This document shows positions 1 through 64,000 of a stretch of DNA of 64,000 nucleotides, piece after piece. Positions within the stretch are counted from its first letter, which is position 1. The number at the start of each line of letters is the position of its first letter. The stretch covers positions 5,747 through 69,746 of the forward strand of contig JAPDJH010000018.1 of the NCBI GenBank assembly GCA_029259175.1, written 5' to 3'. The notes under the pieces were generated by a model. That model had not been told where the DNA came from and did no database searches. It was given only the letters and a program-made list of their open reading frames with translations. This stretch comes from Hadesarchaea archaeon (GTDB lineage Archaea > Hadarchaeota > Hadarchaeia > Hadarchaeales > Hadarchaeaceae). The translations under genes and the position numbers were made by a program.

Positions 1-711
1 GGACTGAAGTTGTCCATAGTACTGCTGTGCTCGCTCTTGCTCGATCTCCGCTTGTTCGAGCAAACTCCTGATCTCTTCCTCGAGAGCCCTCATCTGCGCT
101 AGAGAGGGGTCCTGCTTCATTATCCTCAACTCGCGATCCTTTTCTCCAGCCATGCCCTGCAACCGGTTCGCCACAGTTCCCATGTTCTTCCTAGCTTTTT
201 CGTAGCGCCTTATTCCCAGCAGTTCGTCGATGCTTTCCCGCCGCTTCCCTTTTTTTATCTCCAAGAAGAGATCCAGCTGGTTCTGCTCAGAGTATATGGC
301 TCTCTCGTACACGTCGTAAGTGATCTTCAGGAGCTCACAAACGTGTTCGGTCACGCGTTCACTGCCGTTCTCGATGAGCGAGCCGTCCGCCTTACGCAGC
401 TCGGCGAGCACCGTGCCTCTTCCGCGCTCGATCCGTCTTTTGACCACATAGTCCTCCTCCTCGGGCGTCCGGAAGGTCACTTCGACCTCAGCGTGCTGTT
501 CCGGCTGCGGCACCGCCATTATCAAGTCCTCGAGCTTGAACTTCCGGTTCTTTATCCCTGGTAGCGTCCCGAAGAGAGCGTATGCTATCGCGTCCAAAAC
601 CGAACTTTTCCCAGAACCCATGCTGCCGATTAAAACGTTTGTTCCATCGCCAAACTTCAAAACCGTCTCTCTGTGCGACTTCCAGTTCTTCAATTTCACC
701 TCTATAATCAC
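1..711 (-). CDS. rad50: DNA double-strand break repair ATPase Rad50, N-terminal part (gene continues past window start)
   Basis: Minus-strand translation from a GTG at 711 gives VIIEVKLKNWKSHRETVLKFGDGTNVLIGSMGSGKSSVLDAIAYALFG, a Rad50/SMC Walker A N-terminus, followed by coiled-coil sequence open to position 1. The start overlaps the mre11 stop (GTGA). Confidence 0.8.
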   Translation of the reverse strand, partial: MIIEVKLKNWKSHRETVLKFGDGTNVLIGSMGSGKSSVLDAIAYALFGTLPGIKNRKFKLEDLIMAVPQPEQHAEVEVTFRTPEEEDYVVKRRIERGRGTVLAELRKADGSLIENGSERVTEHVCELLKITYDVYERAIYSEQNQLDLFLEIKKGKRRESIDELLGIRRYEKARKNMGTVANRLQGMAGEKDRELRIMKQDPSLAQMRALEEEIRSLLEQAEIEQERAQQYYGQLQS

Positions 712-1991
712 CGCGTGTTCACCTCGCTCATTTTTTCGACCAATGACATCAGCTTCTTAACAGCATCCTCCACTCGATCCTCGGCCAACAGACCAAAAAG
801 ATCTCGAACGCTGACAAGTTCTATGCCCTGCACATCCTTCACGTATTCCTCCAGCAGCAACATTCCCTTCTCATCGATGGAGAGCTGTTTCTCTTTGAAC
901 TCCCTAAGTGACCGGAGTTTTTCCTCCAATCCGGGAGATACCAGAGCATCCTTGCTTATGGTCACCAGCGCCTTGTCTCGGAATTCCTCTTCTATCAGGC
1001 GCTCGTCAAAATCGGCTCTCGAGATCTCCTTGGCGAGAGTGCCCATCAGCCGGATTCGTATGATCGGGATCTTTTCCAAATTCTTCCGATGCCGAAGGAG
1101 AAGTTCCTGTATTTTACTGCGCACTTTGGTATACAATTCCTGCAAAGAAGCGTTCTCCACTTTCATCTCTTCATAAAAGAAATCTCTCGGGCTCTTCAAT
1201 TCTACAAACGTCCATCTCGGACGCCCACCCGTTTCCACCAAGTAAAACCCCTTGGGATTTCTTGCCTCGACCTCCAGCAGCTGGGTGCGCTCCGTGCTCC
1301 CAGGCATCAAAAGTGGTGCTCCGTGGGCTTCTGTTTCAGCACGATAGTGCACATGGCCGTTCAAGTAGAGATCGAATCCAGGGGGCAAATCCCCCACTTT
1401 GAGCATGGACTCCTCTTCCGTTTCCTTCGAAAAAACGAACTCCCCAATGGACTGGTGTAGAGCAAGCACGTTAAACGCCCCCGGCTCCGGCGTCGGATTC
1501 CACGTCCTGAGCTGGGCCAACACGTACTTCTCCGGCACGTAGCTGAAACCGTGAATTGCGACTCTCTCTCCCGATTTTTCAAAAACAATGCTTCCCGCCT
1601 CCAAATAGATGAGTTTTCCTGCCGATTCCAGTGCTTCCACCGGATTCTTCAACCCGCGCGTTCGTCGCTCGTGATTTCCACAAAGTGCGACCACCGGGGT
1701 GCCCTGCAAGGCCAAAGGAGGAATTGTCTCCACCGGTTTGAATTTCGTTTTAACTATTTTCAGCCGGTTTGTCCCCTCGGTCTTCGGTATGGAGAAAATC
1801 CGGAGGGCGCGATCCCATACTTCTAGTTTTGGAATACGGGTATCAAAGATATCACCTAATATAAGAATTAGATCTACATCCATTTCGAGGGCTTTACGAA
1901 TGGCCTCCTCCGCGTGATCAAACGAATCGTTTTCCCTTGGTGTTCCCCACTTGGCCCCGAGGTGGAAATCAGCCATTACCGCAATTCTCAT
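708..1991 (-). CDS. mre11: DNA repair nuclease Mre11 (calcineurin-like phosphoesterase)
   Basis: ORF 708..2009. The likely start is the ATG at 1991 (MRIAVMADFHLG..., an Mre11 phosphoesterase motif I). GDIFD, GNHE and GHVH motifs are present. It lies immediately upstream of rad50 with overlapping stop/start. Confidence 0.85.
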   Translation of the reverse strand: MRIAVMADFHLGAKWGTPRENDSFDHAEEAIRKALEMDVDLILILGDIFDTRIPKLEVWDRALRIFSIPKTEGTNRLKIVKTKFKPVETIPPLALQGTPVVALCGNHERRTRGLKNPVEALESAGKLIYLEAGSIVFEKSGERVAIHGFSYVPEKYVLAQLRTWNPTPEPGAFNVLALHQSIGEFVFSKETEEESMLKVGDLPPGFDLYLNGHVHYRAETEAHGAPLLMPGSTERTQLLEVEARNPKGFYLVETGGRPRWTFVELKSPRDFFYEEMKVENASLQELYTKVRSKIQELLLRHRKNLEKIPIIRIRLMGTLAKEISRADFDERLIEEEFRDKALVTISKDALVSPGLEEKLRSLREFKEKQLSIDEKGMLLLEEYVKDVQGIELVSVRDLFGLLAEDRVEDAVKKLMSLVEKMSEVNTR

Positions 1992-2066
1992 TTTTGTCAC
2001 CGCTACCATACATCTTCTTCAACTCATCTTCTTATAGCTGAAATGAACTTTTTTAATGGGGATGCC

Positions 2067-3281
2067 ATGCTCTGGACCGAGAAGTACGCGCCCAAGCGCT
2101 TATCCGAACTCGTTGGTCAAGACGCTGCCGTGCAGACTATGCGGAAATGGGTAGAAAGCTGGAAAAAAGGAAAGCCGTCCAAAAAGAGCTTGCTGTTATA
2201 TGGGCCTCCAGGCACGGGAAAAACAGCTGCCACCAGAGCTCTGGCAAACGAGACTGGGTGGCAACTAATAGAGATGAACGCCAGCGACAAGCGAACGATG
2301 AGCGCTCTCAGAAAAATAATAGGAGAGGCTTCGAAAACCGGAACGCTGTTGGAGGGGGTCCAAGGGAAAAAATTACTGGTGCTGGACGAGGCCGACAACA
2401 TTCACGGACGCGCTGATCACGGCGGCTATCAGGCTTTGAAAGAGATCATCGGCACCACTACCAACCCTGTAATTCTAATCGCCAACGACCGGTACTCCAT
2501 TCCCGCCGAGATCCAAGCCCAATGCGAGCTGGTAAATTTCCGGCGGCTCCGTCCCGATCAAATCGTCAAACACTTAGAACACATTGCGAAAAACGAAAAA
2601 ATCAAAGTGGATCGAAAAGCCTTAGAGATCATTGCCCGGCGTTCCGACGGAGATATGCGTTCCGCCATCGAGGACTTTCAGACACACGCTCTTGTGTTTC
2701 CACGTTTGACTGCAGAGCAAGTCCTGTTGTTTAAACGCGAACGTGAGAAAAACGTGTTCGATCTGTTGAGAGGGATCTTGTTCGCCAGCAGCGCCGATGT
2801 TGCGCGTTCTGTGCTCTGGTCAGTGGACATAGCTCCCGACGAAGCAATGGCCTGGATAGTGGAAAACGTGCCAAAAGCCATTAGGGATCCGAAAGCGCTG
2901 GCGGCCGTTTACAACACGCTCTCCAGAGCCGACATCTTCTACAGAAGAGCCAACGAGCGCCAGATTTACCGGCTCTGGTCCTACATGAGCGATCTCATGA
3001 GCGCGGGGGTGGCCGTCAAGAAGGGGAGCGAGGTGAAAGCAGCAAAATTCGAGCCTCCATCGTACCTGAAGCGATACTACCAAACAGCAAAAACCAGAAG
3101 AATGCTAAATTCTGTGGCGAGAAAAATCGCGATGGCGTGCCACACCTCTACTCACCGGGTAAAACAGGATATGATCCCTTTGCTTCCAATCTTGATCCAA
3201 AACAAGAAACTGCTCGAGAATCTGACCGCTAATCTGGAGTTAAGCGAGGAAGAGATCAACTTTCTCTCTTCTCTCCGGTGA
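2067..3281 (+). CDS. rfcL: Replication factor C large subunit
   Basis: MLWTEKYAPKRLSELVGQDAAVQTMRKWVESW...LLLYGPPGTGKTA (Walker A) and LVLDEADN (Walker B): an AAA+ clamp-loader signature. The internal ATG at 2067 matches the canonical N-terminus; the ORF track starts at 1914. Confidence 0.85.
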   Translation: MLWTEKYAPKRLSELVGQDAAVQTMRKWVESWKKGKPSKKSLLLYGPPGTGKTAATRALANETGWQLIEMNASDKRTMSALRKIIGEASKTGTLLEGVQGKKLLVLDEADNIHGRADHGGYQALKEIIGTTTNPVILIANDRYSIPAEIQAQCELVNFRRLRPDQIVKHLEHIAKNEKIKVDRKALEIIARRSDGDMRSAIEDFQTHALVFPRLTAEQVLLFKREREKNVFDLLRGILFASSADVARSVLWSVDIAPDEAMAWIVENVPKAIRDPKALAAVYNTLSRADIFYRRANERQIYRLWSYMSDLMSAGVAVKKGSEVKAAKFEPPSYLKRYYQTAKTRRMLNSVARKIAMACHTSTHRVKQDMIPLLPILIQNKKLLENLTANLELSEEEINFLSSLR

Positions 3282-4363
3282 GCGATGGAATGAGAATCCG
3301 GATCTCGAAAAAACTGGAATACGGCAAGCTTGTCACTCCGCTTCCCGACCGTCATGTCCCCGTCTACCGCTGGTTTCAAATGAAAGAATCTTTCTCGGGA
3401 GCTTTAGTCAAGATGTTGCTGGACTTGTGGGGAAGTCCTGACAAACCGCTCCTCGACCCGTTTTGCGGGGCTGGCACGACTTTGCTCGCATGCAAAGAAA
3501 TGGGCGTCAACGGAATCGGATTGGAAACACATCCGTTTTTGTTGTTTGTATCTAGGGCGAAGACTTGGAACTATGATGTTCCCAGCTTAGAAACGTACTT
3601 GTCCAAAGTCCTAGCCTCCCCCACCAAACGCACAAGTGGAGGTGTGCCTCCATTAGTCAAACGCGTATTTCCCTTGTCGATTCAGCGCGAAATCCTTGCT
3701 ATGAAGGAACCGATCAACGCCATCCCCAACGAAAAAATTCGGGATTTCCTAAAAATGGCGCTGCTCCGGACTGCGGTGCGATGTAGTTGGATGAGAAAAG
3801 ATGGTGCTGTGATCAAAACAGCTGCCCGAAAAATACCCGATTTCCGACACGCGCTAGAGTGTCTGGTCGAAGAGATGGTGAGAGATCTCATGAATTTCCC
3901 GCAGAATGAATCAGCAATTCAGCTAATCCGTGCCGACGCGCGCCACATCCCCCTCAAAGACAACAGCGTGGGAGGCGTTATTACTTCTCCACCGTACCTC
4001 TTCAAGTCGGAGTATTTGCGCGAATTCGTTGTTGAAGAATGGGTTGCAGAAGTCGAACACGCCAGCACCCCATCTGTCATCCACACGGAAGATGTCGAAA
4101 AGTATTTTTCCGACATGGAACGGGTGCTTAGCGAACTCTATCGGGTCTGTGTCCCTGGCGCCAAGCTATGTTTTGTCGTCTCCGATGGCGGAACTCGAAA
4201 GGGGGTGGTAGAAGTCGGTCCTACCTTGTGTGAGGTAGCTCACAATATCGGATTCAAAGCGAAGAAGATGGTTATCGTGAACGAGCGCTGGTGTACCACC
4301 CCTTCAAGAAAAAAAGTGGGAATTCTGCGCGAATCTCTGCTGTTTTGGGAAAAGCCCGCATGA
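3278..4363 (+). CDS. SAM-dependent methyltransferase: motif I (DPFCGAGTT) then motif IV-like (TSPPY), with a large insertion between them
   Basis: KPLLDPFCGAGTTLLA near the N-terminus and GGVITSPPY about 175 aa later. This is the Trm11 / N6-N4 amino-methyltransferase architecture. No THUMP domain and no adjacent nuclease. Confidence 0.6.
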   Translation: MSDGMRIRISKKLEYGKLVTPLPDRHVPVYRWFQMKESFSGALVKMLLDLWGSPDKPLLDPFCGAGTTLLACKEMGVNGIGLETHPFLLFVSRAKTWNYDVPSLETYLSKVLASPTKRTSGGVPPLVKRVFPLSIQREILAMKEPINAIPNEKIRDFLKMALLRTAVRCSWMRKDGAVIKTAARKIPDFRHALECLVEEMVRDLMNFPQNESAIQLIRADARHIPLKDNSVGGVITSPPYLFKSEYLREFVVEEWVAEVEHASTPSVIHTEDVEKYFSDMERVLSELYRVCVPGAKLCFVVSDGGTRKGVVEVGPTLCEVAHNIGFKAKKMVIVNERWCTTPSRKKVGILRESLLFWEKPA

Positions 4364-4390
4364 CTTAAATTTTCAACACAGAATACACAG

Positions 4391-4462
4391 ATGGATAGGA
4401 TGGCCAAGCGCAGGAAGAAAACAACTAGGAAGAAGAAAAAATGGAAAAAGAACAGACGATAG
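4391..4462 (+). CDS. 23-aa highly basic micro-ORF, eL41-like candidate
   Basis: ATG GAT AGG ATG GCC AAG CGC AGG AAG AAA ... TAG encodes MDRMAKRRKKTTRKKKKWKKNRR. Intergenic location between two co-oriented genes. Composition resembles ribosomal protein eL41. Confidence 0.3.
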   Translation: MDRMAKRRKKTTRKKKKWKKNRR

Positions 4463-4498
4463 ATTCAAAAATTTTCTATTCACAAGGTTGCGGATCAC

Positions 4499-5287
4499 AT
4501 GTCCTCCTTAGTATATCTACTGGGCCCTGCAGGCTGTGGAAAGAGTACCCTGACATCTGCACTTTCTGTCCTAATGCAGAGCAATGGTCTGAAAGTCGTC
4601 ACGGTGAACCTCGATCCCGGAGTTGAATGGCTCCCATACACTCCAGATATCGACATTCGAACACATGTCTCCCTCCGAGAGGTTATGAAAGAATTCAAGC
4701 TAGGACCTAATGGCGGACTGATAGTGGCCGTGGATCTAATGGCCGAACATCTTCCCAAACTCCGACAATTGATTGTGGAGTGGAATGCGGATTATGTTTT
4801 GGTTGACACGCCAGGCCAAATGGAATTGTTTGCCTTTCGGCGTACCGGACCAGCAGTAATCGAGGGATTGGGGGATGTGCAGAGGTCTTGTTTGCTGTTT
4901 TTGATAGACTCTTTCTTTGCAAAACAAGCCAGCTCATTCGTATCCATGCTGATGCTGGCCTCTTCAGTGTTGGCCCGTTTTCGTCTCCCACAGATAAATG
5001 TCCTGACCAAGATCGACAGGCTAACGGCCAACGAACTCCAGATGACCGCCGACTGGATGGAGCGCAAAGATTTGCTCTTGGACGCGATCCTGTCTGAACC
5101 GAACCCGTTAGACCGGGAAACGGCCATGGGAATGTTAGAAGTCGTAGAAAAAACGAGTCTGGCTGGGGAACTCGTTCCGATCTCGGCAACCGAAAACCGC
5201 GGATTGTTAGAGCTAGTTGGTGCAATAGAACGGGCACTCGCGAAAGAAACTGTGCTCGACCTAGGAGAGGAGGTCGAAAAGTATTGA
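4499..5287 (+). CDS. GPN-loop GTPase
   Basis: LLGPAGCGKSTL P-loop and a GPNGGL motif, the defining GPN loop of this family. Confidence 0.8.
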   Translation: MSSLVYLLGPAGCGKSTLTSALSVLMQSNGLKVVTVNLDPGVEWLPYTPDIDIRTHVSLREVMKEFKLGPNGGLIVAVDLMAEHLPKLRQLIVEWNADYVLVDTPGQMELFAFRRTGPAVIEGLGDVQRSCLLFLIDSFFAKQASSFVSMLMLASSVLARFRLPQINVLTKIDRLTANELQMTADWMERKDLLLDAILSEPNPLDRETAMGMLEVVEKTSLAGELVPISATENRGLLELVGAIERALAKETVLDLGEEVEKY

Positions 5288-6417
5288 CATCTCTTGAGAA
5301 GTTCCTCGGAACCATTCTTGGCGTGGCCTTGGGCGATGCGGTCGGAGCACCGTTTGAGGGTACGCCCGCGTCTCTAAGCAAGGAACTCGTAACCGAAAAA
5401 ATCGAAAATCTGCAAACGCTCACATATACGGACGACACCCAAATGACCCTCGACTTGGCTTCTTCTCTGAGCGCGCGTTCGGGTTTTGATCCGAATGACG
5501 TTGTCCAACGCTTCCTCACCAGCTACAATCCGGCTCGTCGCTATGGACAAACCACCTCGACCGTGCTCCAACTAATTAAAGACGGGACTGACTGGATCCA
5601 AGCATCCAAACAAGTGATGAATGGAGAAGGCTCCTACGGAAATGGGGCAGCTATGAGAATCGCGCCCGTTGCCCTGCTCTATCACCACGATAAAGAAAAG
5701 ATGCTGGAAATCGCAAAGGCATCGAGCGAGCTTACCCACGCACACCCCCTCGGGATCGAAGGGGCCATCATCCAAGCTGCCGCTCTAAGATTCGCAATTC
5801 TTACCTCTCCCACAGATTTTGACCCGGCAGAATTTCTGTCAGAGATAAAACAAGTGATAACTCAAGAGGTGTACGCGCAAAAAATAAACTCAATACACCA
5901 ACTGCTAGAAGAACCCATCGATCCCGTTACCATTCGGGAGAGACTTGGATGTGGAGGCGAGGCTTTCAACTCAGTTCCTACCGCCATCTACTGCTTCCTG
6001 ACCGATCCCACCGATTTTATTTCTAGCGTTAGCATAGCCGTGTCACTCGGAGGAGACACTGATACTATCGCCTCTATGACTGGCGCGCTCGTTGGCGCCC
6101 TGACTGGCAAACCCGCCCTGCCCGAAGCTTGGTTAGAAAAACTAGAAAACAGAGAGACGATCGAGCGTGTTGCCCAGTCGCTCTTTTTTACCCATGTCAA
6201 AACGGTTCTAGGACATCGATGCGAGATGTGCCTCTCTCAAGAGGGGATCAAAGCTTACAAAATAGATCCCGCTGGGCCCGATAATGTAGACAACTACATA
6301 TTGCTCTGCGCCCGATGCAAGCGAGAGAGTGAGGAGGAAGAGAAAGAGTTCTTCGCCAAGCCAAGAAAACATGGGAAGTATCGAGCGGTTTACCGGAAGG
6401 CCCACCGGAGGGCCTAA
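5284..6417 (+). CDS. ADP-ribosylglycohydrolase fused to a C-terminal degenerate HNH-type zinc ribbon
   Basis: N-terminal ILGVALGDAVGAPFEG and downstream Asp/Thr-rich metal-binding motifs (GGDTDT) typical of the ADP-ribosylglycohydrolase fold. C-terminal tail HRCEMC...AYKIDP...DNVDNYILLCARCK has the CxxC..(HH)IxP..N..LLCxxC(H) layout of HNH nucleases, but HH is replaced by YK and the terminal H by K. Confidence 0.7.
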   Translation: MTSLEKFLGTILGVALGDAVGAPFEGTPASLSKELVTEKIENLQTLTYTDDTQMTLDLASSLSARSGFDPNDVVQRFLTSYNPARRYGQTTSTVLQLIKDGTDWIQASKQVMNGEGSYGNGAAMRIAPVALLYHHDKEKMLEIAKASSELTHAHPLGIEGAIIQAAALRFAILTSPTDFDPAEFLSEIKQVITQEVYAQKINSIHQLLEEPIDPVTIRERLGCGGEAFNSVPTAIYCFLTDPTDFISSVSIAVSLGGDTDTIASMTGALVGALTGKPALPEAWLEKLENRETIERVAQSLFFTHVKTVLGHRCEMCLSQEGIKAYKIDPAGPDNVDNYILLCARCKRESEEEEKEFFAKPRKHGKYRAVYRKAHRRA

Positions 6418-6981
6418 ATGGTCTCCGAGGAGATGCGAACTCGCATAAGCAAGTGCTTGGCCTATCTTCTCCGTCACGACAAGAATCTTCCAAGAACAGA
6501 AGATGGATGGGTTCCAATCCCAGAGGTGCTAAAACTCCTGCAAAAGCGATGGCAGTGGATCAACTCTGCACTCCTCCAAGAGATTGTTGAGAAAGACAAA
6601 AAGCAGAGATACGAGATCCGCAACAACATGATACGCGCCAGGTACGGGCACAGCGTCCCTGTAAATTTACATCTTCCGGCTGCCGACGTGGACGTCCTCT
6701 ATCATGGGACCACCCCCAATGCCGCTATGCAAATTCTAAAAGAAGGGCTCAAACCCATGGGGCGCACCATGGTGCATCTCTCTACCACTCCCAGCGATGC
6801 GATGGCGGTGGGGAAGCGAAGAACCAAAACTCCGACCGTACTCAAAATAGATGCCAAAAAAGCGCAATCCATGGGAATATCGTTTTTCAAGGCGTCTGAA
6901 AGCGTTTATTTAGCTTCTTCTGTGCCTCCCGAGTGTATAAGCATATGGGGTGAAGGGAATGAAAGCCTCGAAGGAGTGTAA
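6418..6981 (+). CDS. kptA: RNA 2'-phosphotransferase Tpt1/KptA (NAD-dependent)
   Basis: RISKCLAYLLRHDKNLPRTEDGWVPIPEVL and a central YHGT motif are characteristic of Tpt1/KptA. Typical length of about 185 aa. Confidence 0.8.
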   Translation: MVSEEMRTRISKCLAYLLRHDKNLPRTEDGWVPIPEVLKLLQKRWQWINSALLQEIVEKDKKQRYEIRNNMIRARYGHSVPVNLHLPAADVDVLYHGTTPNAAMQILKEGLKPMGRTMVHLSTTPSDAMAVGKRRTKTPTVLKIDAKKAQSMGISFFKASESVYLASSVPPECISIWGEGNESLEGV

Positions 6982-7791
6982 GGAGTGTCTCTCGCAGTTA
7001 GCAGACCAAGTGGCAAAACTCTCGGCACAACAGATCTCGTTGCGCAGAAAAATTCGCAGACATATGGAGAGGGCGCTTATCCGGATAACCAAACATACAG
7101 TGCCAACCGACATATCTAATGAGCTCCACCATATCGCCAAGGTACTATCATCAAATCTCGATCCCTACAAAGAAATCAAACAAAAAGAGATGACGGTTGC
7201 AAAAGAGATTTACACTAAGCTGAAGATCGGAGACACTCTGCGGAGTCGAGTGGAGATCGCCGCTTTCGGCAATGCAATCGACTATTTTGTAGATCCAAAT
7301 GAACTCCACCAAATATTTAACTCACCTGTCAAGTTCGCTAAGGACGACATAGAGGAGCTGGCTAGAAAGCTTCGAAAAACCAGGCGCATTCTCTATCTGC
7401 CCGACAACGCAGGAGAAGTCTTTTTCGATATCCCGTTGGTGGATTACCTGAGAGAACGCGCTGACATTTTTTATGCTGTAAAAGCGGAGCCCATTCAGAA
7501 CGATTTCTCCATAGAAGAGCTAGGATTTTTAGACGGCATCAAAATCCCGGCGACAATCATAAAAGGACCTCCAACGGTTGGAGTTTATTTGAGTCAGGCC
7601 CCATAGAGTTCAGAATGGCCTTCGATGTTTCAGACCTGATAATCGCAAAGGGGATGGCAAACTACGAAACACTTTCAGAACTGGCCGGTGAAGACCGCGT
7701 CTTCTACATTCTGAGAGCAAAATGCAAACCGGTTGCCAAGTCGTTGGGGGTCAGAGTGGGCGACTACATAGCAACATTCTTAACTCGCTGA
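6950..7791 (+). pseudogene. DUF89 (ARMT1-like damage-control phosphatase) interrupted by a frameshift
   Basis: Frame +2 ORF 6950..7606 contains LYLPDNAGEVFFDIPL, the DUF89 metal-binding motif. The C-terminal remainder (MAFDVSDLIIAKGMANYETLSELAGEDRVFYILRAKCKPVAKSLGVRVGDYIATFLTR) continues in frame +1 to 7791. No stop separates the frames around 7585-7615. Confidence 0.55.
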
Positions 7792-7962
7792 TTATTCGTA
7801 ATCAAAACAACAGATACGGAACGTCAGTACTACAAGGAACTGGACCTTCCCACGCGCGTGGATCCAAAGAGCGCCAAGGCCTCCTACAAAAACGGAGTGC
7901 TAAAGGTCACCTTTGAAAAACTCCGCGAGAGCACCGAGGGCGAAAAAATCAATATCGGATAA
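7792..7962 (+). pseudogene. Hsp20/alpha-crystallin C-terminal remnant with no start codon
   Basis: Frame +1 reads ...TDTERQYYKELDLPTRVDPKSAKASYKNGVLKVTFEKLRESTEGEKINIG*, a typical sHSP C-terminal beta strand. It begins directly after the upstream stop and has no initiation codon or N-terminal domain. Confidence 0.45.
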
Positions 7963-8821
7963 AAGATGATTTTTCGCCAATCAAAAATTTCAACATCTCG
8001 CGGCTTCGAAGATCGTTCCGCTTTTTCAGGTGAGTAACAAATTTCGCGTATCCGTGTTTATTCAAATCAAACATCAACTTTCGAAAAGTGACGCGAGCCA
8101 GAAACAGGCCATCTGCGGGCGCCGGGCGAAAAGAGCGTGGCGCATTTCCATCCAGCGCTAGACGCAGCCACTCTTCCCCCACTACTCCCCGGCCGAGTTC
8201 GAGCAGGGCTTCAACCATCCGCCTGACCTGTTGCCACAAAAAGAAAGGTGCAACAAAATCAAACACCAAACCTTCATTCATATGACAGCTAGCAAAGGAG
8301 ATGGTCGCAAAAGTAGATTTTCCTTTCTCGCGTTTACAAAAACATCTGAAATCATGGGGGCCTTCAAACATCTTCACGGCTTTTTTCACTAGCTGGAAAT
8401 CGAGATCGGAAGGAGGCGCGCACACGTATCTGTAGTGTTTACTCAAGGCCTCTTTGCGCGGATTGAATCGTGACGGAACGAGGCTCCAGCCTAGAACCGC
8501 GATATCCGCGGGCAGAACCGCGTTCAACTCGTCCACGTCCGGTTCGTGCGTTATCGAAACCGCCACTACTTGACCAACAGCGCTCACACCTCGGTCTGTT
8601 CTTCCCGCTACCTGACATCTAGCGCTCTTGAAATCAGATACGAGCCCGGTCAACTGAAGGGCCTCAAGCAGCTGTCCCTCAATTGTGGGAGCGCCCGGTT
8701 GTCTGGCAAACCCAAAATAATTTGATCCGTCATAGGCCAGCAGCAAGCATGCCCGCACACATCCCACCGCTTTATTTAAAATATGGCTCTCGGTAATATA
8801 TCGCTCGGAGAAAGGATTCAA
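7949..8821 (-). CDS. truA: tRNA pseudouridine synthase A
   Basis: LLAYDGSNYFGFARQP...GRTDRGVSAVGQVV. The catalytic RTDxGV motif of TruA is present. The true start is probably internal, near 8758, because the ORF overlaps moaA. Confidence 0.75.
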   Translation of the reverse strand: MNPFSERYITESHILNKAVGCVRACLLLAYDGSNYFGFARQPGAPTIEGQLLEALQLTGLVSDFKSARCQVAGRTDRGVSAVGQVVAVSITHEPDVDELNAVLPADIAVLGWSLVPSRFNPRKEALSKHYRYVCAPPSDLDFQLVKKAVKMFEGPHDFRCFCKREKGKSTFATISFASCHMNEGLVFDFVAPFFLWQQVRRMVEALLELGRGVVGEEWLRLALDGNAPRSFRPAPADGLFLARVTFRKLMFDLNKHGYAKFVTHLKKRNDLRSREMLKFLIGEKSSFIRY

Positions 8822-9692
8822 CCATTTTCTGCGTAGATCCGCTCAACGCGTCACTCAAATCCACCAAATTATCATCGCGTAGCAGACAGGGTTTAAGTTT
8901 TCCATCCGGAGTTAGGCGTATTCTCCTACAATGGGCGCAAAACCTCGAGTTGTGCATAGGACGCACGATTTCGATTTCCGCGCCATCAACAAAATATTTG
9001 GGACGGGCGTGCATGTCTTCTCTCACAATCACTCTGTCGGCTTTTTCTCTCAGCGCCTCTTCGATATCTCGCAGATCATGGTGGTAGCGTGCATAGTCCG
9101 CACCCGTCGGCAGAAAATCAACCAACTCGATCAGCTGAAGAATAGTTCCCGTTCCTCGAACGAAATCGATCATCCGATCTATCTCATTCTCATTCACTCC
9201 TCGCAACACCACCATGTTTATCTTTACGGGCCTTAGTCCCGATTCCACAGCAGCCTTTATTCCGCGTAAAACGGCATCAAGCATCGGTGCCCCGGTGATC
9301 TGTTTGTACTTGATCGGATCTAGAGTGTCCAAGCTGATGTTGATACGATTCAGACCAGCGTCGGCCAGCTGCGATGCTATGCCGGCTAACTTAGTGCCAT
9401 TAGTAGTCATCGAAACATCGTCCATTCCAGAAGTCGCGGCAGCTTTTACTATGCCCAAAATGTCGTTGCGCAACAGCGGTTCGCCCCCAGTGATTTTCAC
9501 TTTAGTTATTCCCAGCCCCTTCGCCACTTGGAGGATTCTTTCTATCTGCTCAACCGTTAGCTCCCGAGTTGCCGGGCTAGAGCCCTCTCTGTGACAGTAG
9601 AAACAGCGTAAGTTGCATCGTTCGGTAACGGATACCCTAATACCCGTCACAGGACGGCCGAATCGATCAACGAGCATCTTGGTGCACCTCAA
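8772..9692 (-). CDS. moaA: GTP 3',8-cyclase MoaA (radical SAM, molybdenum cofactor biosynthesis)
   Basis: TERCNLRCFYCH (CxxxCxxC) near the N-terminus, with GGEPLLR and C-terminal Cys residues for the second Fe-S cluster. Confidence 0.85.
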   Translation of the reverse strand: MRCTKMLVDRFGRPVTGIRVSVTERCNLRCFYCHREGSSPATRELTVEQIERILQVAKGLGITKVKITGGEPLLRNDILGIVKAAATSGMDDVSMTTNGTKLAGIASQLADAGLNRINISLDTLDPIKYKQITGAPMLDAVLRGIKAAVESGLRPVKINMVVLRGVNENEIDRMIDFVRGTGTILQLIELVDFLPTGADYARYHHDLRDIEEALREKADRVIVREDMHARPKYFVDGAEIEIVRPMHNSRFCAHCRRIRLTPDGKLKPCLLRDDNLVDLSDALSGSTQKMVESFLRAIYYREPYFK

Positions 9693-10443
9693 TCAAAACC
9701 CGTTTTCCTCGAGCCTCTCTCAGCGAAGAAACCAGCGCACTAACCATGTTAGCAATCAAGTCTTGCACGAAAGGATTGAGAGGAATTCTGATCCCGTCCA
9801 CTATCAACACTGTCTTTTCTTTTTTCAGAACTACACAAGAATCCCATTTTCTCTCACCTTTTGCTATGGCTTGGGCGAGTTCATCGCACTTTCTGAATCC
9901 GCACTTCCCGCAATCAAGCCCGGGTGGAGGTGGAAAGGCTCTCTCTTCTACTAGGTCCGCCAGCTCAGCCATCGAGTCAAATGAAAAACTTGGTAACCCC
10001 TCCAACTCCGCGCCAACACATCCAATAACGTATCTGTCCAACAACTCCTCCGCTTCCATTTTGTTCTTCGCCACTACTACTTTCGCTATTCCTCTCACTT
10101 CTTTAAATCCCTCTAACACGAAGAAATCGAGATCTCGCAGCCGCTGCTTGATCTCCTCCCATTTCACTTTTTTGCGTTCTATGGCGCTGATTTCACCATC
10201 CGCAACGCATATTACCCGCTCAGCGCCTGCTCGCGCATGCCTCCACGTGTCTCTACCCTCCTGATCGATGGTAAATCCGGGAATGCCAACGTGCTTCACG
10301 GTTCCCACCGAATACCCGCGCTTAACTAGCTCTCGCACGAGGCCTTCAACCACCGCGGTTTTCCCCGAATCCTTGTACCCGATCACTGCGACGACCCGGC
10401 TAAAACCCAAACAGCTCCACCTCCACTTCTTCTCCTTCCTCAA
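9667..10443 (-). CDS. mobB: Molybdopterin-guanine dinucleotide biosynthesis protein MobB with a Cys-rich C-terminal extension
   Basis: VIGYKDSGKTAVVEGLVRELVKRGYSVGTVKH P-loop, followed by a CGKCGFRKC-containing extension. Confidence 0.7.
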   Translation of the reverse strand: MRKEKKWRWSCLGFSRVVAVIGYKDSGKTAVVEGLVRELVKRGYSVGTVKHVGIPGFTIDQEGRDTWRHARAGAERVICVADGEISAIERKKVKWEEIKQRLRDLDFFVLEGFKEVRGIAKVVVAKNKMEAEELLDRYVIGCVGAELEGLPSFSFDSMAELADLVEERAFPPPPGLDCGKCGFRKCDELAQAIAKGERKWDSCVVLKKEKTVLIVDGIRIPLNPFVQDLIANMVSALVSSLREARGKRVLIEVHQDAR

Positions 10444-11629
10444 CTATCTCTTTGTTCACCGGGATCACGAAGTATCCGTCCACCTTAGCGAGAGAAGCGA
10501 TAGCCCCAGAATCCTTCGCCATGGGACGGGCATACACACCGTCACTTGTCGTTTTCAGCTGCACCGGTACCATTTCCCGCCGCCCACGAACTGAAAGATA
10601 TTTTGTCGTCAAACGTGCCCTTACTTTGTTAGATTCTTTCCCGCGACCCGTCATTGTTCTGATGAGCGGAGCAACGAGTTCATTGAAAACCATGAGAGCG
10701 GACACCGGATAGCCCGGTAAGCCAATCACCAGTTTTCGTTTAAGCACTGCGATAAGGGTCGGTTTGCCGGGCTTTTGCGTGATCCCGTGCACTATCACTC
10801 CCGGCTTTCCCATCGAATTCAATATCTCTGGTACTAGATCTCCTTCTCCCGCCGATGTCCCTCCCGACAAAAGCACAATATCGTTCTCCTTTAAAGCGCG
10901 TTCAACGATCTTGCTGATTTCGTCCCGCTTGTCGGACACATGACCGTACAACCTTGGATACCCGCCCAAATTTTTCACTGCAGCAAAAAGCGTGTAACTA
11001 TTCACATCGAACACTTTTCCCTCTTTTAACCGCGTACCGGGTGTTTGGAGTTCATCACCAGTGGAGATTATCCCCACGCGCGGCTCCGCGTAAACCACAA
11101 CTGTAGAAACCCCGGCCGCGGCCAGAGCTCCGGTTTCTCTTGGACCGAAAACATGATTTTTCTCGACAAGCACTTCACCCTGTCTAACGTCGGATCCCTT
11201 TTTTATCACATTCTCACCTGGCGATACTGATTTCAATATTTCTACTCCTCCCTCCACTTCCCGTGTGTGTTCCACCATCACTATGGCGTTCGCTCCCGGT
11301 GGTAGGGGTGCTCCAGTGCCGATCCTGACGCATTCCCTCGGACCCACTTTTCTTCGAAACACCGCACCCGCCCTCGCCTCACCAATAATCCACAATTTCT
11401 TCGGAAAGCCTTCATCGGCTCCAAAAGTGTCCCTAGCTCTCACTGCATAGCCGTCGTATTGTGCGCGGTCAAAAGGAGGAATATCGATCGGTGCGCTCAC
11501 TTTCTGCGCAGCCACTCTCCCTAGGGCGTTCTCCAGCGAAACTCGTTGAAATTTCACTTTCGGCGTCCAGTACTGAAAGATCCGGCGAACAGCCTCTTCT
11601 ATCGGAACTAGTGCTAGAAACCTTGGCAT
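10400..11629 (-). CDS. moeA: Molybdopterin molybdenumtransferase MoeA
   Basis: MoeA/gephyrin-E-like length, with SGGTSAGEGD and GLPGYPVSA motifs, adjacent to moaA/mobB. Confidence 0.8.
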   Translation of the reverse strand: MPRFLALVPIEEAVRRIFQYWTPKVKFQRVSLENALGRVAAQKVSAPIDIPPFDRAQYDGYAVRARDTFGADEGFPKKLWIIGEARAGAVFRRKVGPRECVRIGTGAPLPPGANAIVMVEHTREVEGGVEILKSVSPGENVIKKGSDVRQGEVLVEKNHVFGPRETGALAAAGVSTVVVYAEPRVGIISTGDELQTPGTRLKEGKVFDVNSYTLFAAVKNLGGYPRLYGHVSDKRDEISKIVERALKENDIVLLSGGTSAGEGDLVPEILNSMGKPGVIVHGITQKPGKPTLIAVLKRKLVIGLPGYPVSALMVFNELVAPLIRTMTGRGKESNKVRARLTTKYLSVRGRREMVPVQLKTTSDGVYARPMAKDSGAIASLAKVDGYFVIPVNKEIVEEGEEVEVELFGF

Positions 11630-11686
11630 CTAATTCTCTTAACAAACAAAGTATTTAATTACAAAGAATATGTTAAGCGCTTAAGC

Positions 11687-13570
11687 TTAACGACTCGAAG
11701 GCAATTTGTTCAATCTCGCGAGTTCGTCGGCAACATCTGGTAGTGCAAGCTCTTCCAGTTTTTCTCTTGGGATCCACCCCGTATCCCAATCCCAGCCGCG
11801 GAGTTCGTAATACTCGCGCAACATCTGGTCGAGTTCCACCACCTGCCCTCTCGGAGGACCGGACGGAGCCGGTTCCTTCGTCAATCGTTCCGGCAGAGTA
11901 TCGTCCGCTCGTGTAATCCCCTCCCTGATATCAAACGCTCTTTCCAATGTGAAGATCCTCTCACCAATCAAACGAAGTTTGTTCTCCGTGTATTCGATTC
12001 CCGTTATGAGCGACAGCGCTTGTGCGTAATCCGCGAAGTAGAACACTGGAGGCCAAACCGCTCCGAACTTACAGGTCACCAGCGAGTCCACAACTGCGCA
12101 GAAGTTCTCCCCATCTCGCACCATCAACGGTTTGTACTTCGGATTCAGCCGATCCGCTGCTTCCGGCATGACCTCCTTTCCAAACCGCTCTTCGATCCCC
12201 TTTACAAAGCCAACTTCGCTCAACACTTCAAAAGAGGTCAAGTGATCTGCCCCGCGATTAGCCACAGCATGTGATAGGCCCATCGACTTCTGGGCCCTGC
12301 CGTCCTGCGCTGGCTCATCCATGCCCTTCACCACCATGGTGAAGGACTTGACCGAGTCCCCAAAGCGCTTTGCAAAACGAGCAGTTCCCTCGGCCAGCTG
12401 ATCTCCAAATCCCTCCCGGCGCGCTATGAGTTCCACGCACCGGATTATAGCGTCGGCGTTGCCCCATGTGAGCTCTATCCCGCCCGTGTCTTCTTTTGAC
12501 AGCAAACCGCGCTCATAGCATTCCATGGCAAAAGCTATCACGCCCCCGCAGGAAATCGTGTCTAAGCCGTAGATGTTGCAAAGCCTGTTTGCATAGAGCA
12601 AGGCCTCGAGATCGGAGTTTCCGCAACGACTGCCCAGAGACGACAGAGTTTCGTATTCTATTTTTCCCTCAATGTTCCAACGTTTTCCTTTTCCCACATA
12701 GGTCTCGCAGTGAAGAGGACAGTTATAGCAAGCTCGCTTTTTGACCATAAACTCGCTGATAATTCTTTCTCCCCCGATTCTCTCAGCATGCTCAAAAGTT
12801 CCACTCTGAAAATTGCGAGTTGGGAATCGTCCGATTTCATTCATGAGTTCTACCAAAATTGTGGTTCCGTATTTCATCGTCGACGGTGAAAACTCGTGAG
12901 AGACCAGGCGTTTTCGAGCTTCTTTGGTCAGCTCTTCAAATTTTTCTTCGTTTGCAATAGGCACTTTACGATCCCCTCGCACCGAGATGGCTTTCAGATT
13001 CTTAGAGCCCATCACCGCTCCTATGCCCGTGCGCGCAGCCGCTCGATAATCGTGCATGATCGCTGCAAATCTTACAAGATTCTCTCCAGCAGGCCCGATC
13101 GAAACCACTTTTGTACCATCACCATGTTTCGCAATCAGTTCCTTCTCGGTGTCAACAGTGGTCATGCCCCACAGCTCGCTAGCCGGCAAAATTTGGGCAT
13201 CGCCATTTTCGATGTGAATCCGGACCGGCTTGGACGCCTTCCCTTTTACAACCACCACATCAAATCCAGCAAATTTCAGTGCCGCGCCCCAATGCCCTCC
13301 AGAATTGGCTTCTCCATATAAATCCGTCAGCGGAGATTTCGCCGCCACCTCGTATCTTCCCGACTGCGGCCAAGACGTGCCGTTGATCGGACCGGTGGCA
13401 AAAATCAAAACATTTTGTGGAGAAAAGGGATCGATCCCTGGGGGCACCATATCGAACAACATGCGCGCGCATATCCCGTTTCCGCCTATGTACTCCACTG
13501 CAAGATCCGCCGGCAACTCTTCTATCACTACTTTCTCTTTATCCAAGTCCGCGCGCAGAATCTTTCCCAT
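11687..13570 (-). CDS. aor: Tungsten-containing aldehyde:ferredoxin oxidoreductase (AOR family)
   Basis: The ATG at 13570 gives MGKILRADLDKEKVVIEELPADLAVEYIGGNGICARMLFD, a canonical AOR N-terminus. About 627 aa. Adjacent to the molybdopterin (tungsten cofactor) genes. Confidence 0.85.
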   Translation of the reverse strand: MGKILRADLDKEKVVIEELPADLAVEYIGGNGICARMLFDMVPPGIDPFSPQNVLIFATGPINGTSWPQSGRYEVAAKSPLTDLYGEANSGGHWGAALKFAGFDVVVVKGKASKPVRIHIENGDAQILPASELWGMTTVDTEKELIAKHGDGTKVVSIGPAGENLVRFAAIMHDYRAAARTGIGAVMGSKNLKAISVRGDRKVPIANEEKFEELTKEARKRLVSHEFSPSTMKYGTTILVELMNEIGRFPTRNFQSGTFEHAERIGGERIISEFMVKKRACYNCPLHCETYVGKGKRWNIEGKIEYETLSSLGSRCGNSDLEALLYANRLCNIYGLDTISCGGVIAFAMECYERGLLSKEDTGGIELTWGNADAIIRCVELIARREGFGDQLAEGTARFAKRFGDSVKSFTMVVKGMDEPAQDGRAQKSMGLSHAVANRGADHLTSFEVLSEVGFVKGIEERFGKEVMPEAADRLNPKYKPLMVRDGENFCAVVDSLVTCKFGAVWPPVFYFADYAQALSLITGIEYTENKLRLIGERIFTLERAFDIREGITRADDTLPERLTKEPAPSGPPRGQVVELDQMLREYYELRGWDWDTGWIPREKLEELALPDVADELARLNKLPSSR

Positions 13571-13632
13571 GTATCCGCCTTTCAGAGAACCCGGCATGCA
13601 CAAGAAGGTTTTCAAACAAATCATATAAACTT

Positions 13633-14235
13633 TCAGCTCAGCATGCCGAAGAGAACGAGACACGAATTATAGAGATTGTGAGCCAAAACTGCTCCACCTA
13701 GCCCTGCTCGAAGATAACATACACCAAGCAGGAGCGAGGTCGGAAAGATCGCCAAAGCGAACGCGGGGTACGTGCCTGGATTGGATAGATGAAATATGGA
13801 AAAAAGCAGGGAGGAGAATAAAACCGCCCCCAGCCGACTCCTCTTCCAAGTGATGAACTCGTCAATCAATATCCCTCGGAAAATCCATTCCTCAAAGATG
13901 GGGAGAATGTTCACTATGAGTAGGAGAACCCAGGGATAGCGCTCTTCCAAACCCACGAAAGGATATTCTTCAGGATTGACCACTGGCACGTTTGCCTCGA
14001 TGAGAATCCAATTTACACAGAGGGCAAGAACGAGGGCGAACACCCCTGTCCAAAGTCCGATCGTCACTATCCGATATCGCTCCTTTTGGGTCAAGTGTCT
14101 CCACACCCTTCTCCAATACTTGGGGGATAGGCGATGGAAATGCCAAGGATTTTCGGCCGCAAGTCTTCCAACAACAATTCCCAGCAAAATCCCGGCAACT
14201 AGAACCCGAAGAATATTCCACAAAAAGAACACCAC
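13633..14235 (-). CDS. CPBP-family (CAAX) intramembrane metalloprotease
   Basis: Multi-pass membrane protein with an EEWIFRG motif (ExxxR) and FSIFH, characteristic of CPBP/Abi proteases. Confidence 0.65.
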   Translation of the reverse strand: MVFFLWNILRVLVAGILLGIVVGRLAAENPWHFHRLSPKYWRRVWRHLTQKERYRIVTIGLWTGVFALVLALCVNWILIEANVPVVNPEEYPFVGLEERYPWVLLLIVNILPIFEEWIFRGILIDEFITWKRSRLGAVLFSSLLFSIFHLSNPGTYPAFALAIFPTSLLLGVCYLRAGLGGAVLAHNLYNSCLVLFGMLS

Positions 14236-14241
14236 GATGCT

Positions 14242-14574
14242 CTATTTCTTCGCCCGTTCTAGAGCTTGAAGGGTGGTTCTAATGGCCTCAATCAGTTGTA
14301 AAGTCTTTGTCGGGTCTTCTTCTTTTTCGAGTTTTTCGACAAGAGATTCCAATTTTGAGTGGAGTACCCGATCTACTCGGGATAACACGTCTTCCTTGGC
14401 CTTCTCCTTCAACTGCCGGTCTTGCTCCAGTTCGCCACAAAGAGGACAAACCACTTTTCCCTCAAATTCGAAAAGGGGACTCTTGCACTTCCCACAATGC
14501 ACACCCAGCATTTTGCCTCCTGCCAACAGGGCCTCGGTTATCTTCTTGATTTTGTCTTCGTTTTCCGCCATCAA
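14242..14574 (-). CDS. Zinc-ribbon protein, UPF0148/autoantigen-p27-like
   Basis: HCGKCKSPLFEFEGKVVCPLCG, a CxxC..CxxC ribbon, followed by a coiled-coil. Confidence 0.5.
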   Translation of the reverse strand: MMAENEDKIKKITEALLAGGKMLGVHCGKCKSPLFEFEGKVVCPLCGELEQDRQLKEKAKEDVLSRVDRVLHSKLESLVEKLEKEEDPTKTLQLIEAIRTTLQALERAKK

Positions 14575-14628
14575 AAATCCTTATGAAGAGCATTCCTAAA
14601 AGGTAGATAGGCTTGAGAAGGTGATGTT

Positions 14629-14889
14629 ATGGAAGCTGAACACGAGCAAAAAATCCGTCAGGTGTTGGATATCGTGACACGCATCAGCGAGGATACAACC
14701 GTACCGCGGAATATCCGGAGGAAAGCTCAGGAAGCCAAGAACTATTTGCTCGATCAAAACTCCGATCCAGCCGTCAGAGCAGCGTCGGCGCGCATGGCGT
14801 TAGAGGAAGTTAGCGAAGACCCCAACATGCCCGTGCATGCTAGGACTCAGCTGTGGGGGGCCTTAAGCATTCTCGAAACAATCAGGTGA
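14629..14889 (+). CDS. UPF0147-family small archaeal protein
   Basis: 86 aa, conserved archaeal small helical protein pattern (IRQVLDIVTRISEDTTVPRNIRRKAQEAKNYL). Confidence 0.5.
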   Translation: MEAEHEQKIRQVLDIVTRISEDTTVPRNIRRKAQEAKNYLLDQNSDPAVRAASARMALEEVSEDPNMPVHARTQLWGALSILETIR

Positions 14890-15254
14890 GTAAGCTGACA
14901 ACACGTCTAGCACCACAAATAACGGAGGACCTCACGAGCTTTGCAGAGTCTCTCAAAAAAAGAGACCTAAAAACGGCGCGGGCGTGGTTAGAGAACAAAA
15001 GACAGACTTTGCAAACACCCAACGACTTTGAAAAGGGATTTCTCTTGGCGCTCAACGGCATGATCGTCTCACTCGAAAGCAACCAGAGTTTTTCCCTCAT
15101 GAAAAAGATTCTCGATGGTACTCCGCAGGAAGAGGTACAACAGATCTACAAAGATTTCAAAAAACGGGCAGAGCAGAGATTCCGACCCGCGTTGGAGCGC
15201 GGATTTGACACTGCATGGGCCATGGTTTTACAGCATTTCCTTCAAGCAGAATAG
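14853..15254 (+). CDS. Hypothetical protein
   Basis: ORF directly following and overlapping the stop of the upstream gene (a GTG at 14886 overlaps the TGA). No recognisable motif. Confidence 0.35.
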   Translation: MGGLKHSRNNQVSKLTTRLAPQITEDLTSFAESLKKRDLKTARAWLENKRQTLQTPNDFEKGFLLALNGMIVSLESNQSFSLMKKILDGTPQEEVQQIYKDFKKRAEQRFRPALERGFDTAWAMVLQHFLQAE

Positions 15255-15851
15255 TTACTCGATCGTGGCGTGTTTTGCCCGCAAGTCCTCCTCCTTTTTG
15301 CCCAGCTTGACCATGAGGCTGGAAATAATCGCGTCTAAGAAAACCATTGAACTTATCTCGAATAGAGTTCCAAGAGGTGTTAGCGAAGCGTATTCACCAT
15401 AGAGTTCCCTTCGGACGAATCCCTTGATGCTGGCAATCTTTGTTCTGCCCGGGAGAGTCACTACCAAATCCGCCAACTTCGCCAAGCTCGAACGCGGATA
15501 GGAGGTGATCGCTGCAACGCGCGCTCCCACTTTTTTCGCGATTTTTGCAGATTCCACTATCAAATCGGTCTCACCCGATCCGGATAACGCGACGAGCAAA
15601 TCACCGGGTCTGAGCGCTGGTGTAATTGTCTCACCGACCACATACACTTCAAAGTCCAAGTGCATCAAACGGGTCGCAAAAGCTTTTACAACCAAGCCAG
15701 AGCGTCCCGCACCAACCACAAATACTCGGCGTGTATTCAACAACGCTTGAATGAAATTCTCAACCTCTTTTGATTTCAATTTCTTTGGAAGTGTTCGGAG
15801 GAAAGCGAGAATCTCATCCATCGCGCGCAGTGTTTCTTCCATCCCCACCAT
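15255..15851 (-). CDS. SIS-domain sugar phosphate isomerase (6-phospho-3-hexuloisomerase-like)
   Basis: VFVVGAGRSGLVVKAFATRL...ALSGSGET SIS-fold motifs. Length about 198 aa. Confidence 0.7.
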   Translation of the reverse strand: MVGMEETLRAMDEILAFLRTLPKKLKSKEVENFIQALLNTRRVFVVGAGRSGLVVKAFATRLMHLDFEVYVVGETITPALRPGDLLVALSGSGETDLIVESAKIAKKVGARVAAITSYPRSSLAKLADLVVTLPGRTKIASIKGFVRRELYGEYASLTPLGTLFEISSMVFLDAIISSLMVKLGKKEEDLRAKHATIE

Positions 15852-15917
15852 TTAGGATTAAAAGTAGGGGTTTTAAAATATCCCCCTTGAGTTATCATTG
15901 TCTCCGGAGGCGCTGCA

Positions 15918-17885
15918 ATGCTTCACTTCCTTGGCTTTGTGATGTGGGTAATCGGAGGCGTGATGTTGATTCCTAGCGCGCTCGCGCCTGTTTTTGGAGA
16001 AAGCCATCTCATACCGGTATTCGTAATTCCGGCACTTGTAGCCATAGGTCTCGGTTATTATATGCGCAGAAAAACTTCTCCTCGAGAGCTGAGCCTGGGT
16101 GAAGCGATGGTGACCGCCACCGCCGCTTGGATCATTTTCGCGGTTTTTTCTTCTGCCCCATACGTGGCGGGGATGGGAATGCCCATAGAAGATGCCTATT
16201 TCGAAAGCATGTCAGGGCTCACAGCGACCGGATTGACCATGATACCGCAGGATCCGGTGGCAAACCACCTCGTAATAAGTGAGGTGGGCATTTCCGCCGA
16301 CAACGTCTCTTATATAGAACTGTACAATCCGACAGAAAGCGCGGTCGACCTTTCTTCTTCTCTTGTGTGGATAGCAACAGAAAATCGTGTAAAGTTAGAA
16401 AACATCGTTTGGTACACAAGTACCATACATTCTCACGGGTACTTTTTGCTGGCCGCTTCTGAGTCCGTATGCGGCGTTCAAGCGGATGCTCTGTTTACCA
16501 CCTCGCTGTCATCCGTTGGCGCTGTGGCCATATCCACAACCTCCGCAAGTTTTGAACACGCCACAGACCGTGTTGCTTGGGGAGGATCTACAGCGGATGA
16601 TTTTGCAGAGGGCTCCAGCTCACCCCACGTTTTATCTCCGGGCGACTCTTTGGAGCGCCGCATCTCTAAGCAGCTCTCCGAAAAGGCCACATTGAAGTAT
16701 GAATGGGGAAACGCCTATGACACAGATATGAACTCCGACGATTTTGTTTTCCATAGCGGTGTGTGCGATCCAGAAAATTCTGGCGTGCAAAAGAACCCCA
16801 TATTGAACATCGAACGCTCGCCTCGCACCATCTTGTTCTGGCGGAGTTTGACTGAGTGGGTGGGTGGACTGGGAATTATAGTGCTGTTCTTGGCGGCGCT
16901 TGTCGGTTTCGGAAAAGCGGCTCGAAAAATGTACGTGGCGGAAGCCAGGACCCAATTCGTGGAACCCAACGTCACGCAGACTGCAAGATCTCTGTGGGGG
17001 ATTTACATTATTCTTACGCTAATCGGAGCAACGCTCCTGTACCTCACGTCATTGCCTAACGCCTCACTGTTTGAATCGGTTAACCATGCCATGACAGGAA
17101 TTGCCACGGGCGGTTTTTCTGTGCGTAACGACAGTTTCGCAGGATATGCTTGGCCGGTCCTAACGGTGGCCATTCTCATCATGATCGCTGGAGCTACCAG
17201 TTTCGCTGTGCACCGCATGATCTTCCGTGGTGCTTGGCGAGAGTTCTTCAAAAATGTGGAAGTAAAATTTATGCTAGCGCTGATAGCGGTGTGTAGCGCG
17301 CTGTTGATTTTGAGCGTTGGAATAACTGATTCGTTTTTCCAAACAACCTCTGCACTCACCGGCACCGGATTTTCTACGGCGAACTTGGCACATTGGGGAG
17401 ATGGACAGAAAGGTGTGCTCATTTTGCTCATGGTGATCGGTGGCGGCTACGGCTCAACCTCGAGTGCTCTAAAACTCATTCGAGTACTCATCCTAGCGAA
17501 AGCCATTCACTGGATGATTAAAAAGAGCTTCTTGCCCGATCGAGCCGTTGTACACATGAAGCTCGGTGGTCGGATATACTCGGAACATGAAATGATGGAA
17601 GCTGCCATTTATGCCTTTCTTTACTTGCTTGTGATGATAGGCGGTGCAGTGGTTTTGATGAGCTTTGGCCACTCAGCCATCGATTCCTTGTTCGAATCTG
17701 CATCCGCACAAGGAAATGTTGGACTATCGGTGGGCATCACATCTCCCTTCATGCCCTTAGCTGGAAAGATCACTATGATCATCCAAATGCTGGTCGGGCG
17801 GTTGGAGATAATCCCGGTCATCGCTTTGCTAAGCTATCTAATAGTGGAGCTTCCTAGAAACGTTCGGCGCGCCTCGCAGGTCTGA
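15918..17885 (+). CDS. trkH: TrkH/KtrB-family potassium transporter with an inserted lamin-tail domain in an extracytoplasmic loop
   Basis: TrkH-like membrane core (MSGLTATGLT selectivity-type loops, GG motifs). About 190 aa, roughly 16240-16820, read VISEVGISADNVSYIELYNPTESAVDLSSSLVWIATEN...HGYFLLAAS, a lamin-tail-domain signature. The protein is 655 aa against about 480 for a typical TrkH. Confidence 0.75.
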   Translation: MLHFLGFVMWVIGGVMLIPSALAPVFGESHLIPVFVIPALVAIGLGYYMRRKTSPRELSLGEAMVTATAAWIIFAVFSSAPYVAGMGMPIEDAYFESMSGLTATGLTMIPQDPVANHLVISEVGISADNVSYIELYNPTESAVDLSSSLVWIATENRVKLENIVWYTSTIHSHGYFLLAASESVCGVQADALFTTSLSSVGAVAISTTSASFEHATDRVAWGGSTADDFAEGSSSPHVLSPGDSLERRISKQLSEKATLKYEWGNAYDTDMNSDDFVFHSGVCDPENSGVQKNPILNIERSPRTILFWRSLTEWVGGLGIIVLFLAALVGFGKAARKMYVAEARTQFVEPNVTQTARSLWGIYIILTLIGATLLYLTSLPNASLFESVNHAMTGIATGGFSVRNDSFAGYAWPVLTVAILIMIAGATSFAVHRMIFRGAWREFFKNVEVKFMLALIAVCSALLILSVGITDSFFQTTSALTGTGFSTANLAHWGDGQKGVLILLMVIGGGYGSTSSALKLIRVLILAKAIHWMIKKSFLPDRAVVHMKLGGRIYSEHEMMEAAIYAFLYLLVMIGGAVVLMSFGHSAIDSLFESASAQGNVGLSVGITSPFMPLAGKITMIIQMLVGRLEIIPVIALLSYLIVELPRNVRRASQV

Positions 17886-18450
17886 CGAACAGGTTGTACT
17901 TGTCCACGCCTTGGAGCTCCATCTCTATACGCTTGGCTATCAGAGACTTGGGATTGGCAAGACCCTTAACCCGCTCTTCCAGATCTTTAAAATCTGAGAA
18001 TGGTTTCTTGTTTCGCTCCTCCAAGATGGCCCACATCAGCTTCTTCCCAATCCCCGGAATGAGTTCGAGCTGGTGAAAGCGCGTCGTTACTGGACCAGCG
18101 CGGTTGAAAAACTCTACGTATTTTTCCGGTGCCTCCTCAATTATCTTCTCGATCACGGCTGGTAGCTCCGCTTTTGCGGCTGCGGTAAGATCACCGTAAC
18201 CGATTCTCCGTCGGATCCGCTCTACCTTGTCACGCCCCTCTTTCCCAATGTTTATTTTCTCTTGGGGCTGGAGCGTTACGCCCTTGAGCGGTACGACTTC
18301 AAGCAAAGTGAAGAAACCCGTTCCTATCACTTGAGCCACAGGCTCTCGCAAGTGAATGGGACGGGTATCACTTGGGCTTCCTTGGGGTAGGAAATCCAGC
18401 ACTATGGCGAAATCCTCATACTTTTTTTCAACCAAGCCAACCAGCTCCAC
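17854..18450 (-). CDS. DUF655-family RNA-binding protein
   Basis: Conserved archaeal gene order L21e-RpoF-DUF655. N-terminal OB/S1-like region and C-terminal HhH-like region. Confidence 0.6.
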   Translation of the reverse strand: MELVGLVEKKYEDFAIVLDFLPQGSPSDTRPIHLREPVAQVIGTGFFTLLEVVPLKGVTLQPQEKINIGKEGRDKVERIRRRIGYGDLTAAAKAELPAVIEKIIEEAPEKYVEFFNRAGPVTTRFHQLELIPGIGKKLMWAILEERNKKPFSDFKDLEERVKGLANPKSLIAKRIEMELQGVDKYNLFVRPARRAERF

Positions 18451-18454
18451 TTAT

Positions 18455-18790
18455 TCACTCGGTATGTTTCTTCACTATCTCCAAAATTTGATTGATTTCA
18501 GAATCCTCCAATCTGGTTCTCGTTTTTTGAAAAATTACTTCTACGTCCTGCTTTGTTTTTGGTAACAAATCGATAATCGCGACGATCTGCGCTTCGTTTA
18601 GTTTCTCGATCTGCGAGAGCTCTTCTCTCATCTTCCTCGCGGTCTCCGCGTCCACACCGGCAAATTTCTGTGCATAATCATATGCTAGCCGTTGAGAGTA
18701 CTCCATCTCCCCTTTCTTTTGTTTTTCTAAAAGCTCCAGCGCCTCTGGAATCGTGGTCGGTTTTTCTTCAACCACCCTTTTTCCGATCAC
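18455..18790 (-). CDS. rpoF: DNA-directed RNA polymerase subunit F (Rpo4/RpoF)
   Basis: About 111 aa, located between L21e and DUF655 as in most archaea. Helical HRDC-like C-terminus. Confidence 0.65.
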   Translation of the reverse strand: MIGKRVVEEKPTTIPEALELLEKQKKGEMEYSQRLAYDYAQKFAGVDAETARKMREELSQIEKLNEAQIVAIIDLLPKTKQDVEVIFQKTRTRLEDSEINQILEIVKKHTE

Positions 18791-19083
18791 TATCTCACCA
18801 CCCGGAGGTGCTCAGGCGATGCTATTATTTTCTTTATCTTACCTCCATCCTTTATCTCTACTATATAGGCACGCCCCCTTTTCTCTATTACGAGACCTAT
18901 CCTCCCATGGTATCTGTGGTGTGGTTGTCCCTTGTGAACCGATGGATTTATGAAAATGGTGACTTTTGCACCTATGGGTAGCTCTTGGGTTGCCTGAACC
19001 ACTGAACCTAGTCCTCGACGTCTCGGCGGTTTTGTGAACTTTCCTCTACCGGCGCTTCTTAGTCCGCGAGACCGTCTAGCCAT
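18790..19083 (-). CDS. rpl21e: 50S ribosomal protein L21e
   Basis: MARRSRGLRSAGRGKFTKPPRRRG...HHRYHGRIG: the L21e signature, 97 aa. Confidence 0.85.
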   Translation of the reverse strand: MARRSRGLRSAGRGKFTKPPRRRGLGSVVQATQELPIGAKVTIFINPSVHKGQPHHRYHGRIGLVIEKRGRAYIVEIKDGGKIKKIIASPEHLRVVR

Positions 19084-19136
19084 TTTTCATCCCTTCCCTC
19101 TCTAGTGTGTCGCGGGATTTTAACCTTTAACTAGCC

Positions 19137-20313
19137 GGTTCTCTTCGGAACTCTTGGCCCGCAGATACTTTCGCCCACCCCTCTCTCCCCGAAACCCTCA
19201 TAATTGGATAGAACGAACCTCGGGCGAATGCGTGTCGTCAAGACCATCCGGGCGGAGCTCTGGGCCCTCACCAAGCGCAAGCTTGAGTGCTTGCTCGATC
19301 TTGAGAGCGAGTGGAGGCGCGCCCTTGAGCTCAAACGCACGTACCGGGAGCTCAGGGAGTCGACGCGCCTGCCCTCCTACTACTGCAGGGCCCTGGCGTG
19401 GAAGGTCCGCGGGCGGCAGTCCCCCATCCTGCTCGACCGGGACTCCTTCGAGCTCAAGCCCACCTCCAACCGCCTAGCCCGCTACTTCATCAGCATTCCC
19501 ACGCCCCGCGGGAGGGTGTGGTGCCCCCTCAGGCTCTGGCGCGAGCACGAGCGGTTGCTCGAGTCGGGAGTCAGGATTAGGGACTCGAAGCTGGTCGTGC
19601 GGAAGGGGAGGTTCTTTCTCCACCTCACGGTTGAAAAGAAAATCACGCTCATCCCTCGACCCAACGTGGTCGCGGTCGACCTCGGAGAGCGCTTCCTCGC
19701 GGCGTCCGTGGCGCTTCGCGGGGGAGCAGTGGTCTCAGCGGTCCTGCTCGGGAAGGAGGCGAGAGGGGTGAGGCGGCACCACGCGTGGCTGCGCAGGCGC
19801 CTGGGGGAGCGGAAGCTCCTGCGCGTCATCAGGCGAATCGGGCAGCGGGAGCGGCGCGCGGTCGACCAGATCTGCCACCGGGTCGCGAAGCGCGTGGTCG
19901 AGTTCGCAGTCCGCCACGAGGCCGTCATCGTGATCGGGGATCTGAAGGGGCTGCGCGAGCGCTGCAGGGGGAAGGGGAAGCGCCTGAATCGCATCGTTGG
20001 CTCCATGCCCTACCACCGGCTCAGGCGCTACATCGAGCACAAAGCGGCTTGGTTTGGGATCCCGGTGTACATAGTGAGCGAGGCGCACACGAGCTCCCGC
20101 TGCCACCGCTGTGGGGCCGAGGGATCGAGGCCCAGCCAGGGGCTCTTCAGGTGCAGGGCATGCGGGCTCGAGTACAACGCGGACCTGAACGGTGCCGCAA
20201 ACCTCGGAAAGAGGTTCCTGGAGCAGCGCTCCGGGAACGGGGCCGTGTGGGTTCCGGCCCTAAAGGCGGCCTAGAGCCGCCAACTTCGGAGGTCAAGGCT
20301 TCCGAAGAGAACC
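19137..20313 (+). mobile_element. TnpB-only insertion element bounded by perfect 14-bp terminal inverted repeats and a 9-bp target-site duplication
   Basis: Left repeat GGTTCTCTTCGGAA (19137-19150) is the exact reverse complement of right repeat TTCCGAAGAGAACC (20300-20313). TAACTAGCC sits immediately outside both ends (19128-19136 and 20314-20322). The interior is about 65% GC against about 52% for the flanks. A subterminal hairpin CTTCGGA-ggtcaaggc-TTCCGAAG lies at 20282-20307. Confidence 0.8.
19204..20274 (+). CDS. tnpB: TnpB (IS200/IS605 OrfB-family RuvC-like RNA-guided nuclease)
   Basis: 356 aa. RuvC-I (VVAVDLGE), RuvC-II (VIVIGDLKGL) and a C-terminal zinc finger with RuvC-III (CHRCGAEGSRPSQGLFRCRACGLEYNADLNGAANL). 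No tnpA in the element. Confidence 0.85.
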   Translation: MDRTNLGRMRVVKTIRAELWALTKRKLECLLDLESEWRRALELKRTYRELRESTRLPSYYCRALAWKVRGRQSPILLDRDSFELKPTSNRLARYFISIPTPRGRVWCPLRLWREHERLLESGVRIRDSKLVVRKGRFFLHLTVEKKITLIPRPNVVAVDLGERFLAASVALRGGAVVSAVLLGKEARGVRRHHAWLRRRLGERKLLRVIRRIGQRERRAVDQICHRVAKRVVEFAVRHEAVIVIGDLKGLRERCRGKGKRLNRIVGSMPYHRLRRYIEHKAAWFGIPVYIVSEAHTSSRCHRCGAEGSRPSQGLFRCRACGLEYNADLNGAANLGKRFLEQRSGNGAVWVPALKAA

Positions 20314-20316
20314 TAA

Positions 20317-21663
20317 CTAGCCCATCTTTTTCAACAATTTGCTCCAAGGACCAAACCTAGGGATTCTGCCTCGTGCAAGATTTTTTATAAGCTTCTGCAC
20401 CAGCTCGTACTGCTTTAAGAGTTCTTTCACGTCGGCTTCGCTGGTCCCAGAACCGCGGGCAATCCTTTTGATCCTAGAAGCATTTAGTATGCGGGGGTTC
20501 TCCAGCTCCTCCGGGGTCATGGACTGCATAATGACCTTGAATTTCTTCAGCTTCTCTTCTCCTATTCGGAACTGCTCGTCGGGAATAGACACGCCCACGC
20601 CCGGAAGCATTTGCATGACTTTTTTCAGAGGACCCATTTTGCTTAATGCTTCTAGCTGATCATAGACATCTTTTAGGGTGAGCTTTCCCGCCAGCAAATC
20701 CTTTTTATCCGGAATCCGGATTTTCTCCTCTTTCACCACTTCCTCGATTTTTTTCAACAGAGTCTCCAAATCGCCCATGCCAAGCAAACGAGACAAGAAC
20801 TTTGCTGGGGCATATGGTTCTAAGTCTTCTAGATGTTCCCCTGTGCCGATGAACTTGATAGATGCGCCCGTCGCGGCCACAGCTGAGAGCGCGCCTCCAC
20901 CTTTGGCAGTGCCGTCGAGTTTGGTTACGAGAATAGATCCGATAGCGGTGGCCGCGTTAAAGGCTTCGGCCTGTGCCTTTGCTTGTTGACCGATGGTGCC
21001 GTCAATCACCAGCATTACTTCGTCTGGTCGGATTTGCTCCGCTAACTCTCGCATTTCCTGCATGAGATTTATCTCGCTTTTATGACGCCCTGCCGTGTCG
21101 ACGATAATGAGCTCCATTCCTTGTCTCTTGAAATGTTGCACGCCTTCCTTTGCTATTCTAACGGCGTCTTTGGTTTTGGGGTCTCCGAAAACTGGGAATC
21201 CCCCTTGCTCTCCCAGCTGAAGCAATTGTTCGTAAGCGCCCGGACGATACGTGTCGGCACAGATAATCCCCACCTTGAAGCCCTTTTTCTTGAAATAATA
21301 CGCGAGCTTGGCCACCGAAGTGGTTTTCCCACTTCCCTGCAAACCAACCATCATCAAAACTTTGGTTTTCCCCGGCTCCACTTTCAGCTCCGCGGGTTTG
21401 CCCAAAAAATCTGAGAGCTCTTCATACACCACCTTTATTATGTGGGCTCGCTTGTCTACTCCCGGCAACGGCTTTTCTTCGAGCGCTCGCTTTTCGATGC
21501 GTTTGGAAAGAGAAAGCACTAGTTTAACGTTGACATCAGCTTGGAGCAGAGCGCGCTGGACATCTCTAACGAGCTGCTTGATCGTTTGCTCGTCCACATG
21601 CGGGCTTTTCGCCAGCTTCTGGAGAGCAGAGTGTAGCGCCTTTCCCAGTCTTTCTAGCACCAT
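20317..21663 (-). CDS. srp54: Signal recognition particle protein SRP54
   Basis: N domain, G domain (GLQGSGKTTS, DTAGR) and a Met-rich M domain (MMQSMTPEELENP). Confidence 0.9.
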   Translation of the reverse strand: MVLERLGKALHSALQKLAKSPHVDEQTIKQLVRDVQRALLQADVNVKLVLSLSKRIEKRALEEKPLPGVDKRAHIIKVVYEELSDFLGKPAELKVEPGKTKVLMMVGLQGSGKTTSVAKLAYYFKKKGFKVGIICADTYRPGAYEQLLQLGEQGGFPVFGDPKTKDAVRIAKEGVQHFKRQGMELIIVDTAGRHKSEINLMQEMRELAEQIRPDEVMLVIDGTIGQQAKAQAEAFNAATAIGSILVTKLDGTAKGGGALSAVAATGASIKFIGTGEHLEDLEPYAPAKFLSRLLGMGDLETLLKKIEEVVKEEKIRIPDKKDLLAGKLTLKDVYDQLEALSKMGPLKKVMQMLPGVGVSIPDEQFRIGEEKLKKFKVIMQSMTPEELENPRILNASRIKRIARGSGTSEADVKELLKQYELVQKLIKNLARGRIPRFGPWSKLLKKMG

Positions 21664-21717
21664 GGTGTCAATATTGGTTGGTCTCCAACATTAAATAGAA
21701 CTCGCGCACAGTAGTGG

Positions 21718-22734
21718 ATGATGATCGGGCTGATTCTCGCGGGTGGTTTTGCCAAAAGACTGGGACCGATCGGGCAGCAACTACCAAAACCGCTTCTCAT
21801 GGTGGAAGGAGATCGAGCCATCAACCACCTTCTTCGAAAACTGGAATCAGCTGGTGTGAAAACCGTCTACATCACGGTCAACAAAAAGTTCGCCCCTTTC
21901 TTTAAGGACTACAAAAATTTGATCGTTGAACCATCAACCAAAGAAGAAGAAAAACTCGGTGCCGTTTCGGCTATAGCTAATGCTATCAAAAATGCAGGTA
22001 TTGATGACGATTTGTTTGTCTTGTGCGCGGACAATTATTTTTCGTCAGATTTCGAGGAATTTGTTCAAAATTTTTCTGGAGAACCCATGGTCGGACTGTA
22101 CTATGCGGGCGCCACCCCTGACTTAAAGCCAGAGGAGATGGCCACCGTCCGCTTCAAGGGTTGTGATTCGTATCCGCCCCCCACCAAGACATTCTATTTG
22201 GAAGATTTCAAGGAAAAAGTAAAGCCGCCGCTCAGCAACTATGTGGGTACCGGCGTTTACATTCTTCCGCGACGTGTGCTTCCCGTTCTAATAGATTTCT
22301 GCGAAGGGCGCAAAAGAGACGCTCCAGGCTATTTCATCCAGCACTTAATGGAACGGGGAGAGAAAATCAAGGCCTATGTGTTTTCAGGAGAATGGTACGA
22401 CATCTCACACAAAACATACTGGGATGCGTTCAGAACAGGTAAATTGGTTCGCGGTGACGAAGTCTGTGTTCAGGCCTCCAGAAACGTTGGAGCTCTAACT
22501 GTTTACATAACTATTCTCAAACCAAGGAAATCCGTGGATCTCCCTCCCAACTCTGTGCACCTCATATTGGAGGGTGCTGGAGAAATCCGAACAGAGGAGA
22601 AACACAGAACCGCCAGATCCAGAGATGTAATCCTCACCGGGCCGAGTGGAGGAATTCTCCAGAATAAAAGTGACTTGGAACTCGTCTTCCTGAGCATTGA
22701 GACAAAGAGCGGGGAACCCAATGCTGTTTCATAA
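21718..22734 (+). CDS. Sugar-phosphate nucleotidyltransferase (RmlA/GlmU-N-like) with a C-terminal extension
   Basis: MMIGLILAGGFAKRLGPIGQQLPKPLL is the canonical NTP-transferase N-terminus (GGxGxRL...K). Confidence 0.7.
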   Translation: MMIGLILAGGFAKRLGPIGQQLPKPLLMVEGDRAINHLLRKLESAGVKTVYITVNKKFAPFFKDYKNLIVEPSTKEEEKLGAVSAIANAIKNAGIDDDLFVLCADNYFSSDFEEFVQNFSGEPMVGLYYAGATPDLKPEEMATVRFKGCDSYPPPTKTFYLEDFKEKVKPPLSNYVGTGVYILPRRVLPVLIDFCEGRKRDAPGYFIQHLMERGEKIKAYVFSGEWYDISHKTYWDAFRTGKLVRGDEVCVQASRNVGALTVYITILKPRKSVDLPPNSVHLILEGAGEIRTEEKHRTARSRDVILTGPSGGILQNKSDLELVFLSIETKSGEPNAVS

Positions 22735-23728
22735 ACGAGTAATTGTGGCCAAGCTTCGCGATCCCAGAGAAGATTTCAGAGAGGTTGAACGCCCCATCGA
22801 AATTAGGCGTGATCCGCTAACTGGACGAAAGTGCAGAATAAACGTGGAGCGAGCACGCCGACCACATCAAGCGAAACGAACTAAAGAGAAAATTTCCCAT
22901 CCCACAAACTGTCCTTTTTGTCATCCGAACTTGGAAAAAATCACCCCAAAGTATCCGGATGCGATGCCTGAGAGAATCTGCGTAGGAAGAGCTACAACAT
23001 TTCCGAATTTGTTTCCCTTCGGGGAGTTCCATTCTGTAGTAGCATTTCCCTCGTTTTTCTTAGAAGTGGATGGTTTTTCTCCCAAAGAACTGCGCGAATG
23101 CTTAGAGGCTGCTTTCAAAACATTCGAACTCGCTATGAGTACACGGCCTGCCCTTCGTTACTGGTATTTGAACTGGAATCATCTTCCTCCCGCTGGAGCT
23201 AGCATAGTTCATCCACATCTCCAGTTATTGGCGACAAGAAATCCCACCAGAATGCTCAGTGAACTCATGCGGAAAAGCAAACAATACTATCAGCAGCACA
23301 AACGGAATTACTGGAAGGAACTGCTATCTCTCGAAAGGAAATTGGACGAGCGCTACATCGGAAGCACTGGAGATATCCACTGGATAGCAAGTTTTGCACC
23401 CACGGGAAATAAAGAGGTGTTGGGTGTTTCTGAAAAATGGTCCTCTTTACGAGAAGCGAAGGCATCTATATCCGACATTTGTCAGGGACTGCACAAAATC
23501 TTGAAGGGCTATGCCAAAATCGGTGTCAAAAGCTTTAATCTGTCTTCGTACTCCGGGCCGTGCGACAAAAAGCTACCGTTTTTCCGCCTTCACTTCCGTT
23601 TGATCGCAAGGCCGGACCCGGTGTCTCTTTACACCGCGGACAGGGGGTTCATGGAGATCTTCCATCACGAACCTGTGATAGACACTTTGCCCGAAACACT
23701 GGCACGTGAACTCCGCAAAGTTTTCTAA
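22697..23728 (+). CDS. Galactose-1-phosphate uridylyltransferase-family (GalT/HIT-like) nucleotidyltransferase
   Basis: CPFCHPN zinc motif and the HPHLQ active-site motif (HxHxQ) of the GalT branch of the HIT superfamily. Confidence 0.65.
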   Translation: MRQRAGNPMLFHKRVIVAKLRDPREDFREVERPIEIRRDPLTGRKCRINVERARRPHQAKRTKEKISHPTNCPFCHPNLEKITPKYPDAMPERICVGRATTFPNLFPFGEFHSVVAFPSFFLEVDGFSPKELRECLEAAFKTFELAMSTRPALRYWYLNWNHLPPAGASIVHPHLQLLATRNPTRMLSELMRKSKQYYQQHKRNYWKELLSLERKLDERYIGSTGDIHWIASFAPTGNKEVLGVSEKWSSLREAKASISDICQGLHKILKGYAKIGVKSFNLSSYSGPCDKKLPFFRLHFRLIARPDPVSLYTADRGFMEIFHHEPVIDTLPETLARELRKVF

Positions 23729-23758
23729 TTCCGGATAAAACAAAAAAGAGGGGAAAAC

Positions 23759-24706
23759 ATGAAAACCACAGTGCTATGCATCGGAGACGCGAACATAGAT
23801 GTGATTCTGCGGACTAGATTTCCTCCGCGCGGAAAACAGGTAGTCATCTCTGATTATCAAGTCTACGGTGGAGGGTGCGCAACTAATTTTGCGCTGGCGT
23901 GTAGTCGTCTCGGAGCCTCGGTTCGATTAATAGGAAAAATCGGCAAAGATCACTGGGGAGCGTTTCTGATTGAAAAACTTCGGAAAAACAAGGTGGACGT
24001 CTCAGAGATGGTGATTTCAAAATACGTCAAGACTGGGGTGACCTTCGCAATAATCGAGGACGAGGAGCGCTCTTTTATCACATTTCGCGGAGGAAATGCT
24101 TCTCTCTCCATCCAAGATATTCCGTTGAAAAAACTCATGGCGAACATTGTTCACATTCCTTCATTCTTTCTGGTCGAATCGTTGAGACCGCACTACGCCA
24201 AATTAATGAAGCTGGCTCGAAGCAGGGGCGCGATCGTCTCTTTCGATACGGGATGGGACCCCTTTGGATTGTGGAGAAAAACGCCTCATTTGCTCAGAAC
24301 AATCCAAAGTACCGATGTTTTTTTACCGAATCTCGACGAGGCCAGAAGAATAACCGGGCGGATCTCCGAGGGACCAAAAAAACTTGCAAGACGCCTTCTA
24401 ACGATGGGGCCAAAGATTGTTTGCATCAAGATGGGCTGTAGAGGCAGTGTGGTAGCAGAGGGGACACGCGTGTACAGAATTCCGGCGTTCTCGGTAGAAA
24501 CTGTTGATTCCACTGGTGCCGGTGACGTGTATAATGCGGCATTCATGTTGGCCTACTTCAAAACCCGTGATGTGTTGCGCTCTGCTCGTTTCGCGTCTGC
24601 GGCTGCAGCCATAAGTGTCACGGGGCCGGGATGGGAGCGGTACCCCTCCCGCTCGGATGTGAACGGGTTCTTGCGCACACACGGATATGCGCCTGTGGAT
24701 CTGTGA
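23759..24706 (+). CDS. PfkB-family carbohydrate kinase (ribokinase-like)
   Basis: N-terminal GDANIDV and a C-terminal DSTGAGDVYNAAF anion-hole motif (TGAGD). Confidence 0.75.
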   Translation: MKTTVLCIGDANIDVILRTRFPPRGKQVVISDYQVYGGGCATNFALACSRLGASVRLIGKIGKDHWGAFLIEKLRKNKVDVSEMVISKYVKTGVTFAIIEDEERSFITFRGGNASLSIQDIPLKKLMANIVHIPSFFLVESLRPHYAKLMKLARSRGAIVSFDTGWDPFGLWRKTPHLLRTIQSTDVFLPNLDEARRITGRISEGPKKLARRLLTMGPKIVCIKMGCRGSVVAEGTRVYRIPAFSVETVDSTGAGDVYNAAFMLAYFKTRDVLRSARFASAAAAISVTGPGWERYPSRSDVNGFLRTHGYAPVDL

Positions 24707-24783
24707 TTAACCAACATTTATAAACAAGTGAAAACGAAGAAATATGAAAGCCAGATTCACGCTCACCCGTTCTGGCTATAAAG

Positions 24784-25983
24784 GTGTGTGGCACTTTGGA
24801 AGGAAAGAATCTCGTGGAAGAAGTGGCGGGTAAAAAAAGAGAAGAGATTAAAGAAGAACTCGTCGGCACTGTCAAATACCTAATCGAAGCGGATCTCCAA
24901 GTGAACGGTGTGGTGGAACGGCCGGACGTGGTGGGCGCCATTTTCGGACAGACCGAAGGGTTGCTCGGCGAGGATTTAGACCTCCGTGAGCTTCTGAAAG
25001 CGGGGAGAATCGGAAGAATCCAAGTTGAGCTGAAAACAGACAAAGGGCGGACCACGGGCAAGATTCGTCTCCCTTCGAGCTTGGATCGATACGAAACCGC
25101 GATAATCGCTGCTGCTCTGGAAACGATTGAAAGGATCGGCCCTTGTGAGGCCAAGATCAGCGTAACAAAGATCCAAGATGTTAGGGAAGACAAGCGCCGG
25201 TTTATCGTGAAGCGGGCAAAGGAAATTCTAGAAAAGTTCGGACAAACGCTGCCGGAAACCCAAGAAATCACCGAGCGGGTGAAGGAAACAGTGAAAGCGG
25301 AGGACATAAAAGACTACCACGGGCTTCCAGCGGGGCCGGCACTAGAGGAATCCGACGCCATAATAATCGTGGAAGGGCGTGCGGACGTGCTCAATCTTCT
25401 AAAAGCAGGAATTAAGAACACCATCGCTGTGGAGGGGACAAGCATCCCCCAACCGGTGATCGAGCTTACAAAAAACAAGACGGTTACCGCGTTCCTCGAC
25501 AACGATAGGGGCGGCGATTTGATCCTTAAGGAGCTCATGCAGGTAGGCAAAGTAGACTACATCGCTCGTCCCCCTCCAGGGCGAAGTGTTGAAGAGCTCA
25601 CAAGGAAGGAAATAATCAAGGCCTTGAAAAATAAGGTGCCGGTTGAAAAAGCGATCAGCGAAAAAGCCGAGCGACGTGAGACGCGGCGCCCGAGCTTTTT
25701 AGAGATTTTGAAAAAACTGCAGGGAACTCTGAAAGCACAGCTCCTCGACGAGAACTCTCAGGTTTTGGCCGAAATCCCGGTGCGCGAACTCCGTGAAAAA
25801 CTTCGTGAAACGGAAAACGTCTGGGCGGTGGTCTTTGATGGCATAATCACCCCCGAGCTGGCCTCCATGGCTCAAGAAAAGAATGTCCGCTATTTGGTGG
25901 GGATGAGAAGCCGAACAGTTGGGGCTTCTGGAAAAGTCAAAGTGCTCACCATGACGGATCTCACTCGTCGCAAAGGCCGCTAG
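24784..25983 (+). CDS. dnaG: Archaeal DnaG-type primase (TOPRIM)
   Basis: TOPRIM core IIVEGRADVLNLLKAGIKNTIAVEGTS...FLDNDRGGD, about 400 aa, typical of archaeal DnaG. Confidence 0.8.
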   Translation: MCGTLEGKNLVEEVAGKKREEIKEELVGTVKYLIEADLQVNGVVERPDVVGAIFGQTEGLLGEDLDLRELLKAGRIGRIQVELKTDKGRTTGKIRLPSSLDRYETAIIAAALETIERIGPCEAKISVTKIQDVREDKRRFIVKRAKEILEKFGQTLPETQEITERVKETVKAEDIKDYHGLPAGPALEESDAIIIVEGRADVLNLLKAGIKNTIAVEGTSIPQPVIELTKNKTVTAFLDNDRGGDLILKELMQVGKVDYIARPPPGRSVEELTRKEIIKALKNKVPVEKAISEKAERRETRRPSFLEILKKLQGTLKAQLLDENSQVLAEIPVRELREKLRETENVWAVVFDGIITPELASMAQEKNVRYLVGMRSRTVGASGKVKVLTMTDLTRRKGR

Positions 25984-26441
25984 AGATCTCTCTCCATTGC
26001 GATGGCCGTTTCTCCGTCCTCGTAGTAGAACGGGACTTCGAAACGCTCGGCAAATCCGAGTTTTCGATAAAAGTTTTGGGCCATCACATTGCTCTTTCGC
26101 ACTTCCAGACGCGCGATTCTGGCCCCTTTGAGTTGAAATCTCTGCATGATCTCCTCCATGAGTTTTGACCCAATACCTCTTCCCTGATAAGGCGGATCAA
26201 CGGCTATCGCGAGTATGTGCCCTGTCCTAAACCATTTGATCGCGCCTATCACATACCCTACCACCTTGTCTTCGACTTCCGCTACAAGGAACATGTCGGA
26301 GTAGAGAGAGCGGAGCCTGTACAGAAGCTCCAGCGGATAGGGGTCGGGAAAACACTTGTACTCGATATCTAGCACTTCCTTTAAATCATCCTCGCGCGCT
26401 TCACGCACTAGACATGTAAACGACAGCATAGTAATCCTCAA
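25980..26441 (-). CDS. GNAT-family N-acetyltransferase (RimI-like)
   Basis: Acetyl-CoA-binding motif QGRGIGSKLMEEI in a GNAT fold of about 150 aa. Confidence 0.7.
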   Translation of the reverse strand: MRITMLSFTCLVREAREDDLKEVLDIEYKCFPDPYPLELLYRLRSLYSDMFLVAEVEDKVVGYVIGAIKWFRTGHILAIAVDPPYQGRGIGSKLMEEIMQRFQLKGARIARLEVRKSNVMAQNFYRKLGFAERFEVPFYYEDGETAIAMERDL

Positions 26442-26477
26442 ATTATGTTAGCTCATTTAATTCTTTTGAGGATATTC

Positions 26478-26891
26478 ATGAGCACCCCAAAAAAGCGTGG
26501 TACCAACTTCGAGTATCGGGTAGCGTACCTTTTTGAAGAATTCGGTTACGAGTGGGAACGCTCGGGCAGTTCGTTGGGAATTGACCTGAAAATATACTCA
26601 AAAGGTAGATTGAAATACCTGGTTAGCTGTAAAAAAACATCAAAACTCGCTCCTCTCTATATCTCCAAGTCAGAAATCGAGTCGCTGAAATTCAAAGCCA
26701 AAGAGATGCGAGCTAAAGCGTTGCTTTGCTTCGGATTTCGGCGGACCCCGATTCTGGCCTTTCCGGTTGACAAGATAACCAAGCTACCACAAAGTCGTCT
26801 TTTTTACAAACTGTTGCCTGAACACGGCACAGCATTAAAAAAAATGTTGGAGAGGGAGACTCACAGGACTGCAAAAGCTGGAGGACAGTAG
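26478..26891 (+). CDS. hjc: Holliday junction resolvase Hjc
   Basis: MSTPKKRGTNFEYRVAYLFEEFGYEWERSGSSLGIDLKIY...VSCKK: the Hjc nuclease fold with E..D..K catalytic residues, about 137 aa. Confidence 0.75.
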   Translation: MSTPKKRGTNFEYRVAYLFEEFGYEWERSGSSLGIDLKIYSKGRLKYLVSCKKTSKLAPLYISKSEIESLKFKAKEMRAKALLCFGFRRTPILAFPVDKITKLPQSRLFYKLLPEHGTALKKMLERETHRTAKAGGQ

Positions 26892-27356
26892 ACTCCCGCT
26901 TCGGGATCGTCCCAAACAAGTCTTCCCGGAGCCGCGGCACTCTTCAGCTGGATCTACATTGGGTTTGTTCCCCAAGCACGAGCTCGGCACCCAGAGCAAG
27001 TTTCTCGACAAGCCATTGCTGAGTGCTGTCTCCTGGGAGAGCCTCGCCTCTCGAAGCGCCACTAGCAAGCTGGTGTTCTTGTTGGTACTGCCAACAAATG
27101 CTGGATCTCAAGCTGCATGGTTTGACCTATAGAATACACCGAATCCCTTCGACCTGCAGCGGTTTTTTGTTCACCACATGGCAACCAACAGATAGGAGAG
27201 AAACGGCTGACAACACCAAAACCGCTGCTACAATCTCAGAAATCACCTTCATCGTCTTCCTCTACAACACCAGACGATGCGCTAGTATCGAAAATGTTTA
27301 ATCATGATTACACTAACCAGAAAAGAAAAAAATGAGAATGAAAACAAGTTTTCCAC

Positions 27357-28151
27357 GTGATACGGCCCATACCCAACACCCCCGCGCTACTGCTAGAATT
27401 TAAAAAGGAAAGGATCTTGGTGGTCGCCGATCTTCATCTAGGGATAGAGGGTGAGCTAGAAACCCAAGGCATCTCCCTTCCGAGCCAAGCTAACAAAACT
27501 TTGAAACGGCTCACCGAACTCATCTCGAAGTACCGGCCGAAACGACTGATCTTGCTAGGAGATGTGAAACACGGTGTGCCCGTCGCCTCGATGCATGAAT
27601 GGCGAGAAATCCCATCATTTTTAGAACGGCTGTCTCGACGCGTGAGGGTGGAGATTGTTCCCGGGAACCATGACGGAGACCTAGCAGGAATGATTCCGCC
27701 TGGGGTTCGGCTCCACGCAGCAAGAGGAATCGTGCTCGGAAAAAGAAAAAAAATTGGTCTCGCCCACGGGCACGCTTGGCCAGCTCAAGAGGTCTTTCAA
27801 ACTCACACACTGGTGATGGCGCACAACCATCCAGCGATCGAATTCCGAGATGCTCTCGGCGGCAGAGTAATCGAGCCAGTATGGCTAAAGCTGAACATCA
27901 GGTTGGAACGTTTGCCGTCCGAGATTCGACAGAACCTGCGTTCTTCTCCGCCCGAGCTTATAGTGATGCCTGCCTTTGGAGAGCTTGTGAGTGGTGCGCC
28001 GGTTAATCGCGTTATGCCAGAAGAACTGATTGGGCCGCTATTCAAATCGGGAGCGGCCGATCTCCAAGATGCAGAGGTCTACATGTTGGATGGCACGTAT
28101 CTCGGTAAGGTGAAGATGTTGAGAAAGTTGCTCGAAAAACGTCCGAGGTGA
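27357..28151 (+). CDS. Calcineurin-like metallophosphoesterase
   Basis: VVADLHLG, GDVKH and GNHD motifs of the metallophosphatase fold. Confidence 0.7.
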   Translation: MIRPIPNTPALLLEFKKERILVVADLHLGIEGELETQGISLPSQANKTLKRLTELISKYRPKRLILLGDVKHGVPVASMHEWREIPSFLERLSRRVRVEIVPGNHDGDLAGMIPPGVRLHAARGIVLGKRKKIGLAHGHAWPAQEVFQTHTLVMAHNHPAIEFRDALGGRVIEPVWLKLNIRLERLPSEIRQNLRSSPPELIVMPAFGELVSGAPVNRVMPEELIGPLFKSGAADLQDAEVYMLDGTYLGKVKMLRKLLEKRPR

Positions 28152-28152
28152 A

Positions 28153-28902
28153 GTGGTGAGAAAATCCCTGGTGGCGAGCGCGGTAGTAATCCTGGCTGCT
28201 GTAATCTTAAGCGGAGCATTGGAGTGGGTTCCACATGAAAAAGAGTCAGAGCTCTATTATCCCGAGACCTCCGCGCCTCCTGTTCTTGAGTTTGAGTGGG
28301 GCCCTCCACCTCTCATCTTGGATCCCGAAAACTCCGAAATCTACTCCTGTGGCCATCCCAGTGTGAACCCGGAGACGGGCGAGCTAAATCAGGAAATGTC
28401 GATCTTCTTTGTTCATAGGAGCCGTGACCCCATCTATGCTTTCTGTGATGGTGTGGTCACCTATCTCGTAGAGTGGGAAAACTTTGAGGATGCGGCTGAA
28501 CCGGGGCTGGGAGGCGAGATATGGATAAGATACGGGAAAAATTATGCCATAGGATATCGACACGTTGTCACTGCGGGGCTGAACCTTGCTAAGGGTATGA
28601 TTGTTAAAACAGGCGATATAATAGGGTACGGAGCCGATTTGAAGCTCCAACACCCGGTGGAGAACAAGATAGAAAACGGTCAATTCTTCGAATTCGTTTT
28701 GGTCGAACGAGCGGATGGACATTATTACTATCTAAATCCGTTCTATTTCTTTGACGATGAATCGCGAACAAAACTGGTAGAAATCTGGAACGCCGCTATT
28801 CGCAGAGAGGGAATGGAAAACACTCCTTGGGGAGAAAACCAGAAGTTCAGCAGTATGGGAGGAAATCTTGAGATACCGTTCAAAGCTGGATTTGCTGATT
28901 AG
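28153..28902 (+). CDS. Membrane-anchored/secreted hypothetical protein with a degenerate M23-peptidase-like region
   Basis: N-terminal hydrophobic segment (VASAVVILAAVILSGA). YRHVVTAGLNLAKGMIVKTGDIIGYGAD resembles the M23 hybrid motif, but the HxH is not conserved. Confidence 0.35.
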   Translation: MVRKSLVASAVVILAAVILSGALEWVPHEKESELYYPETSAPPVLEFEWGPPPLILDPENSEIYSCGHPSVNPETGELNQEMSIFFVHRSRDPIYAFCDGVVTYLVEWENFEDAAEPGLGGEIWIRYGKNYAIGYRHVVTAGLNLAKGMIVKTGDIIGYGADLKLQHPVENKIENGQFFEFVLVERADGHYYYLNPFYFFDDESRTKLVEIWNAAIRREGMENTPWGENQKFSSMGGNLEIPFKAGFAD

Positions 28903-28939
28903 TATTTATAGGATAAAGATGTAGGCATCCGAGGGTGGA

Positions 28940-30310
28940 ATGAAGAAGAATGTGGTGATCATTGGAGCTGGACCAGCGGGGCTCTTCGCCGCCCGCGAAT
29001 TATGCCAGAGATCCGATTTTTCCGTTACGGTTGTGGACTGGGGGCCAGATATCAAGGATCGCAAGTGTCCGGCCGTTGAGACCGGGACGTGTATTGGGTG
29101 TCGGCCCTGTAACATCATGTGTGGTTTGGGGGGTGCCGGAGGAATGTCTAGTGGAATTCTCAATCTGCGATACGACATCGGGGGAGATCTGAGTGAACTC
29201 GTCGGTAGTCGCGGTGCTGCGGATGCGCTGGTAAAAGAGGTGGATCAAATATTTTTGGAACATGGGGCGCCTCGGGAAGTTTCTGGAACCGATATCGACG
29301 GGATTGCGGAACTCAAACGAAAGGCAGCGGCAGCGGGGATTTCGTTCATCCCTATCGTTCAGCGACACATCGGAAGCGAACACCTACCAGCCGTGATCAC
29401 CTCATTTCGCCAATGGCTGGAAAAGCGCGGAGTCAGATTTTTGCTGAACACCAAAGTAAACCAGATCAAACCGGGAAGAGTGATAGCCAACGGTCGCCCC
29501 ATTGATGCTGATTATATAATTGCTGCTCCGGGAAGAGTCGGTGCGAAGTGGTTTGCTGAGGAAGCCAAGCGGCTCAATGTGAAATTGCGGCACGGCCCCA
29601 TCGACATTGGAGTGCGAGTTGAAATCCCCGCTGTAGTGTACGAGCCACTGGTGTCGATAAACCGAGATCCCAAGTTCCACATCCGCACCAAAACTTTCGA
29701 TGATTTTGTCCGCACATTCTGTACGAATCCGAACGGGTACGTGATGGAAGAACGCTACGACGGGCACGTGGGAGTGAACGGCCACTCTTTGCGGGGGGTG
29801 AAATCGGAAAACACCAACTTTGCATTCTTGGTGAGGATAGAGCTGACGCAACCGGTTACTGATACAACTGCCTATGGGCGATCGATTGCGTATCTCGCAA
29901 CGACCATTGGCGGAAACCAGCCCATATTGCAAAGACTGGGTGATTTACGCGCTGGTAGACGGTCCACATGGGAAAGAATTCGGAGAAGCCATGTTGAGCC
30001 GACTCTGAAAAGCGTGACACCGGGAGACATCTCCATGGCCTTGCCCGCGAGAATAGTCACGGACATCCTTGAGGGCCTCGACATGCTGGACCGGGTGGCT
30101 CCAGGCGTAGCATCGGACTCCACCCTGCTCTACGCTCCAGAAGTAAAGTTCTATGCGATGCGGATCGAGGTCAACGAATTGATGGAAACGAGCATGCCGG
30201 GGCTCTTCGTGGCGGGAGACGGCGCGGGTCTGTCCCGGGGCATAGTGACTGCGGCCGCGACCGGTCTGCTAGCAGCAAGAGGCGTGCTCAAAAAAGCAGG
30301 GCTAGCTTAA
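28940..30310 (+). CDS. FAD-dependent oxidoreductase (Rossmann GxGxxG)
   Basis: VVIIGAGPAGLFAAREL dinucleotide-binding N-terminus, and a C-terminal GDGAG motif. Confidence 0.65.
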   Translation: MKKNVVIIGAGPAGLFAARELCQRSDFSVTVVDWGPDIKDRKCPAVETGTCIGCRPCNIMCGLGGAGGMSSGILNLRYDIGGDLSELVGSRGAADALVKEVDQIFLEHGAPREVSGTDIDGIAELKRKAAAAGISFIPIVQRHIGSEHLPAVITSFRQWLEKRGVRFLLNTKVNQIKPGRVIANGRPIDADYIIAAPGRVGAKWFAEEAKRLNVKLRHGPIDIGVRVEIPAVVYEPLVSINRDPKFHIRTKTFDDFVRTFCTNPNGYVMEERYDGHVGVNGHSLRGVKSENTNFAFLVRIELTQPVTDTTAYGRSIAYLATTIGGNQPILQRLGDLRAGRRSTWERIRRSHVEPTLKSVTPGDISMALPARIVTDILEGLDMLDRVAPGVASDSTLLYAPEVKFYAMRIEVNELMETSMPGLFVAGDGAGLSRGIVTAAATGLLAARGVLKKAGLA

Positions 30311-32392
30311 GATCCGGTCGACCGAGTAGATTCTGGCATGAAGCTTTCCTTCTTGATTATAGAACTCAGCCGTTGCCTCGAACTTGGCACCGCGTCGAAT
30401 GAGGTCTCTGGGGCCGGAGTACTCTTGGGGGATAAGCACAGAGCGCCACTTATTGTCGACAATCAGAATCGCTTTGCCCATCATGACCTTCTCAACCTCG
30501 AAAAGATAGCGCTTGGAGCCGAGAGTGCGACCAAGAGAACTTCCGGCTGGCATCAGTCGGTCGTCCTCTTTCACGATCTGTCCGCTGCCGAGAAGATTGT
30601 GAATCGCCCTCTCCACCACATCGGAAGGAACTCCATCATCGGCCATCTCCGAAACAATTTGCTGAAAATCGGCTTCTCCATGTTCCAGAATCTTTCTATA
30701 AATGTGTCTCGAGGCACGAGCAATCTCACGATTCAACCGTCTGGTTCGAAAGCGCTCCTGATCCTCAAGTTCTGAAATACTTGGCATCTCGTCGGCGGGT
30801 GCGAGTTCTTCCGGTCTCATGGGGTTGGGTTTTGGAGGCTCGCCCAATCTAAGAATGGGGTGAAGCTCCAGATTCAGTTTTCGGATTTCCCTTTTCATTC
30901 GCCTCAATTTGTGACGGCTGCTCCACAGGTAGGTTTCGTCCAAGGTCTTGCTGGCTGCAAGAATTACGACGCGGCCGAATCTCCGCCTTCCCGTGCGCCC
31001 CTTCCTCTGGATATAACGGATCTCGCTGGGAACTGGCTCATAAAATATGACGAGATCCACCGAGGGGATGTCCAAGCCCTCCTCACCGACACTGGTGGCG
31101 ACGAGAACTCTGATGTCGCCATCACGAAATCGCTCCAGAATGGCTGCCTGTTGCTCCTGTGACATGCCCGCTTCGCCCTCTTTGCTTGCTTGACCAACAA
31201 AACGCTCGGCCCGGATACCCTTCTCTTTCAATTTCTGGCAGAGGAGTCTCGAGGTCTCGCGGAAATGAGTGAAAACAATGACCCTAGAATCGGGGTTTCT
31301 GGCGAACTCCTCGGTGAGCACGCGCATGACTTTTTCCAGCTTTGGATGATCGATGCCTTCTGTGCTCAAGATCTTTTCCAATAATCCGTTTTTCCGGAGT
31401 TCGGAGATCACCGACTTGTGGCTTCGCTTGGTACTGTGCAGCAAACGCTCGACGAATTTTTTGAGTGCAAACATTCCTTGGGTTTCTAGGAGTTCTAGTG
31501 CGTGAGAAAGGGTCATTGCCGATGCCTGCAGAAGCAAGATCCCAAACAGCTCTCCCCGTTTTTCTTGATCCAGCTGTCTGGCAATTTTTTCTCCCAGCTC
31601 TATCAAATCGCTCCTTCGAACGTAGCGCGGCTTTTTTCGGATAAACCCTGTCTCGACCAACGACGACAACCTCTGCTCCAAGATCTGTTTGATTCCTTCC
31701 CGGATCTGCTGGTACGCGGGCGGCAGTTCGACGTAAACCCATTCAACACCCACCGGGGCAAGATATGATCTAACATCGGAGTCTTCCTCCGTTCTGACTT
31801 CGATGTTTTCAATATACAAAGCCCTGCAGAGCTCCAAGATGCGGGAGCGCTCGGAGCCCGGACTCGCCGTCATGGCCAGAATCATCGGATAGGGAGACTC
31901 GCGTACGTACGCCTGTGCAACTTTGGTGTAGGCATAGTTTTTCCTAGCCCGGTGGCACTCATCAAAAACAAGCAGGCTGAAATCTGAGAGGCGGAGACCT
32001 CGCTCATGATCGTTTGCTACGACCTGTGGTGTGCAGAAGTAAAGTCTGGCCTGGCTGTTCCATGCGTTCATCCGATACTGGGGCGGATTTTTACCAGTAA
32101 GAACCACCACATCCGATGGGCGCAGTCTCAAAAATTTCAGAAATGTTTGCCAGTGCTGAAGAACCAGAGGGCGGGTGGGAGCCATCACGAGGACCTTCTT
32201 ATCGGAGTAATTGTAGAGGAAATGAGCGGCGGTTATTACCGCGATGACGGTCTTTCCGAGAGCCGTGGGCAGAACCACCAACGTGTTCTTTTTGACAGCG
32301 TTGCATGCAATGCCGAGCTGGTAGTCTCTTCTTTCGATCAGATCGGTGCGCAACAACGGATTATCGAGCAAGCTCTCTGGAGAGAAATTCAT
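30302..32392 (-). CDS. hef: Hef/FANCM-type SF2 helicase with a non-ERCC4 C-terminal domain
   Basis: Helicase motifs I (LPTALGKT), II (DECH) and VI (QRKGRTGR). The C-terminal 200 aa lack the ERCC4 nuclease motif (GDxnERKx3D) and HhH2. Confidence 0.75.
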   Translation of the reverse strand: MNFSPESLLDNPLLRTDLIERRDYQLGIACNAVKKNTLVVLPTALGKTVIAVITAAHFLYNYSDKKVLVMAPTRPLVLQHWQTFLKFLRLRPSDVVVLTGKNPPQYRMNAWNSQARLYFCTPQVVANDHERGLRLSDFSLLVFDECHRARKNYAYTKVAQAYVRESPYPMILAMTASPGSERSRILELCRALYIENIEVRTEEDSDVRSYLAPVGVEWVYVELPPAYQQIREGIKQILEQRLSSLVETGFIRKKPRYVRRSDLIELGEKIARQLDQEKRGELFGILLLQASAMTLSHALELLETQGMFALKKFVERLLHSTKRSHKSVISELRKNGLLEKILSTEGIDHPKLEKVMRVLTEEFARNPDSRVIVFTHFRETSRLLCQKLKEKGIRAERFVGQASKEGEAGMSQEQQAAILERFRDGDIRVLVATSVGEEGLDIPSVDLVIFYEPVPSEIRYIQRKGRTGRRRFGRVVILAASKTLDETYLWSSRHKLRRMKREIRKLNLELHPILRLGEPPKPNPMRPEELAPADEMPSISELEDQERFRTRRLNREIARASRHIYRKILEHGEADFQQIVSEMADDGVPSDVVERAIHNLLGSGQIVKEDDRLMPAGSSLGRTLGSKRYLFEVEKVMMGKAILIVDNKWRSVLIPQEYSGPRDLIRRGAKFEATAEFYNQEGKLHARIYSVDRILS

Positions 32393-32421
32393 GTAAAATC
32401 ACCGCAGCGCACAGGGGTTCG

Positions 32422-32757
32422 CTAGAGTTCGATGACGTCTGCCTTTCCCGGTTCGCCACGCTTTTGACTCGGTGGATTTATTTTTTCGAGGGTGCCCACC
32501 AAGTTGTCGAGCTTTTGATTTGTGAAGAGTTTTCGGTAGTTCTCCAGCTCAGCCAGGTTGCGTATCAATACTCCGCGTTTCTTGGTTGGATTGCCGTACG
32601 CATCGACCGGATTTATCTCTGCAGCCAGCTTGGATGGAGACCTACGGTACCCTGGAAGCTTCATTATGAATATGCCTGGAACAGATGTTGGTTTGCGCTC
32701 CCAGTCTTTACCACTTTCCAGAAATCTGCGCAACGACTGAACCAGTTTCTCCTCCAT
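32422..32757 (-). CDS. Small basic hypothetical protein, co-oriented immediately upstream of hef
   Basis: 111 aa, Lys/Arg-rich, no recognisable motif. A 30-nt gap to hef suggests an operon. Confidence 0.4.
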   Translation of the reverse strand: MEEKLVQSLRRFLESGKDWERKPTSVPGIFIMKLPGYRRSPSKLAAEINPVDAYGNPTKKRGVLIRNLAELENYRKLFTNQKLDNLVGTLEKINPPSQKRGEPGKADVIEL

Positions 32758-32854
32758 TCAGTTCACCGCCATTCTCTACGGGGTTCTGAGATAAATAAGC
32801 GATGGCGAGGGACCATTTTTTATATCGTACTTCCAATATCTCCCCGGTCGTTAG

Positions 32855-34054
32855 ATGAAAAAAACAATCGTGGTTGTTCTATTCGGACTTTTGATGACGA
32901 CGGGCGGGGCGCATGCCGACGAATGGCTTCAATACAAATTCGCTCCGACTCGCAACGGATATTCGGAAGCAGGAATGCCAGAAACCCTCCAAATCGCTTG
33001 GAGTTTTAGGAAGGATGGATGGTTCTCATCCCCCGTTGTTGAAAAATTGTTGGTTTTCGTCGGATCGGAAGACGGGAAACTCCGAGCACTTTACGCGTAT
33101 AATGGGAAGACAGCGTGGGAGCTAGAGGTCGGGGCGGAAGTCTATTCTCCCGCGCTTTTCGCAGGGCGCTTGTACTTCGGAGCCGCTGACGGGATGATTT
33201 ACTGCGTGGACGCCGAGACTGGAGAGAATGTATGGAGATACCGCACTGGCGATGCGGTAAGGGCTTCTCCGCTCGTTGTTGACAACCGGGTGATAATCCC
33301 TTCTACTGACAACTGGCTGTACGTGCTCGACGCTTCCACTGGTGGGTTGCTGTGGAAGCTGGATCTCGGAAGCATGAGCACTTCTTCGCCAGCACTGTAC
33401 GAGAACACCCTTTTTGTTCCCACGTGGGCGGGGAAGGTGTATGCATATGACCGCTCCCAATTCGGCCTGCGATGGGTGAAGCAACTGGGAGAGCCGGGTA
33501 TGCTTGAAAACTATGCAATAGTAACCACCCCTGCTGTGGGAGATGGGATTCTCTATGTAGGGTCTAATGATCGGAGAGTTTATGCGTTGACGGTGGATGG
33601 AGAAGTGGTGTGGTCATTCTCCGCAAACGAAAAGCCGAGCGATCCGGTTACGGACAACCAGCGGGTATATTTCGGAACCCGGAGTGGCACGTTCTATGCG
33701 CTAAACGCGGAAACGGGTGAGCTCGTGTGGTCTGTGGACTGTGACGGGCCAATTCTTTCTTCCCCTACGGTTACGGACCAACATGTGGTCTTCGGCACGT
33801 CTAAAGGCAAGTTGTATGTGGTGGACAAACAAAATGGTCAAGTCATTGGAAGCACCAAATTGGATTCGATCATCTCGGAGCCCGTGCTGGCCTACAACAA
33901 GATCTTTGTTGCTGGCGATGGTGTGCTCTACTGCTTGGGGAGCTGGGGGAAAACGGGAGAAACCGGTGCTGAACAGGGTTGGATCTACTTGGGAATTGCC
34001 GCCCTGCTCTTTTTAATCCTTTTAGGGCTAAGCCGTGTGAAACCAGAACGATGA
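32855..34054 (+). CDS. Secreted PQQ-repeat beta-propeller protein with a C-terminal membrane anchor
   Basis: Signal peptide MKKTIVVVLFGLLMTTGGAHA. Repeated ...YA..G...W....G....SP.. PQQ-like blades. C-terminal hydrophobic helix plus a basic tail. Confidence 0.7.
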   Translation: MKKTIVVVLFGLLMTTGGAHADEWLQYKFAPTRNGYSEAGMPETLQIAWSFRKDGWFSSPVVEKLLVFVGSEDGKLRALYAYNGKTAWELEVGAEVYSPALFAGRLYFGAADGMIYCVDAETGENVWRYRTGDAVRASPLVVDNRVIIPSTDNWLYVLDASTGGLLWKLDLGSMSTSSPALYENTLFVPTWAGKVYAYDRSQFGLRWVKQLGEPGMLENYAIVTTPAVGDGILYVGSNDRRVYALTVDGEVVWSFSANEKPSDPVTDNQRVYFGTRSGTFYALNAETGELVWSVDCDGPILSSPTVTDQHVVFGTSKGKLYVVDKQNGQVIGSTKLDSIISEPVLAYNKIFVAGDGVLYCLGSWGKTGETGAEQGWIYLGIAALLFLILLGLSRVKPER

Positions 34055-34066
34055 TAGACTGACGGA

Positions 34067-34101
34067 GCCGCGAGGATTTGAACTCAACCTGCGGGTTTCG
34101 C
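34067..34101 (-). repeat. Degenerate copy of the tRNA-Trp 3' half (att-site remnant)
   Basis: gccgcgaggatttgaactcaacctgcgggtttcgc aligns to 41165-41200, the T-arm to anticodon-stem region of tRNA-Trp. Same orientation, about 75% identity. Does not fold as a tRNA. Confidence 0.55.
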
Positions 34102-34153
34102 TGACCTAGGATAAAGCCGTCAGAGAAAGGTCTACCCGGACTCCATGCAAGTC

Positions 34154-34177
34154 GCAAGGATTTGAGCCGGGTTTTGC
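34154..34177 (-). repeat. Second degenerate copy of the tRNA-Trp T-arm region (att-site remnant)
   Basis: gcaaggatttgagccgggttttgc against gccaggatttgaacccgggtttgc (41168-41191), about 85% identity, same orientation. Confidence 0.55.
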
Positions 34178-34181
34178 TAGC

Positions 34182-34574
34182 TTATCCAAATCTCGGTTTC
34201 AAAATCTGAAAGTAAATGAGGGCGGGAAGGCCCCACGTGATGAACCACCATCCACAAGAGACTAACATGCCCCCCACACTCTCGCCGAACTGCCCACCCA
34301 GCAAGTCCCGCAGCCATTCAGGCTTCGCATAGAGGTACTCCATAAAAAGCATCCCCGTGAGCAAAGAAAGAATTCCCATCCGCTTGGGGGTCAGCTCACT
34401 TAAGAAGAAAACGGCGCAACCAATAAGATTGAACACCACATAGTCTCTCACGACTCCGCTCACCGTTTTCTCTTCAGGAACGGGAATAAGCATCTCCAGC
34501 GGAACGTTAAAAAGCAACGCTGTGAGCATAAAAATTCCTAGAATTGCGAAGAGTTTTTCCGCCGATTTCAACAT
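34182..34574 (-). CDS. Small multi-pass membrane protein
   Basis: 130 aa with about four hydrophobic helices, inside the putative integrated region. Confidence 0.4.
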   Translation of the reverse strand: MLKSAEKLFAILGIFMLTALLFNVPLEMLIPVPEEKTVSGVVRDYVVFNLIGCAVFFLSELTPKRMGILSLLTGMLFMEYLYAKPEWLRDLLGGQFGESVGGMLVSCGWWFITWGLPALIYFQILKPRFG

Positions 34575-34738
34575 TTCTGCCCCCGTTGTTTTTCGATTTT
34601 TGCTCTATTAACCTCACTCTCGTGCTGGTGGCGACTTGGCTCAGTGCCACAGACCTCCCAAACACCTCGGGATTTCTGAATCCGGACCAACAAGCCAGAG
34701 CTGAACTAGCGAAAGTGGGTTCGGCTGTTTCTCGTGAG

Positions 34739-34990
34739 TCATCTGCGATAGGTCTTCTTTCTGTGCCTCACGTACTGGATCTCAACCTCATTCTCACTCT
34801 TTATTTTGTAAATAATTCTGTAATCTCCGGCTCGCAGTTTCCAATATCCCTCCCAATCGCCATGGAGCTTGTGCCCTGCCCGGATATCATCGAAAAGTTC
34901 ATCAATTGCGACTTCTATTCTATAACGAACACTTTTTGGAAGCTTTTTTATGTCTCGCATTGCCCTTCGCGTAAACGTGATTTTTATCAT
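34739..34990 (-). CDS. relE: RelE/ParE-family toxin
   Basis: 83 aa. MIKITFTRRAMRDIKKLPKSVRYRI...GDYRIIYKI...VEIQYVRHRKKTYR is the RelE/StbE fold pattern. Directly downstream of the antitoxin. Confidence 0.75.
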   Translation of the reverse strand: MIKITFTRRAMRDIKKLPKSVRYRIEVAIDELFDDIRAGHKLHGDWEGYWKLRAGDYRIIYKIKSENEVEIQYVRHRKKTYRR

Positions 34991-35009
34991 CCAAAATCAA
35001 CCTGAAATT

Positions 35010-35297
35010 CTATTTGCCTCGTTTCAGCCGTGGGGGCGGGTGACCGAAGACCTCCTCATAGCTGTAAACCCTGCCGGCAGAAGAATCGGCTTGGGCCTCC
35101 CTGAGCGCTCGTAGTGCTCCGGGGTCTGCCATTTCCTCGAGCGTTGCCATTATGCTGTTGTACTCCCGAACTCCGATCACCACTGCCACCGGCTTTCCTT
35201 TTCTACTGACAACTATTTGATTCCCTTTCTCTGCCTGACGGAGAAGCTTCGGGAGATTCCGGTGGGCCTCTTTCACTCCTACAAGGTGTCTAACCAT
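35010..35297 (-). CDS. Phd/YefM-family antitoxin
   Basis: 95 aa. VGVKEAHRNLPKLLRQAEKGNQIVVSRKGKPVAVVIGVREY is the Phd/YefM signature. 19-nt spacing to relE. Confidence 0.7.
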   Translation of the reverse strand: MVRHLVGVKEAHRNLPKLLRQAEKGNQIVVSRKGKPVAVVIGVREYNSIMATLEEMADPGALRALREAQADSSAGRVYSYEEVFGHPPPRLKRGK

Positions 35298-35492
35298 GAA
35301 TACCTCTGTTCAACTATCTGTCGTTCTTGCATTTATAGGTTTGTACCTCGGTTTTAACCTTGAGACATACTTCAAAAAATGATGGGCCGCCAAGATTTGA
35401 ACCCGTATTTACGGAATCTTCAAAAACGGCTCGCGTTCAAAAGTTTGACCTCAAGTGATAAAAGCCGCGGCCGAGAAAGTGTGGTGAGAAAC

Positions 35493-35808
35493 ATGAAGAG
35501 CCCCACCAAAAAAAACACTGGCAGAGATAATCTCCATTTTAAGAAACCACAAGGCTGAACTGAGGGAAAAGTACAGGATCAAAGAAATCGGTGTTTTTGG
35601 CTCCTATGTGCGGGGGGAAGCGGAGCACACGAGCGATGTCGATATCTTGGTCGAATTTGAAGAAAACGCCGATGTTGGACTCATCAAGTTCGTGAAAATT
35701 GAAAACTACCTAAGCGACCTGCTCGGGATCAAGGTGGACTTGGTGGAAAAGAGCGCCCTAAAGCCCAAGATCGGCGCACACGTCGTGCAAGAGGTGATTC
35801 ACGCTTGA
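35493..35808 (+). pseudogene. Minimal nucleotidyltransferase (antitoxin-type) split by a frameshift in an A8 tract
   Basis: ATG at 35493 gives MKSPTKKNTGRDNLHFKKPQG*. The +1 frame from 35515 reads TLAEIISILRNHKAELREKYRIKEIGVFGSYVRGEAEHTSDVDILVEFEE..., carrying the GS..RGE..DxD nucleotidyltransferase motif. The A-run at 35508-35515 is 8 long; 7 A's would give one intact protein of about 104 aa. Confidence 0.6.
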
Positions 35809-35882
35809 AACGGGAAATCGAAGATTATCTCCGCGACATTCTCAACGCAATGGAAAAGCAAGCGAGTTCACCGCAGGGATGA
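35805..35882 (+). pseudogene. HEPN (DUF86) toxin remnant, truncated after 25 codons
   Basis: The TTG at 35805 overlaps the stop of the nucleotidyltransferase (TTGA). LKREIEDYLRDILNAMEKQASSPQG* matches the conserved HEPN/DUF86 N-terminus and then terminates. Confidence 0.5.
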
Positions 35883-35883
35883 G

Positions 35884-36138
35884 TTGCGAACACTCAAAAA
35901 CACAAATTTAAGGAAAGTGTTCCAAGTAATGATGGGAAAACACATGGCCGAATCCCTAACTCTTCAAGATCTCCAAGAAGAGATAATAAAGCTCAAAGCG
36001 GAAATTGAGAAGATAAAACGTGACTTGATTGAAAATCTCGAGCTATCTGATTGGGCAAAGAAACGCTTGAAGAGATATGAAAAAGGGAAGGAGCGGATCG
36101 TGGAGCATGAAGAAGTAAGGAGAGAAATCCTCAAATGA
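35884..36138 (+). CDS. Putative antitoxin (small helical, Lys/Glu-rich) upstream of a RelE-like gene
   Basis: The likely start is the ATG at 35944 (MAESLTLQDLQEEIIKLKAEIEKIKRDL...). Its stop TGA overlaps the ATG of the downstream toxin (ATGA at 36135-36138). Confidence 0.5.
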   Translation: MRTLKNTNLRKVFQVMMGKHMAESLTLQDLQEEIIKLKAEIEKIKRDLIENLELSDWAKKRLKRYEKGKERIVEHEEVRREILK

Positions 36139-36391
36139 GCTTTATCATCAAGTGGACCTCCGGTGCCAGAAAGACATTTTGAGCCTGGACAAAGAAGTCG
36201 CTAGGCGGATTCTGAGAAAAATTGAATCGATAACCGATTCCCCTTTTCGTTTTCTTGAACCGCTTCGGGGCCACCCGTACTACAAGCTCAGAGTCGGAGA
36301 CTACAGGGTGATTTTTGACGTCAACAGGGAGAAGAGGATTCTGATCGTAGTGGTGGTAGGACATCGAAAGAAGATTTATCGAGGACTTTAA
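36135..36391 (+). pseudogene. relE: RelE/ParE-family toxin with a possible N-terminal frameshift (or GTG start at 36152)
   Basis: The ATG at 36135 gives MSFIIKWTSGARKTF*. The +2 frame from the GTG at 36152 continues VDLRCQKDILSLDKEVARRILRKIESITDSPF...GDYRVIFDV...VVVGHRKKIYR. Joined, these give a canonical RelE N-terminus. A single-nucleotide indel lies near 36170. Confidence 0.55.
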
Positions 36392-36446
36392 TCTCGGATC
36401 ACTATCTAAACGCGCCGCTTGGATAGATCACATTAAATTAACAGTT

Positions 36447-36463
36447 CGAGTGGTGGGGCCGCC
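36447..36463 (-). repeat. Direct repeat of the tRNA-Trp 3' terminus (att core)
   Basis: cgagtggtggggccgcc matches cgaatggtggggccgcc at 41154-41170 (16/17). That stretch is the acceptor stem plus CCA of the tRNA at 41158-41291. Confidence 0.65.
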
Positions 36464-36511
36464 TACCATCTGGAATGCTCAACTGTCTCCCCGCAATCAG
36501 TCGGGCCAAGG

Positions 36512-36829
36512 ATGGAAGAAGAGGTCATCGAGGGCATCAGGGACATTCTGGAACGGCTGGCGAGGAACGAGTCCTTCAACCGGCTGGTACGGGAGTACTT
36601 CCGCATCTTGGCCCAGCCAGCGCTGAGGCGCGAACTCAAGGCCTCCAGAGCGTTCGAGGGATTCTCGGACGTCACGTGGTTCGCCCACCGGCTGGGCAGG
36701 TGGCGGACCAAGGGGGCGCGGGAGTGCCTGTCGCTACTCAGGCGGATCCACGAGAGCGTGAGGCGATTCGGCGTCGTCACGACGATGGATGCGCTGATGG
36801 AGGTGATGAGAAAGACAGAGCTGAGATAA
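36512..36829 (+). CDS. Hypothetical helical protein in a GC-rich block
   Basis: 105 aa with a regular helical-looking sequence. Local GC is above 60%, unlike the surroundings. No recognisable motif. Confidence 0.3.
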   Translation: MEEEVIEGIRDILERLARNESFNRLVREYFRILAQPALRRELKASRAFEGFSDVTWFAHRLGRWRTKGARECLSLLRRIHESVRRFGVVTTMDALMEVMRKTELR

Positions 36830-36867
36830 GCGCTGTCAATTTATTACCTAACGCACAATATGAGAAT

Positions 36868-37680
36868 TTGGTGAAGTATGTGAAAGAGAAAATTAGTGGA
36901 CTTTTGAGAAAGTTTGAGAGCATAAAAGCAAACGTTTGGCAGGTTTACGGGACATTGGAAGAACTTGGAAAATTGCGAATCAGAGCCCAACAATCTTTGG
37001 ATAGACACTATCTCATGGACGAGATAGAAAAACTGGAAAAAGCAAAAGTAAAAGAAACCCAGATGATCTTGGAGGAATACCATAGTACCTCTTCAGATGT
37101 TTACAGTCTTCTCAACATGTCTCTTTCTTATTTCTCCCCTCCTAAAACAACAGAGGAGGCAAAGGGGATATTGCGTCGAATCGCGATAGAATGTGATGCC
37201 CTAATAGGTGCCCTAAATGTGTTAATTACGCCGCTCTCGCCTGAAGAGGTTGACCGACTTAATCAATTACGTTCCGAGGTCAAAAAACTATCCAGCAAAC
37301 TTGAGATAGGCTATGAGAAAAACTTGAATGAGGCAATAAACGAGTATGAGAAAGGACATTATTTGGCATCTGCGCTTATCACAGGCAGAGTAATCATCTA
37401 CATTCTAGACCAAGTTGAGGGGGGAACTGAAGAAGAGAAGATTAAATTTCTGCAAGATCACAACGTGATTCCTAGAGGGAGAAAAGATATTAAGGAGTTT
37501 ATAATGAAAGCCAGCCGAAAGGCGCGTCATTTCTTTGCTCATGATATAAAAATTTTTGCCACGGCTTCCGATGCTTTGAGCCTCCTAGGTGATTGTGTAA
37601 AGCTAGTGGAGATACTGGCTAAGTTAAAAAACTCTTCTCAAAAAACAAGCCTGCAATATCGTCACATGTTTAAGAGATAA
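36868..37680 (+). CDS. Hypothetical coiled-coil protein; C-terminus reminiscent of R-M-associated helper domains
   Basis: AT-rich gene starting at a TTG/GTG at 36868-36873. The upstream in-frame extension to 36475 is GC-rich junk. C-terminal KARHFFAHDIKIFATASDALSLL. Immediately upstream of the methyltransferase. Confidence 0.4.
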   Translation: MVKYVKEKISGLLRKFESIKANVWQVYGTLEELGKLRIRAQQSLDRHYLMDEIEKLEKAKVKETQMILEEYHSTSSDVYSLLNMSLSYFSPPKTTEEAKGILRRIAIECDALIGALNVLITPLSPEEVDRLNQLRSEVKKLSSKLEIGYEKNLNEAINEYEKGHYLASALITGRVIIYILDQVEGGTEEEKIKFLQDHNVIPRGRKDIKEFIMKASRKARHFFAHDIKIFATASDALSLLGDCVKLVEILAKLKNSSQKTSLQYRHMFKR

Positions 37681-37693
37681 AAGTGAAAAGAGT

Positions 37694-38704
37694 TTGGACA
37701 TGACAGCAAACAAATTACATTATGAGTGTAAGCATGGCGTGAAGATCTATAACAGTGATGTGCTAGATGTCTACGAAGAGTGGGAGAGCCCAGATGTGAT
37801 AATATCGGATGGACCGTATGGTTTGAATGCTTTCTATGGTGATTGCAAGGTACCAGATGAACTTCCAGCTTGGTATGAACCCCATATAAAAGTTTGGTCT
37901 GAAAAAGCTAGGCCGGGCGCTACTCTATGGTTTTGGAATAGTGAAATAGGATGGGCGTTAGTACATCCTGTTCTAGTGAAGCATGGTTGGACTTATGTTC
38001 GCTTTAATGTCTGGGATAAGAGTATAGCACACGTAGCTGGAAACACCAACACAAAAAAATTGAGGGAGTTCCCCTGCGTCACAGAAGCATGTGTTCAGTA
38101 TGTAAAGGAGGCAAAAATAGGAAATAAAACGCTTAAGGAATGGCTAAGGAGCGAATGGGAAAGAACTGGACTTCCACTCTATGAAGCTAATAAGGCGGCG
38201 GGTGTAGCCAACGCTGCAACTAGAAAGTGGTTGACTAAAGATCATCTTTGGTATACTCCACCACCAGAACAGTTTGAAAAGTTAGTAGAATACGCTAACG
38301 CTCATGGTAGGTCTACAGGAAGACCATATTTTTCGATAGACGGCAAGAAGCCAATTACAAAAGAAGAATATGCGAGATTGTTGCCTAAATTCCATTGTAA
38401 AGTGGGAATAACCAACGTCTGGAAAGAGCCACCACTTCATGGTCCTGAGAGGATAAAAATAAAAAAAGGAGGAAAGTCTGCACATCTAAATCAAAAACCA
38501 TTAAAGCTTATGAGACTCATTATTGAAGCCTCTTCAGATAGAGGCGATGTAATTTGGGAACCATTTGGTGGCCTATGTTCGGCCACTGTGGCTGCCCATC
38601 AATTAGGTCGTAAATGTTATGCTGCTGAGATAGAAAAAGAATTTTTCGAAATGGCTATTAATCGTCTAAAATGTATATGTTCGGAGGGGTCTTTGCGTGT
38701 CTGA
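37694..38704 (+). CDS. DNA methyltransferase, beta-class order (motif IV-like at the N-terminus, motif I at the C-terminus)
   Basis: N-terminal VIISDGPYG, a DPPY-like catalytic motif with Pro-to-Gly substitution. C-terminal VIWEPFGGLCSATVAAHQLGRKCYAAEIE, the FxGxG SAM-binding motif. An 8-nt overlap with the downstream nuclease gene. Confidence 0.6.
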   Translation: MDMTANKLHYECKHGVKIYNSDVLDVYEEWESPDVIISDGPYGLNAFYGDCKVPDELPAWYEPHIKVWSEKARPGATLWFWNSEIGWALVHPVLVKHGWTYVRFNVWDKSIAHVAGNTNTKKLREFPCVTEACVQYVKEAKIGNKTLKEWLRSEWERTGLPLYEANKAAGVANAATRKWLTKDHLWYTPPPEQFEKLVEYANAHGRSTGRPYFSIDGKKPITKEEYARLLPKFHCKVGITNVWKEPPLHGPERIKIKKGGKSAHLNQKPLKLMRLIIEASSDRGDVIWEPFGGLCSATVAAHQLGRKCYAAEIEKEFFEMAINRLKCICSEGSLRV

Positions 38705-39506
38705 GAAAGAGCCCCAACTTAGGGAACCGTCCAAAGAATGGCCCCACTACGAGTTGTGGATGAGAACCAGAAATTTGCTAAAAGAATTGCCTACGTATTT
38801 TAAAAGCACATTGAATATAACATCTGCCGTTAATGTAACTGAAATATATGCCTTCGGCACAGCTCTTAGCTATACGATTGAGGAAGAGGTTGTGAACACT
38901 CTCAACAAGGAAAAAGAACTGCTAGATCCTGATGGAAAATATTGTGAATACTCCTTTACTAGACAGGCACAATCATTCCCCGATGTGTTATTTCTAAATT
39001 CAGAAAAAGGTGACATAATAATGGGAATAGAGCTAAAATCGTGGTATCTCTTGGCGAAAGAGGGTGAACCGAGTTTTCGTTATAAAGTCACGCCTAGCGC
39101 GTGCGCCTTACAAGACTTGTTAGTTGTGGTACCTTGGGCCCTATCCAACGTGGTAACCGGGAATCCTATAGTTTTTGAACCATTCGTAATATCTGCTAGA
39201 TATGCGGCGGAATATCGAAATTATTGGTGGAAGCACTTGAGAAAGGCAGAGGGCAACACGGATATTTCCTCGCCCGACGGAGTCAGTTCTTATCCTTCTA
39301 GCCGTGAAAGGATAGACGATGAACCTGCTTATGATCCTGGTAGAAACTTTGGAAGATTAGCAAGGACAGAAATTATGGATAAATGGGTAAAGAGATGTAA
39401 AAAGGAAAAACTACTCGGAATAGAGATAGAAAAATGGATTGAATTCTTCAAAACGGGTAAAATCAGACATAAGGAAATTTGTGAAAAACGGCTGAAGTCA
39501 TCATAG
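38697..39506 (+). CDS. PD-(D/E)XK restriction endonuclease candidate
   Basis: FPDVLFLNSEKGDIIMGIELKSWY carries PD...(E)LK. Translationally coupled to the methyltransferase. AT-rich. Confidence 0.55.
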   Translation: MSEKEPQLREPSKEWPHYELWMRTRNLLKELPTYFKSTLNITSAVNVTEIYAFGTALSYTIEEEVVNTLNKEKELLDPDGKYCEYSFTRQAQSFPDVLFLNSEKGDIIMGIELKSWYLLAKEGEPSFRYKVTPSACALQDLLVVVPWALSNVVTGNPIVFEPFVISARYAAEYRNYWWKHLRKAEGNTDISSPDGVSSYPSSRERIDDEPAYDPGRNFGRLARTEIMDKWVKRCKKEKLLGIEIEKWIEFFKTGKIRHKEICEKRLKSS

Positions 39507-39515
39507 CACCTGCTC

Positions 39516-40961
39516 TTAGGGGCCCCCTGTTTCAGTCTCCTTTGTCCAACATTGTACTTTCATGACAATTAGGACAAGAATTATGCTAGCGATTGAGAGG
39601 ATAGATATCGAAGGACCAATTATGAAACCAATCCCACCATAAAAAAATATGAAAAATAAGCCGATCAACCCGGATGTACTCACCACGCCGATCATATTAC
39701 GGAACTGTCTATTTTCCATAAATTGTATCCCGCAGATACAACATCTAATTCCTCTTTCGGCAAAAAATATCAAAGACATCATAACAAAGATTGCCCAAAT
39801 ATTTTTGTCCAAGTTTTGTAGAAGAGCCAAAATTATATAAAGACCAGAAGTGATGGTTGCAACATAAATAAAAGTGAGAATGCCTAGAAGAGCGGAAGAT
39901 ATAGATTTTGATGTAAGTTTATACTGAAAAATTTGCAAGATTGCGCGCTTTGCTGTTTCCTTTTCTTTTGGGAAGAAAATTGATAAAACCACATAAAAGA
40001 GAAGTAAAAATACAAACCAAACCAAAATGTTAGTGATGAGGACCTTGAAAGACGATAAGAAAGTAAACTCGCTTAGAAAAACATTTTCGTAACTCGTTTT
40101 ACCTGCGGTTACTTTAACTACCTTCTCGGCTCGATATCCAATCATTCCCCCCGATTCAATGATTATTTTGTATTCGCCTTCACCCAGATTGAAAACGCAC
40201 GCACCGTTCTCATCAGTCAAGAATGGTGCCGAACTCCGCGTTCTCACCACACGTACTCGTGCGTTTGGCACAGGTTCGTTTTCCTTTCTAACACTGATGA
40301 TTAACTTGCCGGTTCTCTTTACGTACCGAGTGGTAACATCATGTGCTGTGCCAGAGTCGTCAACGGCGTATACGAAAAAGAGTTGTTCTCCTCCTCCATT
40401 TTCATTCTCTGGACGCTCGTAAAATGCAGGATCGTTAATAATGCCTCTCTTCCCAGTTGCTGGATTAGTTTTGCTTGGGTCAACATGTATCCAATCTCCA
40501 TTAATTTTTACCTCAGCCCAAGCATGATCCAGACCCAAATTGTACACAACCCGGGCATTATCTATGCCTGCTGTTTTTGCCAATTCTACGAACAGCCTTG
40601 CAAACTCTTCACATGCGCCGTGTTTGAAGAACATTATCCATTGTGGATGCATAAGTCGAAGGTACGTGACAGGGATCCTATCTAATAGAAAATATAGCGG
40701 CGGTATGGAGCTATGCGGACGCTTGTAAATGATTTTCCCCTCAAAATTTCTATCCTCCCACTCAATAATCGCATTGATAATGGACAAATGATTCGAATTC
40801 TTGCTACCGATTTCAGTCCCGACTTTTTGTATTTCCGCCTCTCCCAATATTTGGACGACAAAGTAGGGAAGCCAGAAGGTAGATAGAACGGTTAGTAATA
40901 GAAGCGCTGTCGCTAGATAGGTCTTGAACTTTTTCCACTTTCTTTCTGTGTTTGATGGCAT
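39516..40961 (-). CDS. Membrane-anchored transglutaminase-like cysteine protease-fold protein
   Basis: GACEEFARLFVELAKTAGI...DHAWAEV...GDWIHVDPS is a Cys-His-Asp transglutaminase-like core. An N-terminal TM, a beta-sandwich region, then more than six TM helices. Confidence 0.6.
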   Translation of the reverse strand: MPSNTERKWKKFKTYLATALLLLTVLSTFWLPYFVVQILGEAEIQKVGTEIGSKNSNHLSIINAIIEWEDRNFEGKIIYKRPHSSIPPLYFLLDRIPVTYLRLMHPQWIMFFKHGACEEFARLFVELAKTAGIDNARVVYNLGLDHAWAEVKINGDWIHVDPSKTNPATGKRGIINDPAFYERPENENGGGEQLFFVYAVDDSGTAHDVTTRYVKRTGKLIISVRKENEPVPNARVRVVRTRSSAPFLTDENGACVFNLGEGEYKIIIESGGMIGYRAEKVVKVTAGKTSYENVFLSEFTFLSSFKVLITNILVWFVFLLLFYVVLSIFFPKEKETAKRAILQIFQYKLTSKSISSALLGILTFIYVATITSGLYIILALLQNLDKNIWAIFVMMSLIFFAERGIRCCICGIQFMENRQFRNMIGVVSTSGLIGLFFIFFYGGIGFIIGPSISILSIASIILVLIVMKVQCWTKETETGGP

Positions 40962-41157
40962 GTCCCACCAATTGTATCGTTTTTCATTTAGTTAGAAGAA
41001 TGTAACTCCGCAATTATCACGAAGCATTTTTAGAATGCAACGTGTTCTCTCATTTTTATCAACGATGATCCTCCACCAGCCTGCTCATCAGCTCGTCCAC
41101 CACTGTACACGGCATCTTCGTAATTCAGCGACACGGTAGACCATTGAGCAATCCGAA

Positions 41158-41291
41158 TGGTGGGGCCGCCAGGATTTGAACCCGGGTTTGCGGGTCTCAC
41201 CGCGCCAGTGGGTCATCATCTCCACATCAGCAGACCCACAATCTCTCGGCCCACTGGAGCCCGCCGTGATACCAGGCTACACTACGGCCCC
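41158..41291 (-). tRNA. trnW: tRNA-Trp(CCA) with a 58-nt intron and encoded CCA
   Basis: Reverse complement reads GGGGCCG...GCGGG-CTCCAG[intron]A-CCCGC...CCGGGTTCAAATCCTGG-CGGCCCC-A-CCA. The acceptor pairs 7/7, the T-loop is TTCAAAT, and the anticodon is CCA. The intron (41196-41253) sits at the canonical 37/38 position. Confidence 0.85.
41196..41253 (-). ncRNA. tRNA-Trp intron carrying box C/D-like motifs
   Basis: The intron contains CUGA and AUGAUGA (41213-41219) flanked by a GUGGG/CCCAC stem, resembling the box C/D guide found in archaeal tRNA-Trp introns. Confidence 0.5.
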
Positions 41292-41327
41292 ACCAACGCT
41301 ATTTACTCTCGGTCAAGTTATTAAACT

Positions 41328-42512
41328 TCACCAGCTCGGGCCGAAGATGAAGAGAACAGCGAAGATGATGACGAAAACTCCAACCCCCATGATTCTCCAC
41401 AGGATGTGGGGCTTCGGCTTCTCCTCGATCTCGTAGTAGTGCTCCTGCTCCATCATGCCCATCATGCCTTCAGTAGCAACCAGACCCACTGCTCCCTCGG
41501 GGGGTGCGAAGATCTCATATGGTTTTTGTTCCTTGGTCTTCTGCCTCCACCAGTAGTAGATGGCCCCTATAATCGACCACGGCACCGCAATCACGAAGAA
41601 GAGGTATGGAATGAGACCGAGCGAGCTGATCGCCGGTACGGTGTAGCTGGTGCTCACTTCAGCATTGTACATGTTCATGTTCCACAGGATGATAGCTATA
41701 CAAGAGTAGACCGTGAAAGCGTTCCAGTAGGGGTTCGCCGCGCTGACCAGATACAGTCCGCTGGTGCGGTGTTTGGTGATGGGCCAGAAAAGATTGTTCC
41801 CCAAGTGCCCGAAAGAGTCCAGCACGATGTGCATGAACCAGCCAAGAAAGATGACGGCGCCCAGCTGCCACATTCCGGAAATCAGCCAGCCGAGCAGGGC
41901 GAAAACTATTCCGAGGGTCAGACTGTGGGCCCACTGGCGGTGGAAAGGTATGAAAACAACCTCAACTGCTCCGTCCTTTCGTTTCAGGAACCCGAACGAT
42001 GGCCCGCTGAAACCTTTGATCTCGGTGGGTCTGCCATACGTCTCTATCAGTTTGGGTTTGAACTTGGCCACGCCAACCGCCTTTTCGGCTGGGGGTTCGG
42101 TGCCAAACACTGGCACGCCGGACATGGTCACGTGGGGGCCCACGCGCACCTCGACCTGTTTCTGAGCCTTGTTGAAGTTGATTGCGTACGACTGCCAGAG
42201 ATCTGGTCCTATCTTCAGGGTGTGGAGCTTGACCTTCCGCATCTGCCCGGGCTGGAGATTGGCTGCCGCATCGATTTCGGCCGCTATTTTTTCTGCGATT
42301 TCTTGCGGGCGCATGTCGTACGGATTAGGATCGATTACTGTGTGGTGTTGCTCCATGTAAACGGCAAATTTGAAGTCCAGCGTGTCGGGGAGCAATCCGA
42401 AAATTCCGCCGAGCACGATGAGCCACCAGTCCTCCAGCAGGGCGCCCACCATCAGACTCTTGAAAAACGTCGCGACCGTGATTCCCATTATGAAGTGAGT
42501 CACCCCGCGCAT
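41328..42512 (-). CDS. Membrane-bound metal-dependent hydrolase-like protein (DUF457/YdjM-like core) with a large insertion
   Basis: Multi-pass membrane protein with His-rich motifs (HIVLDSFGH, HRQWAHS). Confidence 0.4.
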   Translation of the reverse strand: MRGVTHFIMGITVATFFKSLMVGALLEDWWLIVLGGIFGLLPDTLDFKFAVYMEQHHTVIDPNPYDMRPQEIAEKIAAEIDAAANLQPGQMRKVKLHTLKIGPDLWQSYAINFNKAQKQVEVRVGPHVTMSGVPVFGTEPPAEKAVGVAKFKPKLIETYGRPTEIKGFSGPSFGFLKRKDGAVEVVFIPFHRQWAHSLTLGIVFALLGWLISGMWQLGAVIFLGWFMHIVLDSFGHLGNNLFWPITKHRTSGLYLVSAANPYWNAFTVYSCIAIILWNMNMYNAEVSTSYTVPAISSLGLIPYLFFVIAVPWSIIGAIYYWWRQKTKEQKPYEIFAPPEGAVGLVATEGMMGMMEQEHYYEIEEKPKPHILWRIMGVGVFVIIFAVLFIFGPSW

Positions 42513-42513
42513 C

Positions 42514-43830
42514 TCAGTACACCCCCAGCACCTTCAACACGTCTGCACGCAGTCCGCACATGTTTAAGAAAATGGGGAAGAAGAACCCGATTATCATGTT
42601 GAGCCTTCGGGTCCGGAAGAGTGGTGGTATGAGACCGAGTCCCGTGCAGATGGTCATCAAGATGAGCCCCTCGATGCCCGCAAAACCATAAACGAGCGCG
42701 ATTATGCAGACCAGAACGCCCAGCGAAACCTTGGTATAACTGAAGCCCGAGATTATCCTAGCTATGAACCTCGATATCAAATACATCAGCACGAATGCCG
42801 CTACCGCCGAGACAGCAATAGCAGAGACGAGAAGCCAGAAATCGCTCTCTGCTCGCGGCTGGTAGACAACGCTGGTTATCCACGCCATTCCGCCGCGCGT
42901 CAAGTGAAGCAGTGGTACCCAGAACAGGAAGAACGCCCCCACGTAGTATGCAAACCTGCCCGCTGCTCCCGAGACCATGAACTGGATATCTCCCTGAGTG
43001 CCTGTCGAGTGACCAGCTAGAACTCCTCCCACACCCGCTGTGACAATCGGCTCAAATGCCGCAAACATTCCACCCAAGAAGCCGGCGGATGTGCCACGGA
43101 GCAAGTCCATTTTTCTGACATACATGTCCTTCCCGATATGTTGCTTCGGGATGGTAGCTCTCGATACCAGATTGGTGAGAACCCATGGAACGGCGAAGAA
43201 TCCTACAAACACTGGCATGATGTTCTGAAACGCCCGGTCTGCTGGGGTGACGGGAGTATTGAGCACTATGAATCCCAGCAACATGGAGAGGATAAATGTG
43301 AGCCAACCGGCACTCAAACTGGCCCACCCGTCCTTCAAGCGACCCAACCTAGTTTTTGCACGACTGCCCCAGTCCTTCGGCCACTCCGATTGCAACAGAT
43401 AAGCGGCAACGCCGATGAGGATCCAACCCATGTGTGGGGTTGTGATCTTGCGGAAGATTGGGAAAAGAGTGGGAGAGATGGGTGCAATTAGTATCAACAG
43501 GAGCGCGGCACCAAGAGCGCCCACGCCCGTTATGACCGAGGCCTCGTGGCCGCGACCGTAAACGAGAAACTTCTGGTTCGGGAACGCCATGTACATGGTG
43601 CTGTCGTCCGGTGAGCCCATGTAGGTGGTGGTTATGGTTCCGATTACGGCGTACGCCACCAGCATTCCGGCGAAGAGCAACGCGAGACCGAGCGGATCCA
43701 TCGGGAACGTCAAGTAGACGAACACGCCAATCCCAGCAAAGTTCAGCGGGTGAAGTCCTGGCAGAATGGAAAGAACACCACCAAAGAGCACCCCAACCAG
43801 CGCGTATATCAGGTACACTACAGGCATCAT
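42514..43830 (-). CDS. TctA-family (DUF112) transmembrane permease
   Basis: 438 aa polytopic membrane protein with Gly-rich repeats typical of TctA/DUF112 (GAALLLILIAPISP, GGVLAGHSTG). Confidence 0.6.
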   Translation of the reverse strand: MMPVVYLIYALVGVLFGGVLSILPGLHPLNFAGIGVFVYLTFPMDPLGLALLFAGMLVAYAVIGTITTTYMGSPDDSTMYMAFPNQKFLVYGRGHEASVITGVGALGAALLLILIAPISPTLFPIFRKITTPHMGWILIGVAAYLLQSEWPKDWGSRAKTRLGRLKDGWASLSAGWLTFILSMLLGFIVLNTPVTPADRAFQNIMPVFVGFFAVPWVLTNLVSRATIPKQHIGKDMYVRKMDLLRGTSAGFLGGMFAAFEPIVTAGVGGVLAGHSTGTQGDIQFMVSGAAGRFAYYVGAFFLFWVPLLHLTRGGMAWITSVVYQPRAESDFWLLVSAIAVSAVAAFVLMYLISRFIARIISGFSYTKVSLGVLVCIIALVYGFAGIEGLILMTICTGLGLIPPLFRTRRLNMIIGFFFPIFLNMCGLRADVLKVLGVY

Positions 43831-45275
43831 ATCACCTCGATATCACTCATTGTGCCCGGCTGGATCACTCTGGAACCAATATAGGACATGTCGACGACTT
43901 GACCCACGACTCGAACATTTTCTCCTTCGGTGGGTGGATCGGTCAACCGCTCATAAATAAAGTTCGGCATGTAAATCTGGACATCGTTGCCGTGCGTGTC
44001 CTCTACTGTGAGAACACGATCCGGCGGAAGCGCTCCTTTATATCGTTCGGTTATTGACACCACCCGCCCTGACAGAGAAACAAGGCGATCGGTCCACGAA
44101 CTGTCTATTAGGGCGAAGTTCTCCACAGAATCCGGGCTCCACGTTCCGTTCTCGATTAGCGGTGTTTGTGGGCCGACCCATGAAATCACGATAGACCCAC
44201 CGTAACGTGCGACTTTACCGATGGCCTCCAGCTGTGCTCCGCGCTGAATCAACAGTCTGGTTTCACGGGGGAGCTGCTCAAACTTGTCTTCGCTTATCAC
44301 CAGCTTGGGGTATTGCTCGTTATCGAGCCACAAGAACCTGCTCGCGATTTCTAGATCTGTACCGGTACCCTCCAGCTCAACGAACAAAATCTTTCCGCTG
44401 ACTCGAACGTAGTTGTCCAGCAAGTTCTCGTTTATCTCGCTCAGAGCCACCGACGGAACATTCTCGTGAGAGAGAACTTCGATCTCGTCGAAACGGGCAA
44501 TCGCAAGCTGTGGTTGCCCACTATACTCCGAAAGACCCGCCTCGATTCTTACCCGATCCAGCACTTGGAGATCCAAAGAACGCTTTTCTAAGTATGATCC
44601 AAGCCCATTGTGGACATACACTTGGATTTCTTGATCATCATCGCGCAGGTAGTACACGTTGGCAGAACTCAAGGGGCGAATGTCCGTTATGGTTCCCTCC
44701 ACGATCACTCGCCGGTAGAGAAGCGAATCCGGCGTATCCCATGTGCTAAGGATTTTAGATATAGTAGTAGACACAGGCTGTGCTTCAGTTATTTGTAGGT
44801 CTTCCGGGAAGGAAATACGTATCTCACGGTCCGTGCTGGATGGAACGCGAAGCTGACCGAAAATTACAACATGATCACCCACTCGCGGTATTCTGTTCTC
44901 TAGCAGAAGTTCTTCAAACGCTGGTGAATAGACTTCGGCGGTTATGGTCGCTTCACTCGGATTTTCGGAACTCCCATCCCATACATCAAATGAGAAAGAG
45001 GTTGGACCATACCGCGGGCCGGAAACCACCGTGCCTTCGATCCACACGTACGAGTAATCTAGCCAGCTGTCAATGTTTGCTATTGGTGTGGGTGAGACCG
45101 CGGAGGTCGCCAGATGGAGATAGAAAAAGATTCCGCCCAAGACCAAGATTGACGCACAAAACGCCCAAACATAACGCATCGACACTTTGCTCCTAGGGTC
45201 TGCTCCACAGTGGGGGCACGGGACGAATCCACCCGTTGGCTTTCCACAACTGGGACAGACCTGTTCTTCCGTCAT
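43827..45275 (-). CDS. Zinc-ribbon / single TM / extracytoplasmic OB-fold-like repeat protein (paralog A)
   Basis: N-terminal CPSCGKPTGGFVPCPHCGA ribbon, then a TM (VWAFCASILVLGGIFFYL), then repeated beta-rich modules. 4-nt overlap (ATGA) with the paralog upstream. Confidence 0.5.
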   Translation of the reverse strand: MTEEQVCPSCGKPTGGFVPCPHCGADPRSKVSMRYVWAFCASILVLGGIFFYLHLATSAVSPTPIANIDSWLDYSYVWIEGTVVSGPRYGPTSFSFDVWDGSSENPSEATITAEVYSPAFEELLLENRIPRVGDHVVIFGQLRVPSSTDREIRISFPEDLQITEAQPVSTTISKILSTWDTPDSLLYRRVIVEGTITDIRPLSSANVYYLRDDDQEIQVYVHNGLGSYLEKRSLDLQVLDRVRIEAGLSEYSGQPQLAIARFDEIEVLSHENVPSVALSEINENLLDNYVRVSGKILFVELEGTGTDLEIASRFLWLDNEQYPKLVISEDKFEQLPRETRLLIQRGAQLEAIGKVARYGGSIVISWVGPQTPLIENGTWSPDSVENFALIDSSWTDRLVSLSGRVVSITERYKGALPPDRVLTVEDTHGNDVQIYMPNFIYERLTDPPTEGENVRVVGQVVDMSYIGSRVIQPGTMSDIEVI

Positions 45276-54961: not shown

Positions 54962-55306
54962 GTGTTTACCGGATTTTTTTCGCTAGAAAAAGTAGAAATC
55001 GTTGACGAAAATACCCTTAAAATAACTGTCAAATATGTGGGTGAGGAGTCGGGCGAATATGTGCGCGTCCACTCGCGTTTTTTAATCTCAGTATGGAAGG
55101 AAAATCAAAGCGCAGAAAATTACACCCCTGTGATGGTATATGCACCGGGAGATCTGTTGACCTTTTATGTTTATATGCCGGATGCTCATTTTAGCCCCGG
55201 AGACAATGTATCAGTCAGTTTAGGAGGGGCGAAGTATTTCGTTTCGGGTGCTGAAGATATAGAAAATTGGCGTAAGTGGCGTTATTCCCTTACGGTAACG
55301 CTTTAA
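54962..55306 (+). CDS. Hypothetical small protein in an AT-rich islet
   Basis: GTG-start ORF of 114 aa inside a markedly AT-rich stretch (54590-55400). No recognisable motif. Confidence 0.3.
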   Translation: MFTGFFSLEKVEIVDENTLKITVKYVGEESGEYVRVHSRFLISVWKENQSAENYTPVMVYAPGDLLTFYVYMPDAHFSPGDNVSVSLGGAKYFVSGAEDIENWRKWRYSLTVTL

Positions 55307-55582
55307 GGCCGTGATGGTGTGCCGATTTTCCACCTCTAGCTCATATTTCCCCATCGACGTGAGCGTGGTATAAGCATACATCGCAATAACTTCACGCCCA
55401 CCAGCTTCAGAATCTGCTTCTGGGTTTTCGTTGTTGCGATTAGCTTCTCGACCCATCTTTGGTTGTTACCTTGTACACGTACCTGAGCTCGTCCAAGGCT
55501 TGGAGCACCGAGATCTCTTTCTTCACGAGCTTCCGCTGAAGCAGGATCAGGAAAAGGTAGGCCAGATAGCAGATGTGGAGGT

Positions 55583-55655
55583 GGCCGTGTGAGTTCCGGC
55601 CCTAGAAACAGCCTGGAACTGCCAACTTCGGAGGTCAAGACTTCCGAAGAGAGCC
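55583..55655 (+). repeat. Solo copy of the TnpB element right end (tnpB 3' terminus, hairpin and terminal repeat)
   Basis: ggccgtgtgAgttccggccctaGaAAcAgccTGGAActgccaacttcggaggtcaagActtccgaagagaGcc aligns to 20241-20313, about 85% identity, with the hairpin conserved. No adjacent tnpB or left end. Confidence 0.75.
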
Positions 55656-55682
55656 TTATCCCAAGCCTGATTTATTGGTATT

Positions 55683-56654
55683 TCACTCTTTTGCTAGATC
55701 GTGTTGAAACACTTCTTGGATGATCTCCATGACTTCACGCCTCGTTGGTCTGCGCGGAAAGTTGTAGATGGGACCTCGGGGAGACTCGTTGTAAAAGGGA
55801 CGATTACATCCAGGACAGCCAGAAGTACGGAAGGGTTCGCCTGATTCGATGGTGCTAAGCAAGACTCGTTCACTTACACCAAAACTCGTGAGTTGGCCAT
55901 TCTCGAACACCATTTCACCAACGGAACTCACATCTGCTTGGATGAGGTAGTGGGCGAGCTGGATGCGCCGATAGCTGGCGAGATCCGGGCGCGGATGATC
56001 CGCAAGAGCGGTGCCGGGGATGGGAGTGAAAGCGAATAAGCCGACGGTGATCCCGCGATCGTGAAGCCACTGAATCATCCTGACCGCCTCCTCCTCGGTT
56101 TCACCCAGCCCAATGATTAGGTGAGTGGTGACCGCCCCGGGGAATTCGTCGGAGGCGAGCTGGAGGGCCCGGAGGTGGGCTTCCCAGGAGTACCCCTCTT
56201 TTACTTGGCGGAAGACCCTCGGGGTGCAGGCGTCGAGCGGAAAACATATTCGATCAGCGCCAGCGCGTTTCAGCTCCCGCATCTCGCCTCGGGACAGCGG
56301 TCTTATAGACACAGAGGTGGGCAGATCCGCGGATCGCTTGAGTTTAGAAACTATGAGCTGGACATCCTCGACCACCCTTGGATAGTTCACACTTTGCACG
56401 CACACCCGGTCAAAGCGATTGACACGCCGCTCCATGCGCTCTAGAACGCGGTTGAAATCACACGGAGGCCACAGAACACGAGAGAGCATATGCGGATCCG
56501 AAGAACTGCGATTGGCTTGGGGGCAGAACTTGCAGTTGGCATGACACCGTCCCTCATAGTAGGTGAGAAAGTGGGCGGTCGTGGGAGGTACGTCGACGCG
56601 GCCATTCCACAGACCGAGCAGGATTCCCGTACCAAATGCCACACGGACTCTCAC
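55683..56654 (-). CDS. Radical SAM protein, LipS2/BioB-like candidate
   Basis: CHANCKFC (CxxxCxxC) near the N-terminus. Translationally coupled to a second radical SAM gene and next to LplA. Confidence 0.55.
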   Translation of the reverse strand: MRVRVAFGTGILLGLWNGRVDVPPTTAHFLTYYEGRCHANCKFCPQANRSSSDPHMLSRVLWPPCDFNRVLERMERRVNRFDRVCVQSVNYPRVVEDVQLIVSKLKRSADLPTSVSIRPLSRGEMRELKRAGADRICFPLDACTPRVFRQVKEGYSWEAHLRALQLASDEFPGAVTTHLIIGLGETEEEAVRMIQWLHDRGITVGLFAFTPIPGTALADHPRPDLASYRRIQLAHYLIQADVSSVGEMVFENGQLTSFGVSERVLLSTIESGEPFRTSGCPGCNRPFYNESPRGPIYNFPRRPTRREVMEIIQEVFQHDLAKE

Positions 56655-57520
56655 GAGAACTCCTCCAAGAGAGATCTAGGCAAGGAACAGCAAGCGTTGA
56701 TGGTTTTTATTTTGAAGCCGCTTCTGCGCGCTTCCTTAACGGTGAGGGGAGAGGGCAACACCACGCGGCTCGCCCCTGCGCGGAGGACAGCTAGCTCTAG
56801 TCTGGAGCGGCCGTTCCCGCGCGGGCGCATGCAGCCCAGAGCCAGTTCCGTGCGAGGCATGCGTTCGCGTGCATAACGAACAACTTTCACGACATCTGAG
56901 GTGGACGGAGGCTTTGCGGCAAAGAGGGGGGTTCCGGGAGTGGGAGTGAGAATCAAAAACACCAGCACTTCCGGCCCGACTTCGCGCGCGATCTCTACCG
57001 CCCGGAACTCTCCAGAAATCTTGCCGGCATTCAGACCAATACAGATGTGTGGCACCACATGGGGGACATGCTTTGACATGGTGCGCAGCGCTGAGGAATA
57101 GTGGTCGGTCGTCTTTTCGCTCCCCAAGATGGTCGATATTGTCTGGTCATCACCAATTAGATCAAAATCCGCAATGTCCACACCGGCGCGCCCAAGTTCG
57201 CGGATCAGCCAGGATGGGGGGAGACCCGGATGGATGCTCACGATCAAATTCGTTCTTTGTTTAATGCGCTCAATCGCGTCGAGAAAGGGTTCGAACGGCA
57301 CATAGCCTTGGCGGTTGAAACCGCCGCTCAACAAAACACCGCGCGCTCCTTTCGAGGCGAAACGCTCGCACAGCTCCAAGAGCTTACGAGGATCTGAACA
57401 CGGAATCATGCCGGAGAGATAGTGAGCGTTGCAGTGCTTGCAGCGGAAGGCGCAGCGCGTTCCAGTGATTGAAATGGTCGGAAAGGCCGGGTGGGGACGA
57501 AAGATAAGCAACCGTGACAT
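56651..57520 (-). CDS. Radical SAM protein, LipS1-like candidate
   Basis: CAFRCKHC (CxxxCxxC) near the N-terminus. A 4-nt overlap with the downstream radical SAM gene. Confidence 0.55.
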   Translation of the reverse strand: MSRLLIFRPHPAFPTISITGTRCAFRCKHCNAHYLSGMIPCSDPRKLLELCERFASKGARGVLLSGGFNRQGYVPFEPFLDAIERIKQRTNLIVSIHPGLPPSWLIRELGRAGVDIADFDLIGDDQTISTILGSEKTTDHYSSALRTMSKHVPHVVPHICIGLNAGKISGEFRAVEIAREVGPEVLVFLILTPTPGTPLFAAKPPSTSDVVKVVRYARERMPRTELALGCMRPRGNGRSRLELAVLRAGASRVVLPSPLTVKEARRSGFKIKTINACCSLPRSLLEEFS

Positions 57521-57560
57521 CCATCTCGTATGGGGTCAACAACACAAATAAGTAACGCGG

Positions 57561-58364
57561 TCAGCGTTTTCTTAACCACTCGCTAGATGCGTACTTGGAG
57601 CGGAGCTGGGCGGCGAGTTCGAGCTCCTCCTGTGAGAGCTCTCCCTCGACCAAGCGAACGCCGAAAGCGTCCTCGAATCCCCTCACCATCGCCCGGTGCA
57701 CCTCCTCGAAATCTGGTCTCCGCCCGAGTTCGCGCTCAATGGTCGTCACGCGTTCGAAAATCGAGCTGACGAACTTGTCCGAGATCTTCTCGGGGCTCAC
57801 GCGCAGAAGTTCAAACATCCGGCGCACGTCCGGGCTGATCAGGATTGTGCCGTGCTGGAGGACAGAACCCCAGCGGCGGGTTTGAGCGCTGCCGGAAATC
57901 TTTTTTCCTTTCACCTGGACGTCGTTGACCGGCCTGAATTCCGCATCCACCCCTAGGTTTCTAAAACCACTCACCAAGCCCCCGCAGATCAGCCTGTAGG
58001 ACTCGATGATGTCGCCGGGCACGTCCGATTCCTTGCACACGACGCTGTAGGTCAATTCGCCGTGATGGTCGTGGAAGACCGCCCCCCCTCCGGTTATCCG
58101 GCGAACCACATCGACACCGTAGCGCCTGGCCGCATCGAGAGCCACTTCGCGCTCAAGGCTCTGAAAGTACCCAATCGACACGGCCGAGGGGCTCCAGCGG
58201 TAAAAACGCACGGTGTTCGGGACTTTTCCCTCCGCGTTGAGCTTGAGGATCGCCTCGTCCAGCGCCATCGCCGTAAAGGCATCGTCGACTCTGAGCGGGA
58301 GAAGGCGCCACTCGGATTTTGGAGAGCCTCCTGCATTTGTTATATTTATAACAACTGAACTCAT
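57561..58364 (-). CDS. lplA: Lipoate-protein ligase A, catalytic N-terminal domain protein
   Basis: BPL/LPL catalytic domain pattern RRITGGGAVFHDHHGELTYSVV, with the lysine-containing C-terminal loop. Confidence 0.75.
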   Translation of the reverse strand: MSSVVINITNAGGSPKSEWRLLPLRVDDAFTAMALDEAILKLNAEGKVPNTVRFYRWSPSAVSIGYFQSLEREVALDAARRYGVDVVRRITGGGAVFHDHHGELTYSVVCKESDVPGDIIESYRLICGGLVSGFRNLGVDAEFRPVNDVQVKGKKISGSAQTRRWGSVLQHGTILISPDVRRMFELLRVSPEKISDKFVSSIFERVTTIERELGRRPDFEEVHRAMVRGFEDAFGVRLVEGELSQEELELAAQLRSKYASSEWLRKR

Positions 58365-58654
58365 TTCTGCCCACCGCGCGCTGCTCGCAAAATCGCTTCC
58401 ACCCAGTGCTCCGGCTCCACCATGGGGGTCTGCACACCGCCACTATAGAACTCTTTCACAACGGCCAACAGGTTTTCACGACCAACGGGAACACCGATCA
58501 GCTTCTGTTCGAGCTGTTCAAGCGCGTCTTCTGGGTACATGAAAAAATCGCCGCCCAAAGAAATCCGGACAATACGATCGTTCTCGGTTTCGAGCTCGAC
58601 TTTGATCACGCCTTTTGGGGCCTTAAACTCGGCGTAGCCCATCAGATTTTCCAT
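58361..58654 (-). CDS. Lipoate-protein ligase C-terminal domain protein (LplB-like)
   Basis: 97 aa, overlaps the lplA stop, consistent with the bipartite archaeal LplA-N/LplA-C arrangement. Confidence 0.55.
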   Translation of the reverse strand: MENLMGYAEFKAPKGVIKVELETENDRIVRISLGGDFFMYPEDALEQLEQKLIGVPVGRENLLAVVKEFYSGGVQTPMVEPEHWVEAILRAARGGQK

Positions 58655-58758
58655 AACTATCCACGACTAAAAGCATTATTCAATCAACAAAAATTGAAAT
58701 TTTCCAAATTTGGTGCACAAACAAATATAAAGTGATTGGGTCCCGAAACGCGGTGTTC

Positions 58759-59391
58759 CTAAAAGCTGCCTTTTTCACGACACTTGCCTGAACTGCACCA
58801 TTCCTTGACTGGACAGTCACCACATGCCCTGCGCTTACAGAACTCCAACCCCACTCTAACGAGGGCTGACTCAAACTCGCTCACTTCTGAAAGCTCGAGT
58901 TTCTTCGCTACCCGCTCTGCAAGCGCACATGGCTTTGTCTTCGCTTTCGGCCAAACTCCGCGGAGCTCTCGAAGAAAGATGTTGACCGCTACTGGACCTA
59001 TACCTTTCAGCCTCATCAGATCACGCTCGAGTTCACTGGAGTTTCGGGCTTGTCGATAAATGTGCTCAAGCCCTCCGCGTTCCTGCAGCGCCTTAACAAG
59101 ATCCAGAAGAATGGATGCCGTCGAGAAATCATAGCGCACGTAGCCCCCGGCATCGAGGGCATCGACGAGCGCATCCCACCCGGCTCGCTGGATGGACTCG
59201 GGCGTCGTGTATCCCCGACGCTCGAACTCGCGGAAGGTGCGCTTGGCGATCTCGGCCGAAATCCGCTTGGCGAAGAGGACCGATGCGAGCAGCCACTTGA
59301 AGCGGTCGGCGGGCTTGCGCAGATCCAGACCCAGCTCCTGCGAATAGGTGGGGATCCGGGCGAGCGCTACGCGCAGTCCTCTGCGAACCAC
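58759..59391 (-). CDS. HhH-GPD-family DNA glycosylase-like protein with a C-terminal 4-Cys loop
   Basis: LKGIGPVAVNIFL hairpin-helix-hairpin and a C-terminal CKRRACGDCPVKEWCSSGKC. Confidence 0.55.
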   Translation of the reverse strand: MVRRGLRVALARIPTYSQELGLDLRKPADRFKWLLASVLFAKRISAEIAKRTFREFERRGYTTPESIQRAGWDALVDALDAGGYVRYDFSTASILLDLVKALQERGGLEHIYRQARNSSELERDLMRLKGIGPVAVNIFLRELRGVWPKAKTKPCALAERVAKKLELSEVSEFESALVRVGLEFCKRRACGDCPVKEWCSSGKCREKGSF

Positions 59392-59856
59392 TCACCTCAC
59401 CAGCTCGGGGGTCACTGCCCACACCAAAGCCCACCTGCCAGCTTCGTCACGCTCAAAGCAGAAGACCGCGCCCTGGGTGAAGCGCACGGGCTGGCGCTCG
59501 GGATCGCCTGTTAGCAGCAGCCCTGCGAGCTTTGCCAAGTGAGGAAGATGACCAACAAGCATCAGATCGGATTGCTCCGTACGTAGTTTCTCAGCCCAAG
59601 GCCTCGGATCGTCGAGCGGAGTCAAACCAGTGGCCTCCTGCACTCCTTGTTCAGAGTTCAAGGCACCAGATAGAACCTCAGCCGTTTGTTTAGCACGGAG
59701 CTTCCCGCTGTGCACGATTCTGGAAACGCTTAACGACAGTGGTTTGAGGAAATTTGCAATGCGCTCGATGTCTCTTCTGCCCTCATCAGAAAGCGGGCGA
59801 GCGGGGTCTTCTTGTTCTGGTTTTGCCTTCGCGTGTTGAACAAGGTAAAGCTTCAT
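59392..59856 (-). CDS. sixA: Phosphohistidine phosphatase SixA
   Basis: MKLYLVQHAKAKPEQEDPARPLSDEGRRD: the RHG-family histidine phosphatase N-terminus. Confidence 0.7.
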   Translation of the reverse strand: MKLYLVQHAKAKPEQEDPARPLSDEGRRDIERIANFLKPLSLSVSRIVHSGKLRAKQTAEVLSGALNSEQGVQEATGLTPLDDPRPWAEKLRTEQSDLMLVGHLPHLAKLAGLLLTGDPERQPVRFTQGAVFCFERDEAGRWALVWAVTPELVR

Positions 59857-59984
59857 AGTGTACCACCCTTTTCTTCTTGGGAAAGAAATCAAAAAAAGGC
59901 TGGTTCTGGGCTGGAAATGTTTTATTACCTCAGCGGATTTTTCATGTGGTCCAGAAAAATCGAGTGTTCAAAAGCTCTGGTCTT

Positions 59985-60767
59985 CTACCTCCAACGCACT
60001 AGGATTTCTTCTCGTCCAAACCGTGCTCTGCCCAGCGCCAAAAGACCGACACTCAAACACGCCAACAGCGCACCGAAAATCACTATCGAAAGCCAGTTCA
60101 GTCTCACAATACCAGCAGTAAAGAGAAAGTAGAAACCCATCGGGGGTAGGACACTCAGCGCTCCCAACTGCATAGCGGCGCGCACATCGCTCACCTTAGC
60201 CGAAATCACAACACAGAAAGAAGTCGCTGCCAAACCCACCAGCGGGCAGAAGACCAGCAAAACCACCAGCGAAATCCAGTCGGGGAGAAGCAGGCGTCCG
60301 AAGAGCGGGAATGTCAGTGCGTCGACGATCACCACAAAACCCGCAAAGGAAATTAAGGTTGAAAGCATTGCTGGAACGAACGCGCCCATGAGTTTACCCA
60401 CCAGCAGTTCGGCATCGGTGGTGGGTGTTGCGAGGAGGGGCTCGAGCTGCCGGTTCACCTTCTCTCCAACGAATGTGTATGAAGAGATGACCGACGGGAT
60501 GATCGCCGGTAGAAGCATAAACATAAGCACCGACATTTGAACTAGACCTAGTGCCATGGCCTGCTTTGGCTCCAGTCCCGGCACAGCAAAGGAGGGCAAG
60601 TCGTTTTCCGTTATCTGTTCGCCCAACAGCACCGGGTAGAGCATGGAAAGGGGGATCAAAACTGCAAAAATAAGCGGGATTCCTATCAGGCCATATAACA
60701 CGTAGCGGTGCTTGCGCGCACTTGCTATGTCCTTGCGCGCGATGGTCCAAACCCGATCCATCCTCAT
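59985..60767 (-). CDS. ABC-2 type transporter permease
   Basis: Six-helix ABC-2 permease pattern. The likely start MRMDRVWTIARKD overlaps the stop of the ATPase (ATGA at 60764-60767). Confidence 0.65.
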   Translation of the reverse strand: MRMDRVWTIARKDIASARKHRYVLYGLIGIPLIFAVLIPLSMLYPVLLGEQITENDLPSFAVPGLEPKQAMALGLVQMSVLMFMLLPAIIPSVISSYTFVGEKVNRQLEPLLATPTTDAELLVGKLMGAFVPAMLSTLISFAGFVVIVDALTFPLFGRLLLPDWISLVVLLVFCPLVGLAATSFCVVISAKVSDVRAAMQLGALSVLPPMGFYFLFTAGIVRLNWLSIVIFGALLACLSVGLLALGRARFGREEILVRWR

Positions 60768-61687
60768 GTTGATTCCACCACCTTGAGATAAGCCTCCTCT
60801 AAGGAACTCGCTTGCTTCATCCACACGATTTTTCCGCCAGCTTTCACAATGGCGCTTGCTATCCGCGGATTCACTTCGCTCGAGTCGTCAACTTCCACCG
60901 TCAGCGTTCTTTTCCCTCGTTTTACCTTTCGCACCCCGCCGATCCGCCTCACAGCCTGTAGAATACGGGCGGTTATGCGTTTCAGCTGAATCTCCACCCT
61001 CTGGGTGCCGAATTCGCGCTCGAGTTCAGTGGGGGAGCCAACGGTGAGAAGAGAGGTTTTCAAAATCGCGACACGATCACAGAGCTGCTCCGCCTCGTGC
61101 AGATTGTGAGTGCACAACAATATGGTCCGTCCCTTTCGCCTTAGCTTCCGGATGAACTCGCGCACCACCTTGGCTGACTCGGGTGCAAGAGAAGCCGTTG
61201 GTTCGTCTAGGAACAGAACCTCTGGATCGTGTACAAGCGCTCTTGCAATCGCCACCTTCTGTTGCATCCCCCTCGAGAACCTGCCCACGGGTTCGTTCCG
61301 GCGCTCCCATATGCCCAAGAGCTCAAGCAAATCTCGGATTCTCCTCTTTCGCTCGCTGGCTGGTACGCCGTAAAGCTTGGCGTAGAAGTCGAGCGTGTAA
61401 TACGCGCTGAGTTCTGGGTAGAGCCCTGGATTCTCCGGCAACAGCCCGACCACCTCGCGGATCTTGAGCGCATCTTGGATGATATCGTTGCCAGCAACGA
61501 GCGCGGTTCCGGCCGATGGGCGTATCAGGCAGCTCAGCATGCGCACGGTGGTGGTTTTCCCCGCGCCGTTGGGGCCGAGTAGCGCAAAGACCTCCCCGCG
61601 CCGGACCCGGAGCGAGAGATCACGAACGGCCACCGTGTTGCCGAATTTCCTTGTGAGAGCACGCGTCTCGATTGCGGGCTGTGTCAT
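60764..61687 (-). CDS. ABC transporter ATP-binding protein
   Basis: Start at MTQPAIETRAL. Walker A GPNGAGKTT, signature FSRGMQQKV, Walker B LFLDEPT. Confidence 0.85.
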   Translation of the reverse strand: MTQPAIETRALTRKFGNTVAVRDLSLRVRRGEVFALLGPNGAGKTTTVRMLSCLIRPSAGTALVAGNDIIQDALKIREVVGLLPENPGLYPELSAYYTLDFYAKLYGVPASERKRRIRDLLELLGIWERRNEPVGRFSRGMQQKVAIARALVHDPEVLFLDEPTASLAPESAKVVREFIRKLRRKGRTILLCTHNLHEAEQLCDRVAILKTSLLTVGSPTELEREFGTQRVEIQLKRITARILQAVRRIGGVRKVKRGKRTLTVEVDDSSEVNPRIASAIVKAGGKIVWMKQASSLEEAYLKVVEST

Positions 61688-61999
61688 CTCTAGAACCTGC
61701 ACTTTTGAAGTAAAAAGGAAATCGAGCAGGGCAAGGTCCAACACAGTGCCCCTGTGTCCAAATCCACCTACGAAAAAGTTTATGAGAAATATGACAAAAA
61801 ATCGAACGAAGCGCAAGTAACCGTGTGGAAGGAGTTGGGGTCTTACCCCGTTGGTAGAAAAAATGTGACATCCACCACTGTGTAAGCGCGGTTATGCCCA
61901 CATCCCGTTTGATACCAAATTAGCACTCCATTTCCACAGATGTCAGCCTCTATTAGTTGGGGCCCCGACTCCTTCTGCTCGCACGGGCGTCCAAACTGA

Positions 62000-63061
62000 T
62001 CAGCGCGTGGTGCGGCATTCGCCCACCACGGGGATCCGCCGGCGGCACTTAGGACAGCGCTGGTTCTCTAGCCTGACCCTGATCACGTCGAAGCCGAAGC
62101 GCTCAATCAATAGGGTGCCACAGTCCGGGCAGTAAGTGTTCTCGTAGGGGTGGCCCGGAACATTTCCCACATAGACAAAATGAATGCCTCTCGAAACAGC
62201 GAGTTTCCGGGCACGCTCGAGGACTCCAACCGGAGTGGGCGGGGCCGCAAACCGATAGGCGGGGTAGTAGGCGGTGAAGTGCAACGGGGTTTCGGCCCCA
62301 GCGTAGCGCAAGTGGGATTCGACCACATCCTCGAGCTGTTCGGGGCGGTCGTTGACCCCGGGGATGACCAGATTCACCACCTCGACGTGCATGCCCAGCC
62401 GCCTCGCCTCGCGCACGTTGCGCCACACCGCGCGCACGTCGGCTCCGCAGTACCGCCGCACCGCCTCCGCGTCGCCTTTCACGTCTACGTTCAGTGCGTC
62501 CAGCCCGGCGTCTCGGAGAGCGCGCAGAGCCTCGAGCGTCATGTAGCCGTTGCTCACGAAGGTGTTCTGGAAACCGCGCCGGTGGGCCAGTCTGAAGACG
62601 TCCAAGGCCCATTCGAAAAGCAAAGTCGGCTCGTTGAAGGAAACGCTCGTGGAGGAACACCCTGCGTCTTCCACCATCTGAACGAACCGCTCCGGGCTCA
62701 CGTACTCCCCGAGTGACGGATCGGGGGCCCGCTTGGAGATGTGCCAGTTCTGACACCAAGGGCACTCGAAAGTGCACGAAAAGCTGCCGATGGTGAGTGA
62801 GCGGCTCCCCGGCCAGAAGTGGAAAAATGGCTTCTTCTCGATGGGATTGGCCGAGATCCCGCTCGAGAGGCCGTACTGCAGGGTGAAGAGGGTGCCCCCG
62901 GAATTCCGCCTAGTCTTGCAGAAACCCACTTGGCCTTCCGGGATCACGCAACGCCGTTCGCAGAGCTCGCAGCGCACTTTTGATCCTTCCAATCTGCGGT
63001 AGAGAAGAGCCTCGCGAACGTAGGGTGGGGGTGATGTCCCGCTCGCGGTTGGCATACACAT
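62000..63061 (-). CDS. Radical SAM activating-enzyme-like protein (PflA/AmmeMemoRadiSam-type)
   Basis: CTFECPWCQNW (CxxxCxxC) plus an upstream CELCERRC cluster. GC-rich gene. Confidence 0.6.
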   Translation of the reverse strand: MCMPTASGTSPPPYVREALLYRRLEGSKVRCELCERRCVIPEGQVGFCKTRRNSGGTLFTLQYGLSSGISANPIEKKPFFHFWPGSRSLTIGSFSCTFECPWCQNWHISKRAPDPSLGEYVSPERFVQMVEDAGCSSTSVSFNEPTLLFEWALDVFRLAHRRGFQNTFVSNGYMTLEALRALRDAGLDALNVDVKGDAEAVRRYCGADVRAVWRNVREARRLGMHVEVVNLVIPGVNDRPEQLEDVVESHLRYAGAETPLHFTAYYPAYRFAAPPTPVGVLERARKLAVSRGIHFVYVGNVPGHPYENTYCPDCGTLLIERFGFDVIRVRLENQRCPKCRRRIPVVGECRTTR

Positions 63062-63067
63062 TCCTTT

Positions 63068-63586
63068 CTACTTTCTGACCAGCGCCTCCCGCCACGCTCG
63101 AACCATCGGTTCGCTTAGATCGCACAGGACGACGCGGGTGAGAGAACTGGCAGTCGGCTCGAACTCGCGGATTGCCCGCACCATAGCTGCCGCGGCCTGG
63201 TCTGCCGGAACCCCTCCAACCCCTGTGCCCATTCCGGGGATGACTATGCTCTCTGCTCCCAGTTCATTGGCACATCGGAGGGCAGCGAGTGTGGCCTTGT
63301 AGACCTTTTCGGCCGTGGTCGCCATTGCGGGCCGTTCCATCGTGGGGGCGTGGACGACCCAGCGGGCTTTCAGCCGCCCTGCCGTCGTTGCCACGGCGCG
63401 TCCCACTTCAAGCGGAGCGTGCTTGCGCGCCTCGCGCTCGATTTGCTCGCCGCCCGCACGCTTGAGAGCTCCGGCCGCTCCCCCACCCATCCACAGCTGC
63501 GAGTTGGCGGGGTTCACGATTGCATCCGCTTCTTGCTGGGTCAGGTCTCCCAGCCTCACCTCGACTTCGAGTTTACCTACTCGCAT
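63068..63586 (-). CDS. Macro-domain protein (ADP-ribose binding/hydrolase)
   Basis: ADAIVNPANSQLWMGGGAAGALKRAGG...IPGMGTGVGG: the Af1521-type macro-domain signature. Confidence 0.8.
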   Translation of the reverse strand: MRVGKLEVEVRLGDLTQQEADAIVNPANSQLWMGGGAAGALKRAGGEQIEREARKHAPLEVGRAVATTAGRLKARWVVHAPTMERPAMATTAEKVYKATLAALRCANELGAESIVIPGMGTGVGGVPADQAAAAMVRAIREFEPTASSLTRVVLCDLSEPMVRAWREALVRK

Positions 63587-63662
63587 CCAAGTGTAAGAAG
63601 ACTGACTCCTCTGAAAAAGCTTTTACCTGGACCGGCAGCCCAGCCCGTTGACAAGTTCCGTT

Positions 63663-63794
63663 TTACTTTTGGTGATTGTTGGGAGTCCCGCAGCGGGGGC
63701 AACGGTTCCGATCGTAGTCGAGATCGAGCGGGTATTCGTAGTAGAGACCGCAGTTGGTGCACACAGTGGGTAAGGATTTCACTTCCGCCGTCAC
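63663..63794 (-). CDS. 43-aa zinc-ribbon micro-protein candidate
   Basis: GTG at 63794. VTAEVKSLPTVCTNCGLYYEYPLDLDYDRNRCPRCGTPNNHQK*, with CxxC..CxxC. Below the ORF-track length cutoff. Confidence 0.3.
   Translation of the reverse strand: MTAEVKSLPTVCTNCGLYYEYPLDLDYDRNRCPRCGTPNNHQK

Positions 63795-64000: not shown

Follow-up and report, generated by a model that had tools for sequence, protein, structure and literature searches.

A candidate ARH3-type ADP-ribosylhydrolase with an HNH-derived C-terminal module encoded beside Tpt1/KptA in Hadarchaeota

Hadarchaeota encode a hydrolase of the ADP-ribosylglycohydrolase (ARH) fold fused to a C-terminal tail, and in some of them its gene adjoins a gene for the RNA 2'-phosphotransferase Tpt1/KptA. 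We analyzed one such locus in a 64,000-nucleotide stretch of DNA from a Hadesarchaea archaeon (contig JAPDJH010000018.1), called the window below. The tail consists of a ββα zinc domain, derived from HNH but devoid of the catalytic histidines, and a basic peptide. Judged by its sequence, the gene product is tentatively predicted to be an active, Mg-dependent (ADP-ribosyl)hydrolase of the ARH3 family. The operon with Tpt1/KptA suggests that ADP-ribose is taken off RNA or DNA ends, and our working proposal, made with due reserve, is that the enzyme would serve Tpt1 chemistry as an eraser or proofreader, its tail holding the hydrolase on nucleic acid. What we show are the identities of the domains, the intactness of the active-site motifs, how the tail folds, that the HNH catalytic residues are lost, and the order of the genes with its distribution over the phylogeny; that the tail binds nucleic acid, what the hydrolase acts on and any functional link to Tpt1 we infer.

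The features of the locus are given in Table 1. The hydrolase ORF (5284-6417, plus strand, 377 aa) begins with TTG, which overlaps the TGA stop of the GPN-loop GTPase gene by 4 nt and is preceded by GGAGG about 11 nt upstream. The ATG of the KptA ORF (187 aa) directly abuts the hydrolase TAA. The tight junction described in an earlier note on this DNA therefore stands, but the gap is 0 nt and not 1 nt. The 5' end of the DUF89 gene overlaps the 3' end of the KptA gene by 32 nt; the DUF89 gene is split in the window assembly, and its C-terminal remainder lies at ~7615-7791. In the window's clade the hydrolase gene is predicted to be translationally coupled to the upstream GPN GTPase and to the downstream Tpt1/KptA and DUF89 genes. 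The GPN-loop GTPase and the orphan methyltransferase lie upstream in the same orientation, as reported before, both with Pfam matches; the methyltransferase is context and lies outside the proposed functional unit. The macro-domain gene mentioned in the same note does exist, but it is on the minus strand, 56 kb off and unlinked. Apart from this distant macro domain, a Pfam scan of ~45 window ORFs gave no further NAD or ADP-ribose genes; in particular, no sirtuin, Nudix, 2H, RtcB or ArkI-like kinase was found among them.

Table 1. Coordinates of the hydrolase gene, its parts and its neighbors in the window
Feature	Positions	Strand	Supporting matches
Orphan type-II-like DNA methyltransferase	3278..4363	+	PF01555 E=3e-16; PADLOC MTase_II E=8e-42
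GPN-loop GTPase gene	4499..5287	+	PF03029 E=2.1e-60
ARH3-type ADP-ribosylhydrolase core (predicted), residues 1-309	5284..6210	+	PF03747 E=2.5e-68 over residues 9-281
HNH-derived ββα zinc domain, residues 310-358	6211..6357	+	
Basic C-terminal peptide, residues 359-377 (PRKHGKYRAVYRKAHRRA region), and TAA stop	6358..6417	+	
Tpt1/KptA RNA 2'-phosphotransferase gene	6418..6981	+	PF01885 E=1.7e-36
DUF89/ARMT1-like "damage-control" phosphatase gene	6950..7606	+	PF01937 E=8.1e-25; NF040824 E=1.6e-24
Macro-domain gene	63068-63586	minus	PF01661 E=1.4e-30

The hydrolase core is complete, in agreement with the earlier description: PF03747 scores 231.3 bits, where 26.2 would suffice, with profile positions 1-286 of 287 covered. 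The top sequence matches in the PDB are ARH3 (2qty, E=2.5e-45), with MJ1187 at 6e-23 and DraG at ~1e-17, and Foldseek likewise returns ARH3 (34% identity, TM 0.87). The NCBIfam equivalog models for Tri1 and DraG score far under their cutoffs. These comparisons place the hydrolase nearer to ARH3 than to the groups of DraG, Tri1, ARH1 or MJ1187. Its TDDT and GGDTDT metal-binding motifs align with those of ARH3, and the metal-site residues D50-D51-T52 and D258/D260/T261 are intact and invariant in 58 homologues. The binuclear metal site of ARH3 comprises D77/D78 (TDDT) and D314/D316/T317 (GGDxDT) (PMC6582358; residue numbering from this paper and from PDB entry titles). The window protein thus has the fold, ~34% identity and both motifs in common with vertebrate ARH3 (ADPRHL2/ADPRS), from which it differs in being archaeal, confined to Hadarchaeota and extended by a 68-residue C-terminal zinc domain and basic peptide. 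A long helix (residues 290-308) runs from the core into this tail. Among the solved ARH structures searched with Foldseek, none has an HNH-derived zinc domain with a basic peptide.

The tail (HRCEMCLSQEGIKAYKIDPAGPDNVDNYILLCARCKRE) has the spacing of an HNH nuclease, with CxxC, YK for HH, N, and LLCxxC-K for CxxC-H. C313, C316, C342, C345 and N337 are invariant; Y325-K326 stand in place of the HNH "HH" and K346 in place of the CxxC-H histidine, which bears out the claim that both catalytic histidine sites are replaced. In the alignment of 21 homologues, K or R occupies position 25 in at least 90% and position 45 in most, and position 24 varies; genuine HNH matches carry HH and CH at the positions aligned to these changed residues. 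PF01844 scores 16-17 bits on the tail against a gathering threshold of 21.4 and matches 19 of the 21 tails, all of them sub-threshold among the matches listed. It took an exhaustive profile search to tie the tail to HNH proteins and to HAD fusions; when its profile was used in a word-indexed search for homologues, just three further fragments came up, and the HNH matches of this profile among PDB sequences were sub-significant (best E 0.089). In the predicted structure the HNH-like domain (pLDDT ~95, pTM 0.90) is docked on the hydrolase core and has a ββα-metal fold with a CxxC...CxxC zinc site. Profile search and structure thus agree on homology to HNH, as the earlier note had expected. With HNH endonucleases (PF01844: phage GVE2 HNH, McrA, Cap5, Cas9/Cascade HNH domains) the tail has in common the ββα core, the CxxC...CxxC zinc site, the structural Asn and the "N-x-I-L-L-C" motif. 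Unlike them, it has K/R for the general-base His, a variable first His position and K/R or another residue for the last His, scores under the Pfam threshold and is attached to hydrolases instead of serving as a nuclease. The four-cysteine ββα domain descends from an HNH nuclease; its general-base and metal-ligand histidines are gone, and its predicted packing on the hydrolase is rigid. A working nuclease was considered for the tail and rejected, since the HNH general-base and metal-ligand residues are gone in nearly all 21 homologues.

The zinc domain is followed by 19 terminal residues that are predicted to be disordered (pLDDT 38); across 21 homologues there is no change at K362, G364, K365, Y366, R367, Y370 or R371. 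The computed net charge of the peptide is about +9, against -16 for the hydrolase core. HNH-derived folds are typical nucleic-acid binders, and the same is true of basic tails of +9. The tail module most likely anchors the hydrolase on nucleic acid, either RNA (possibly tRNA) or DNA ends; the conserved disordered peptide might just as well be a motif that docks on a protein. The invariant basic peptide had been missed by the earlier note, as had the fusions of the same tail to HAD hydrolases.

The ARH-tail fusion is restricted to Hadarchaeota, and in sister Hadarchaeota lineages the same tail, including its basic peptide, is found on a HAD-IA-family hydrolase that is unrelated to ARH. Since the tail occurs on both ARH and HAD hydrolases, it behaves as a portable targeting module, and its presence on an unrelated enzyme fits a targeting, not a catalytic, role. 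The HAD-tail contexts (L008, L009, L020) say little: the neighbors match nothing in Pfam, and GPN and KptA are both missing from the adjacent positions. The module may thus be described as a dead-HNH zinc domain plus a disordered, near-invariant, strongly basic peptide, Hadarchaeota-specific and portable. It would be a clean case of a nuclease fold reused for targeting and shuffled between two hydrolase families.

The gene downstream of the hydrolase is a Tpt1/KptA homolog, as had been proposed: PF01885 scores 126.4 bits against a threshold of 26. The NCBIfam equivalog NF002013 reaches 188.6 and so falls short of its cutoff of 231, as expected because this KptA lineage is divergent. The best PDB match is the Probable RNA 2'-phosphotransferase 8tfi (E=1.1e-36). 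The RH, IRARYGHS and R..VHLS motifs are identical in the solved chains 8tfi and 9ld4, and archaeal Tpt1 that has been studied biochemically aligns with the window protein in the RH...R...R motifs. We take R19-H20, R73 and R116 to be the tetrad motifs; the Arg-His-Arg-Arg active-site tetrad of Tpt1 was defined in PMC6333775. By these alignments the active-site motifs look intact, and the window KptA is to all appearances an ordinary Tpt1 orthologue.

The role of Tpt1/KptA in organisms without 2'-phosphate splice junctions is a long-standing puzzle, and ADP-ribose capping of 5'-phosphates is, to our knowledge, so far known in vitro only. Erasure of tRNA Up47 is one archaeal answer to this puzzle: archaeal KptA erases the U47 2'-phosphate, giving Appr>p (PMC9095486). 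This ArkI/KptA system (Ohira et al. 2022) of thermophilic archaea offers the same KptA family a physiological substrate. It has no hydrolase partner, and ArkI was not found among the ~45 window ORFs. The role on tRNA Up47 suffices for archaeal KptA without a hydrolase partner (PMC9095486), so the "writer" activity that the earlier note assigned to KptA is not required.

Archaeal Tpt1 enzymes also cap 5'-phosphate ends with ADP-ribose, and in vitro the ADP-ribose that TRPT1 puts on 5'-phosphorylated RNA and DNA is stripped by ARH3, not by ARH1 or ARH2; within the ARH family, ARH3 is the one known for cleaving phosphate-linked ADP-ribose at the ends of RNA and DNA (PMC6582358). In the system of Munnur et al. 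(2019), ADP-ribosylation of RNA and DNA 5'-phosphates by TRPT1/Tpt1/KptA is reversible via ARH3 or MacroD (PMC6582358). Both enzyme families of the window are the same as in that system, in which the enzymes are genetically unlinked and ARH3 has no nucleic-acid-binding module; the window pair, known from genes alone, shares an operon in one archaeal subclade, and its hydrolase has a candidate anchor. The fusion and the operon may therefore still be called uncharacterised, but the chemistry may not, since human ARH3 reverses the TRPT1 mark (PMC6582358).

In favor of an eraser we count this in vitro chemistry of ARH3 and Tpt1, the ARH3-like core with its intact metal-site motifs, the HNH-derived tail with its basic peptide, the occurrence of this module on a HAD-IA hydrolase, and the tight ARH-KptA junctions in six divergent genomes. 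The hydrolase would most likely cleave ADP-ribose that is C1''-linked to a terminal or internal nucleic-acid phosphate. Its targets would be 5'-phospho-ADP-ribose caps or stalled 2'-phospho-ADP-ribosyl intermediates made by Tpt1 enzymes, and cleavage would give back phosphorylated RNA or DNA. Its role would be that of an eraser or proofreader, not of one half of a toxin-antitoxin pair. An operon of Tpt1 with an anchor-type ARH3 eraser would offer a handle on whether archaeal nucleic-acid ADP-ribosylation is physiological. We regard as doubtful the wider reading in which this would be the first natural coupling of Tpt1/KptA to an anchor-bearing ARH3-type hydrolase, phosphate-linked ADP-ribosylation of RNA or DNA ends, or stalled Tpt1 intermediates, would be real and actively reversed in archaea, and Hadarchaeota would have evolved the module specially to bring end-healing ARH and HAD hydrolases to the same nucleic-acid substrate.

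The genomic distribution bears on how specific the coupling to Tpt1 is. Of the 11 distinct Hadarchaeota loci, 6 have KptA next to the hydrolase, and these all belong to a single subclade of the ARH tree (6/7 loci there, 0/4 in the other), so that the adjacency amounts to roughly one evolutionary event; the hydrolase occurs without an adjacent KptA in the other five. KptA is free-standing elsewhere in three other Hadarchaeia contigs, and the closest tail-less ARH genes (Bathyarchaeota) have no KptA alongside. The hydrolase-Tpt1 adjacency described in the earlier note is thus not general, and the interpretation given there finds partial support. The adjacency does recur beyond a single genome and the tail does resemble HNH domains, contrary to the combination that the note had named as refuting its reading. 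The only neighbor kept in 11/11 tail-bearing loci is the upstream GPN-loop GTPase (tblastn or gene calls placed GPN before ARH-tail in L001-L006, L011, L013/14, L015 and L019), and we know of no link between GPN GTPases and ADP-ribose. DUF89 follows KptA in the window, L011 and L019 and directly follows the hydrolase in L001. Synteny extends over the entire block RFC-L/MTase/GPN/ARH/KptA/DUF89, its methyltransferase gene being syntenic within the window's subclade. It holds unrelated housekeeping genes (RFC-L, DNA MTase, TruA, MoaA), and neighbors of the loci include the replication and repair genes RFC-L and Mre11/Rad50, as well as PolD DP2 in L013. Because the whole block is syntenic, the hydrolase-Tpt1 adjacency is weak evidence of specific coupling.

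Canonical ARH3 enzymes have other substrates, namely Ser-ADP-ribose, poly-ADP-ribose and O-acetyl-ADP-ribose. It is possible, though we think it rather unlikely, that the window enzyme works like canonical ARH3 on ADP-ribose of proteins or small molecules, namely O-linked protein ADP-ribose or O-acetyl-ADP-ribose, with no functional tie to Tpt1. The tail would then dock on a protein partner or on chromatin or replication machinery, and KptA would be a neighbor through inherited synteny only. The universal presence of the GPN GTPase and not KptA, the replication and repair setting, the whole-block synteny with KptA in a single subclade, and the resemblance of the disordered conserved peptide to a short linear docking motif all agree with such an enzyme. 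However, neither a protein-modifying ADP-ribosyltransferase nor a sirtuin was seen among the ~45 window ORFs scanned, and the nucleic-acid-binding habit of HNH-derived folds and +9 tails speaks for another target. Moreover, in six divergent genomes the KptA gene touches or overlaps that of the hydrolase, with junctions that stay tight (0 to -11 nt) at just 44-60% protein identity. If the adjacency is synteny only, what is left is a domain fusion specific to one lineage, of modest interest.

We find it improbable that the hydrolase and the DUF89 phosphatase clear by-products, returning ADP-ribose-phosphate derivatives made by Tpt1 to ADP-ribose, with the tail keeping the enzyme near RNA. The ARH-KptA-DUF89 order with overlapping junctions in the three loci named above agrees with this, as does the release of Appr>p in Up47 erasure (PMC9095486). 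The phosphate-C1'' bond cleaved by ARH3 would be that of ADP-ribose-1''-phosphate, as deduced from PMC6582358, and in the sister lineages the tail sits on a phosphatase-type HAD enzyme. However, the operon showed neither a 2H nor any other cyclic phosphodiesterase, the known Appr-1''-p phosphatases are macro domains (PMC9503650) and this genome's copy is unlinked. An enzyme of soluble metabolites has no obvious need for a macromolecule-targeting tail, and the hydrolase persists without an adjacent KptA in five loci.

A conflict system, with Tpt1 as toxin and the hydrolase as antidote (a DarT/DarG-like toxin-antitoxin or defence module) or with a nuclease-active tail, is very improbable: despite the conceptually parallel pairing of transferase and hydrolase and the orphan DNA methyltransferase nearby, PADLOC gave no match for the hydrolase, KptA or DUF89, the housekeeping synteny is stable across a class with normal GC, KptA looks like an ordinary Tpt1 orthologue, the catalytic HNH residues are absent from nearly all 21 homologues, and 5/11 loci have the hydrolase without adjacent KptA. 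The housekeeping context and the blank PADLOC result led us to reject a defence or toxin-antitoxin module. Unlike in DarT/DarG, the adjacency is non-obligatory and has no mobile or defence context. The parallel drawn by the earlier note hence fails for the system context but holds as a conceptual likeness: DarT/DarG likewise sets a transferase side by side with a hydrolase for nucleic-acid ADP-ribose, built there from the DarT ART and a macro domain and in the window from Tpt1 and ARH.

The window carries a co-oriented and tightly packed row of genes (see the table, based on ORF calling). The hydrolase starts with a TTG within the stop codon of the GPN-loop GTPase (GPN) gene (TATTGA), with GGAGG upstream. 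The ATG of the Tpt1/KptA homologue (KptA) comes straight after the hydrolase TAA, so the intergenic distance is 0 nt rather than the 1 nt of the earlier note. A 258-kb ENA metagenome contig matches the window sequence exactly, and the 377-aa gene is called identically there. The adjacent DUF89 "damage-control phosphatase" gene overlaps the 3' end of KptA by 32 nt. It is in two pieces (215-218 aa and 58 aa) in the window assembly and in contig L023, and whole (277 aa) in L022 (the same population, another assembly), L011 and L019; the split reflects a frameshift variant or else an error of assembly. The methyltransferase of the row best matches models of type II DNA methyltransferases (PADLOC MTase_II, E=8e-42). 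Its synteny with the RFC large subunit (RFC-L) extends throughout the subclade; no partner restriction enzyme was seen.

Coordinates of the genes discussed, in the window and in contigs with HAD-tail fusions
Feature	Location	Strand	Match
RFC large subunit	window 1914-3281	+	
DNA methyltransferase	window 3278-4363	+	PF01555
GPN-loop GTPase	window 4499-5287	+	PF03029
377-aa hydrolase	window 5284-6417	+	PF03747, E=2.5e-68, residues 9-281
Tpt1/KptA homologue, 187 aa	window 6418-6981	+	PF01885, E=1.7e-36
DUF89/ARMT1-like phosphatase	window 6950-7606	+	PF01937
DUF89, second piece	window ~7615-7791		
TnpB-like ORF	window 19204-20274	+	Cas12f1-like/TnpB TNB domain, PF07282, E=1.1e-19
ORF	window 36475-37680		no Pfam match
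Second N6_N4 DNA methylase	window 37694-38704		
ORF	window 38697-39506		no Pfam match
Radical-SAM gene	window 62000-63061	-	
Macro-domain protein	window 63068-63586	-	PF01661, E=1.4e-30
HAD-tail	L007 427-1662		
HAD-tail	L008 7215-8120		
HAD-tail	L009 5131-6039		
HAD-tail (P0125)	L020 5001-5954		

The solved structures closest to the hydrolase by sequence are those of vertebrate ARH3 (E=2.5e-45); MJ1187 (6e-23) and DraG (~1e-17) are much weaker matches. The full-length AF2 model (pLDDT 92, pTM 0.90) superposes on ARH3 with 34% identity and a TM-score of 0.87 (normalised to ARH3). Its TDDT and GGDTDT motifs line up with the metal-site motifs of ARH3 and are invariant across 58 homologues. We conclude that the core is of the ARH3 type and infer that it is active.

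All named relatives belong to Hadarchaeota. About 75 extra C-terminal residues are present in ~21 protein clusters, the named ones again all from Hadarchaeota, whereas the next-best ARH homologues (Bathyarchaeota and Chloroflexota, 43-48% identity) end at about residue 305. C313, C316, C342, C345, N337 and L340 are invariant in the tail alignment. PF01844 is matched by 19 of 21 tails, each singly below the Pfam HNH threshold. An exhaustive search of 1.84 billion representative proteins with a tail profile gave 64 matches at E<=1e-3; 37 of the 60 re-scanned were bona fide PF01844 proteins (best 1.3e-24), with the consensus CxxC..L..HH...NL..LCxxCH. The profile alignments place the HNH "HH" at tail positions 24-25 (Y325-K326 in the window) and the "CxxCH" histidine at position 45 (K346). 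Position 25 is K/R in at least 90% of the aligned homologues and position 45 is K/R in most of them; position 24 varies. The AF2 model of the isolated tail (pLDDT 72) has the β-β-α order, and HNH families are top-ranked, without significance, in a Foldseek search. Thus the earlier note's description of the tail as an inactivated HNH domain is correct, and it applies to the whole family rather than to one genome.

In the full-length model the zinc domain (residues 310-358) has a pLDDT of ~95, which together with the whole-model pTM suggests a domain docked on the core and not loosely tethered. The last 19 residues, overlooked in the earlier note and predicted to be disordered (pLDDT 38), include seven invariant positions of KxGKYRxxYR, and their computed charge is about +9 versus -16 for the core.

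The same zinc module and the KPRKHGKYRAVYRR peptide are also found at the C-terminus of a HAD-IA hydrolase (nearest model TIGR02253) in other Hadarchaeota. A genome scan and a profile search detected these HAD-tail fusions in L007, L008, L009 and L020 (protein P0125) and in the fragment P0123. The module of P0125 is full-length and retains the CxxCH histidine; in high-GC lineages the β-hairpin is shortened and the KPRKHGKYRAVYRR peptide is unchanged. In L008 and L009 a 243-aa ORF without a Pfam match overlaps the HAD gene from upstream. Each genome of a one-genome-per-species collection gave one match, to either fusion; as the search pattern was strict, this is a weak hint that the two are mutually exclusive. 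Being common to two unrelated hydrolases, the tail most plausibly serves for targeting, and its origin and charge suggest nucleic acid as the most likely target.

The ADP-ribose that TRPT1 adds to 5'-phosphorylated RNA and DNA is taken off by human ARH3 but by neither ARH1 nor ARH2, and Tpt1 of A. pernix, P. horikoshii and A. fulgidus makes such 5'-phosphate caps (PMC6582358). Tpt1 is present in archaea although archaeal tRNA ligation leaves no 2'-phosphate (PMC6333775); since 2022 a physiological substrate of archaeal KptA has been known, the tRNA U47 2'-phosphate written by ArkI (PMC9095486; also PMC12678800). The best reading, which we hold tentatively, is an ARH3-type hydrolase that is anchored to nucleic acid and, in one subclade of Hadarchaeota, expressed together with Tpt1. 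The dead-HNH/basic module would anchor the enzyme on RNA or DNA, where it would serve as an eraser or proofreader that removes phosphate-linked ADP-ribose, namely 5' caps made by Tpt1 or 2'-phospho-ADP-ribosyl intermediates that have stalled.

The gene-context comparison covered 11 distinct loci that carry the tail (the window, L001-L006, L011, L013/14, L015 and L019). GPN is directly upstream of the hydrolase in all of them, and the stop codon of the one usually overlaps the start codon of the other; GPN is preceded by PolD DP2 in L013/14 and by RFC-L and the DNA methyltransferase in the window's clade. KptA is directly downstream in six (the window, L011, L019, L002, L003 and L015), with junctions of +5 to -11 nt, and is absent from the flank in L004-L006 and L013/14. 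In L001 a DUF89 gene follows the hydrolase after 22 nt, without KptA. A neighbour-joining tree of the hydrolases has two clades, with KptA adjacent in 6/7 loci versus 0/4, which corresponds to roughly one gain and one loss. A somewhat less likely alternative to the best reading is an ordinary hydrolase of protein or O-acetyl-ADP-ribose, whose tail docks on protein or chromatin and which has KptA as a neighbour through synteny only. The block from RFC-L to DUF89, with TruA and MoaA on the opposite strand, is wholly syntenic in the first clade, so the adjacency by itself is a weak sign of any specific functional link; that overlapping junctions persist although protein identity is only 44-60% argues for co-translation. 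Neither KptA nor GPN is near the tail-less ARH genes of Bathyarchaeota, and KptA is free-standing, with varied neighbours, on three other Hadarchaeia contigs. The fusion and the adjoining KptA gene observed in the earlier note are confirmed, and its writer/eraser interpretation is partly supported; the evidence for linkage amounts to roughly one evolutionary event.

Less probable still is a clean-up pair of the hydrolase and the DUF89 phosphatase acting on ADP-ribose-phosphate by-products of KptA. We regard a toxin-antitoxin system, a defence module or a live nuclease as very improbable; PADLOC gave no match for the hydrolase or KptA. The remaining probability goes to explanations not considered here.

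A broad comparative survey of NAD/ADP-ribose systems (PMC9503650) records 2H, Macro and NADAR partners for KptA, and different contexts for ARG domains; the passages searched describe neither an ARG-KptA operon nor an ARG-HNH fusion. A full-text literature search combining the components returned nothing relevant. As far as this literature shows, the fusion and operon have not been described before, as had been supposed, while the chemistry has a precedent in the reversal of the TRPT1 mark by ARH3. The locus is an ARH3-family enzyme with a lineage-specific targeting module previously undescribed in these sources. In some lineages it is genetically linked to the single transferase family known to make nucleic-acid products that ARH3 reverses, and it opens a direct experimental route to asking whether ADP-ribosylation of nucleic acids occurs physiologically in archaea.

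The macro-domain gene mentioned in the earlier note is real and encodes a stand-alone protein (nearest NCBIfam model "ADP-ribose-binding protein"), but a distance of 56 kb separates it from the operon; it is on the opposite strand, directly upstream of a radical-SAM gene and unlinked to the operon. The TNB-domain ORF is probably an IS200/IS605-type TnpB. The second methylase and its two flanking ORFs are in a low-GC island at ~36000-40000 (GC 0.40-0.45 versus ~0.51 elsewhere), possibly of restriction-modification or mobile nature.

Follow-up and report, generated by a model that had tools for sequence, protein, structure and literature searches.

A predicted lamin-tail domain is an optional cassette in the TrkH potassium transporter of Hadarchaeales archaea

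Results

A trkH gene with conserved transport features

The window, i.e. the whole 64-kb stretch of Hadarchaeales DNA that was analysed, contains only one copy of trkH, and the features of this gene are listed in Table 1. The open reading frame matched the Pfam TrkH family PF02386 with 181.9 bits (E = 2e-53), passing the curated threshold of 27 bits. The NCBIfam model TIGR00933 gave 242.5 bits in two stretches and did not reach its cut-off of 331 bits; this shortfall is at least partly explained by the insert splitting the match and by the divergence of the archaeal protein, and the score is no argument against membership of the window protein in the SKT family. When the full-length AF2 model (pLDDT 89.6, pTM 0.89) was compared with known structures using Foldseek, the TrkH structures 6v4l, 6v4k and 3pjz were retrieved with E-values of about 1e-15 to 2.5e-15 (TMt 0.81-0.84) and KtrB, HKT and KdpA ranked after them.

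Table 1. Features of the trkH gene, numbered from the first position of the window. VpTrkH, TrkH of V. parahaemolyticus.
Feature	Position	Strand	Remarks
trkH gene, 655 codons and stop	15918..17885	+	SKT-family K+ transporter, D0 and four M1-P-M2 repeats
N-terminal part: D0 (2 TM), D1-M1, D1 pore helix and filter	15918..16244	+	aligns to VpTrkH residues 8-117
D1 filter segment TATGLTMI	16221..16244	+	filter glycine is Gly105; translation checked
LTD cassette, P110-L296, 187 aa	16245..16805	+	absent from ~465-aa orthologues; translation checked
C-side linker NIERSPR	16806..16826	+	directly before D1-M2; residues 298-303 co-vary with insert presence
D1-M2 through D4-M2	16827..17882	+	aligns to VpTrkH residues 117-479

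In an alignment of 26 homologues, residues F95, E96, G100, T102, T104, G105 and L106 around the first filter were invariant, and invariant filter glycines were likewise found in the homologue alignment for D1 (G105), D2 (G398/G399), D3 (G484) and D4 (G602). Also conserved are the D3 intramembrane loop (GGGYGSTSSALK) and the GRLEI motif, whose Arg628 is the D4-M2 arginine; both align to their equivalents in VpTrkH (PDB 3PJZ, 4J9U, 6V4J-L). The window protein has these features in common with VpTrkH, along with the D0 part, the four M1-P-M2 repeats and the filter glycines. Judged from its sequence, this Hadarchaeales gene encodes an intact TrkH K+ channel/transporter in which all transport hallmarks are kept. 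In the Trk system, TrkH has TrkA as its cytoplasmic RCK partner. Unlike in VpTrkH, no TrkA gene is adjacent to trkH in the window, and no RCK-like Rossmann ORF (a TrkA candidate) was found in the 64-kb window, searched by regular expression only, or in the syntenic loci.

Position and topology of the cassette

The borders of the insert were set by alignment with insert-free homologues and VpTrkH, where the insertion point corresponds to I117. The cassette begins four residues past the D1 filter glycine and stops just before helix D1-M2, so that it is flanked by the filter segment TATGLTMI and by NIERSPRTILFWRS (the start of D1-M2), and it includes short linkers on its N side (PQDPVAN) and C side (DPENSGVQKNPIL). 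The segment of ~190 aa that a previous sequence-only reading had placed at 16240-16820 (residues about 108-301) was thereby refined to the 187 aa between P110 and L296 (16245-16805). Compared with VpTrkH, the window protein carries a folded domain of 187 aa in place of a linker of ~7 residues between the D1 filter and D1-M2. To our knowledge, none of the solved TrkH and KtrB structures contains an extracytoplasmic domain.

In TrkH, which is built of M1-P-M2 repeats, the loop between D1 and D2 is intracellular (PMC6987127). Homology to solved TrkH predicts that the cassette sits in the D1 P-to-M2 linker on the extracytoplasmic side, as had been proposed from the sequence. This placement on the outer face is supported by the alignment, by the topology cited above and by a positive-inside charge bias: the flanking RRKTSPRE and GKAARK are cytoplasmic, and the insert has 25 D+E vs 9 K+R residues. 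From chain connectivity only, the domain would lie on the rim around the pore mouth. The linkers were modelled with pLDDT values of 93 or more, which together with the high pTM of the full-length model suggests that the domain may have a defined placement on the core.

The cassette is predicted to be a complete lamin-tail domain

The Pfam lamin-tail domain (LTD) profile PF00932 matched the window protein with 25.0 bits (E = 2.6e-5, profile positions 5-74 of 109) and the insert alone with 28.0 bits (E = 3e-6), both below the gathering score of 34.3 bits, and several of the orthologous inserts carry a precomputed PF00932 match. A phmmer search of 1.84 billion representatives with the insert gave 1113 matches at E <= 1e-3; the sampled matches scored 45-160 bits against the Pfam profile, i.e. 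above its cut-off, and one of them (P0133, LTD score 159 bits) was matched with E = 1e-31. A profile built from 13 orthologous inserts retrieved 179 proteins, among them stand-alone LTD proteins with E-values down to 4e-36, and in the 120 matches listed PF00932 was present in all but one short fragment. The insert could be aligned end to end with stand-alone LTDs, with the motifs VISE, ELYNPT and GN..N..DF invariant. As judged by these searches, the sequence match between the insert and LTDs is far beyond chance. Recovery of the domain by profile search, on which the sequence-only reading depended, succeeded with respect to E-values, for PF00932 as well as the insert profile, and fell short with respect to the PF00932 gathering score.

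When the insert was modelled separately a beta-sandwich was obtained (pLDDT 91.4), and in all models, including that of the full protein, the insert was folded with pLDDT values of 90-98. In Foldseek searches the insert matched the tails of lamins B1, A/C and B2 (probability 0.97-1.0, TMt 0.5-0.68) at a modest E-value of 5e-3. The Ser/Thr/Ala-rich linker that had been read from the sequence at about residues 195-215 turned out to correspond to LTD beta-strands (E201-206 and E217-221, pLDDT > 90) that align with strands of stand-alone LTDs. The confident models (pLDDT > 90) rule out disorder as well as a low-complexity linker. Taken as a whole, the predicted cassette is one complete and folded lamin-tail (Ig-like beta-sandwich) domain, and the main claim made from the sequence, namely that TrkH contains a genuine LTD behind its first pore loop, was borne out by the PF02386 match on the one hand and by phmmer, profile and fold on the other.

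The Foldseek lists also contained FlaF and FlaG, stator proteins on the S-layer side in archaea, which is a weak argument for a surface-binding role of the domain.

Comparison with other LTD proteins

Stand-alone, membrane-anchored LTD proteins (PF00932; 230-360 aa, mainly from Patescibacteria/CPR and archaea) contain the same long-type LTD in full length, at 30-36% identity and ~90% coverage. They share with the insert the motifs VISE, ELYNPT, GN..N..DF and PQNS, and they are similarly acidic. Their LTD follows an N-terminal signal/anchor helix and is often followed in turn by a Pro/Thr-rich stalk, whereas in TrkH the domain is joined at either end to a polytopic channel. The nearest relatives of the insert are such N-terminally anchored stand-alone proteins, an observation that we counted towards reading it as a surface module.

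The insert of the window protein is acidic (net -16, pI 4.4), as are the orthologous inserts (net -7 to -23 and pI 4.1-4.6 in 17/17). One explanation would be that an acidic sandwich at the outer vestibule acts as an electrostatic cap or K+ antenna, raising the local cation concentration or pre-filtering or shielding the pore and thereby improving K+ capture at low external K+. A start only four residues from the filter glycine, purifying selection on the insert (see below) and the osmoadaptation genes (MscS, trehalose synthesis) that adjoin the locus in related genomes are all compatible with such a role. However, stand-alone LTDs that are not attached to a transporter are similarly acidic (net -7 to -34), which means that the charge is no adaptation to TrkH. 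Furthermore, the window's protein lacks the acidic DDD cluster that some lineages have, close relatives live without the LTD, and a position over the pore is a prediction from chain connectivity only. We consider an antenna function unlikely.

In prokaryotes, LTDs are functionally poorly understood (PMC6085458); they are found on proteins that are secreted or anchored at the surface and have been proposed to target these to the membrane or envelope (PMC6085458; PMC5118699). With its predicted extracytoplasmic position, the TrkH insert resembles the LTDs of surface hydrolases (ExeM/NucH nucleases, ComEC/ComA-like metallo-beta-lactamase proteins and Hvo_1477), which are extracytoplasmic accessories on membrane-associated proteins, and in ExeM the LTD is non-essential for the core activity (PMC6085458; PMC5118699). 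The hydrolases differ in that the partner is a nucleic-acid enzyme and the LTD is terminal rather than nested, and with a net charge of -16 a DNA-binding role is less plausible for the LTD of TrkH.

Distribution of the TrkH-LTD architecture

TrkH with the cassette in the same in-frame architecture was found in at least 19 proteins from Hadarchaeales, originating from independent NCBI, JGI, ENA and Logan assemblies. This recurrence, together with purifying selection on the insert, speaks against the insert being an assembly error, a product of two genes fused in frame, an intein or a mobile element. The presence/absence pattern itself would be the one argument for an origin of this kind, which is extremely improbable. 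No terminal direct or inverted repeats were present at the borders in three loci and the fold is that of an LTD and not Hint/intein, by which a mobile element or intein was rejected.

No further TrkH/KtrB with an insert at the D1 site was found in the best 150 of the 1113 phmmer representatives or in 120 of the 179 profile matches; the word-indexed searches, that with the insert profile among them, unexpectedly missed the TrkH-LTD proteins themselves. The long matches among those listed in a GTDB scan for such proteins were tandem trkH paralogues and not inserts. No second LTD gene was found within the window or the syntenic loci. A literature search yielded no description of a TrkH with an LTD, and in the Hadarchaeota papers listed nothing on TrkH was found. 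Given that we found no paper on it, an LTD nested in TrkH appears to be undescribed. With near-identical relatives lacking it, the domain is a predicted surface module that a TrkH ordinary in other respects may have or lack.

Alleles with and without the insert at a single locus

The insert-bearing and insert-free genes share the same gene neighbourhood (Rce1-like, Auto_anti-p27, UPF0147, SIS, trkH, DUF655, Rpo4, L21e and SRP54), and near-conspecific genomes hold the insert-free allele at the same locus. Paralogy of the two forms was ruled out, given this common syntenic locus and the single trkH in the window. A comparison of two loci (L001 and L002) showed DNA that was 96-97% identical except for a clean indel of 594 nt and an adjoining patch of 60 nt with only 76.7% identity, in which the insert-free allele was 93% identical to an insert-free allele of another lineage. 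The divergent patch beside the indel is a recombination footprint (binomial P = 2e-6). In a tree of the core the insert-bearing and insert-free forms were interleaved. These results show that the two forms are alleles of one syntenic locus which are swapped between close genomes by homologous recombination.

The alignment columns most strongly tied to the insert state were residues 298-303 of the linker (I, A/R, T/S, P, R/K in insert-bearing and V, G, V, A, P in insert-free proteins). Among TrkH positions, other extracellular loops included, only this linker and residue 80 were associated with the insert state. Given that the domain is dispensable and that no other part of TrkH co-varies with it, the domain can be regarded as an optional add-on and not as an integral gate.

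A polymorphism of this type, with the state swapped by recombination between near-conspecific genomes, might also be expected if viruses, toxins or symbionts used the exposed LTD as a receptor, or if it served as a shield or decoy against them, and if frequency-dependent selection maintained both states. The predicted surface-exposed location and the enrichment of N-glycosylation sequons in some inserts (up to 8 per ~200 aa, vs 2-3 in the 465-aa core) would agree with this idea, but diversifying selection was not seen (dN/dS 0.11-0.13), no virus or defence gene was consistently linked to the locus in the genomes examined and we came across no TrkH known to serve as a receptor. We regard this idea as quite unlikely.

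Selection on the insert

The ratio dN/dS was 0.11 for the insert vs 0.087 for the core in one comparison and 0.13 vs 0.13 in a second one, and the insert has been kept across lineages in which the cores have diverged to ~62% identity, with insert identities broadly tracking those of the core. Purifying selection acts on the cassette as strongly as on the membrane core. Within the lineage of the window, the rate of non-synonymous change was about fourfold higher in the insert than in the core (dN 0.46 vs 0.11), and in this clade the protein identity was 55% for the insert vs 82% for the core.

The faster protein evolution in the window's clade, the many insert-free alleles interleaved with insert-bearing ones, loss by recombination with insert-free alleles and the absence of co-adaptation elsewhere in TrkH are what one would expect of a tolerated passenger, i.e. 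a one-off insertion into a permissive loop that has no function of its own and is repeatedly lost. Selection would on this account only preserve foldability, since a misfolded insert would wreck an important transporter. Against it stand the equal dN/dS of insert and core in the two comparisons, the retention of the insert across such diverged lineages and the canonical LTD motifs, which remain invariant. A passenger without function is in our judgement improbable, to the same degree as the antenna discussed above.

Discussion

The explanation that we tentatively favour as a whole is that the gene encodes a TrkH with an optional, outward-facing LTD as accessory module that is likely surface-binding. 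The structural and evolutionary part of this explanation is very probable, while a binding or tethering function of the LTD is possible but doubtful. The sequence-only suggestion that an envelope or extracellular ligand tethers or gates the transporter is a hypothesis. In such a protein, K+ conduction and cytoplasmic gating by TrkA would proceed as in an ordinary TrkH, and the LTD would most likely bind a component of the cell surface or the surroundings, candidates being an S-layer or envelope glycan, the membrane surface or an extracellular polymer. Through such binding the transporter would be positioned or tethered and its outer vestibule conditioned, and the LTD would not be needed for transport. 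The benefit of the LTD may be niche-dependent, and we propose that both alleles persist because of this. The dispensability of the domain in close relatives fits a tolerated passenger equally well.

A stronger version, in which the LTD would truly sense or gate from outside the cell, with an external ligand or envelope component bound at the outer mouth, is very unlikely. If true, envelope tension, attachment or polymer binding would be coupled to K+ flux, the protein would be the first SKT-family transporter to be controlled from the outside in addition to by TrkA from the inside, and recombination would switch a regulatory module on and off between strains. All regulation of Trk, Ktr and HKT transporters that we know of comes from the cytoplasmic side.

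In eukaryotic K2P channels a structured extracellular cap, formed by a pore-flanking linker, is present above the outer mouth of the K+ pore. The resemblance to the LTD of TrkH is an analogy only, since the K2P cap is an obligatory, helical and non-homologous element of the M1-P1 linker, whereas the LTD is predicted to be a beta-sandwich, lies in a P-M2 linker and is optional.

A folded domain that starts four residues from the filter and is predicted to lie outside represents a natural experiment on the tolerance of the outer vestibule of a K+ pore, and TrkH-LTD may show how a transporter couples to the cell surface. In addition, the poorly understood prokaryotic LTD gains a tractable context, given that both alleles are found in nearly isogenic backgrounds and that the contribution of the domain is directly measurable. 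The clean exchange of the cassette is direct evidence that homologous recombination reshapes protein architecture in uncultured deep-subsurface archaeal populations.

Host protein and position of the insert

The window contains a single trkH gene, whose product was identified as TrkH by Pfam PF02386 (E = 2e-53, 181.9 bits); NCBIfam TIGR00933 gave 242 bits, under its subfamily cut-off of 331, and the source names of the homologues point to Hadarchaeales/Hadesarchaea. An AlphaFold2 model of the full-length protein, based on 120 homologues (mean pLDDT 89.6, pTM 0.89), superposed in Foldseek on the solved TrkH of V. parahaemolyticus (E = 2.5e-15, TMt 0.81-0.84), with KtrB, HKT and KdpA as the next matches. 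The filter glycines G105, G398/399, G484 and G602, the intramembrane loop GGGYGSTSSALK of repeat D3 and the D4-M2 motif GRLEI were all kept. Judged by these alignments the gene is an intact TrkH with every transport hallmark kept, and K+ conduction and gating by TrkA would be expected to proceed as usual.

Compared with homologues of ~465 aa the insert is a clean insertion, bounded by TATGLTMI before and NIERSPRTILFWRS after. Residues 3-109 aligned with residues 8-117 of the V. parahaemolyticus protein and residues 295-639 with residues 117-479, which places the insertion point exactly at I117 of the latter, four residues past the D1 filter glycine and directly ahead of D1-M2. Given that the TrkH repeats are M1-P-M2 and that the D1-D2 loop is intracellular (PMC6987127), the P-to-M2 linker lies on the outer face, and by homology to this topology the insert would be extracytoplasmic, at the edge of the pore mouth. 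This location fits the charge pattern: on its cytoplasmic side the segment is flanked by basic loops, RRKTSPRE and GKAARK, and the insert itself has 25 D+E versus 9 K+R. The TrkH dimer interface is formed by D4M1 and D3M2b (PMC6987127), and since D1 takes no part in it, the insert is expected to lie away from the interface.

Coordinates of the trkH locus, of its surroundings and of loci in other genomes (L numbers)
Feature	Sequence	Position	Strand	Remarks
trkH ORF	window	15918-17885	+	655 aa; insert inside single long ORF
TATGLTMI	window	16221-16244
Lamin-tail insert	window	16245-16805	+	P110-L296, 187 residues
DUF655 gene	window	17854-18450	-	convergent with trkH
trkH/DUF655 3' overlap	window	17854-17885		32 nt
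L21e	window	18790-19083
TnpB/Cas12f1-like ORF	window	19204-20274	+	356 aa; Pfam PF07282 TNB domain, E 1e-19
SRP54	window	20317-21663
GC outlier	window	38001-40000		GC 0.40
GC outlier	window	56001-64000		GC 0.55-0.61
HK97-type phage capsid gene	L087	6402-7780		PF05065
Tandem trkH paralogues	L028	3001-7304		Methanosarcinales MAG
Osmoadaptation cluster	L001	8039-15325
Osmoadaptation cluster	L002	7222-14428
Osmoadaptation cluster	L003	9236-16510
Osmoadaptation cluster	L004	14102-21398

The insert is a single lamin-tail domain

The sequence-only reading had proposed a lamin-tail domain (LTD) inserted after the first pore loop of TrkH and followed by a Ser/Thr/Ala-rich linker. Recovery of the domain by profile was significant but, with Pfam, incomplete: the LTD profile matched the window's own insert with E = 3e-6 over profile positions 5-74 only, at 25-28 bits, which is under the 34.3-bit threshold, whereas a profile built from 13 orthologous inserts reached matches with E down to 4e-36. 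The latter retrieved 179 proteins, and among the 120 listed all but one short fragment carry PF00932; the best were stand-alone, N-terminally anchored LTD proteins of 230-360 aa, mostly from Patescibacteria. A phmmer search of 1.84 billion representative proteins with the insert gave 1113 matches at E<=1e-3 and 111 at E<=1e-10, and 10/10 sampled matches cleared the Pfam cut-off (45-160 bits).

The insert aligned end to end (~90% covered) with stand-alone LTDs, with VISE, ELYNPT and GN..N..DF invariant, and was modelled as all-beta with pLDDT 90-98 both in the full-length protein and alone. Foldseek matched it to the tail domains of lamins B1, A/C and B2 (probability 0.97-1.0, TMt up to 0.68, E about 5e-3), and the archaeal FlaF and FlaG were also among the matches. 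Taken together, this evidence indicates that the entire insert is one long-type LTD; the proposed domain and its place were thus borne out, and the supposed linker proved to be beta-strands of the LTD fold.

An optional, recombining cassette

The insert was found at the identical site in 17 full-length homologues, which are 650-671 aa long and 55-74% identical, as well as in two fragments (P0040, P0044), and all insert-bearing TrkH among the homologues found are confined to one Hadarchaeales subclade. No terminal repeats flank the cassette, and an artefact, an intein or a mobile element is excluded as its explanation. TrkH-linked LTDs were not among the best matches of phmmer or the insert profile. 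LTD-TrkH counts from the word-indexed searches, made with the insert or with its profile, are unreliable, since these miss the insert-bearing proteins P0002-P0017 although they are in the database. Long, insert-like trkH matches among the GTDB matches listed were rejected as tandem paralogues; two or three such copies, which can pass for insert-bearing genes in a locus table, occur in a Methanosarcinales MAG and several bacterial genomes (L028, L043, L045, L055).

Insert-bearing and insert-free proteins were interleaved in the core tree, and pairs differing in the insert were 93% (P0008 with, P0028 without) and 96% (P0010 with, P0037 without) identical. Paralogy of the two forms was rejected, as both occupy one syntenic locus. 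The D1 P-to-M2 linker of Hadarchaeales homologues (window residues 109-304) fell into three length classes: 19 aa (MIS-NVE or MIS-NVEGVAP type, which distant outgroups have as well), 26 aa (MIPTDPxSPF-NIE or MIPTDPxSPF-NIETCP type) and, where the LTD is present, about 206 aa. The insert is flanked by sequence of the 26-aa type (MIPxDP... PxxNIE), so the 26-aa loop represents either the state before the insertion or the scar of a deletion.

The DNA of L001 (insert) and L002 (no insert) was 96-98% identical across ~13 kb, the difference being a clean in-frame indel of 594 nt. Identity fell to 76.7% in the 60 nt left of the indel, and the 120 nt to its left held 16 differences where the background rate is 3.2% (binomial P = 2e-6). 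Within the 60-nt patch L002 shared 93% identity with L004, which is also insert-free, comes from another lineage and has a background identity of 81-88% to L002. By its sequence, the patch is the trace left by a short gene-conversion tract in which an insert-free segment replaced an insert-bearing one. In a second pair, L085/L086, ~92% identical either side of the indel, the insert-free junction MIS|NVESTAR amounts in essence to the local insert-bearing allele with the cassette taken out. Insert identities broadly follow core identities, which fits one ancient gain, then vertical inheritance with recurrent loss or replacement. Conflict-driven surface polymorphism is an improbable account of this alternation. 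Such natural, nearly isogenic allele pairs offer a means to test the role of an extracytoplasmic LTD.

Selection and possible function

The dN/dS of the insert equalled that of the core (0.11 vs 0.087 for L001/L003; 0.13 vs 0.13 for L085/L087), showing that the LTD is selectively maintained. In the window lineage the insert evolved ~4x faster (dN 0.46 vs 0.11, synonymous sites saturated), with 55% identity to P0002 compared with 82% for the core. The only core positions tied to insert state were residue 80 and the adjoining linker residues 298-303, so that the LTD behaves as a self-contained module. A merely tolerated passenger domain is rather unlikely. All inserts (17/17) were acidic (net -7 to -23, pI 4.1-4.6), as were stand-alone LTDs, and an electrostatic antenna or cap for K+ is about as doubtful as a passenger.

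These results show an intact TrkH bearing a folded, selectively maintained yet dispensable LTD, placed by homology on the outer pore rim. Prokaryotic LTDs are nearly always found in secreted or surface-anchored proteins, and membrane/envelope targeting or nucleic-acid binding have been proposed as their function (PMC6085458; PMC5118699; PMC4486849); in vivo, ExeM does not need its LTD to degrade extracellular DNA (PMC6085458). The LTD of TrkH could serve as an optional surface-interaction module, and we tentatively favour a putative role in which it binds the envelope or a ligand, thereby positioning the transporter or conditioning its vestibule. TrkH and LTD are each already known families, and a literature search found no paper pairing 'lamin tail domain' with TrkH; the nested architecture, the site beside the selectivity filter and the recombining presence/absence behaviour appear undescribed.

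Neighbourhood of the locus

The overlap between the 3' ends of trkH and the DUF655 gene is kept in all syntenic loci. The TnpB/Cas12f1-like ORF lies between L21e and SRP54 with a local GC of 0.56 versus about 0.50; given that L21e and SRP54 adjoin each other in L088, the closest relative, and in L001-L004, it represents a lineage-specific insertion of IS200/IS605 type. The insert-bearing L087 has a phage capsid gene after L21e at the same junction, which may be an integration hotspot. In L001-L004 the trkH locus is followed by an osmoadaptation cluster (MscS channels, trehalose-6-phosphate synthase and phosphatase, TreT-like glycosyltransferases); the window and L088 lack such genes at this position, and there an NTP-transferase gene directly follows SRP54. 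Two further stretches of the window deviate from its GC of about 0.50 and may be foreign or specialised regions.

Follow-up and report, generated by a model that had tools for sequence, protein, structure and literature searches.

A lone tnpB gene in a recent archaeal transposon insertion with terminal inverted repeats and a 9-bp target-site duplication

Elements of the IS200/IS605 family are defined by the lack of inverted repeats, the lack of a target duplication and insertion 3′ of a 4- to 5-nt target, and the tnpB gene studied here is annotated in the databases as an IS200/IS605 TnpB. In the 64-kb stretch of DNA analyzed (hereafter the window), from a host that the relatives of its SRP54 place in the Hadarchaeota, this gene lies alone between exact inverted repeats that are flanked on both sides by the same 9-mer. 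The locus raises the question of what kind of mobile element this is and which enzyme moves it.

The element spans positions 19137 to 20313 (1177 bp) and begins on the forward strand with GGTTCTCTTCGGAA (19137 to 19150), whose exact reverse complement occupies positions 20300 to 20313. These 14-nt terminal inverted repeats extend with three mismatches (20/23 matching) to positions 19137 to 19159 on the forward strand and 20291 to 20313 on the reverse strand. The 9-mer TAACTAGCC occurs exactly twice in the 64-kb window (0.16 expected by chance), at 19128 to 19136 and 20314 to 20322, in both cases abutting an inverted repeat. When the whole window was scanned for any inverted repeats of 11 nt or longer that are flanked by direct repeats of 3 nt or longer, three matches were retrieved; the other two have 3-nt flanks only, and the TnpB element alone has a longer flanking duplication. 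The right boundary is further marked by similarity to a second right-end copy in the window, which (20241 to 20314 aligned) stops one base past 20313. The element, which is apparently single-copy, has a GC content of 65.9%, compared with 50.9% in the remaining window, and tnpB is its sole ORF. The initial annotation had described the exact repeats, the 9-bp duplication, the lone tnpB and the high GC content correctly. The 91 nt of left end that precede the gene (19137 to 19227, forward strand) are noncoding, have TACTTTCGCCCACCCC in common with the left end of a relative (L107) and contain a TATA-like ATAATT at 19200 to 19205, about 26 nt 5′ of the tnpB ATG, which as a putative promoter would fit a leaderless tnpB mRNA.

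The insertion lies between the genes for SRP54 (20317 to 21663, reverse strand) and L21e (18790 to 19083, reverse strand), the latter followed by Rpb4/RpoF and DUF655. This position had been recognized at the outset, although the distance between the element end and the SRP54 stop codon is 3 nt and not 4; the stop codon (20317 to 20319) is contained within the right copy of the 9-mer. The comparison with an empty site that had been proposed as a check was carried out with two contigs from two other samples (L095 and L096), in which AAAAAGATGGGCTAGTTA is joined directly to AAGGTTAAAATCCCG. Both lack the TnpB element, contain the 9-mer once (as GGCTAGTTA, its reverse complement) and have the flanks of the window except for one SNP. 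The filled allele is found in eight or more other assemblies, and in a related species (SRP54 81% identical) SRP54 and L21e are adjacent and have no TnpB element between them. Because the empty allele has one copy of the 9-mer, the two copies at the filled site are a true target-site duplication made at insertion, and comparison of the two alleles places the ends of the inserted DNA at the outer bases of the repeats, 19137 and 20313. The insertion between SRP54 and L21e is a real and recent transposition event that duplicated a 9-bp target and is polymorphic among near-identical strains, in agreement with the recent acquisition first suggested.

The tnpB gene (19228 to 20274, forward strand) encodes a protein of 348 aa that matches PF07282 (E = 1e-19) and the TnpB and Cas12f structures in the PDB, and its 278 homologues are named TnpB or IS605 OrfB. 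The features that identify a TnpB are present, namely, homology in the C-terminal domain, a RuvC triad with a C4 zinc finger and a predicted structured scaffold. The triad includes D151 in RuvC-I and D319 in RuvC-III (NAD319LN), whereas in RuvC-II the canonical glutamate is replaced by G237 and an alternative glutamate, E285, is found six residues ahead of the zinc finger (ExxxxxxCxxC), which is formed by C292, C295, C309 and C312. All of these residues are invariant across 30 relatives. The protein fits both the regular expression D{P}G...ExxxxxxCxxC...CxxC...D (PMC10711439) and the description of the Glu-to-Gly “RIIr” TnpBs (PMC10691335). As far as the sequence can tell, it is a TnpB of the rearranged RuvC-II type that is apparently intact and active-looking.

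A multicopy family is found in the Hadesarchaea MAG JAPDJF01, where four copies that are 90 to 99% identical (L002, L063, L072 and L076) occupy four different sites, each with its own perfect 9-bp duplication (ATCTGTACT, CTTTCCCTT, AAACTTTGG and AGAGACCTC). L002 is 1155 bp long, and L072 (437 bp) and L076 (589 bp) are MITE-like internal-deletion derivatives with both ends. Three traits of a non-autonomous transposon with terminal inverted repeats (TIRs) are represented, namely, repeats at the exact ends, a duplication of fixed length and variable sequence, and deletion derivatives that keep both ends. These observations bear on the view that the element is a classical member of IS200/IS605, moved by a Y1 TnpA, or of IS607, moved by a serine recombinase, with repeats that are coincidental or preexisting. 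The database annotation is in its favor, but both mechanisms proceed without duplication and without inverted repeats (PMC4810608, PMC6188088, PMC13565253), and here the 9-mer is present once in the empty allele and twice in the filled one, with four more perfect 9-bp duplications in JAPDJF01. This view is highly improbable, and for the window insertion Y1 and serine-recombinase mobilization are excluded by the empty-site comparison, which proves the 9-bp duplication. The inverted repeats and the 9-bp duplication place the element outside both families; no Y1 TnpA gene was found in the element or its close relatives and no serine recombinase gene in the element or the related loci examined. 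Integration at a specific site by a tyrosine recombinase, in which the 9-mer would be a shared att core, is scarcely credible either. TnpBs associated with tyrosine recombinases do exist, but they are reported to be inactivated (PMC10691335), whereas the window TnpB keeps its catalytic residues, and the idea is strongly disfavored by 9-mers that differ at every insertion, even among the JAPDJF01 copies.

Inverted ends were also found in related solo-tnpB elements of Hadarchaeota, Micrarchaeota, Thaumarchaeota and others, and the geometry is maintained in relatives as distant as L062 (about 31% protein identity). A repeat score of at least 11 was reached by 12 of 32 relatives, compared with 4.6% of cross-locus controls. 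The elements with inverted ends make up two neighboring branches of a neighbor-joining tree, apart from the Y1-linked relatives; Y1 genes are found only beside the distant relatives L010, L014, L019 and L054, outside these branches. Duplications are recognizable in L025, L031 and L033 (8/9 matching in each) and in L004 (a repeat of 8 to 9 nt). Four relatives with inverted ends (L005, L007, L055 and L062) have no recognizable duplication, which speaks against the explanation favored below. The combination of a solo tnpB, ends beginning with GG(C/T)T and a duplication of about 9 bp is a property of an archaeal TnpB clade.

The 3′ end of tnpB and the right end of the element encode a predicted, conserved multihairpin guide-RNA scaffold (omegaRNA) that is supported by covariation and lies where the initial annotation had expected one. 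The right end, which has no match in Rfam, folds with a z-score of −4.07, and all of its predicted features are read on the forward strand. Stem 1 (GTTCCTGGAGC-AGC-GCTCCGGGAAC; 20214 to 20238), within the 3′ coding region of tnpB, shows compensatory changes in 8 of 10 pairs in an RNAalifold analysis of 12 relatives. It is followed by hairpin 2 (GGGCCG-TGTGGGTTC-CGGCCC; 20240 to 20260) and by hairpin 3 (GGCGGC-CTAGA-GCCGCC; 20265 to 20281), which holds the tnpB stop codon (20272 to 20274) in its loop and of which the degraded second copy retains one pair through a double change from G:C to A:T. Hairpin 4 (CTTCGGA...TCCGAAG; 20284 to 20307), already noted to overlap the right inverted repeat, has its 3′ arm inside that repeat. 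Loop bases GGTTC of hairpin 2 (20250 to 20254) are complementary to the terminal pentamer of the element (GAACC; 20309 to 20313), which forms the outermost part of the inverted repeat, and a pseudoknot is predicted between them. Loop and terminus match at all five positions in 10 of 11 elements with inverted ends, and the pentamer covaries, with four types (GGTTC, GCTTT, GTACT and GGCTC). Given the position of the pseudoknot and the known layout of TnpB omegaRNAs (PMC10711439), the guide segment is predicted at 20314 to 20333 (TAACTAGCCCATCTTTTTCA), with an assumed length of about 20 nt, so that it would start with the duplicated 9-mer.

Because the outermost 5 nt of the repeat serve as a pseudoknot partner that covaries across the TnpB clade, the ends and the nuclease module appear to be an old coevolving unit and not a chance capture. 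For the same reason, the initial picture of a nuclease passenger in a MITE-like vehicle is misleading. That picture is essentially one of two elements, in which an ordinary IS200/IS605-type tnpB module inserted into, or was taken up by, an unrelated MITE in the recent past, and the inverted ends and the duplication would be those of the MITE alone. It could draw on the distant relatives of the same family that adjoin Y1 TnpA genes, but it is largely refuted by the pseudoknot and its four covarying classes, as well as by the recurrence of the geometry as far as L062 and by a second right end, at 55.6 kb in the window, in which the tnpB 3′ end leads directly into the repeat. This solo, degraded right end (55583 to 55655, forward strand) comprises hairpins 2 to 4 and the repeat, ending with GGCTCTCTTCGGAA in reverse complement, has no tnpB, left end or duplication and is the remnant of an older related insertion. 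A recent joining of two elements is very unlikely; any capture would be ancient, and the idea therefore merges with the main explanation.

The explanation that is probably correct is a non-autonomous TIR transposon whose sole cargo is an active-looking TnpB with its predicted omegaRNA, moved by a transposase that acts in trans and is most likely of the DDE type. Mobilization in trans, as proposed initially, is the natural reading because no transposase lies inside the element. The accompanying proposal of DDE cut-and-paste transposition is upheld with respect to true TIRs and a target-site duplication, whereas “DDE-type” and “cut-and-paste” are still inferences: the search for a transposase with matching ends was negative in the 64-kb window and in the related loci (80 genome loci and L082 to L084), which were examined to a distance of about 3 kb from tnpB, and scanning viral and JGI metagenome contigs for the end pattern gave chance matches only. 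The trans-supplied transposase would bind the inverted repeats and make 9-bp staggered cuts in the target; by duplication length and end sequence, IS5/IS903-like or IS256-like enzymes are candidates. The omegaRNA guide would begin at the first flanking base, which is that of the duplicated 9-mer, and the TnpB-RNA complex would recognize the unoccupied allele (TAM, 9-mer and downstream flank) and cut there. Recombination with the occupied chromosome copy could then restore or spread the element, and the occupied site would be spared, the repeat separating the TAM from the target.

With regard to the candidate enzymes, IS903, of the IS5 family, makes a 9-bp duplication, and its inverted repeat begins with GGCTTTGTTGAATAAATC, a sequence confirmed as the end of an E. 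coli IS5/IS1182-family transposase element. The start of the IS903 repeat resembles the ends of L055 (GGCTTTGTAGAAATATTT, 13/18) and L025 (G followed by GCTTTGCACATAAATTC). Relatives begin with (G)GCTTTG or GGCTTTG, like IS903, while the window repeat begins with GGTTC; similarity between short repeats is not diagnostic by itself. The window repeat matches IS903 weakly (about 7/18), and no IS5-type transposase was present among the sequences searched. The resemblance to IS903 is a lead and not a demonstrated relationship.

In all four JAPDJF01 copies, the left duplication is immediately preceded by TTTC or TTTG, the motif being on the side of the left end in every case. DDE transposases do not usually have an orientation-locked, nonpalindromic target motif, which counts against the favored explanation, as does the apparent single-copy state of the window element. 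Such a motif would be accommodated if TnpB, an RNase-H-fold RuvC protein, were its own transposase, perhaps with the RNA recognizing the ends and no separate transposase, since TTTC/G stands beside the duplication in the orientation of a TAM. The notion of a TAM is based on the relatives, because the upstream tetramer of the window element is CCTT and not TTTC/G. On the self-transposing reading, the inverted ends and the 9-bp duplication would be the signature of TnpB itself. The TnpB-omegaRNA complex, alone or with a host factor, would have to recognize both ends and the TAM and to insert 9 bp downstream. At each end, the outermost 5 nt are identical or complementary to the RNA loop, and they covary with the lineage of the TnpB; covarying ends are easiest to explain if the factor that recognizes them is encoded by the element. 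No partner transposase lies beside the related loci examined, from several archaeal phyla, and intact copies could serve the deletion derivatives in trans. However, absence of a partner from flanks of about 7 kb is a weak argument, as non-autonomous elements need not adjoin their transposase. We know of no TnpB that has been shown to transpose DNA, and in work on ISDra2 the TnpB reportedly cuts about 15 to 21 bp from the TAM, not 9. TnpB is also dispensable for the transposition of IS608 and ISDra2 (PMC3627910). Self-mobilization is unlikely as a general reading, and the same holds for insertion by the complex as spelled out above; in a weaker version, recognition of the TAM by TnpB may guide an unrelated transposase to targets next to a TAM and fix the orientation of insertion.

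The asymmetric, orientation-locked target (TTTC/G-N9) would also suit a Cas1-type (casposase-like) or other oriented integrase supplied in trans, which would use a short leader motif and a ruler for the duplication. A family 1 casposase requires a leader-end TTT and yields inverted ends and duplications (PMC8464041), and associations of Cas1 and TnpB with flanking repeats have been reported in Asgard archaea (PMC10691335). Known casposases, however, duplicate 13 to 15 bp at one specific site and not 9 bp at many (PMC8464041). No Cas1 gene lies near any related locus examined, and such an integrase is distinctly unlikely.

The non-autonomous TIR transposon proposed here, with its 9-bp duplication, differs from elements of the ISL2, IS630 and IS1031 groups, which make duplications of 2 to 3 bp or TA. 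These groups have been summarized as the DDE partners of TnpB (PMC13565253). DDE transposons that have inverted terminal repeats and contain a TnpB, together with solo TnpBs that have the same ends, were reported in 2023 (Altae-Tran et al., PNAS, PMC10691335), and the initial premise of an unheard-of arrangement is outdated. As in the present element, these are prokaryotic TnpBs inside inverted terminal repeats, with the 3′ end of tnpB less than 250 bp from the element end and the guide read from the flank, and the solo forms are thought to be moved in trans; in contrast, the relatives examined here have no DDE gene in cis and come from archaeal hosts (Hadarchaeota and others). The tnpB-only IS1341-type elements of IS200/IS605 are likewise about 1.2 kb long and carry a single tnpB (about 350 aa), whose 3′ end is overlapped by an omegaRNA, but they lack the inverted repeats and duplications present here.

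Fanzors occur in eukaryotes and eukaryotic viruses, also in non-autonomous TIR transposons with target-site duplications (Fanzor1/Fanzor2*; Bao and Jurka, 2013, PMC3627910; Yoon et al., 2023, PMC10711439). These nuclease-only elements share with the archaeal one the inverted ends and duplications (some are MuDR-like, with duplications of the same 9-bp length), a repeat that is part of the guide-RNA scaffold and a catalytic glutamate displaced to a position six residues ahead of the zinc finger (ExxxxxxCxxC). The archaeal protein is small (348 aa), the predicted pseudoknot is retained whereas it is lost in Fanzor1, and the variable 9-mer, which cannot be a fixed part of the scaffold, is the predicted start of the guide. 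The host belongs to the Hadarchaeota and is neither a eukaryote nor a eukaryotic virus; the TnpB element works like the Fanzor elements but is not one of them.

The element is a well-documented new archaeal member of the published kind of TnpB in inverted-repeat transposons. Reviews still describe TnpB-only insertion sequences as devoid of inverted repeats and target duplications, and the opposite is shown here. Filled and empty alleles in near-identical archaeal strains, together with a multicopy family that includes MITE-like derivatives, amount to a clean natural experiment, and the exact right-end boundary and predicted guide start should allow the compact nuclease (348 aa) to be reconstituted easily together with its RNA. 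Two ideas become testable: a single 5-nt sequence may be both the tip recognized by a transposase and the partner in an RNA pseudoknot, and the TAM may directly precede the duplicated target, so that homing to the empty site still works despite the duplication. If TnpB did mobilize itself, it would be an RNA-assisted transposase in an archaeal clade. As a prokaryotic, archaeal counterpart of the Fanzor arrangement, with a TIR transposon that duplicates its target, a shifted catalytic glutamate and the prokaryotic pseudoknot kept, the element bears on the move of RNA-guided nucleases from Y1 and serine-recombinase elements to cut-and-paste transposons.

The window contains a 1177-bp element whose sole gene is tnpB (19228 to 20274, 348 amino acids; Pfam PF07282, E = 1e-19) and which is bounded by a 14-nucleotide (nt) exact inverted repeat. 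The left copy, GGTTCTCTTCGGAA, lies at 19137 to 19150 and its perfect reverse complement at 20300 to 20313; when extended, the repeat spans 23 nt with three mismatches. The 9-mer TAACTAGCC directly abuts both copies (19128 to 19136 and 20314 to 20322) and occurs just twice within the 64-kb window. The whole window was scanned for inverted repeats no shorter than 11 nt that are flanked by direct repeats of 3 nt or more. Of the three pairs retrieved, two have 3-nt flanks, and only that of the element has a flanking duplication longer than 3 nt. The element has a GC content of 65.9%, versus 50.9% for the remaining window. The lone tnpB, inverted repeats, 9-mers, and high GC content described in the initial annotation are all present. 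The lowest-GC part of the window is found at 39300 to 40000 (0.33 to 0.39 versus a mean of 0.51). At 40301 to 40319, TTAACTTGCCGGTTCTCTT matches the left junction (duplication and repeat start) at 18 of 19 positions (BLAST E = 0.07), and was rejected as a related end because it is probably a chance match, with no similarity beyond 19 nt. An Rfam tRNA match of 49.6 bits is spread over 131 nt at 41161 to 41291 (minus strand), where ARAGORN, run with default settings, predicts no tRNA; the match probably represents an archaeal tRNA with an intron.

The element separates SRP54 (20317 to 21663, on the strand opposite to tnpB), whose stop codon falls within the right 9-mer, from L21e (18790 to 19083, minus strand), which is followed by Rpb4/RpoF and DUF655. 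Both genes are spared by the insertion: SRP54 takes its stop codon from the duplicated 9-mer, and L21e retains its TATA-like GGTTAAAA leader. Contigs from other samples, obtained through exact-protein look-ups of the genes neighboring the element, include the empty site that the initial annotation had proposed looking for between SRP54 and L21e. In two of them, L095 (ENA ERZ584659) and L096 (ENA ERZ27227321), SRP54 runs directly into the L21e leader (...AAAAAGATGGGCTAGTTA followed immediately by AAGGTTAAAATCCCGCGACACACTAGAGAGGGGAGGGATGAAAAATGGCT...), GGCTAGTTA (TAACTAGCC in reverse complement) is present only once, and there is no element. The filled allele, present in the window and in at least seven other assemblies, has the same flanks except for one single-nucleotide polymorphism, and carries the second 9-mer. 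The inserted DNA is therefore exactly 19137 to 20313, with duplication of the 9-mer at the time of insertion; the insertion is real and recent, and its 9-bp target duplication is genuine. In a related species (SRP54 81% identical), SRP54 and L21e are likewise adjacent, with a 39-nt spacer and without tnpB, and all SRP54 homologues with organism names belong to Hadesarchaea or Hadarchaeota (69 to 72% identity), by which the host is assigned to this phylum.

Public gene calls for L21e differ, being 70 amino acids in several assemblies (L085, L090, and L094) versus 97 in others (L095 to L097 and L111). The 97-amino-acid reading frame starting at 19083 covers profile positions 2 to 98 of 101 in the Pfam model, so the shorter calls look like start-codon miscalls. 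P0073, which occurs on 12 contigs, was rejected as a multicopy element, since it is one locus recurring across many samples. Logan assemblies of three runs break in the right end of the element, where L087, L088, and L089 end and L093 and L094 start, and 20240 to 20285, comprising the GC-rich hairpins 2 and 3, is missing at the breaks. These breaks possibly reflect a heterogeneous population, a repeated sequence, or hairpins that were poorly covered.

TnpB has 278 homologues, the best being 59 to 62% identical. In an alignment of 30 relatives, RuvC-I D151, RuvC-III D319 (NADLN), and a C4 zinc finger are invariant, and all of them can be aligned to structures of TnpB and Cas12f. In place of the canonical RuvC-II glutamate there is an invariant glycine (IG237DL), and an invariant E285 lies six residues ahead of the first CxxC. 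The same rearranged RuvC-II has been described for the glycine-substituted "RIIr" TnpBs (PMC10691335), and the protein also matches the regular expression that defines Fanzor-like TnpBs (PMC10711439). With the catalytic and zinc-finger residues kept and the glutamate in a known alternative position, this TnpB is predicted to be an active enzyme. One 480-amino-acid homologue (P0105, 43% identical) combines Y1_Tnp (PF01797) and TnpB domains within one predicted protein, which points either to a fusion of TnpA with TnpB or to two genes of a classical IS605 relative being called as one.

Nucleotide BLAST of the left and right ends of the element against 80 related genome loci retrieved no shared end sequences, and ends were therefore sought de novo, locus by locus. 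A blind inverted-repeat scan gave a score of at least 11 in 12 of 32 full-length relatives, versus 4.6% of cross-locus control pairings. The ends of these elements start with GG(C/T)T and read GGTTC... in the window, L082 (TnpB 59% identical), and L005; (N)GCTTTGCACA... in L002, L025, L031, L033, and L062; and GGCTTTGTAGAA... in L055. Flanking 9-mers match at eight of nine positions in L025, L031, and L033, and the L004 repeat is 8 to 9 nt long. On a rough neighbor-joining tree, the inverted-end elements form two neighboring branches, with the relatives adjacent to Y1 TnpA (L010 and L014) and those without inverted ends placed elsewhere. In the close relatives P0004/L083, P0010/L107, P0012/L108, and P0007/L109, the inverted ends are unclear or degenerate, and no clean duplications were found. 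Taken across these loci, the inverted-end solo-tnpB architecture is a property of the clade. In L031 (“Ca. Fermentimicrarchaeum limneticum” CP058998), a solo left end, GCTTTGCACATAAATTCACCTTTCACTGGAAAGTTACCC..., at 630 to 700 is followed downstream by an unannotated 196-amino-acid reading frame and a RadA gene; a full element whose left end is the same lies 2.3 kb away. The sequence at 630 to 700 was considered as an autonomous partner and rejected, being a solo left end upstream of RadA.

The initial annotation expected a guide-RNA scaffold at the 3′ end of tnpB and its hairpin, and folding and covariation bear this out. The region 20140 to 20313 folds far better than shuffled controls (z = −4.07), and scaffold stem 1 (20214 to 20238) shows compensatory changes in 8 of its 10 pairs among 12 relatives. 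In hairpin 2 (20240 to 20260), a GGGC-loop-GCCC arrangement is conserved and the inner pairs covary, while the 3′ arm of hairpin 4 (20284 to 20307) forms part of the inverted repeat. In 10 of the 11 elements with inverted ends, the final five bases of the hairpin-2 loop can pair with the final five bases of the element, and this pairing occurs in four different versions: GGTTC:GAACC (window, L082, L005, and L007), GCTTT:AAAGC (L002, L025, L031, and L062), GTACT:AGTAC (L004), and GGCTC:GAGCC (L055). The outermost bases of the inverted repeat would thus have a role both in DNA and in RNA, and at the right end of the element a predicted guide-RNA scaffold merges with the inverted repeat. A pseudoknot beside the guide is a known feature of prokaryotic TnpB RNAs (PMC10711439, PMC13565253). 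Such a pseudoknot places the scaffold-guide boundary at the last base of the element, so that the guide is predicted to start with the duplicated 9-mer (20314 onward), with TAACTAGCCCATCTTTTTCA as a prospective target of the TnpB-RNA complex. Rfam has no family for this RNA, whether the region is searched at E ≤ 1 or gathering thresholds are applied to the full window.

The right end is also present as a solo, degraded copy at 55583 to 55655 (plus strand), between a small reading frame and a radical-SAM-like gene; this copy is 86% identical over 74 nt (approximately 110 nt with gaps). It extends as far as the tip of the repeat, GGCTCTCTTCGGAA in reverse complement, and has no tnpB; a search for a left end and a flanking duplication found neither. 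Its predicted pseudoknot pairing is broken (AGTTC versus GAGCC), and hairpin 3 retains one pair through a G:C-to-A:T double change.

The strongest case for a clade-wide architecture is the Hadesarchaea metagenome-assembled genome JAPDJF01, where one family has four copies, each at a site of its own and flanked by a perfect 9-bp duplication. These are an intact copy of 1155 bp (L002, duplication ATCTGTACT), a copy of 1130 bp with a disrupted gene (L063, CTTTCCCTT), and two internal-deletion derivatives of the L002 element, of 437 bp (L072, 2947 to 3383, AAACTTTGG) and 589 bp (L076, 2947 to 3535, AGAGACCTC). The left end is retained in both derivatives, as are about 250 nt of the right end, comprising the whole predicted scaffold. 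Both derivatives may serve as RNA-only satellites, using TnpB made by intact copies. The 4 nt directly 5′ of the left duplication are TTTC in L002, L072, and L076 and TTTG in L063, and the right duplication is followed by T(C/T)C or TCA. This TTTC/G motif is nonpalindromic, and all four copies have one orientation relative to it, with the motif on the left-end side. This asymmetric, orientation-locked target motif resembles a TAM, the short motif beside a TnpB target. The same position reads TTTT in L033 and L004, TATT in L025, TTAG in L031, and CCTT in the window element. The fixed orientation possibly results from TAM-linked survival of insertions or from a direct part of TnpB in choosing the target; it may also point to an oriented integrase, a reading in keeping with the leader TTT required by a casposase (PMC8464041).

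Across these loci, insertions at varied sites combine 9-bp duplications, inverted-repeat termini, and an RNA scaffold reaching to the right terminus; the element contains no transposase gene of its own, and deletion derivatives persist. Transposition of the Y1 (IS200/IS605) and serine-recombinase (IS607) types is excluded, since neither creates inverted repeats or duplications (PMC4810608, PMC6188088, PMC13565253). Integration at a shared 9-mer acting as an att core is ruled out because the 9-mers differ between the nearly identical JAPDJF01 copies. The element is probably moved by a transposase supplied in trans, which would bind the inverted repeats and make 9-bp staggered cuts, and a DDE enzyme is the obvious candidate. 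IS903 generates 9-bp duplications, and IS256/MuDR-type enzymes generate duplications of 8 to 9 bp. The ends of the relatives resemble the IS903 repeat GGCTTTGTTGAATAAATC, verified as the end of an IS5/IS1182-family element.

No partner transposase was found within the window or, in the examined related loci, within approximately 3 kb of tnpB. Clustering of neighboring reading frames over the related loci found Y1 TnpA at four distant relatives and no other recurrent transposase, the remaining recurrent neighbors being housekeeping genes. End-pattern scans gave two matches in viral contigs and three in JGI metagenome contigs, all by chance and without extended similarity or tnpB, and a protein-based scan of viral contigs found neither TnpB relatives nor a partner transposase. 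The end sequences GGYTCTCTTCGGAA and (N)GCTTTGCACAAAAAT can be used as queries for the host genome (ENA ERZ25515786/ERZ25515408) and JAPDJF01. Self-mobilization, with TnpB itself taking part in transposition, would call for no such partner and is considered unlikely.

The guide would consist of the duplicated 9-mer and the downstream flank, and the empty allele would present the upstream motif directly before the 9-mer. With this layout, the TnpB-RNA complex could recognize and cut unoccupied copies, which offer both TAM and target, and filled junctions would be protected because the inverted repeat intervenes. The homing logic of IS605 TnpB would in this way be carried over to a transposon that makes target duplications. 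The interpretation in the initial annotation was largely right, in that the element arrived recently and is probably mobilized in trans through staggered cuts, but its view of the nuclease as a passenger is doubtful because the ends and the nuclease module coevolve.

TnpB-only elements are still described as lacking inverted repeats and duplications (PMC3627910, PMC3119063, PMC13565253). TnpB in an inverted-repeat transposon is nonetheless of an already known kind, as Altae-Tran et al. (2023) described inverted terminal repeats in all six TnpB branches that they found associated with DDE transposases, as well as solo TnpBs that have the same ends and are presumably mobilized in trans (PMC10691335), and a 2026 review names ISL2, IS630, and IS1031 as partners (PMC13565253). 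Eukaryotic Fanzors are commonly found on nonautonomous transposons with terminal inverted repeats and target duplications, some of 9 bp, and have the repeat inside the RNA scaffold (PMC3627910, PMC10711439). To this the element adds an archaeal clade with no cis transposase seen so far, direct empty-site proof of insertion, and a multicopy family with MITE-like derivatives that retain the predicted RNA scaffold, together with a covarying overlap of the repeat tip with the putative pseudoknot and a TAM-like motif abutting the duplication.

Follow-up and report, generated by a model that had tools for sequence, protein, structure and literature searches.

Foreign toxin-antitoxin and restriction-modification cassettes at the 3' end of a tRNA-Trp gene are probably still swapped between strains of an uncultivated archaeal lineage

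We found that foreign toxin-antitoxin (TA) and restriction-modification (R-M) cassettes at the 3' end of a tRNA-Trp gene have accumulated and are probably still swapped between strains of a Hadarchaeota-like archaeon. In the window (the whole 64-kb stretch of DNA that was analysed), four internal copies of the 3' part of tRNA-Trp, here called A, B, C and D, lie in the 7.1 kb between the tRNA gene and a gene for a PQQ-repeat protein, all in the orientation of the tRNA. The locus is probably a tRNA-Trp attachment-site (attB) hotspot that carries the remnants of at least four integrations (A, B, C and D) and is still turning over in the population.

The tRNA-Trp gene (anticodon CCA; 41158–41291, minus strand) was placed there by a sequence-only reading of the window and is matched by Rfam RF00005 with 49.6 bits at 41161–41291; ARAGORN missed it. 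It is intact, with a genomically encoded CCA end (41158–41160) and a 62-nt intron that contains box C/D-like motifs and a weak sR3 box C/D match. As part of the hotspot reading, and with the same fair degree of confidence, its 3' end would be attB, the chromosomal attachment site for integrating DNA. The inner chromosomal flank, which served as the comparative anchor, is a YdjM-family membrane protein gene (41328–42512, minus strand; Pfam YdjM, 6e-13), and the order TctA-YdjM-tRNA is kept in the related loci L001, L002 and L072. The outer flank is a PQQ-repeat beta-propeller protein gene (32855–34054, plus strand; Pfam PQQ_2, 3e-45).

The sequence-only reading had counted three copies of the tRNA 3' end; four are present, and the one it missed, copy C, is the best of all. 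Scanning the whole window on both strands by local alignment, with the 53-nt tRNA 3' part as query, gave scores of 44 for C, 30 for A, 30 for B and 29 for D, and the best score elsewhere on either strand was 22. In 30 block-shuffled windows the mean maximum was 25 and the absolute maximum 32, and about 0.3 windows with a score of at least 28 would be expected per 64 kb. No copy is recognised as a tRNA at thresholds up to E ≤ 10, as had been proposed for the three first seen. Copy C (35381–35412, minus strand; BLAST core 21/22, E 1e-4) is a hybrid: its right part (TGGCGGCCC-ATCA plus flank) is common to a second haplotype, called MazE-PIN below, and its left part is specific to block 2 of the window. 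Between the two versions of copy C, all differences lie on the left; on the right, both lack 1 nt and carry C>T. Copy D (36447–36463, minus strand) is 16/17 identical, as first reported, and retains just a 13-nt core (an exact 13-mer at 36451–36463) and a similar 4-nt flank; its left half is not tRNA-like. The two outer copies, first put near 34154–34177 and 34067–34101, are real but diverged. Copy B (34151–34177, minus strand) has kept its left, T-arm half (18/21) and its right half is destroyed (4/13). Copy A (34060–34101, minus strand), which is outermost, begins 6 nt past the PQQ stop codon; it matches at 13/21 on the left, with an insertion of 6–7 nt, and at 9/13 on the right, and is probably the oldest.

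The segments between the copies differ in composition from each other and from the chromosome, which agrees with the distinct blocks first described. Because there are four internal copies and not three, the block boundaries differ from those first drawn, and copy C splits the proposed toxin-antitoxin cluster in two. GC content is 0.51–0.52 in the flanks and 0.51 in the genome, against 0.41–0.61 in the island (0.48 at 34182–35380, 0.45 at 35413–36446, 0.61 at 36464–36829 and 0.41 at 36830–41157), and GC3 in the blocks is 0.34–0.41 or 0.85, compared with 0.58–0.73 in the host. The cargo consists of three TA modules, two of them decayed, a truncated regulator, a type II R-M system and a transglutaminase-like membrane protein, and family matches bear out the toxin-antitoxin, restriction-modification and membrane-protein content proposed from the sequence.

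Block 1 (34182–35380, minus strand) is found in all haplotypes and is partly deleted in one, haplotype X. It contains a Phd/YefM antitoxin gene (35010–35297, minus; Pfam PhdYeFM, 7.5e-14), a ParE toxin gene (34739–34990, minus; Pfam ParE_toxin, 1.7e-12) and a gene for a 130-aa membrane protein (34182–34574, minus). Block 2 (35413–36446) holds the decayed modules. Its MNT nucleotidyltransferase gene (35503–35808, plus; Pfam NTP_transf_2, 1e-19) lacks its start owing to a frameshift within an A8 run, and a 25-codon stub without a family match (35805–35882) stands in place of the partner toxin. A RelB-like antitoxin gene (35884–36138, plus; a weak NCBIfam RelB-like match, 6e-4) follows, then a ParE toxin gene (36152–36391, plus; Pfam ParE_toxin, 4e-12) with a 5' frameshift, whose match extends to full length when the frameshift is repaired in silico. 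By adjacency and family matches, the ParE/Phd and ParE/RelB-like pairs, the MNT gene and the MazE/PIN pair of the second haplotype are predicted type II TA modules, the RelB-like match being weak and the MNT partner missing. Block 3a (36464–36829, plus strand; GC 0.61, GC3 0.85) is the GC-rich segment. By exhaustive phmmer search, its 105-aa ORF (36512–36829, plus) is the C-terminal half of a winged-helix regulator: residues 11–105 align at 41% identity with residues 111–201 of a 201-aa relative, P0002, which has an ArsR/MarR-type wHTH at residues 16–60. Where the gene abuts copy D, its 5' half is lacking. The AT-rich block 3b (36830–41157; GC 0.41, GC3 0.34–0.41) adjoins 3a at 36830, a junction at which there is no att copy. 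It encodes a 270-aa orphan protein with an R-x4-H motif (36868–37680, plus), an N4/N6 DNA methyltransferase (37694–38704, plus; Pfam N6_N4_Mtase, 3e-21; PADLOC MTase_II, 3e-23), a type II restriction endonuclease whose gene overlaps that of the methyltransferase (38697–39506, plus; PADLOC REase_II, 2.4e-10) and a transglutaminase-like membrane protein (39516–40961, minus; Pfam Transglut_core, 3e-12). The adjacent methyltransferase and REase_II genes make up a type II R-M system, and an 83%-identical pair occurs in an unrelated archaeal context.

Comparison with related genomes shows both the site without inserts and the turnover. In L001 (72% amino acid identity), TctA, YdjM and tRNA-Trp are followed after about 250 bp by a PQQ gene, with no att duplicate, which is essentially an empty site of the kind that the sequence-only reading had suggested looking for. 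The L001 PQQ gene is just 39% identical to the PQQ protein of the window and is plausibly its ortholog; synteny ends there. In L002 and L072, housekeeping genes follow tRNA-Trp. That reading had also named two observations that would count against it, namely the same gene content between PQQ and tRNA genes throughout the relatives and copies dispersed elsewhere at comparable frequency; neither was found.

Three haplotypes, whose differences start and stop at the tRNA end or at att copies, occur among close relatives, and the presence or absence of cassettes varies between them within the species. The junctions of the window type recur in independent assemblies (L003, L015 and L021). The MazE-PIN haplotype, present in at least nine assemblies (L004–6, L010, L014 and L016–19), matches the window at 99.5–99.7% identity as far as 41155 and once more from 35405 on (homology resumes there in L004/5/6/14/16–19), with tRNA-Trp exons identical to those of the window type. 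Divergence begins directly after the CCA end (window 41155–41158): window positions 35406–41157, and with them block 3b, are swapped for a 753-bp MazE-PIN cassette. Next to it comes a 48-nt duplicate of the tRNA 3' part (L004 12110–12157), which matches at 30/32 in its left part and includes 8 nt of the end of the tRNA-Trp intron. In haplotype X (L076–78), the MazE-PIN cassette lies farther out, behind an internal att copy and an extra, newer TA cassette (ParE/DUF7557); it is 95.8% identical over 800 bp, its own left att half included, and the distal att copy is fused into ParE1. Thus, the same cassette with its half-site sits at two positions of the array in lineages about 4–5% apart. The MazE-PIN cassette is just 0.75 kb long, yet its left att half is nearly pristine, a combination that one would not expect of a heavily decayed element. 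Another genome encodes a 71% homolog of the MazE-PIN pair, and there att flanks are lacking.

The positions at which the copies break off locate the exchange. We counted matches over 21 nt to the left and 13 nt to the right of CCT|GGCGG. Copy D matches at about 2–6/21 on the left and 13/13 on the right, and the internal att copy of haplotype X at 10/21 and 13/13. Breakpoints cluster at the boundary between T stem and acceptor in copy D, the internal copy of haplotype X, copy B and the two versions of copy C, and on this basis we defined a 13-nt recombination core, GGCGGCCCCACCA (41158–41170, minus strand). It comprises the last 2 nt of the T stem, the 3' strand of the acceptor, the discriminator base and CCA. 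Copy D and the internal copy of haplotype X both contain it without a mismatch, next to unrelated or diverged sequence on its left.

In Archaea, att sites usually lie at the 3' ends of tRNA genes, and some known arrays have arisen because a single site was used repeatedly (PMC7253208, PMC6563490). Under the hotspot reading, a circular element with a tRNA-like attP would recombine with tRNA-Trp within the last 13 nt; the tRNA gene would be rebuilt, and the distal end of the insert would receive a duplicate of the 3' part. With each further use of the site, earlier inserts would move outward together with their att copies, a crossover between two such copies would delete the DNA between them, and ordinary deletions would later pare the inserts to genes that are costly to lose, namely TA pairs and the R-M system. 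The outward push had been proposed from the sequence, and the empty site in L001, the strain differences between the tRNA and copy C and the shifted MazE-PIN cassette of haplotype X bear it out; a simple stack of inserts, however, does not hold. Blocks 2 and 3 are seen only together, never apart, and they replaced an older cassette rather than being simply added, so the history is one of integration with att-by-att deletion or en-bloc acquisition. The order of events is our reconstruction, in which the inserts would have begun as larger self-mobile elements. The elements had also been thought to be immobilised, which is doubtful: the locus is polymorphic among genomes 0.3–0.5% apart, therefore turnover is recent.

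As the sequence-only reading had noted, no integrase gene or fragment was found, either in the five cassettes (blocks 1–3, MazE-PIN and ParE/DUF7557) or in the whole 64-kb window. We searched Pfam with all ORFs of at least 220 aa, consulted precomputed Pfam matches for neighbouring genes together with PHROGs, NCBIfam and PADLOC, and ran tblastn and phmmer with an Xer-type integrase. There was no Phage_integrase, SSV-type or serine-recombinase match among the island ORFs, in the cassettes of the other haplotypes or in the window, and no free element, excised circle, attP or autonomous partner element was found. Annotated genes occupy the space to within less than 200 bp of each att copy. Because no integrase was found, the catalyst is one that we infer, a now-absent tyrosine-type integrase. 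Of the features of a tRNA-targeting island, the locus has the intact tRNA, the distal direct repeat, the empty site in relatives and the foreign composition, and lacks the integrase.

She and colleagues reportedly described Sulfolobus and Pyrococcus 'gene capture' elements integrated at tRNA genes. The pT26-2/TKV family consists of archaeal tRNA-integrated elements with SSV-type 'suicidal' integrases (Badel et al. 2020, PMC7253208), and crenarchaeal att sites span 29–69 bp with a median of 45 (PMC6563490). Like such elements, the inserts here entered at a tRNA 3' end, with the gene restored and its 3' part repeated directly at the distal border. Further likenesses are the length of the best-preserved att copy (roughly 45 nt), the foreign composition, the decay that followed capture and the loss of a single nucleotide from an old attR. 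Unlike them, the inserts measure 0.75–4.7 kb, far below plasmid- or virus-sized elements, and no integrase of any type is present. In particular, Int(N) and Int(C) halves do not run through the att copies: ORFs crossing the tRNA end, C and D are 45–59 aa long with no family match. The mark of an SSV-type element, an attP within the integrase gene, is therefore lacking. In the literature, we found no description of such tRNA-integrated elements for the Hadarchaeota-like lineage.

Streptococcal CIMEs ('cis-mobilisable elements') are att-flanked and lack a recombinase. The MazE-PIN cassette and blocks 1–3 fit this structural definition, being att-flanked without integrase or mobilisation genes. 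Tandem arrays by accretion, through re-use of one att site, are known for archaeal and bacterial tyrosine-recombinase elements (PMC6563490; PMC7253208). Serial inserts at one tRNA gene with att copies between them, inner copies that are hybrids of element- and host-derived halves, att-flanked inserts without recombination genes of their own and att-by-att loss or replacement are common to those systems and to the present locus. The likeness is structural, drawn from sequence; unlike in those systems, no intact partner element is seen here and the cargo is almost entirely addiction and defence modules.

The alternative that survives best, which we regard as unlikely, is that the cassettes are natively small and integrase-less, carry their own tRNA-like half-sites and are moved at the tRNA-Trp end by a recombinase encoded elsewhere, forming a tRNA-anchored array, integron-like or mobilisable in cis or trans (CIME-like), specialised in addiction and defence modules. 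An integrase trace is found in none of the five cassettes (0/5), and the 0.75-kb MazE-PIN cassette has intact genes, a left att half at 30/32 and two array positions. Every cassette also carries a TA or R-M module, a bias like that of archaeal integron cassettes (10.1101/2022.02.06.479319); this enrichment would be expected just as much if gene loss simply reached the addiction modules last. Against small native cassettes stand the truncated and frameshifted genes and mosaic composition of blocks 2 and 3, as decay predicts, and the 71% MazE-PIN homolog without att flanks. Nor does a recombinase gene adjoin the array, unlike in an integron platform, or any spacer contain attC-type R-box pairs. 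Integron cassette arrays have been reported in Archaea (Ghaly et al., 10.1101/2022.02.06.479319), and they resemble this locus in their short serial cassettes at one site, their TA and R-M bias and their variable content between close strains. An integron proper was rejected, as there is no IntI, no attI, no integrase adjoining the array and, in any spacer, no RYYYAAC...GTTRRRY pair as in attC hairpin sites; the separators are tRNA-derived direct repeats and the cassette genes lie in both orientations. An array merely acting integron-like is a doubtful reading as well; in it, a recombinase from another part of the genome, or from a visiting element, would insert small single-module cassettes at the final 13 nt of tRNA-Trp, shuffle them and remove them again, each cassette having a tRNA-like half-site of its own.

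It is rather improbable that no site-specific enzyme took part, and that host homologous recombination acted on the short tRNA-like repeats through Campbell-type insertion with about 13–48 nt of tRNA identity, direct-repeat deletion and allele replacement via flanking homology. Any crossover in the repeats or in the 99.5%-identical flanks could produce the hybrid copy C and the cassette swap, and the lack of an integrase is consistent with it. However, at least four independent junctions (D, the internal copy of X, B and the two versions of C) share one position in the repeat instead of being scattered along the homology, the 13 nt of identity left in D is very short for such recombination, and precise insertion at a tRNA 3' end with the gene restored is an integrase hallmark (PMC7253208). 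That the fragments are pseudogene relics of a tandem tRNA cluster, or chance or assembly artefacts, unrelated to the inserts, is highly improbable, and the haplotypes, once compared, contradict it. Given the conservation of T-arm sequences, any decayed tRNA gene can give partial matches, but the copies are 3' parts only and never 5' halves, are all specific to tRNA-Trp (with 8 nt of intron end in the MazE-PIN haplotype), coincide with haplotype breakpoints and composition boundaries, score above the mean shuffled maximum (C also above the absolute one) and have junctions that recur in independent assemblies from different samples.

It has long been known that integration at tRNA genes and capture of the inserted DNA drive change in archaeal genomes, as described mostly in cultivated Sulfolobales, Thermococcales, haloarchaea and Thaumarchaeota. 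The hotspot described here is a clear natural example of this known process in a new lineage, not a new kind of system, and it documents the case for a Hadarchaeota-like lineage known only from metagenomes. Public assemblies hold three natural haplotypes, which represent tRNA-side insertion, att-by-att replacement and deletion ending in an att copy, and which together place the crossover within the 13-nt core. The survivors in such islands are almost only addiction and defence genes. If the cassettes were natively integrase-less and moved in trans, the locus would be an integron-like platform for gene exchange built around a tRNA gene and would be of more general interest; with such an array, an uncultivated archaeal lineage would have a stock of TA and R-M modules open to exchange.

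The only tRNA gene of the window, found with Rfam at 41161-41291 on the minus strand (49.6 bits), is a tRNA-Trp with anticodon CCA, a 62-nt intron after the anticodon loop, and a CCA end encoded at 41158-41160. Because of the intron, ARAGORN in default mode reported no tRNA in the window, and Rfam was used in its place. The intron (41195-41260, minus strand) carries box C/D-like motifs and a weak match to Rfam sR3 (19.8 bits). A guide RNA is known from the introns of euryarchaeal pre-tRNA-Trp, and the motifs here resemble that RNA.

We aligned the tRNA gene and its flank to the whole window and, separately, scanned the window by local alignment with the 53-nt 3' part of the tRNA. The top non-self alignment matches, all in tRNA orientation, were at 35384-35405 (21/22 identical, E = 1e-4), 34067-34083 (16/17) and 36451-36463 (13/13). 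With flank included, the last match became 16/17, the same figure that the sequence-only reading had given for 36447-36463. The scan returned four copies, again in tRNA orientation: A (34060-34101, score 30), beginning 6 nt past the stop codon of the PQQ-repeat gene; B (34151-34177, score 30), separated from A by 50 bp; C (35381-35412, score 44); and D (36447-36463, score 29). The best score elsewhere in the window was at most 22 on either strand; in 30 block-shuffled windows the maximum score averaged 25 and never exceeded 32. Four copies confined to the 7.1-kb interval between tRNA and PQQ gene, in a single orientation, are far beyond chance. Even with the threshold relaxed to E ≤ 10, none was recognised as a tRNA. 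The three copies first proposed are real, but a fourth and better one, C, had been overlooked; it splits the supposed single block at 34182-36446.

The inserted blocks differ in GC from one another and from the host flanks (GC 0.51-0.52, GC3 0.58-0.73), so their description as compositionally distinct holds, although not with the boundaries as drawn. Block 1 (34182-35380, GC 0.48) encodes Phd, a ParE (ParE1) and a 130-aa membrane protein. Block 2 (35413-36446, GC 0.45) encodes a ParE toxin, a RelB-like antitoxin, an MNT nucleotidyltransferase and a 25-codon stub. Its ParE gene has a 5' frameshift, with full-length profile coverage once this is repaired, and the MNT gene has lost its start in an A8 run; derivation of the stub, which follows the MNT gene, from HEPN/DUF86 was not confirmed. 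Block 3a (36464-36829, GC 0.61, GC3 0.85) holds a 105-aa ORF. Its similarity is confined to the C-terminal half of a 201-aa winged-helix regulator, so the gene is 5'-truncated, being cut off at copy D. A word-based search with this GC-rich ORF found no homologs and an exhaustive search gave two weak matches, one of which (P0001) is a repetitive protein judged irrelevant.

Block 3b (36830-41157, GC 0.41, GC3 0.34-0.41), the closest to the tRNA, encodes a transglutaminase-like membrane protein, a type II restriction enzyme (PADLOC REase_II, 2.4e-10), an N4/N6 DNA methyltransferase and a 270-aa orphan. GC drops abruptly from 0.61 to 0.41 at 36829/36830, precisely where the truncated regulator gene has its stop codon. 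No att copy occurs at this junction, which the att model does not account for. The 105-, 270- and 130-aa orphans had no match in PHROGs, NCBIfam or PADLOC, and the 270-aa protein had none in Pfam or among PDB sequences either. Its gene (36868-37680, plus strand), directly upstream of the restriction-modification genes, encodes an R-x4-H motif (ARHFFAH) near the C-terminus that looks HEPN-like; gene callers join it to an out-of-frame stretch, giving a 401-aa product. Another N4/N6 DNA methyltransferase is encoded at 3278-4363 (plus strand, Pfam 3e-16), well away from the island. The methyltransferase-restriction enzyme pair of block 3 recurs at 83% identity in another archaeon (L081-L084) without its window neighbours, between transposase genes and RadA/NurA fragments, with an Xer-like integrase 3 kb away. 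This context shows that the pair is independently mobile cargo that gives no pointer to a parent element. The Xer-like integrase was uninformative as a clue, since that transposase-rich region is unrelated to the tRNA-Trp locus.

Contigs encoding exactly the window's Phd and YdjM proteins, the latter from the gene next to the tRNA (41328-42512, minus strand), fell into two arrangements. The window arrangement, haplotype W, was found in one contig at 99.97% identity (L003) and in three separate SRR22064146 contigs; sample accession ERZ25515786 is also of the window type. Haplotype V is represented by nine or more assemblies (L004-6, L010, L014, L016-19), its samples including SRR22064147, ERZ25515360 and ERZ25515408. 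It matches the window at 99.5-99.7% identity as far as 41155, immediately beyond the CCA end, and resumes this match at 35405, continuing outward. Between these points it has nothing but a 753-bp MazE-PIN cassette, followed by CGGTGAGATCCGCGAACCCGGGTTCAAATCCTGGCGGCCC-ATCA, a 48-nt duplicate of the tRNA 3' part that reaches back into the intron by 8 nt. The right part of copy C in the window is that of the V repeat, with a common 1-nt deletion and C>T substitution that would inactivate a tRNA. Its left part is unlike the V repeat and has diverged further, which makes copy C a recombination hybrid. A 2-nt indel in the tRNA-Trp intron also separates window-type from MazE-PIN haplotypes. Short-read contigs L007-9 end within the tRNA 3' part, as expected for a polymorphic repeat. 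Breaks in Logan contigs (L007-L009, L021, L015) at 41169/41182, in the tRNA 3' part, fit strain mixtures at the att site; others at 36362 and 35979, in block 2, are not accounted for.

Homologs of the haplotype V PIN toxin led to a third arrangement, haplotype X, in three further samples (L076-78; ERZ584659 is of this type). Its match to the window's ParE1 and membrane-protein genes is 95-96%, which makes it the same locus, in a relative roughly as distant as the species boundary. Haplotype X carries the MazE-PIN cassette of V (95.8% over 800 bp, its own left att half included), preceded not by the tRNA gene but by an internal att copy, GAGACCGGCAA-TCAAGCTCAAATCTC/GGCGGCCCCACCA, where the slash marks the T-stem/acceptor boundary. 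Upstream of this copy is an additional ParE/DUF7557 cassette. The distal att copy of the MazE-PIN cassette breaks off after GAACCCGG, where it is fused to the 3' end of ParE1. Haplotype X is direct evidence that a newer cassette comes in from the tRNA side, displacing the older one outward, and that rearrangements have their end points inside att copies. No att flanks occurred in the contexts of PIN homologs at 71% and 54% identity. Repeated site-specific integration into the tRNA 3' end, as the sequence-only reading had it, was right in kind; its copy number, block boundaries and claim of immobilised elements need correction.

The copies also locate the exchange. Ungapped identities were counted by hand for 21 nt to the left and 13 nt to the right of the boundary CCT/GGCGGCCCCACCA; gapped semi-global counts were dropped, as they inflate the similarity of degenerate copies. 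The right side was intact (13/13) in copy D and in the internal copy of haplotype X, with left sides of about 2-6/21 and 10/21. Copy B had 18/21 on the left and 4/13 on the right, and copy A 13/21 and 9/13. Copy C had 20/21 on the left in haplotype V and 17/21 in W, with the same right side in both (11/13; one deletion, one substitution). A 9/10 block in a MAFFT alignment had made the left side of copy D look tRNA-like, but at 2-6/21 ungapped it is indistinguishable from chance. One perfect half beside an unrecognisable one would be expected from exchange at one fixed point and not from uniform decay. When an element inserts by the Campbell route, it supplies the left half of an internal copy, and the right half is what used to be the tRNA end. 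Together with the half-perfect copies, this puts the exchange within the 13-nt core (41158-41170) or at its edge. This is why the 17-mer stood out in the first place.

The MazE-PIN cassette is common to haplotypes V and X even though these are 4-5% apart, whereas W and V differ by only 0.3-0.5%; we infer that the MazE-PIN arrangement is older and W a recent replacement. On the simplest path, blocks 3 and 2 would have inserted at the tRNA, and their distal att would then have recombined with the old copy C, deleting MazE-PIN; this would yield exactly the observed hybrid copy C. No haplotype with block 2 but without block 3 was found when searched for. Blocks 2 and 3 both contain decayed genes and are never found separately; they probably arrived jointly, already assembled in another array.

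The sequence-only reading had predicted an empty site, with the PQQ gene next to tRNA-Trp. A genome scan with the YdjM-family anchor protein gave two genomes. In L001 (72% amino acid identity), TctA, YdjM and tRNA-Trp are followed by a spacer of about 250 bp and then, as predicted, by the stop codon of a convergent PQQ-repeat gene, which is only 39% identical to the window's and beyond which synteny stops. We therefore take L001 as good but not perfect evidence of an empty site. Its record (JASEJC010000003.1) is labelled Candidatus Hodarchaeaceae, an Asgard name, probably a Had/Hod mix-up given 72% identical TctA and YdjM and tRNA-Trp synteny with the window and Candidatus Hadarchaeum. Housekeeping genes follow the tRNA in the second genome (L002, Candidatus Hadarchaeum, 66%) and in a metagenomic contig (L072, 57-64%). 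The latter has, at 4300-9546, genes for a tRNA-splicing endonuclease and a tryptophanyl/tyrosyl-type tRNA synthetase within 5 kb of tRNA-Trp; the endonuclease is the enzyme that processes intron-containing tRNA-Trp, which the synthetase would charge if it is TrpRS. A metagenome scan with a 21-mer gave 53 loci, nearly all ordinary tRNA-Trp genes of diverse archaea; only L072 was syntenic with the window, and none had a duplicated att.

The absence of an integrase gene or fragment was borne out in the island, in the cassettes of the other haplotypes and among window ORFs of at least 220 aa. Integron-type attC sites were considered too and rejected, being absent. SSV-type split-integrase remnants reading through the att copies, another suggestion of the first reading, were excluded because the unannotated gaps within the island, all below 200 bp, leave no room and there were no matches. 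In IMG/VR, the att 26-mer had no match, no free element carried this att, and there were no relatives of the restriction enzyme or the transglutaminase-like protein. About 14 kb from the island, a 356-aa ORF (19204-20274, plus strand) has a Cas12f1-like TNB domain (PF07282, 1.1e-19) and is a TnpB-type protein of an IS200/IS605-like element.

Archaeal integrative plasmids and viruses use tRNA gene 3' ends as standard att sites, and their integrated copies are subject to decay; earlier work describes both arrays from re-use of one site and an old attR that has lost a single nucleotide (PMC7253208, PMC6563490). In crenarchaea, well-preserved att sites measure 29-69 bp (PMC6563490), with which the 48-nt haplotype V copy agrees in length. 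The tRNA-Trp locus thus belongs to a known class of tRNA-gene att arrays. It is set apart by its host lineage, by very small, integrase-less cassettes carrying only addiction modules, and by three natural haplotypes that record insertion, replacement and deletion at one site. These features leave room for a further reading, which we consider improbable, that the cassettes are natively integrase-less, are moved in trans and would be functionally integron-like.
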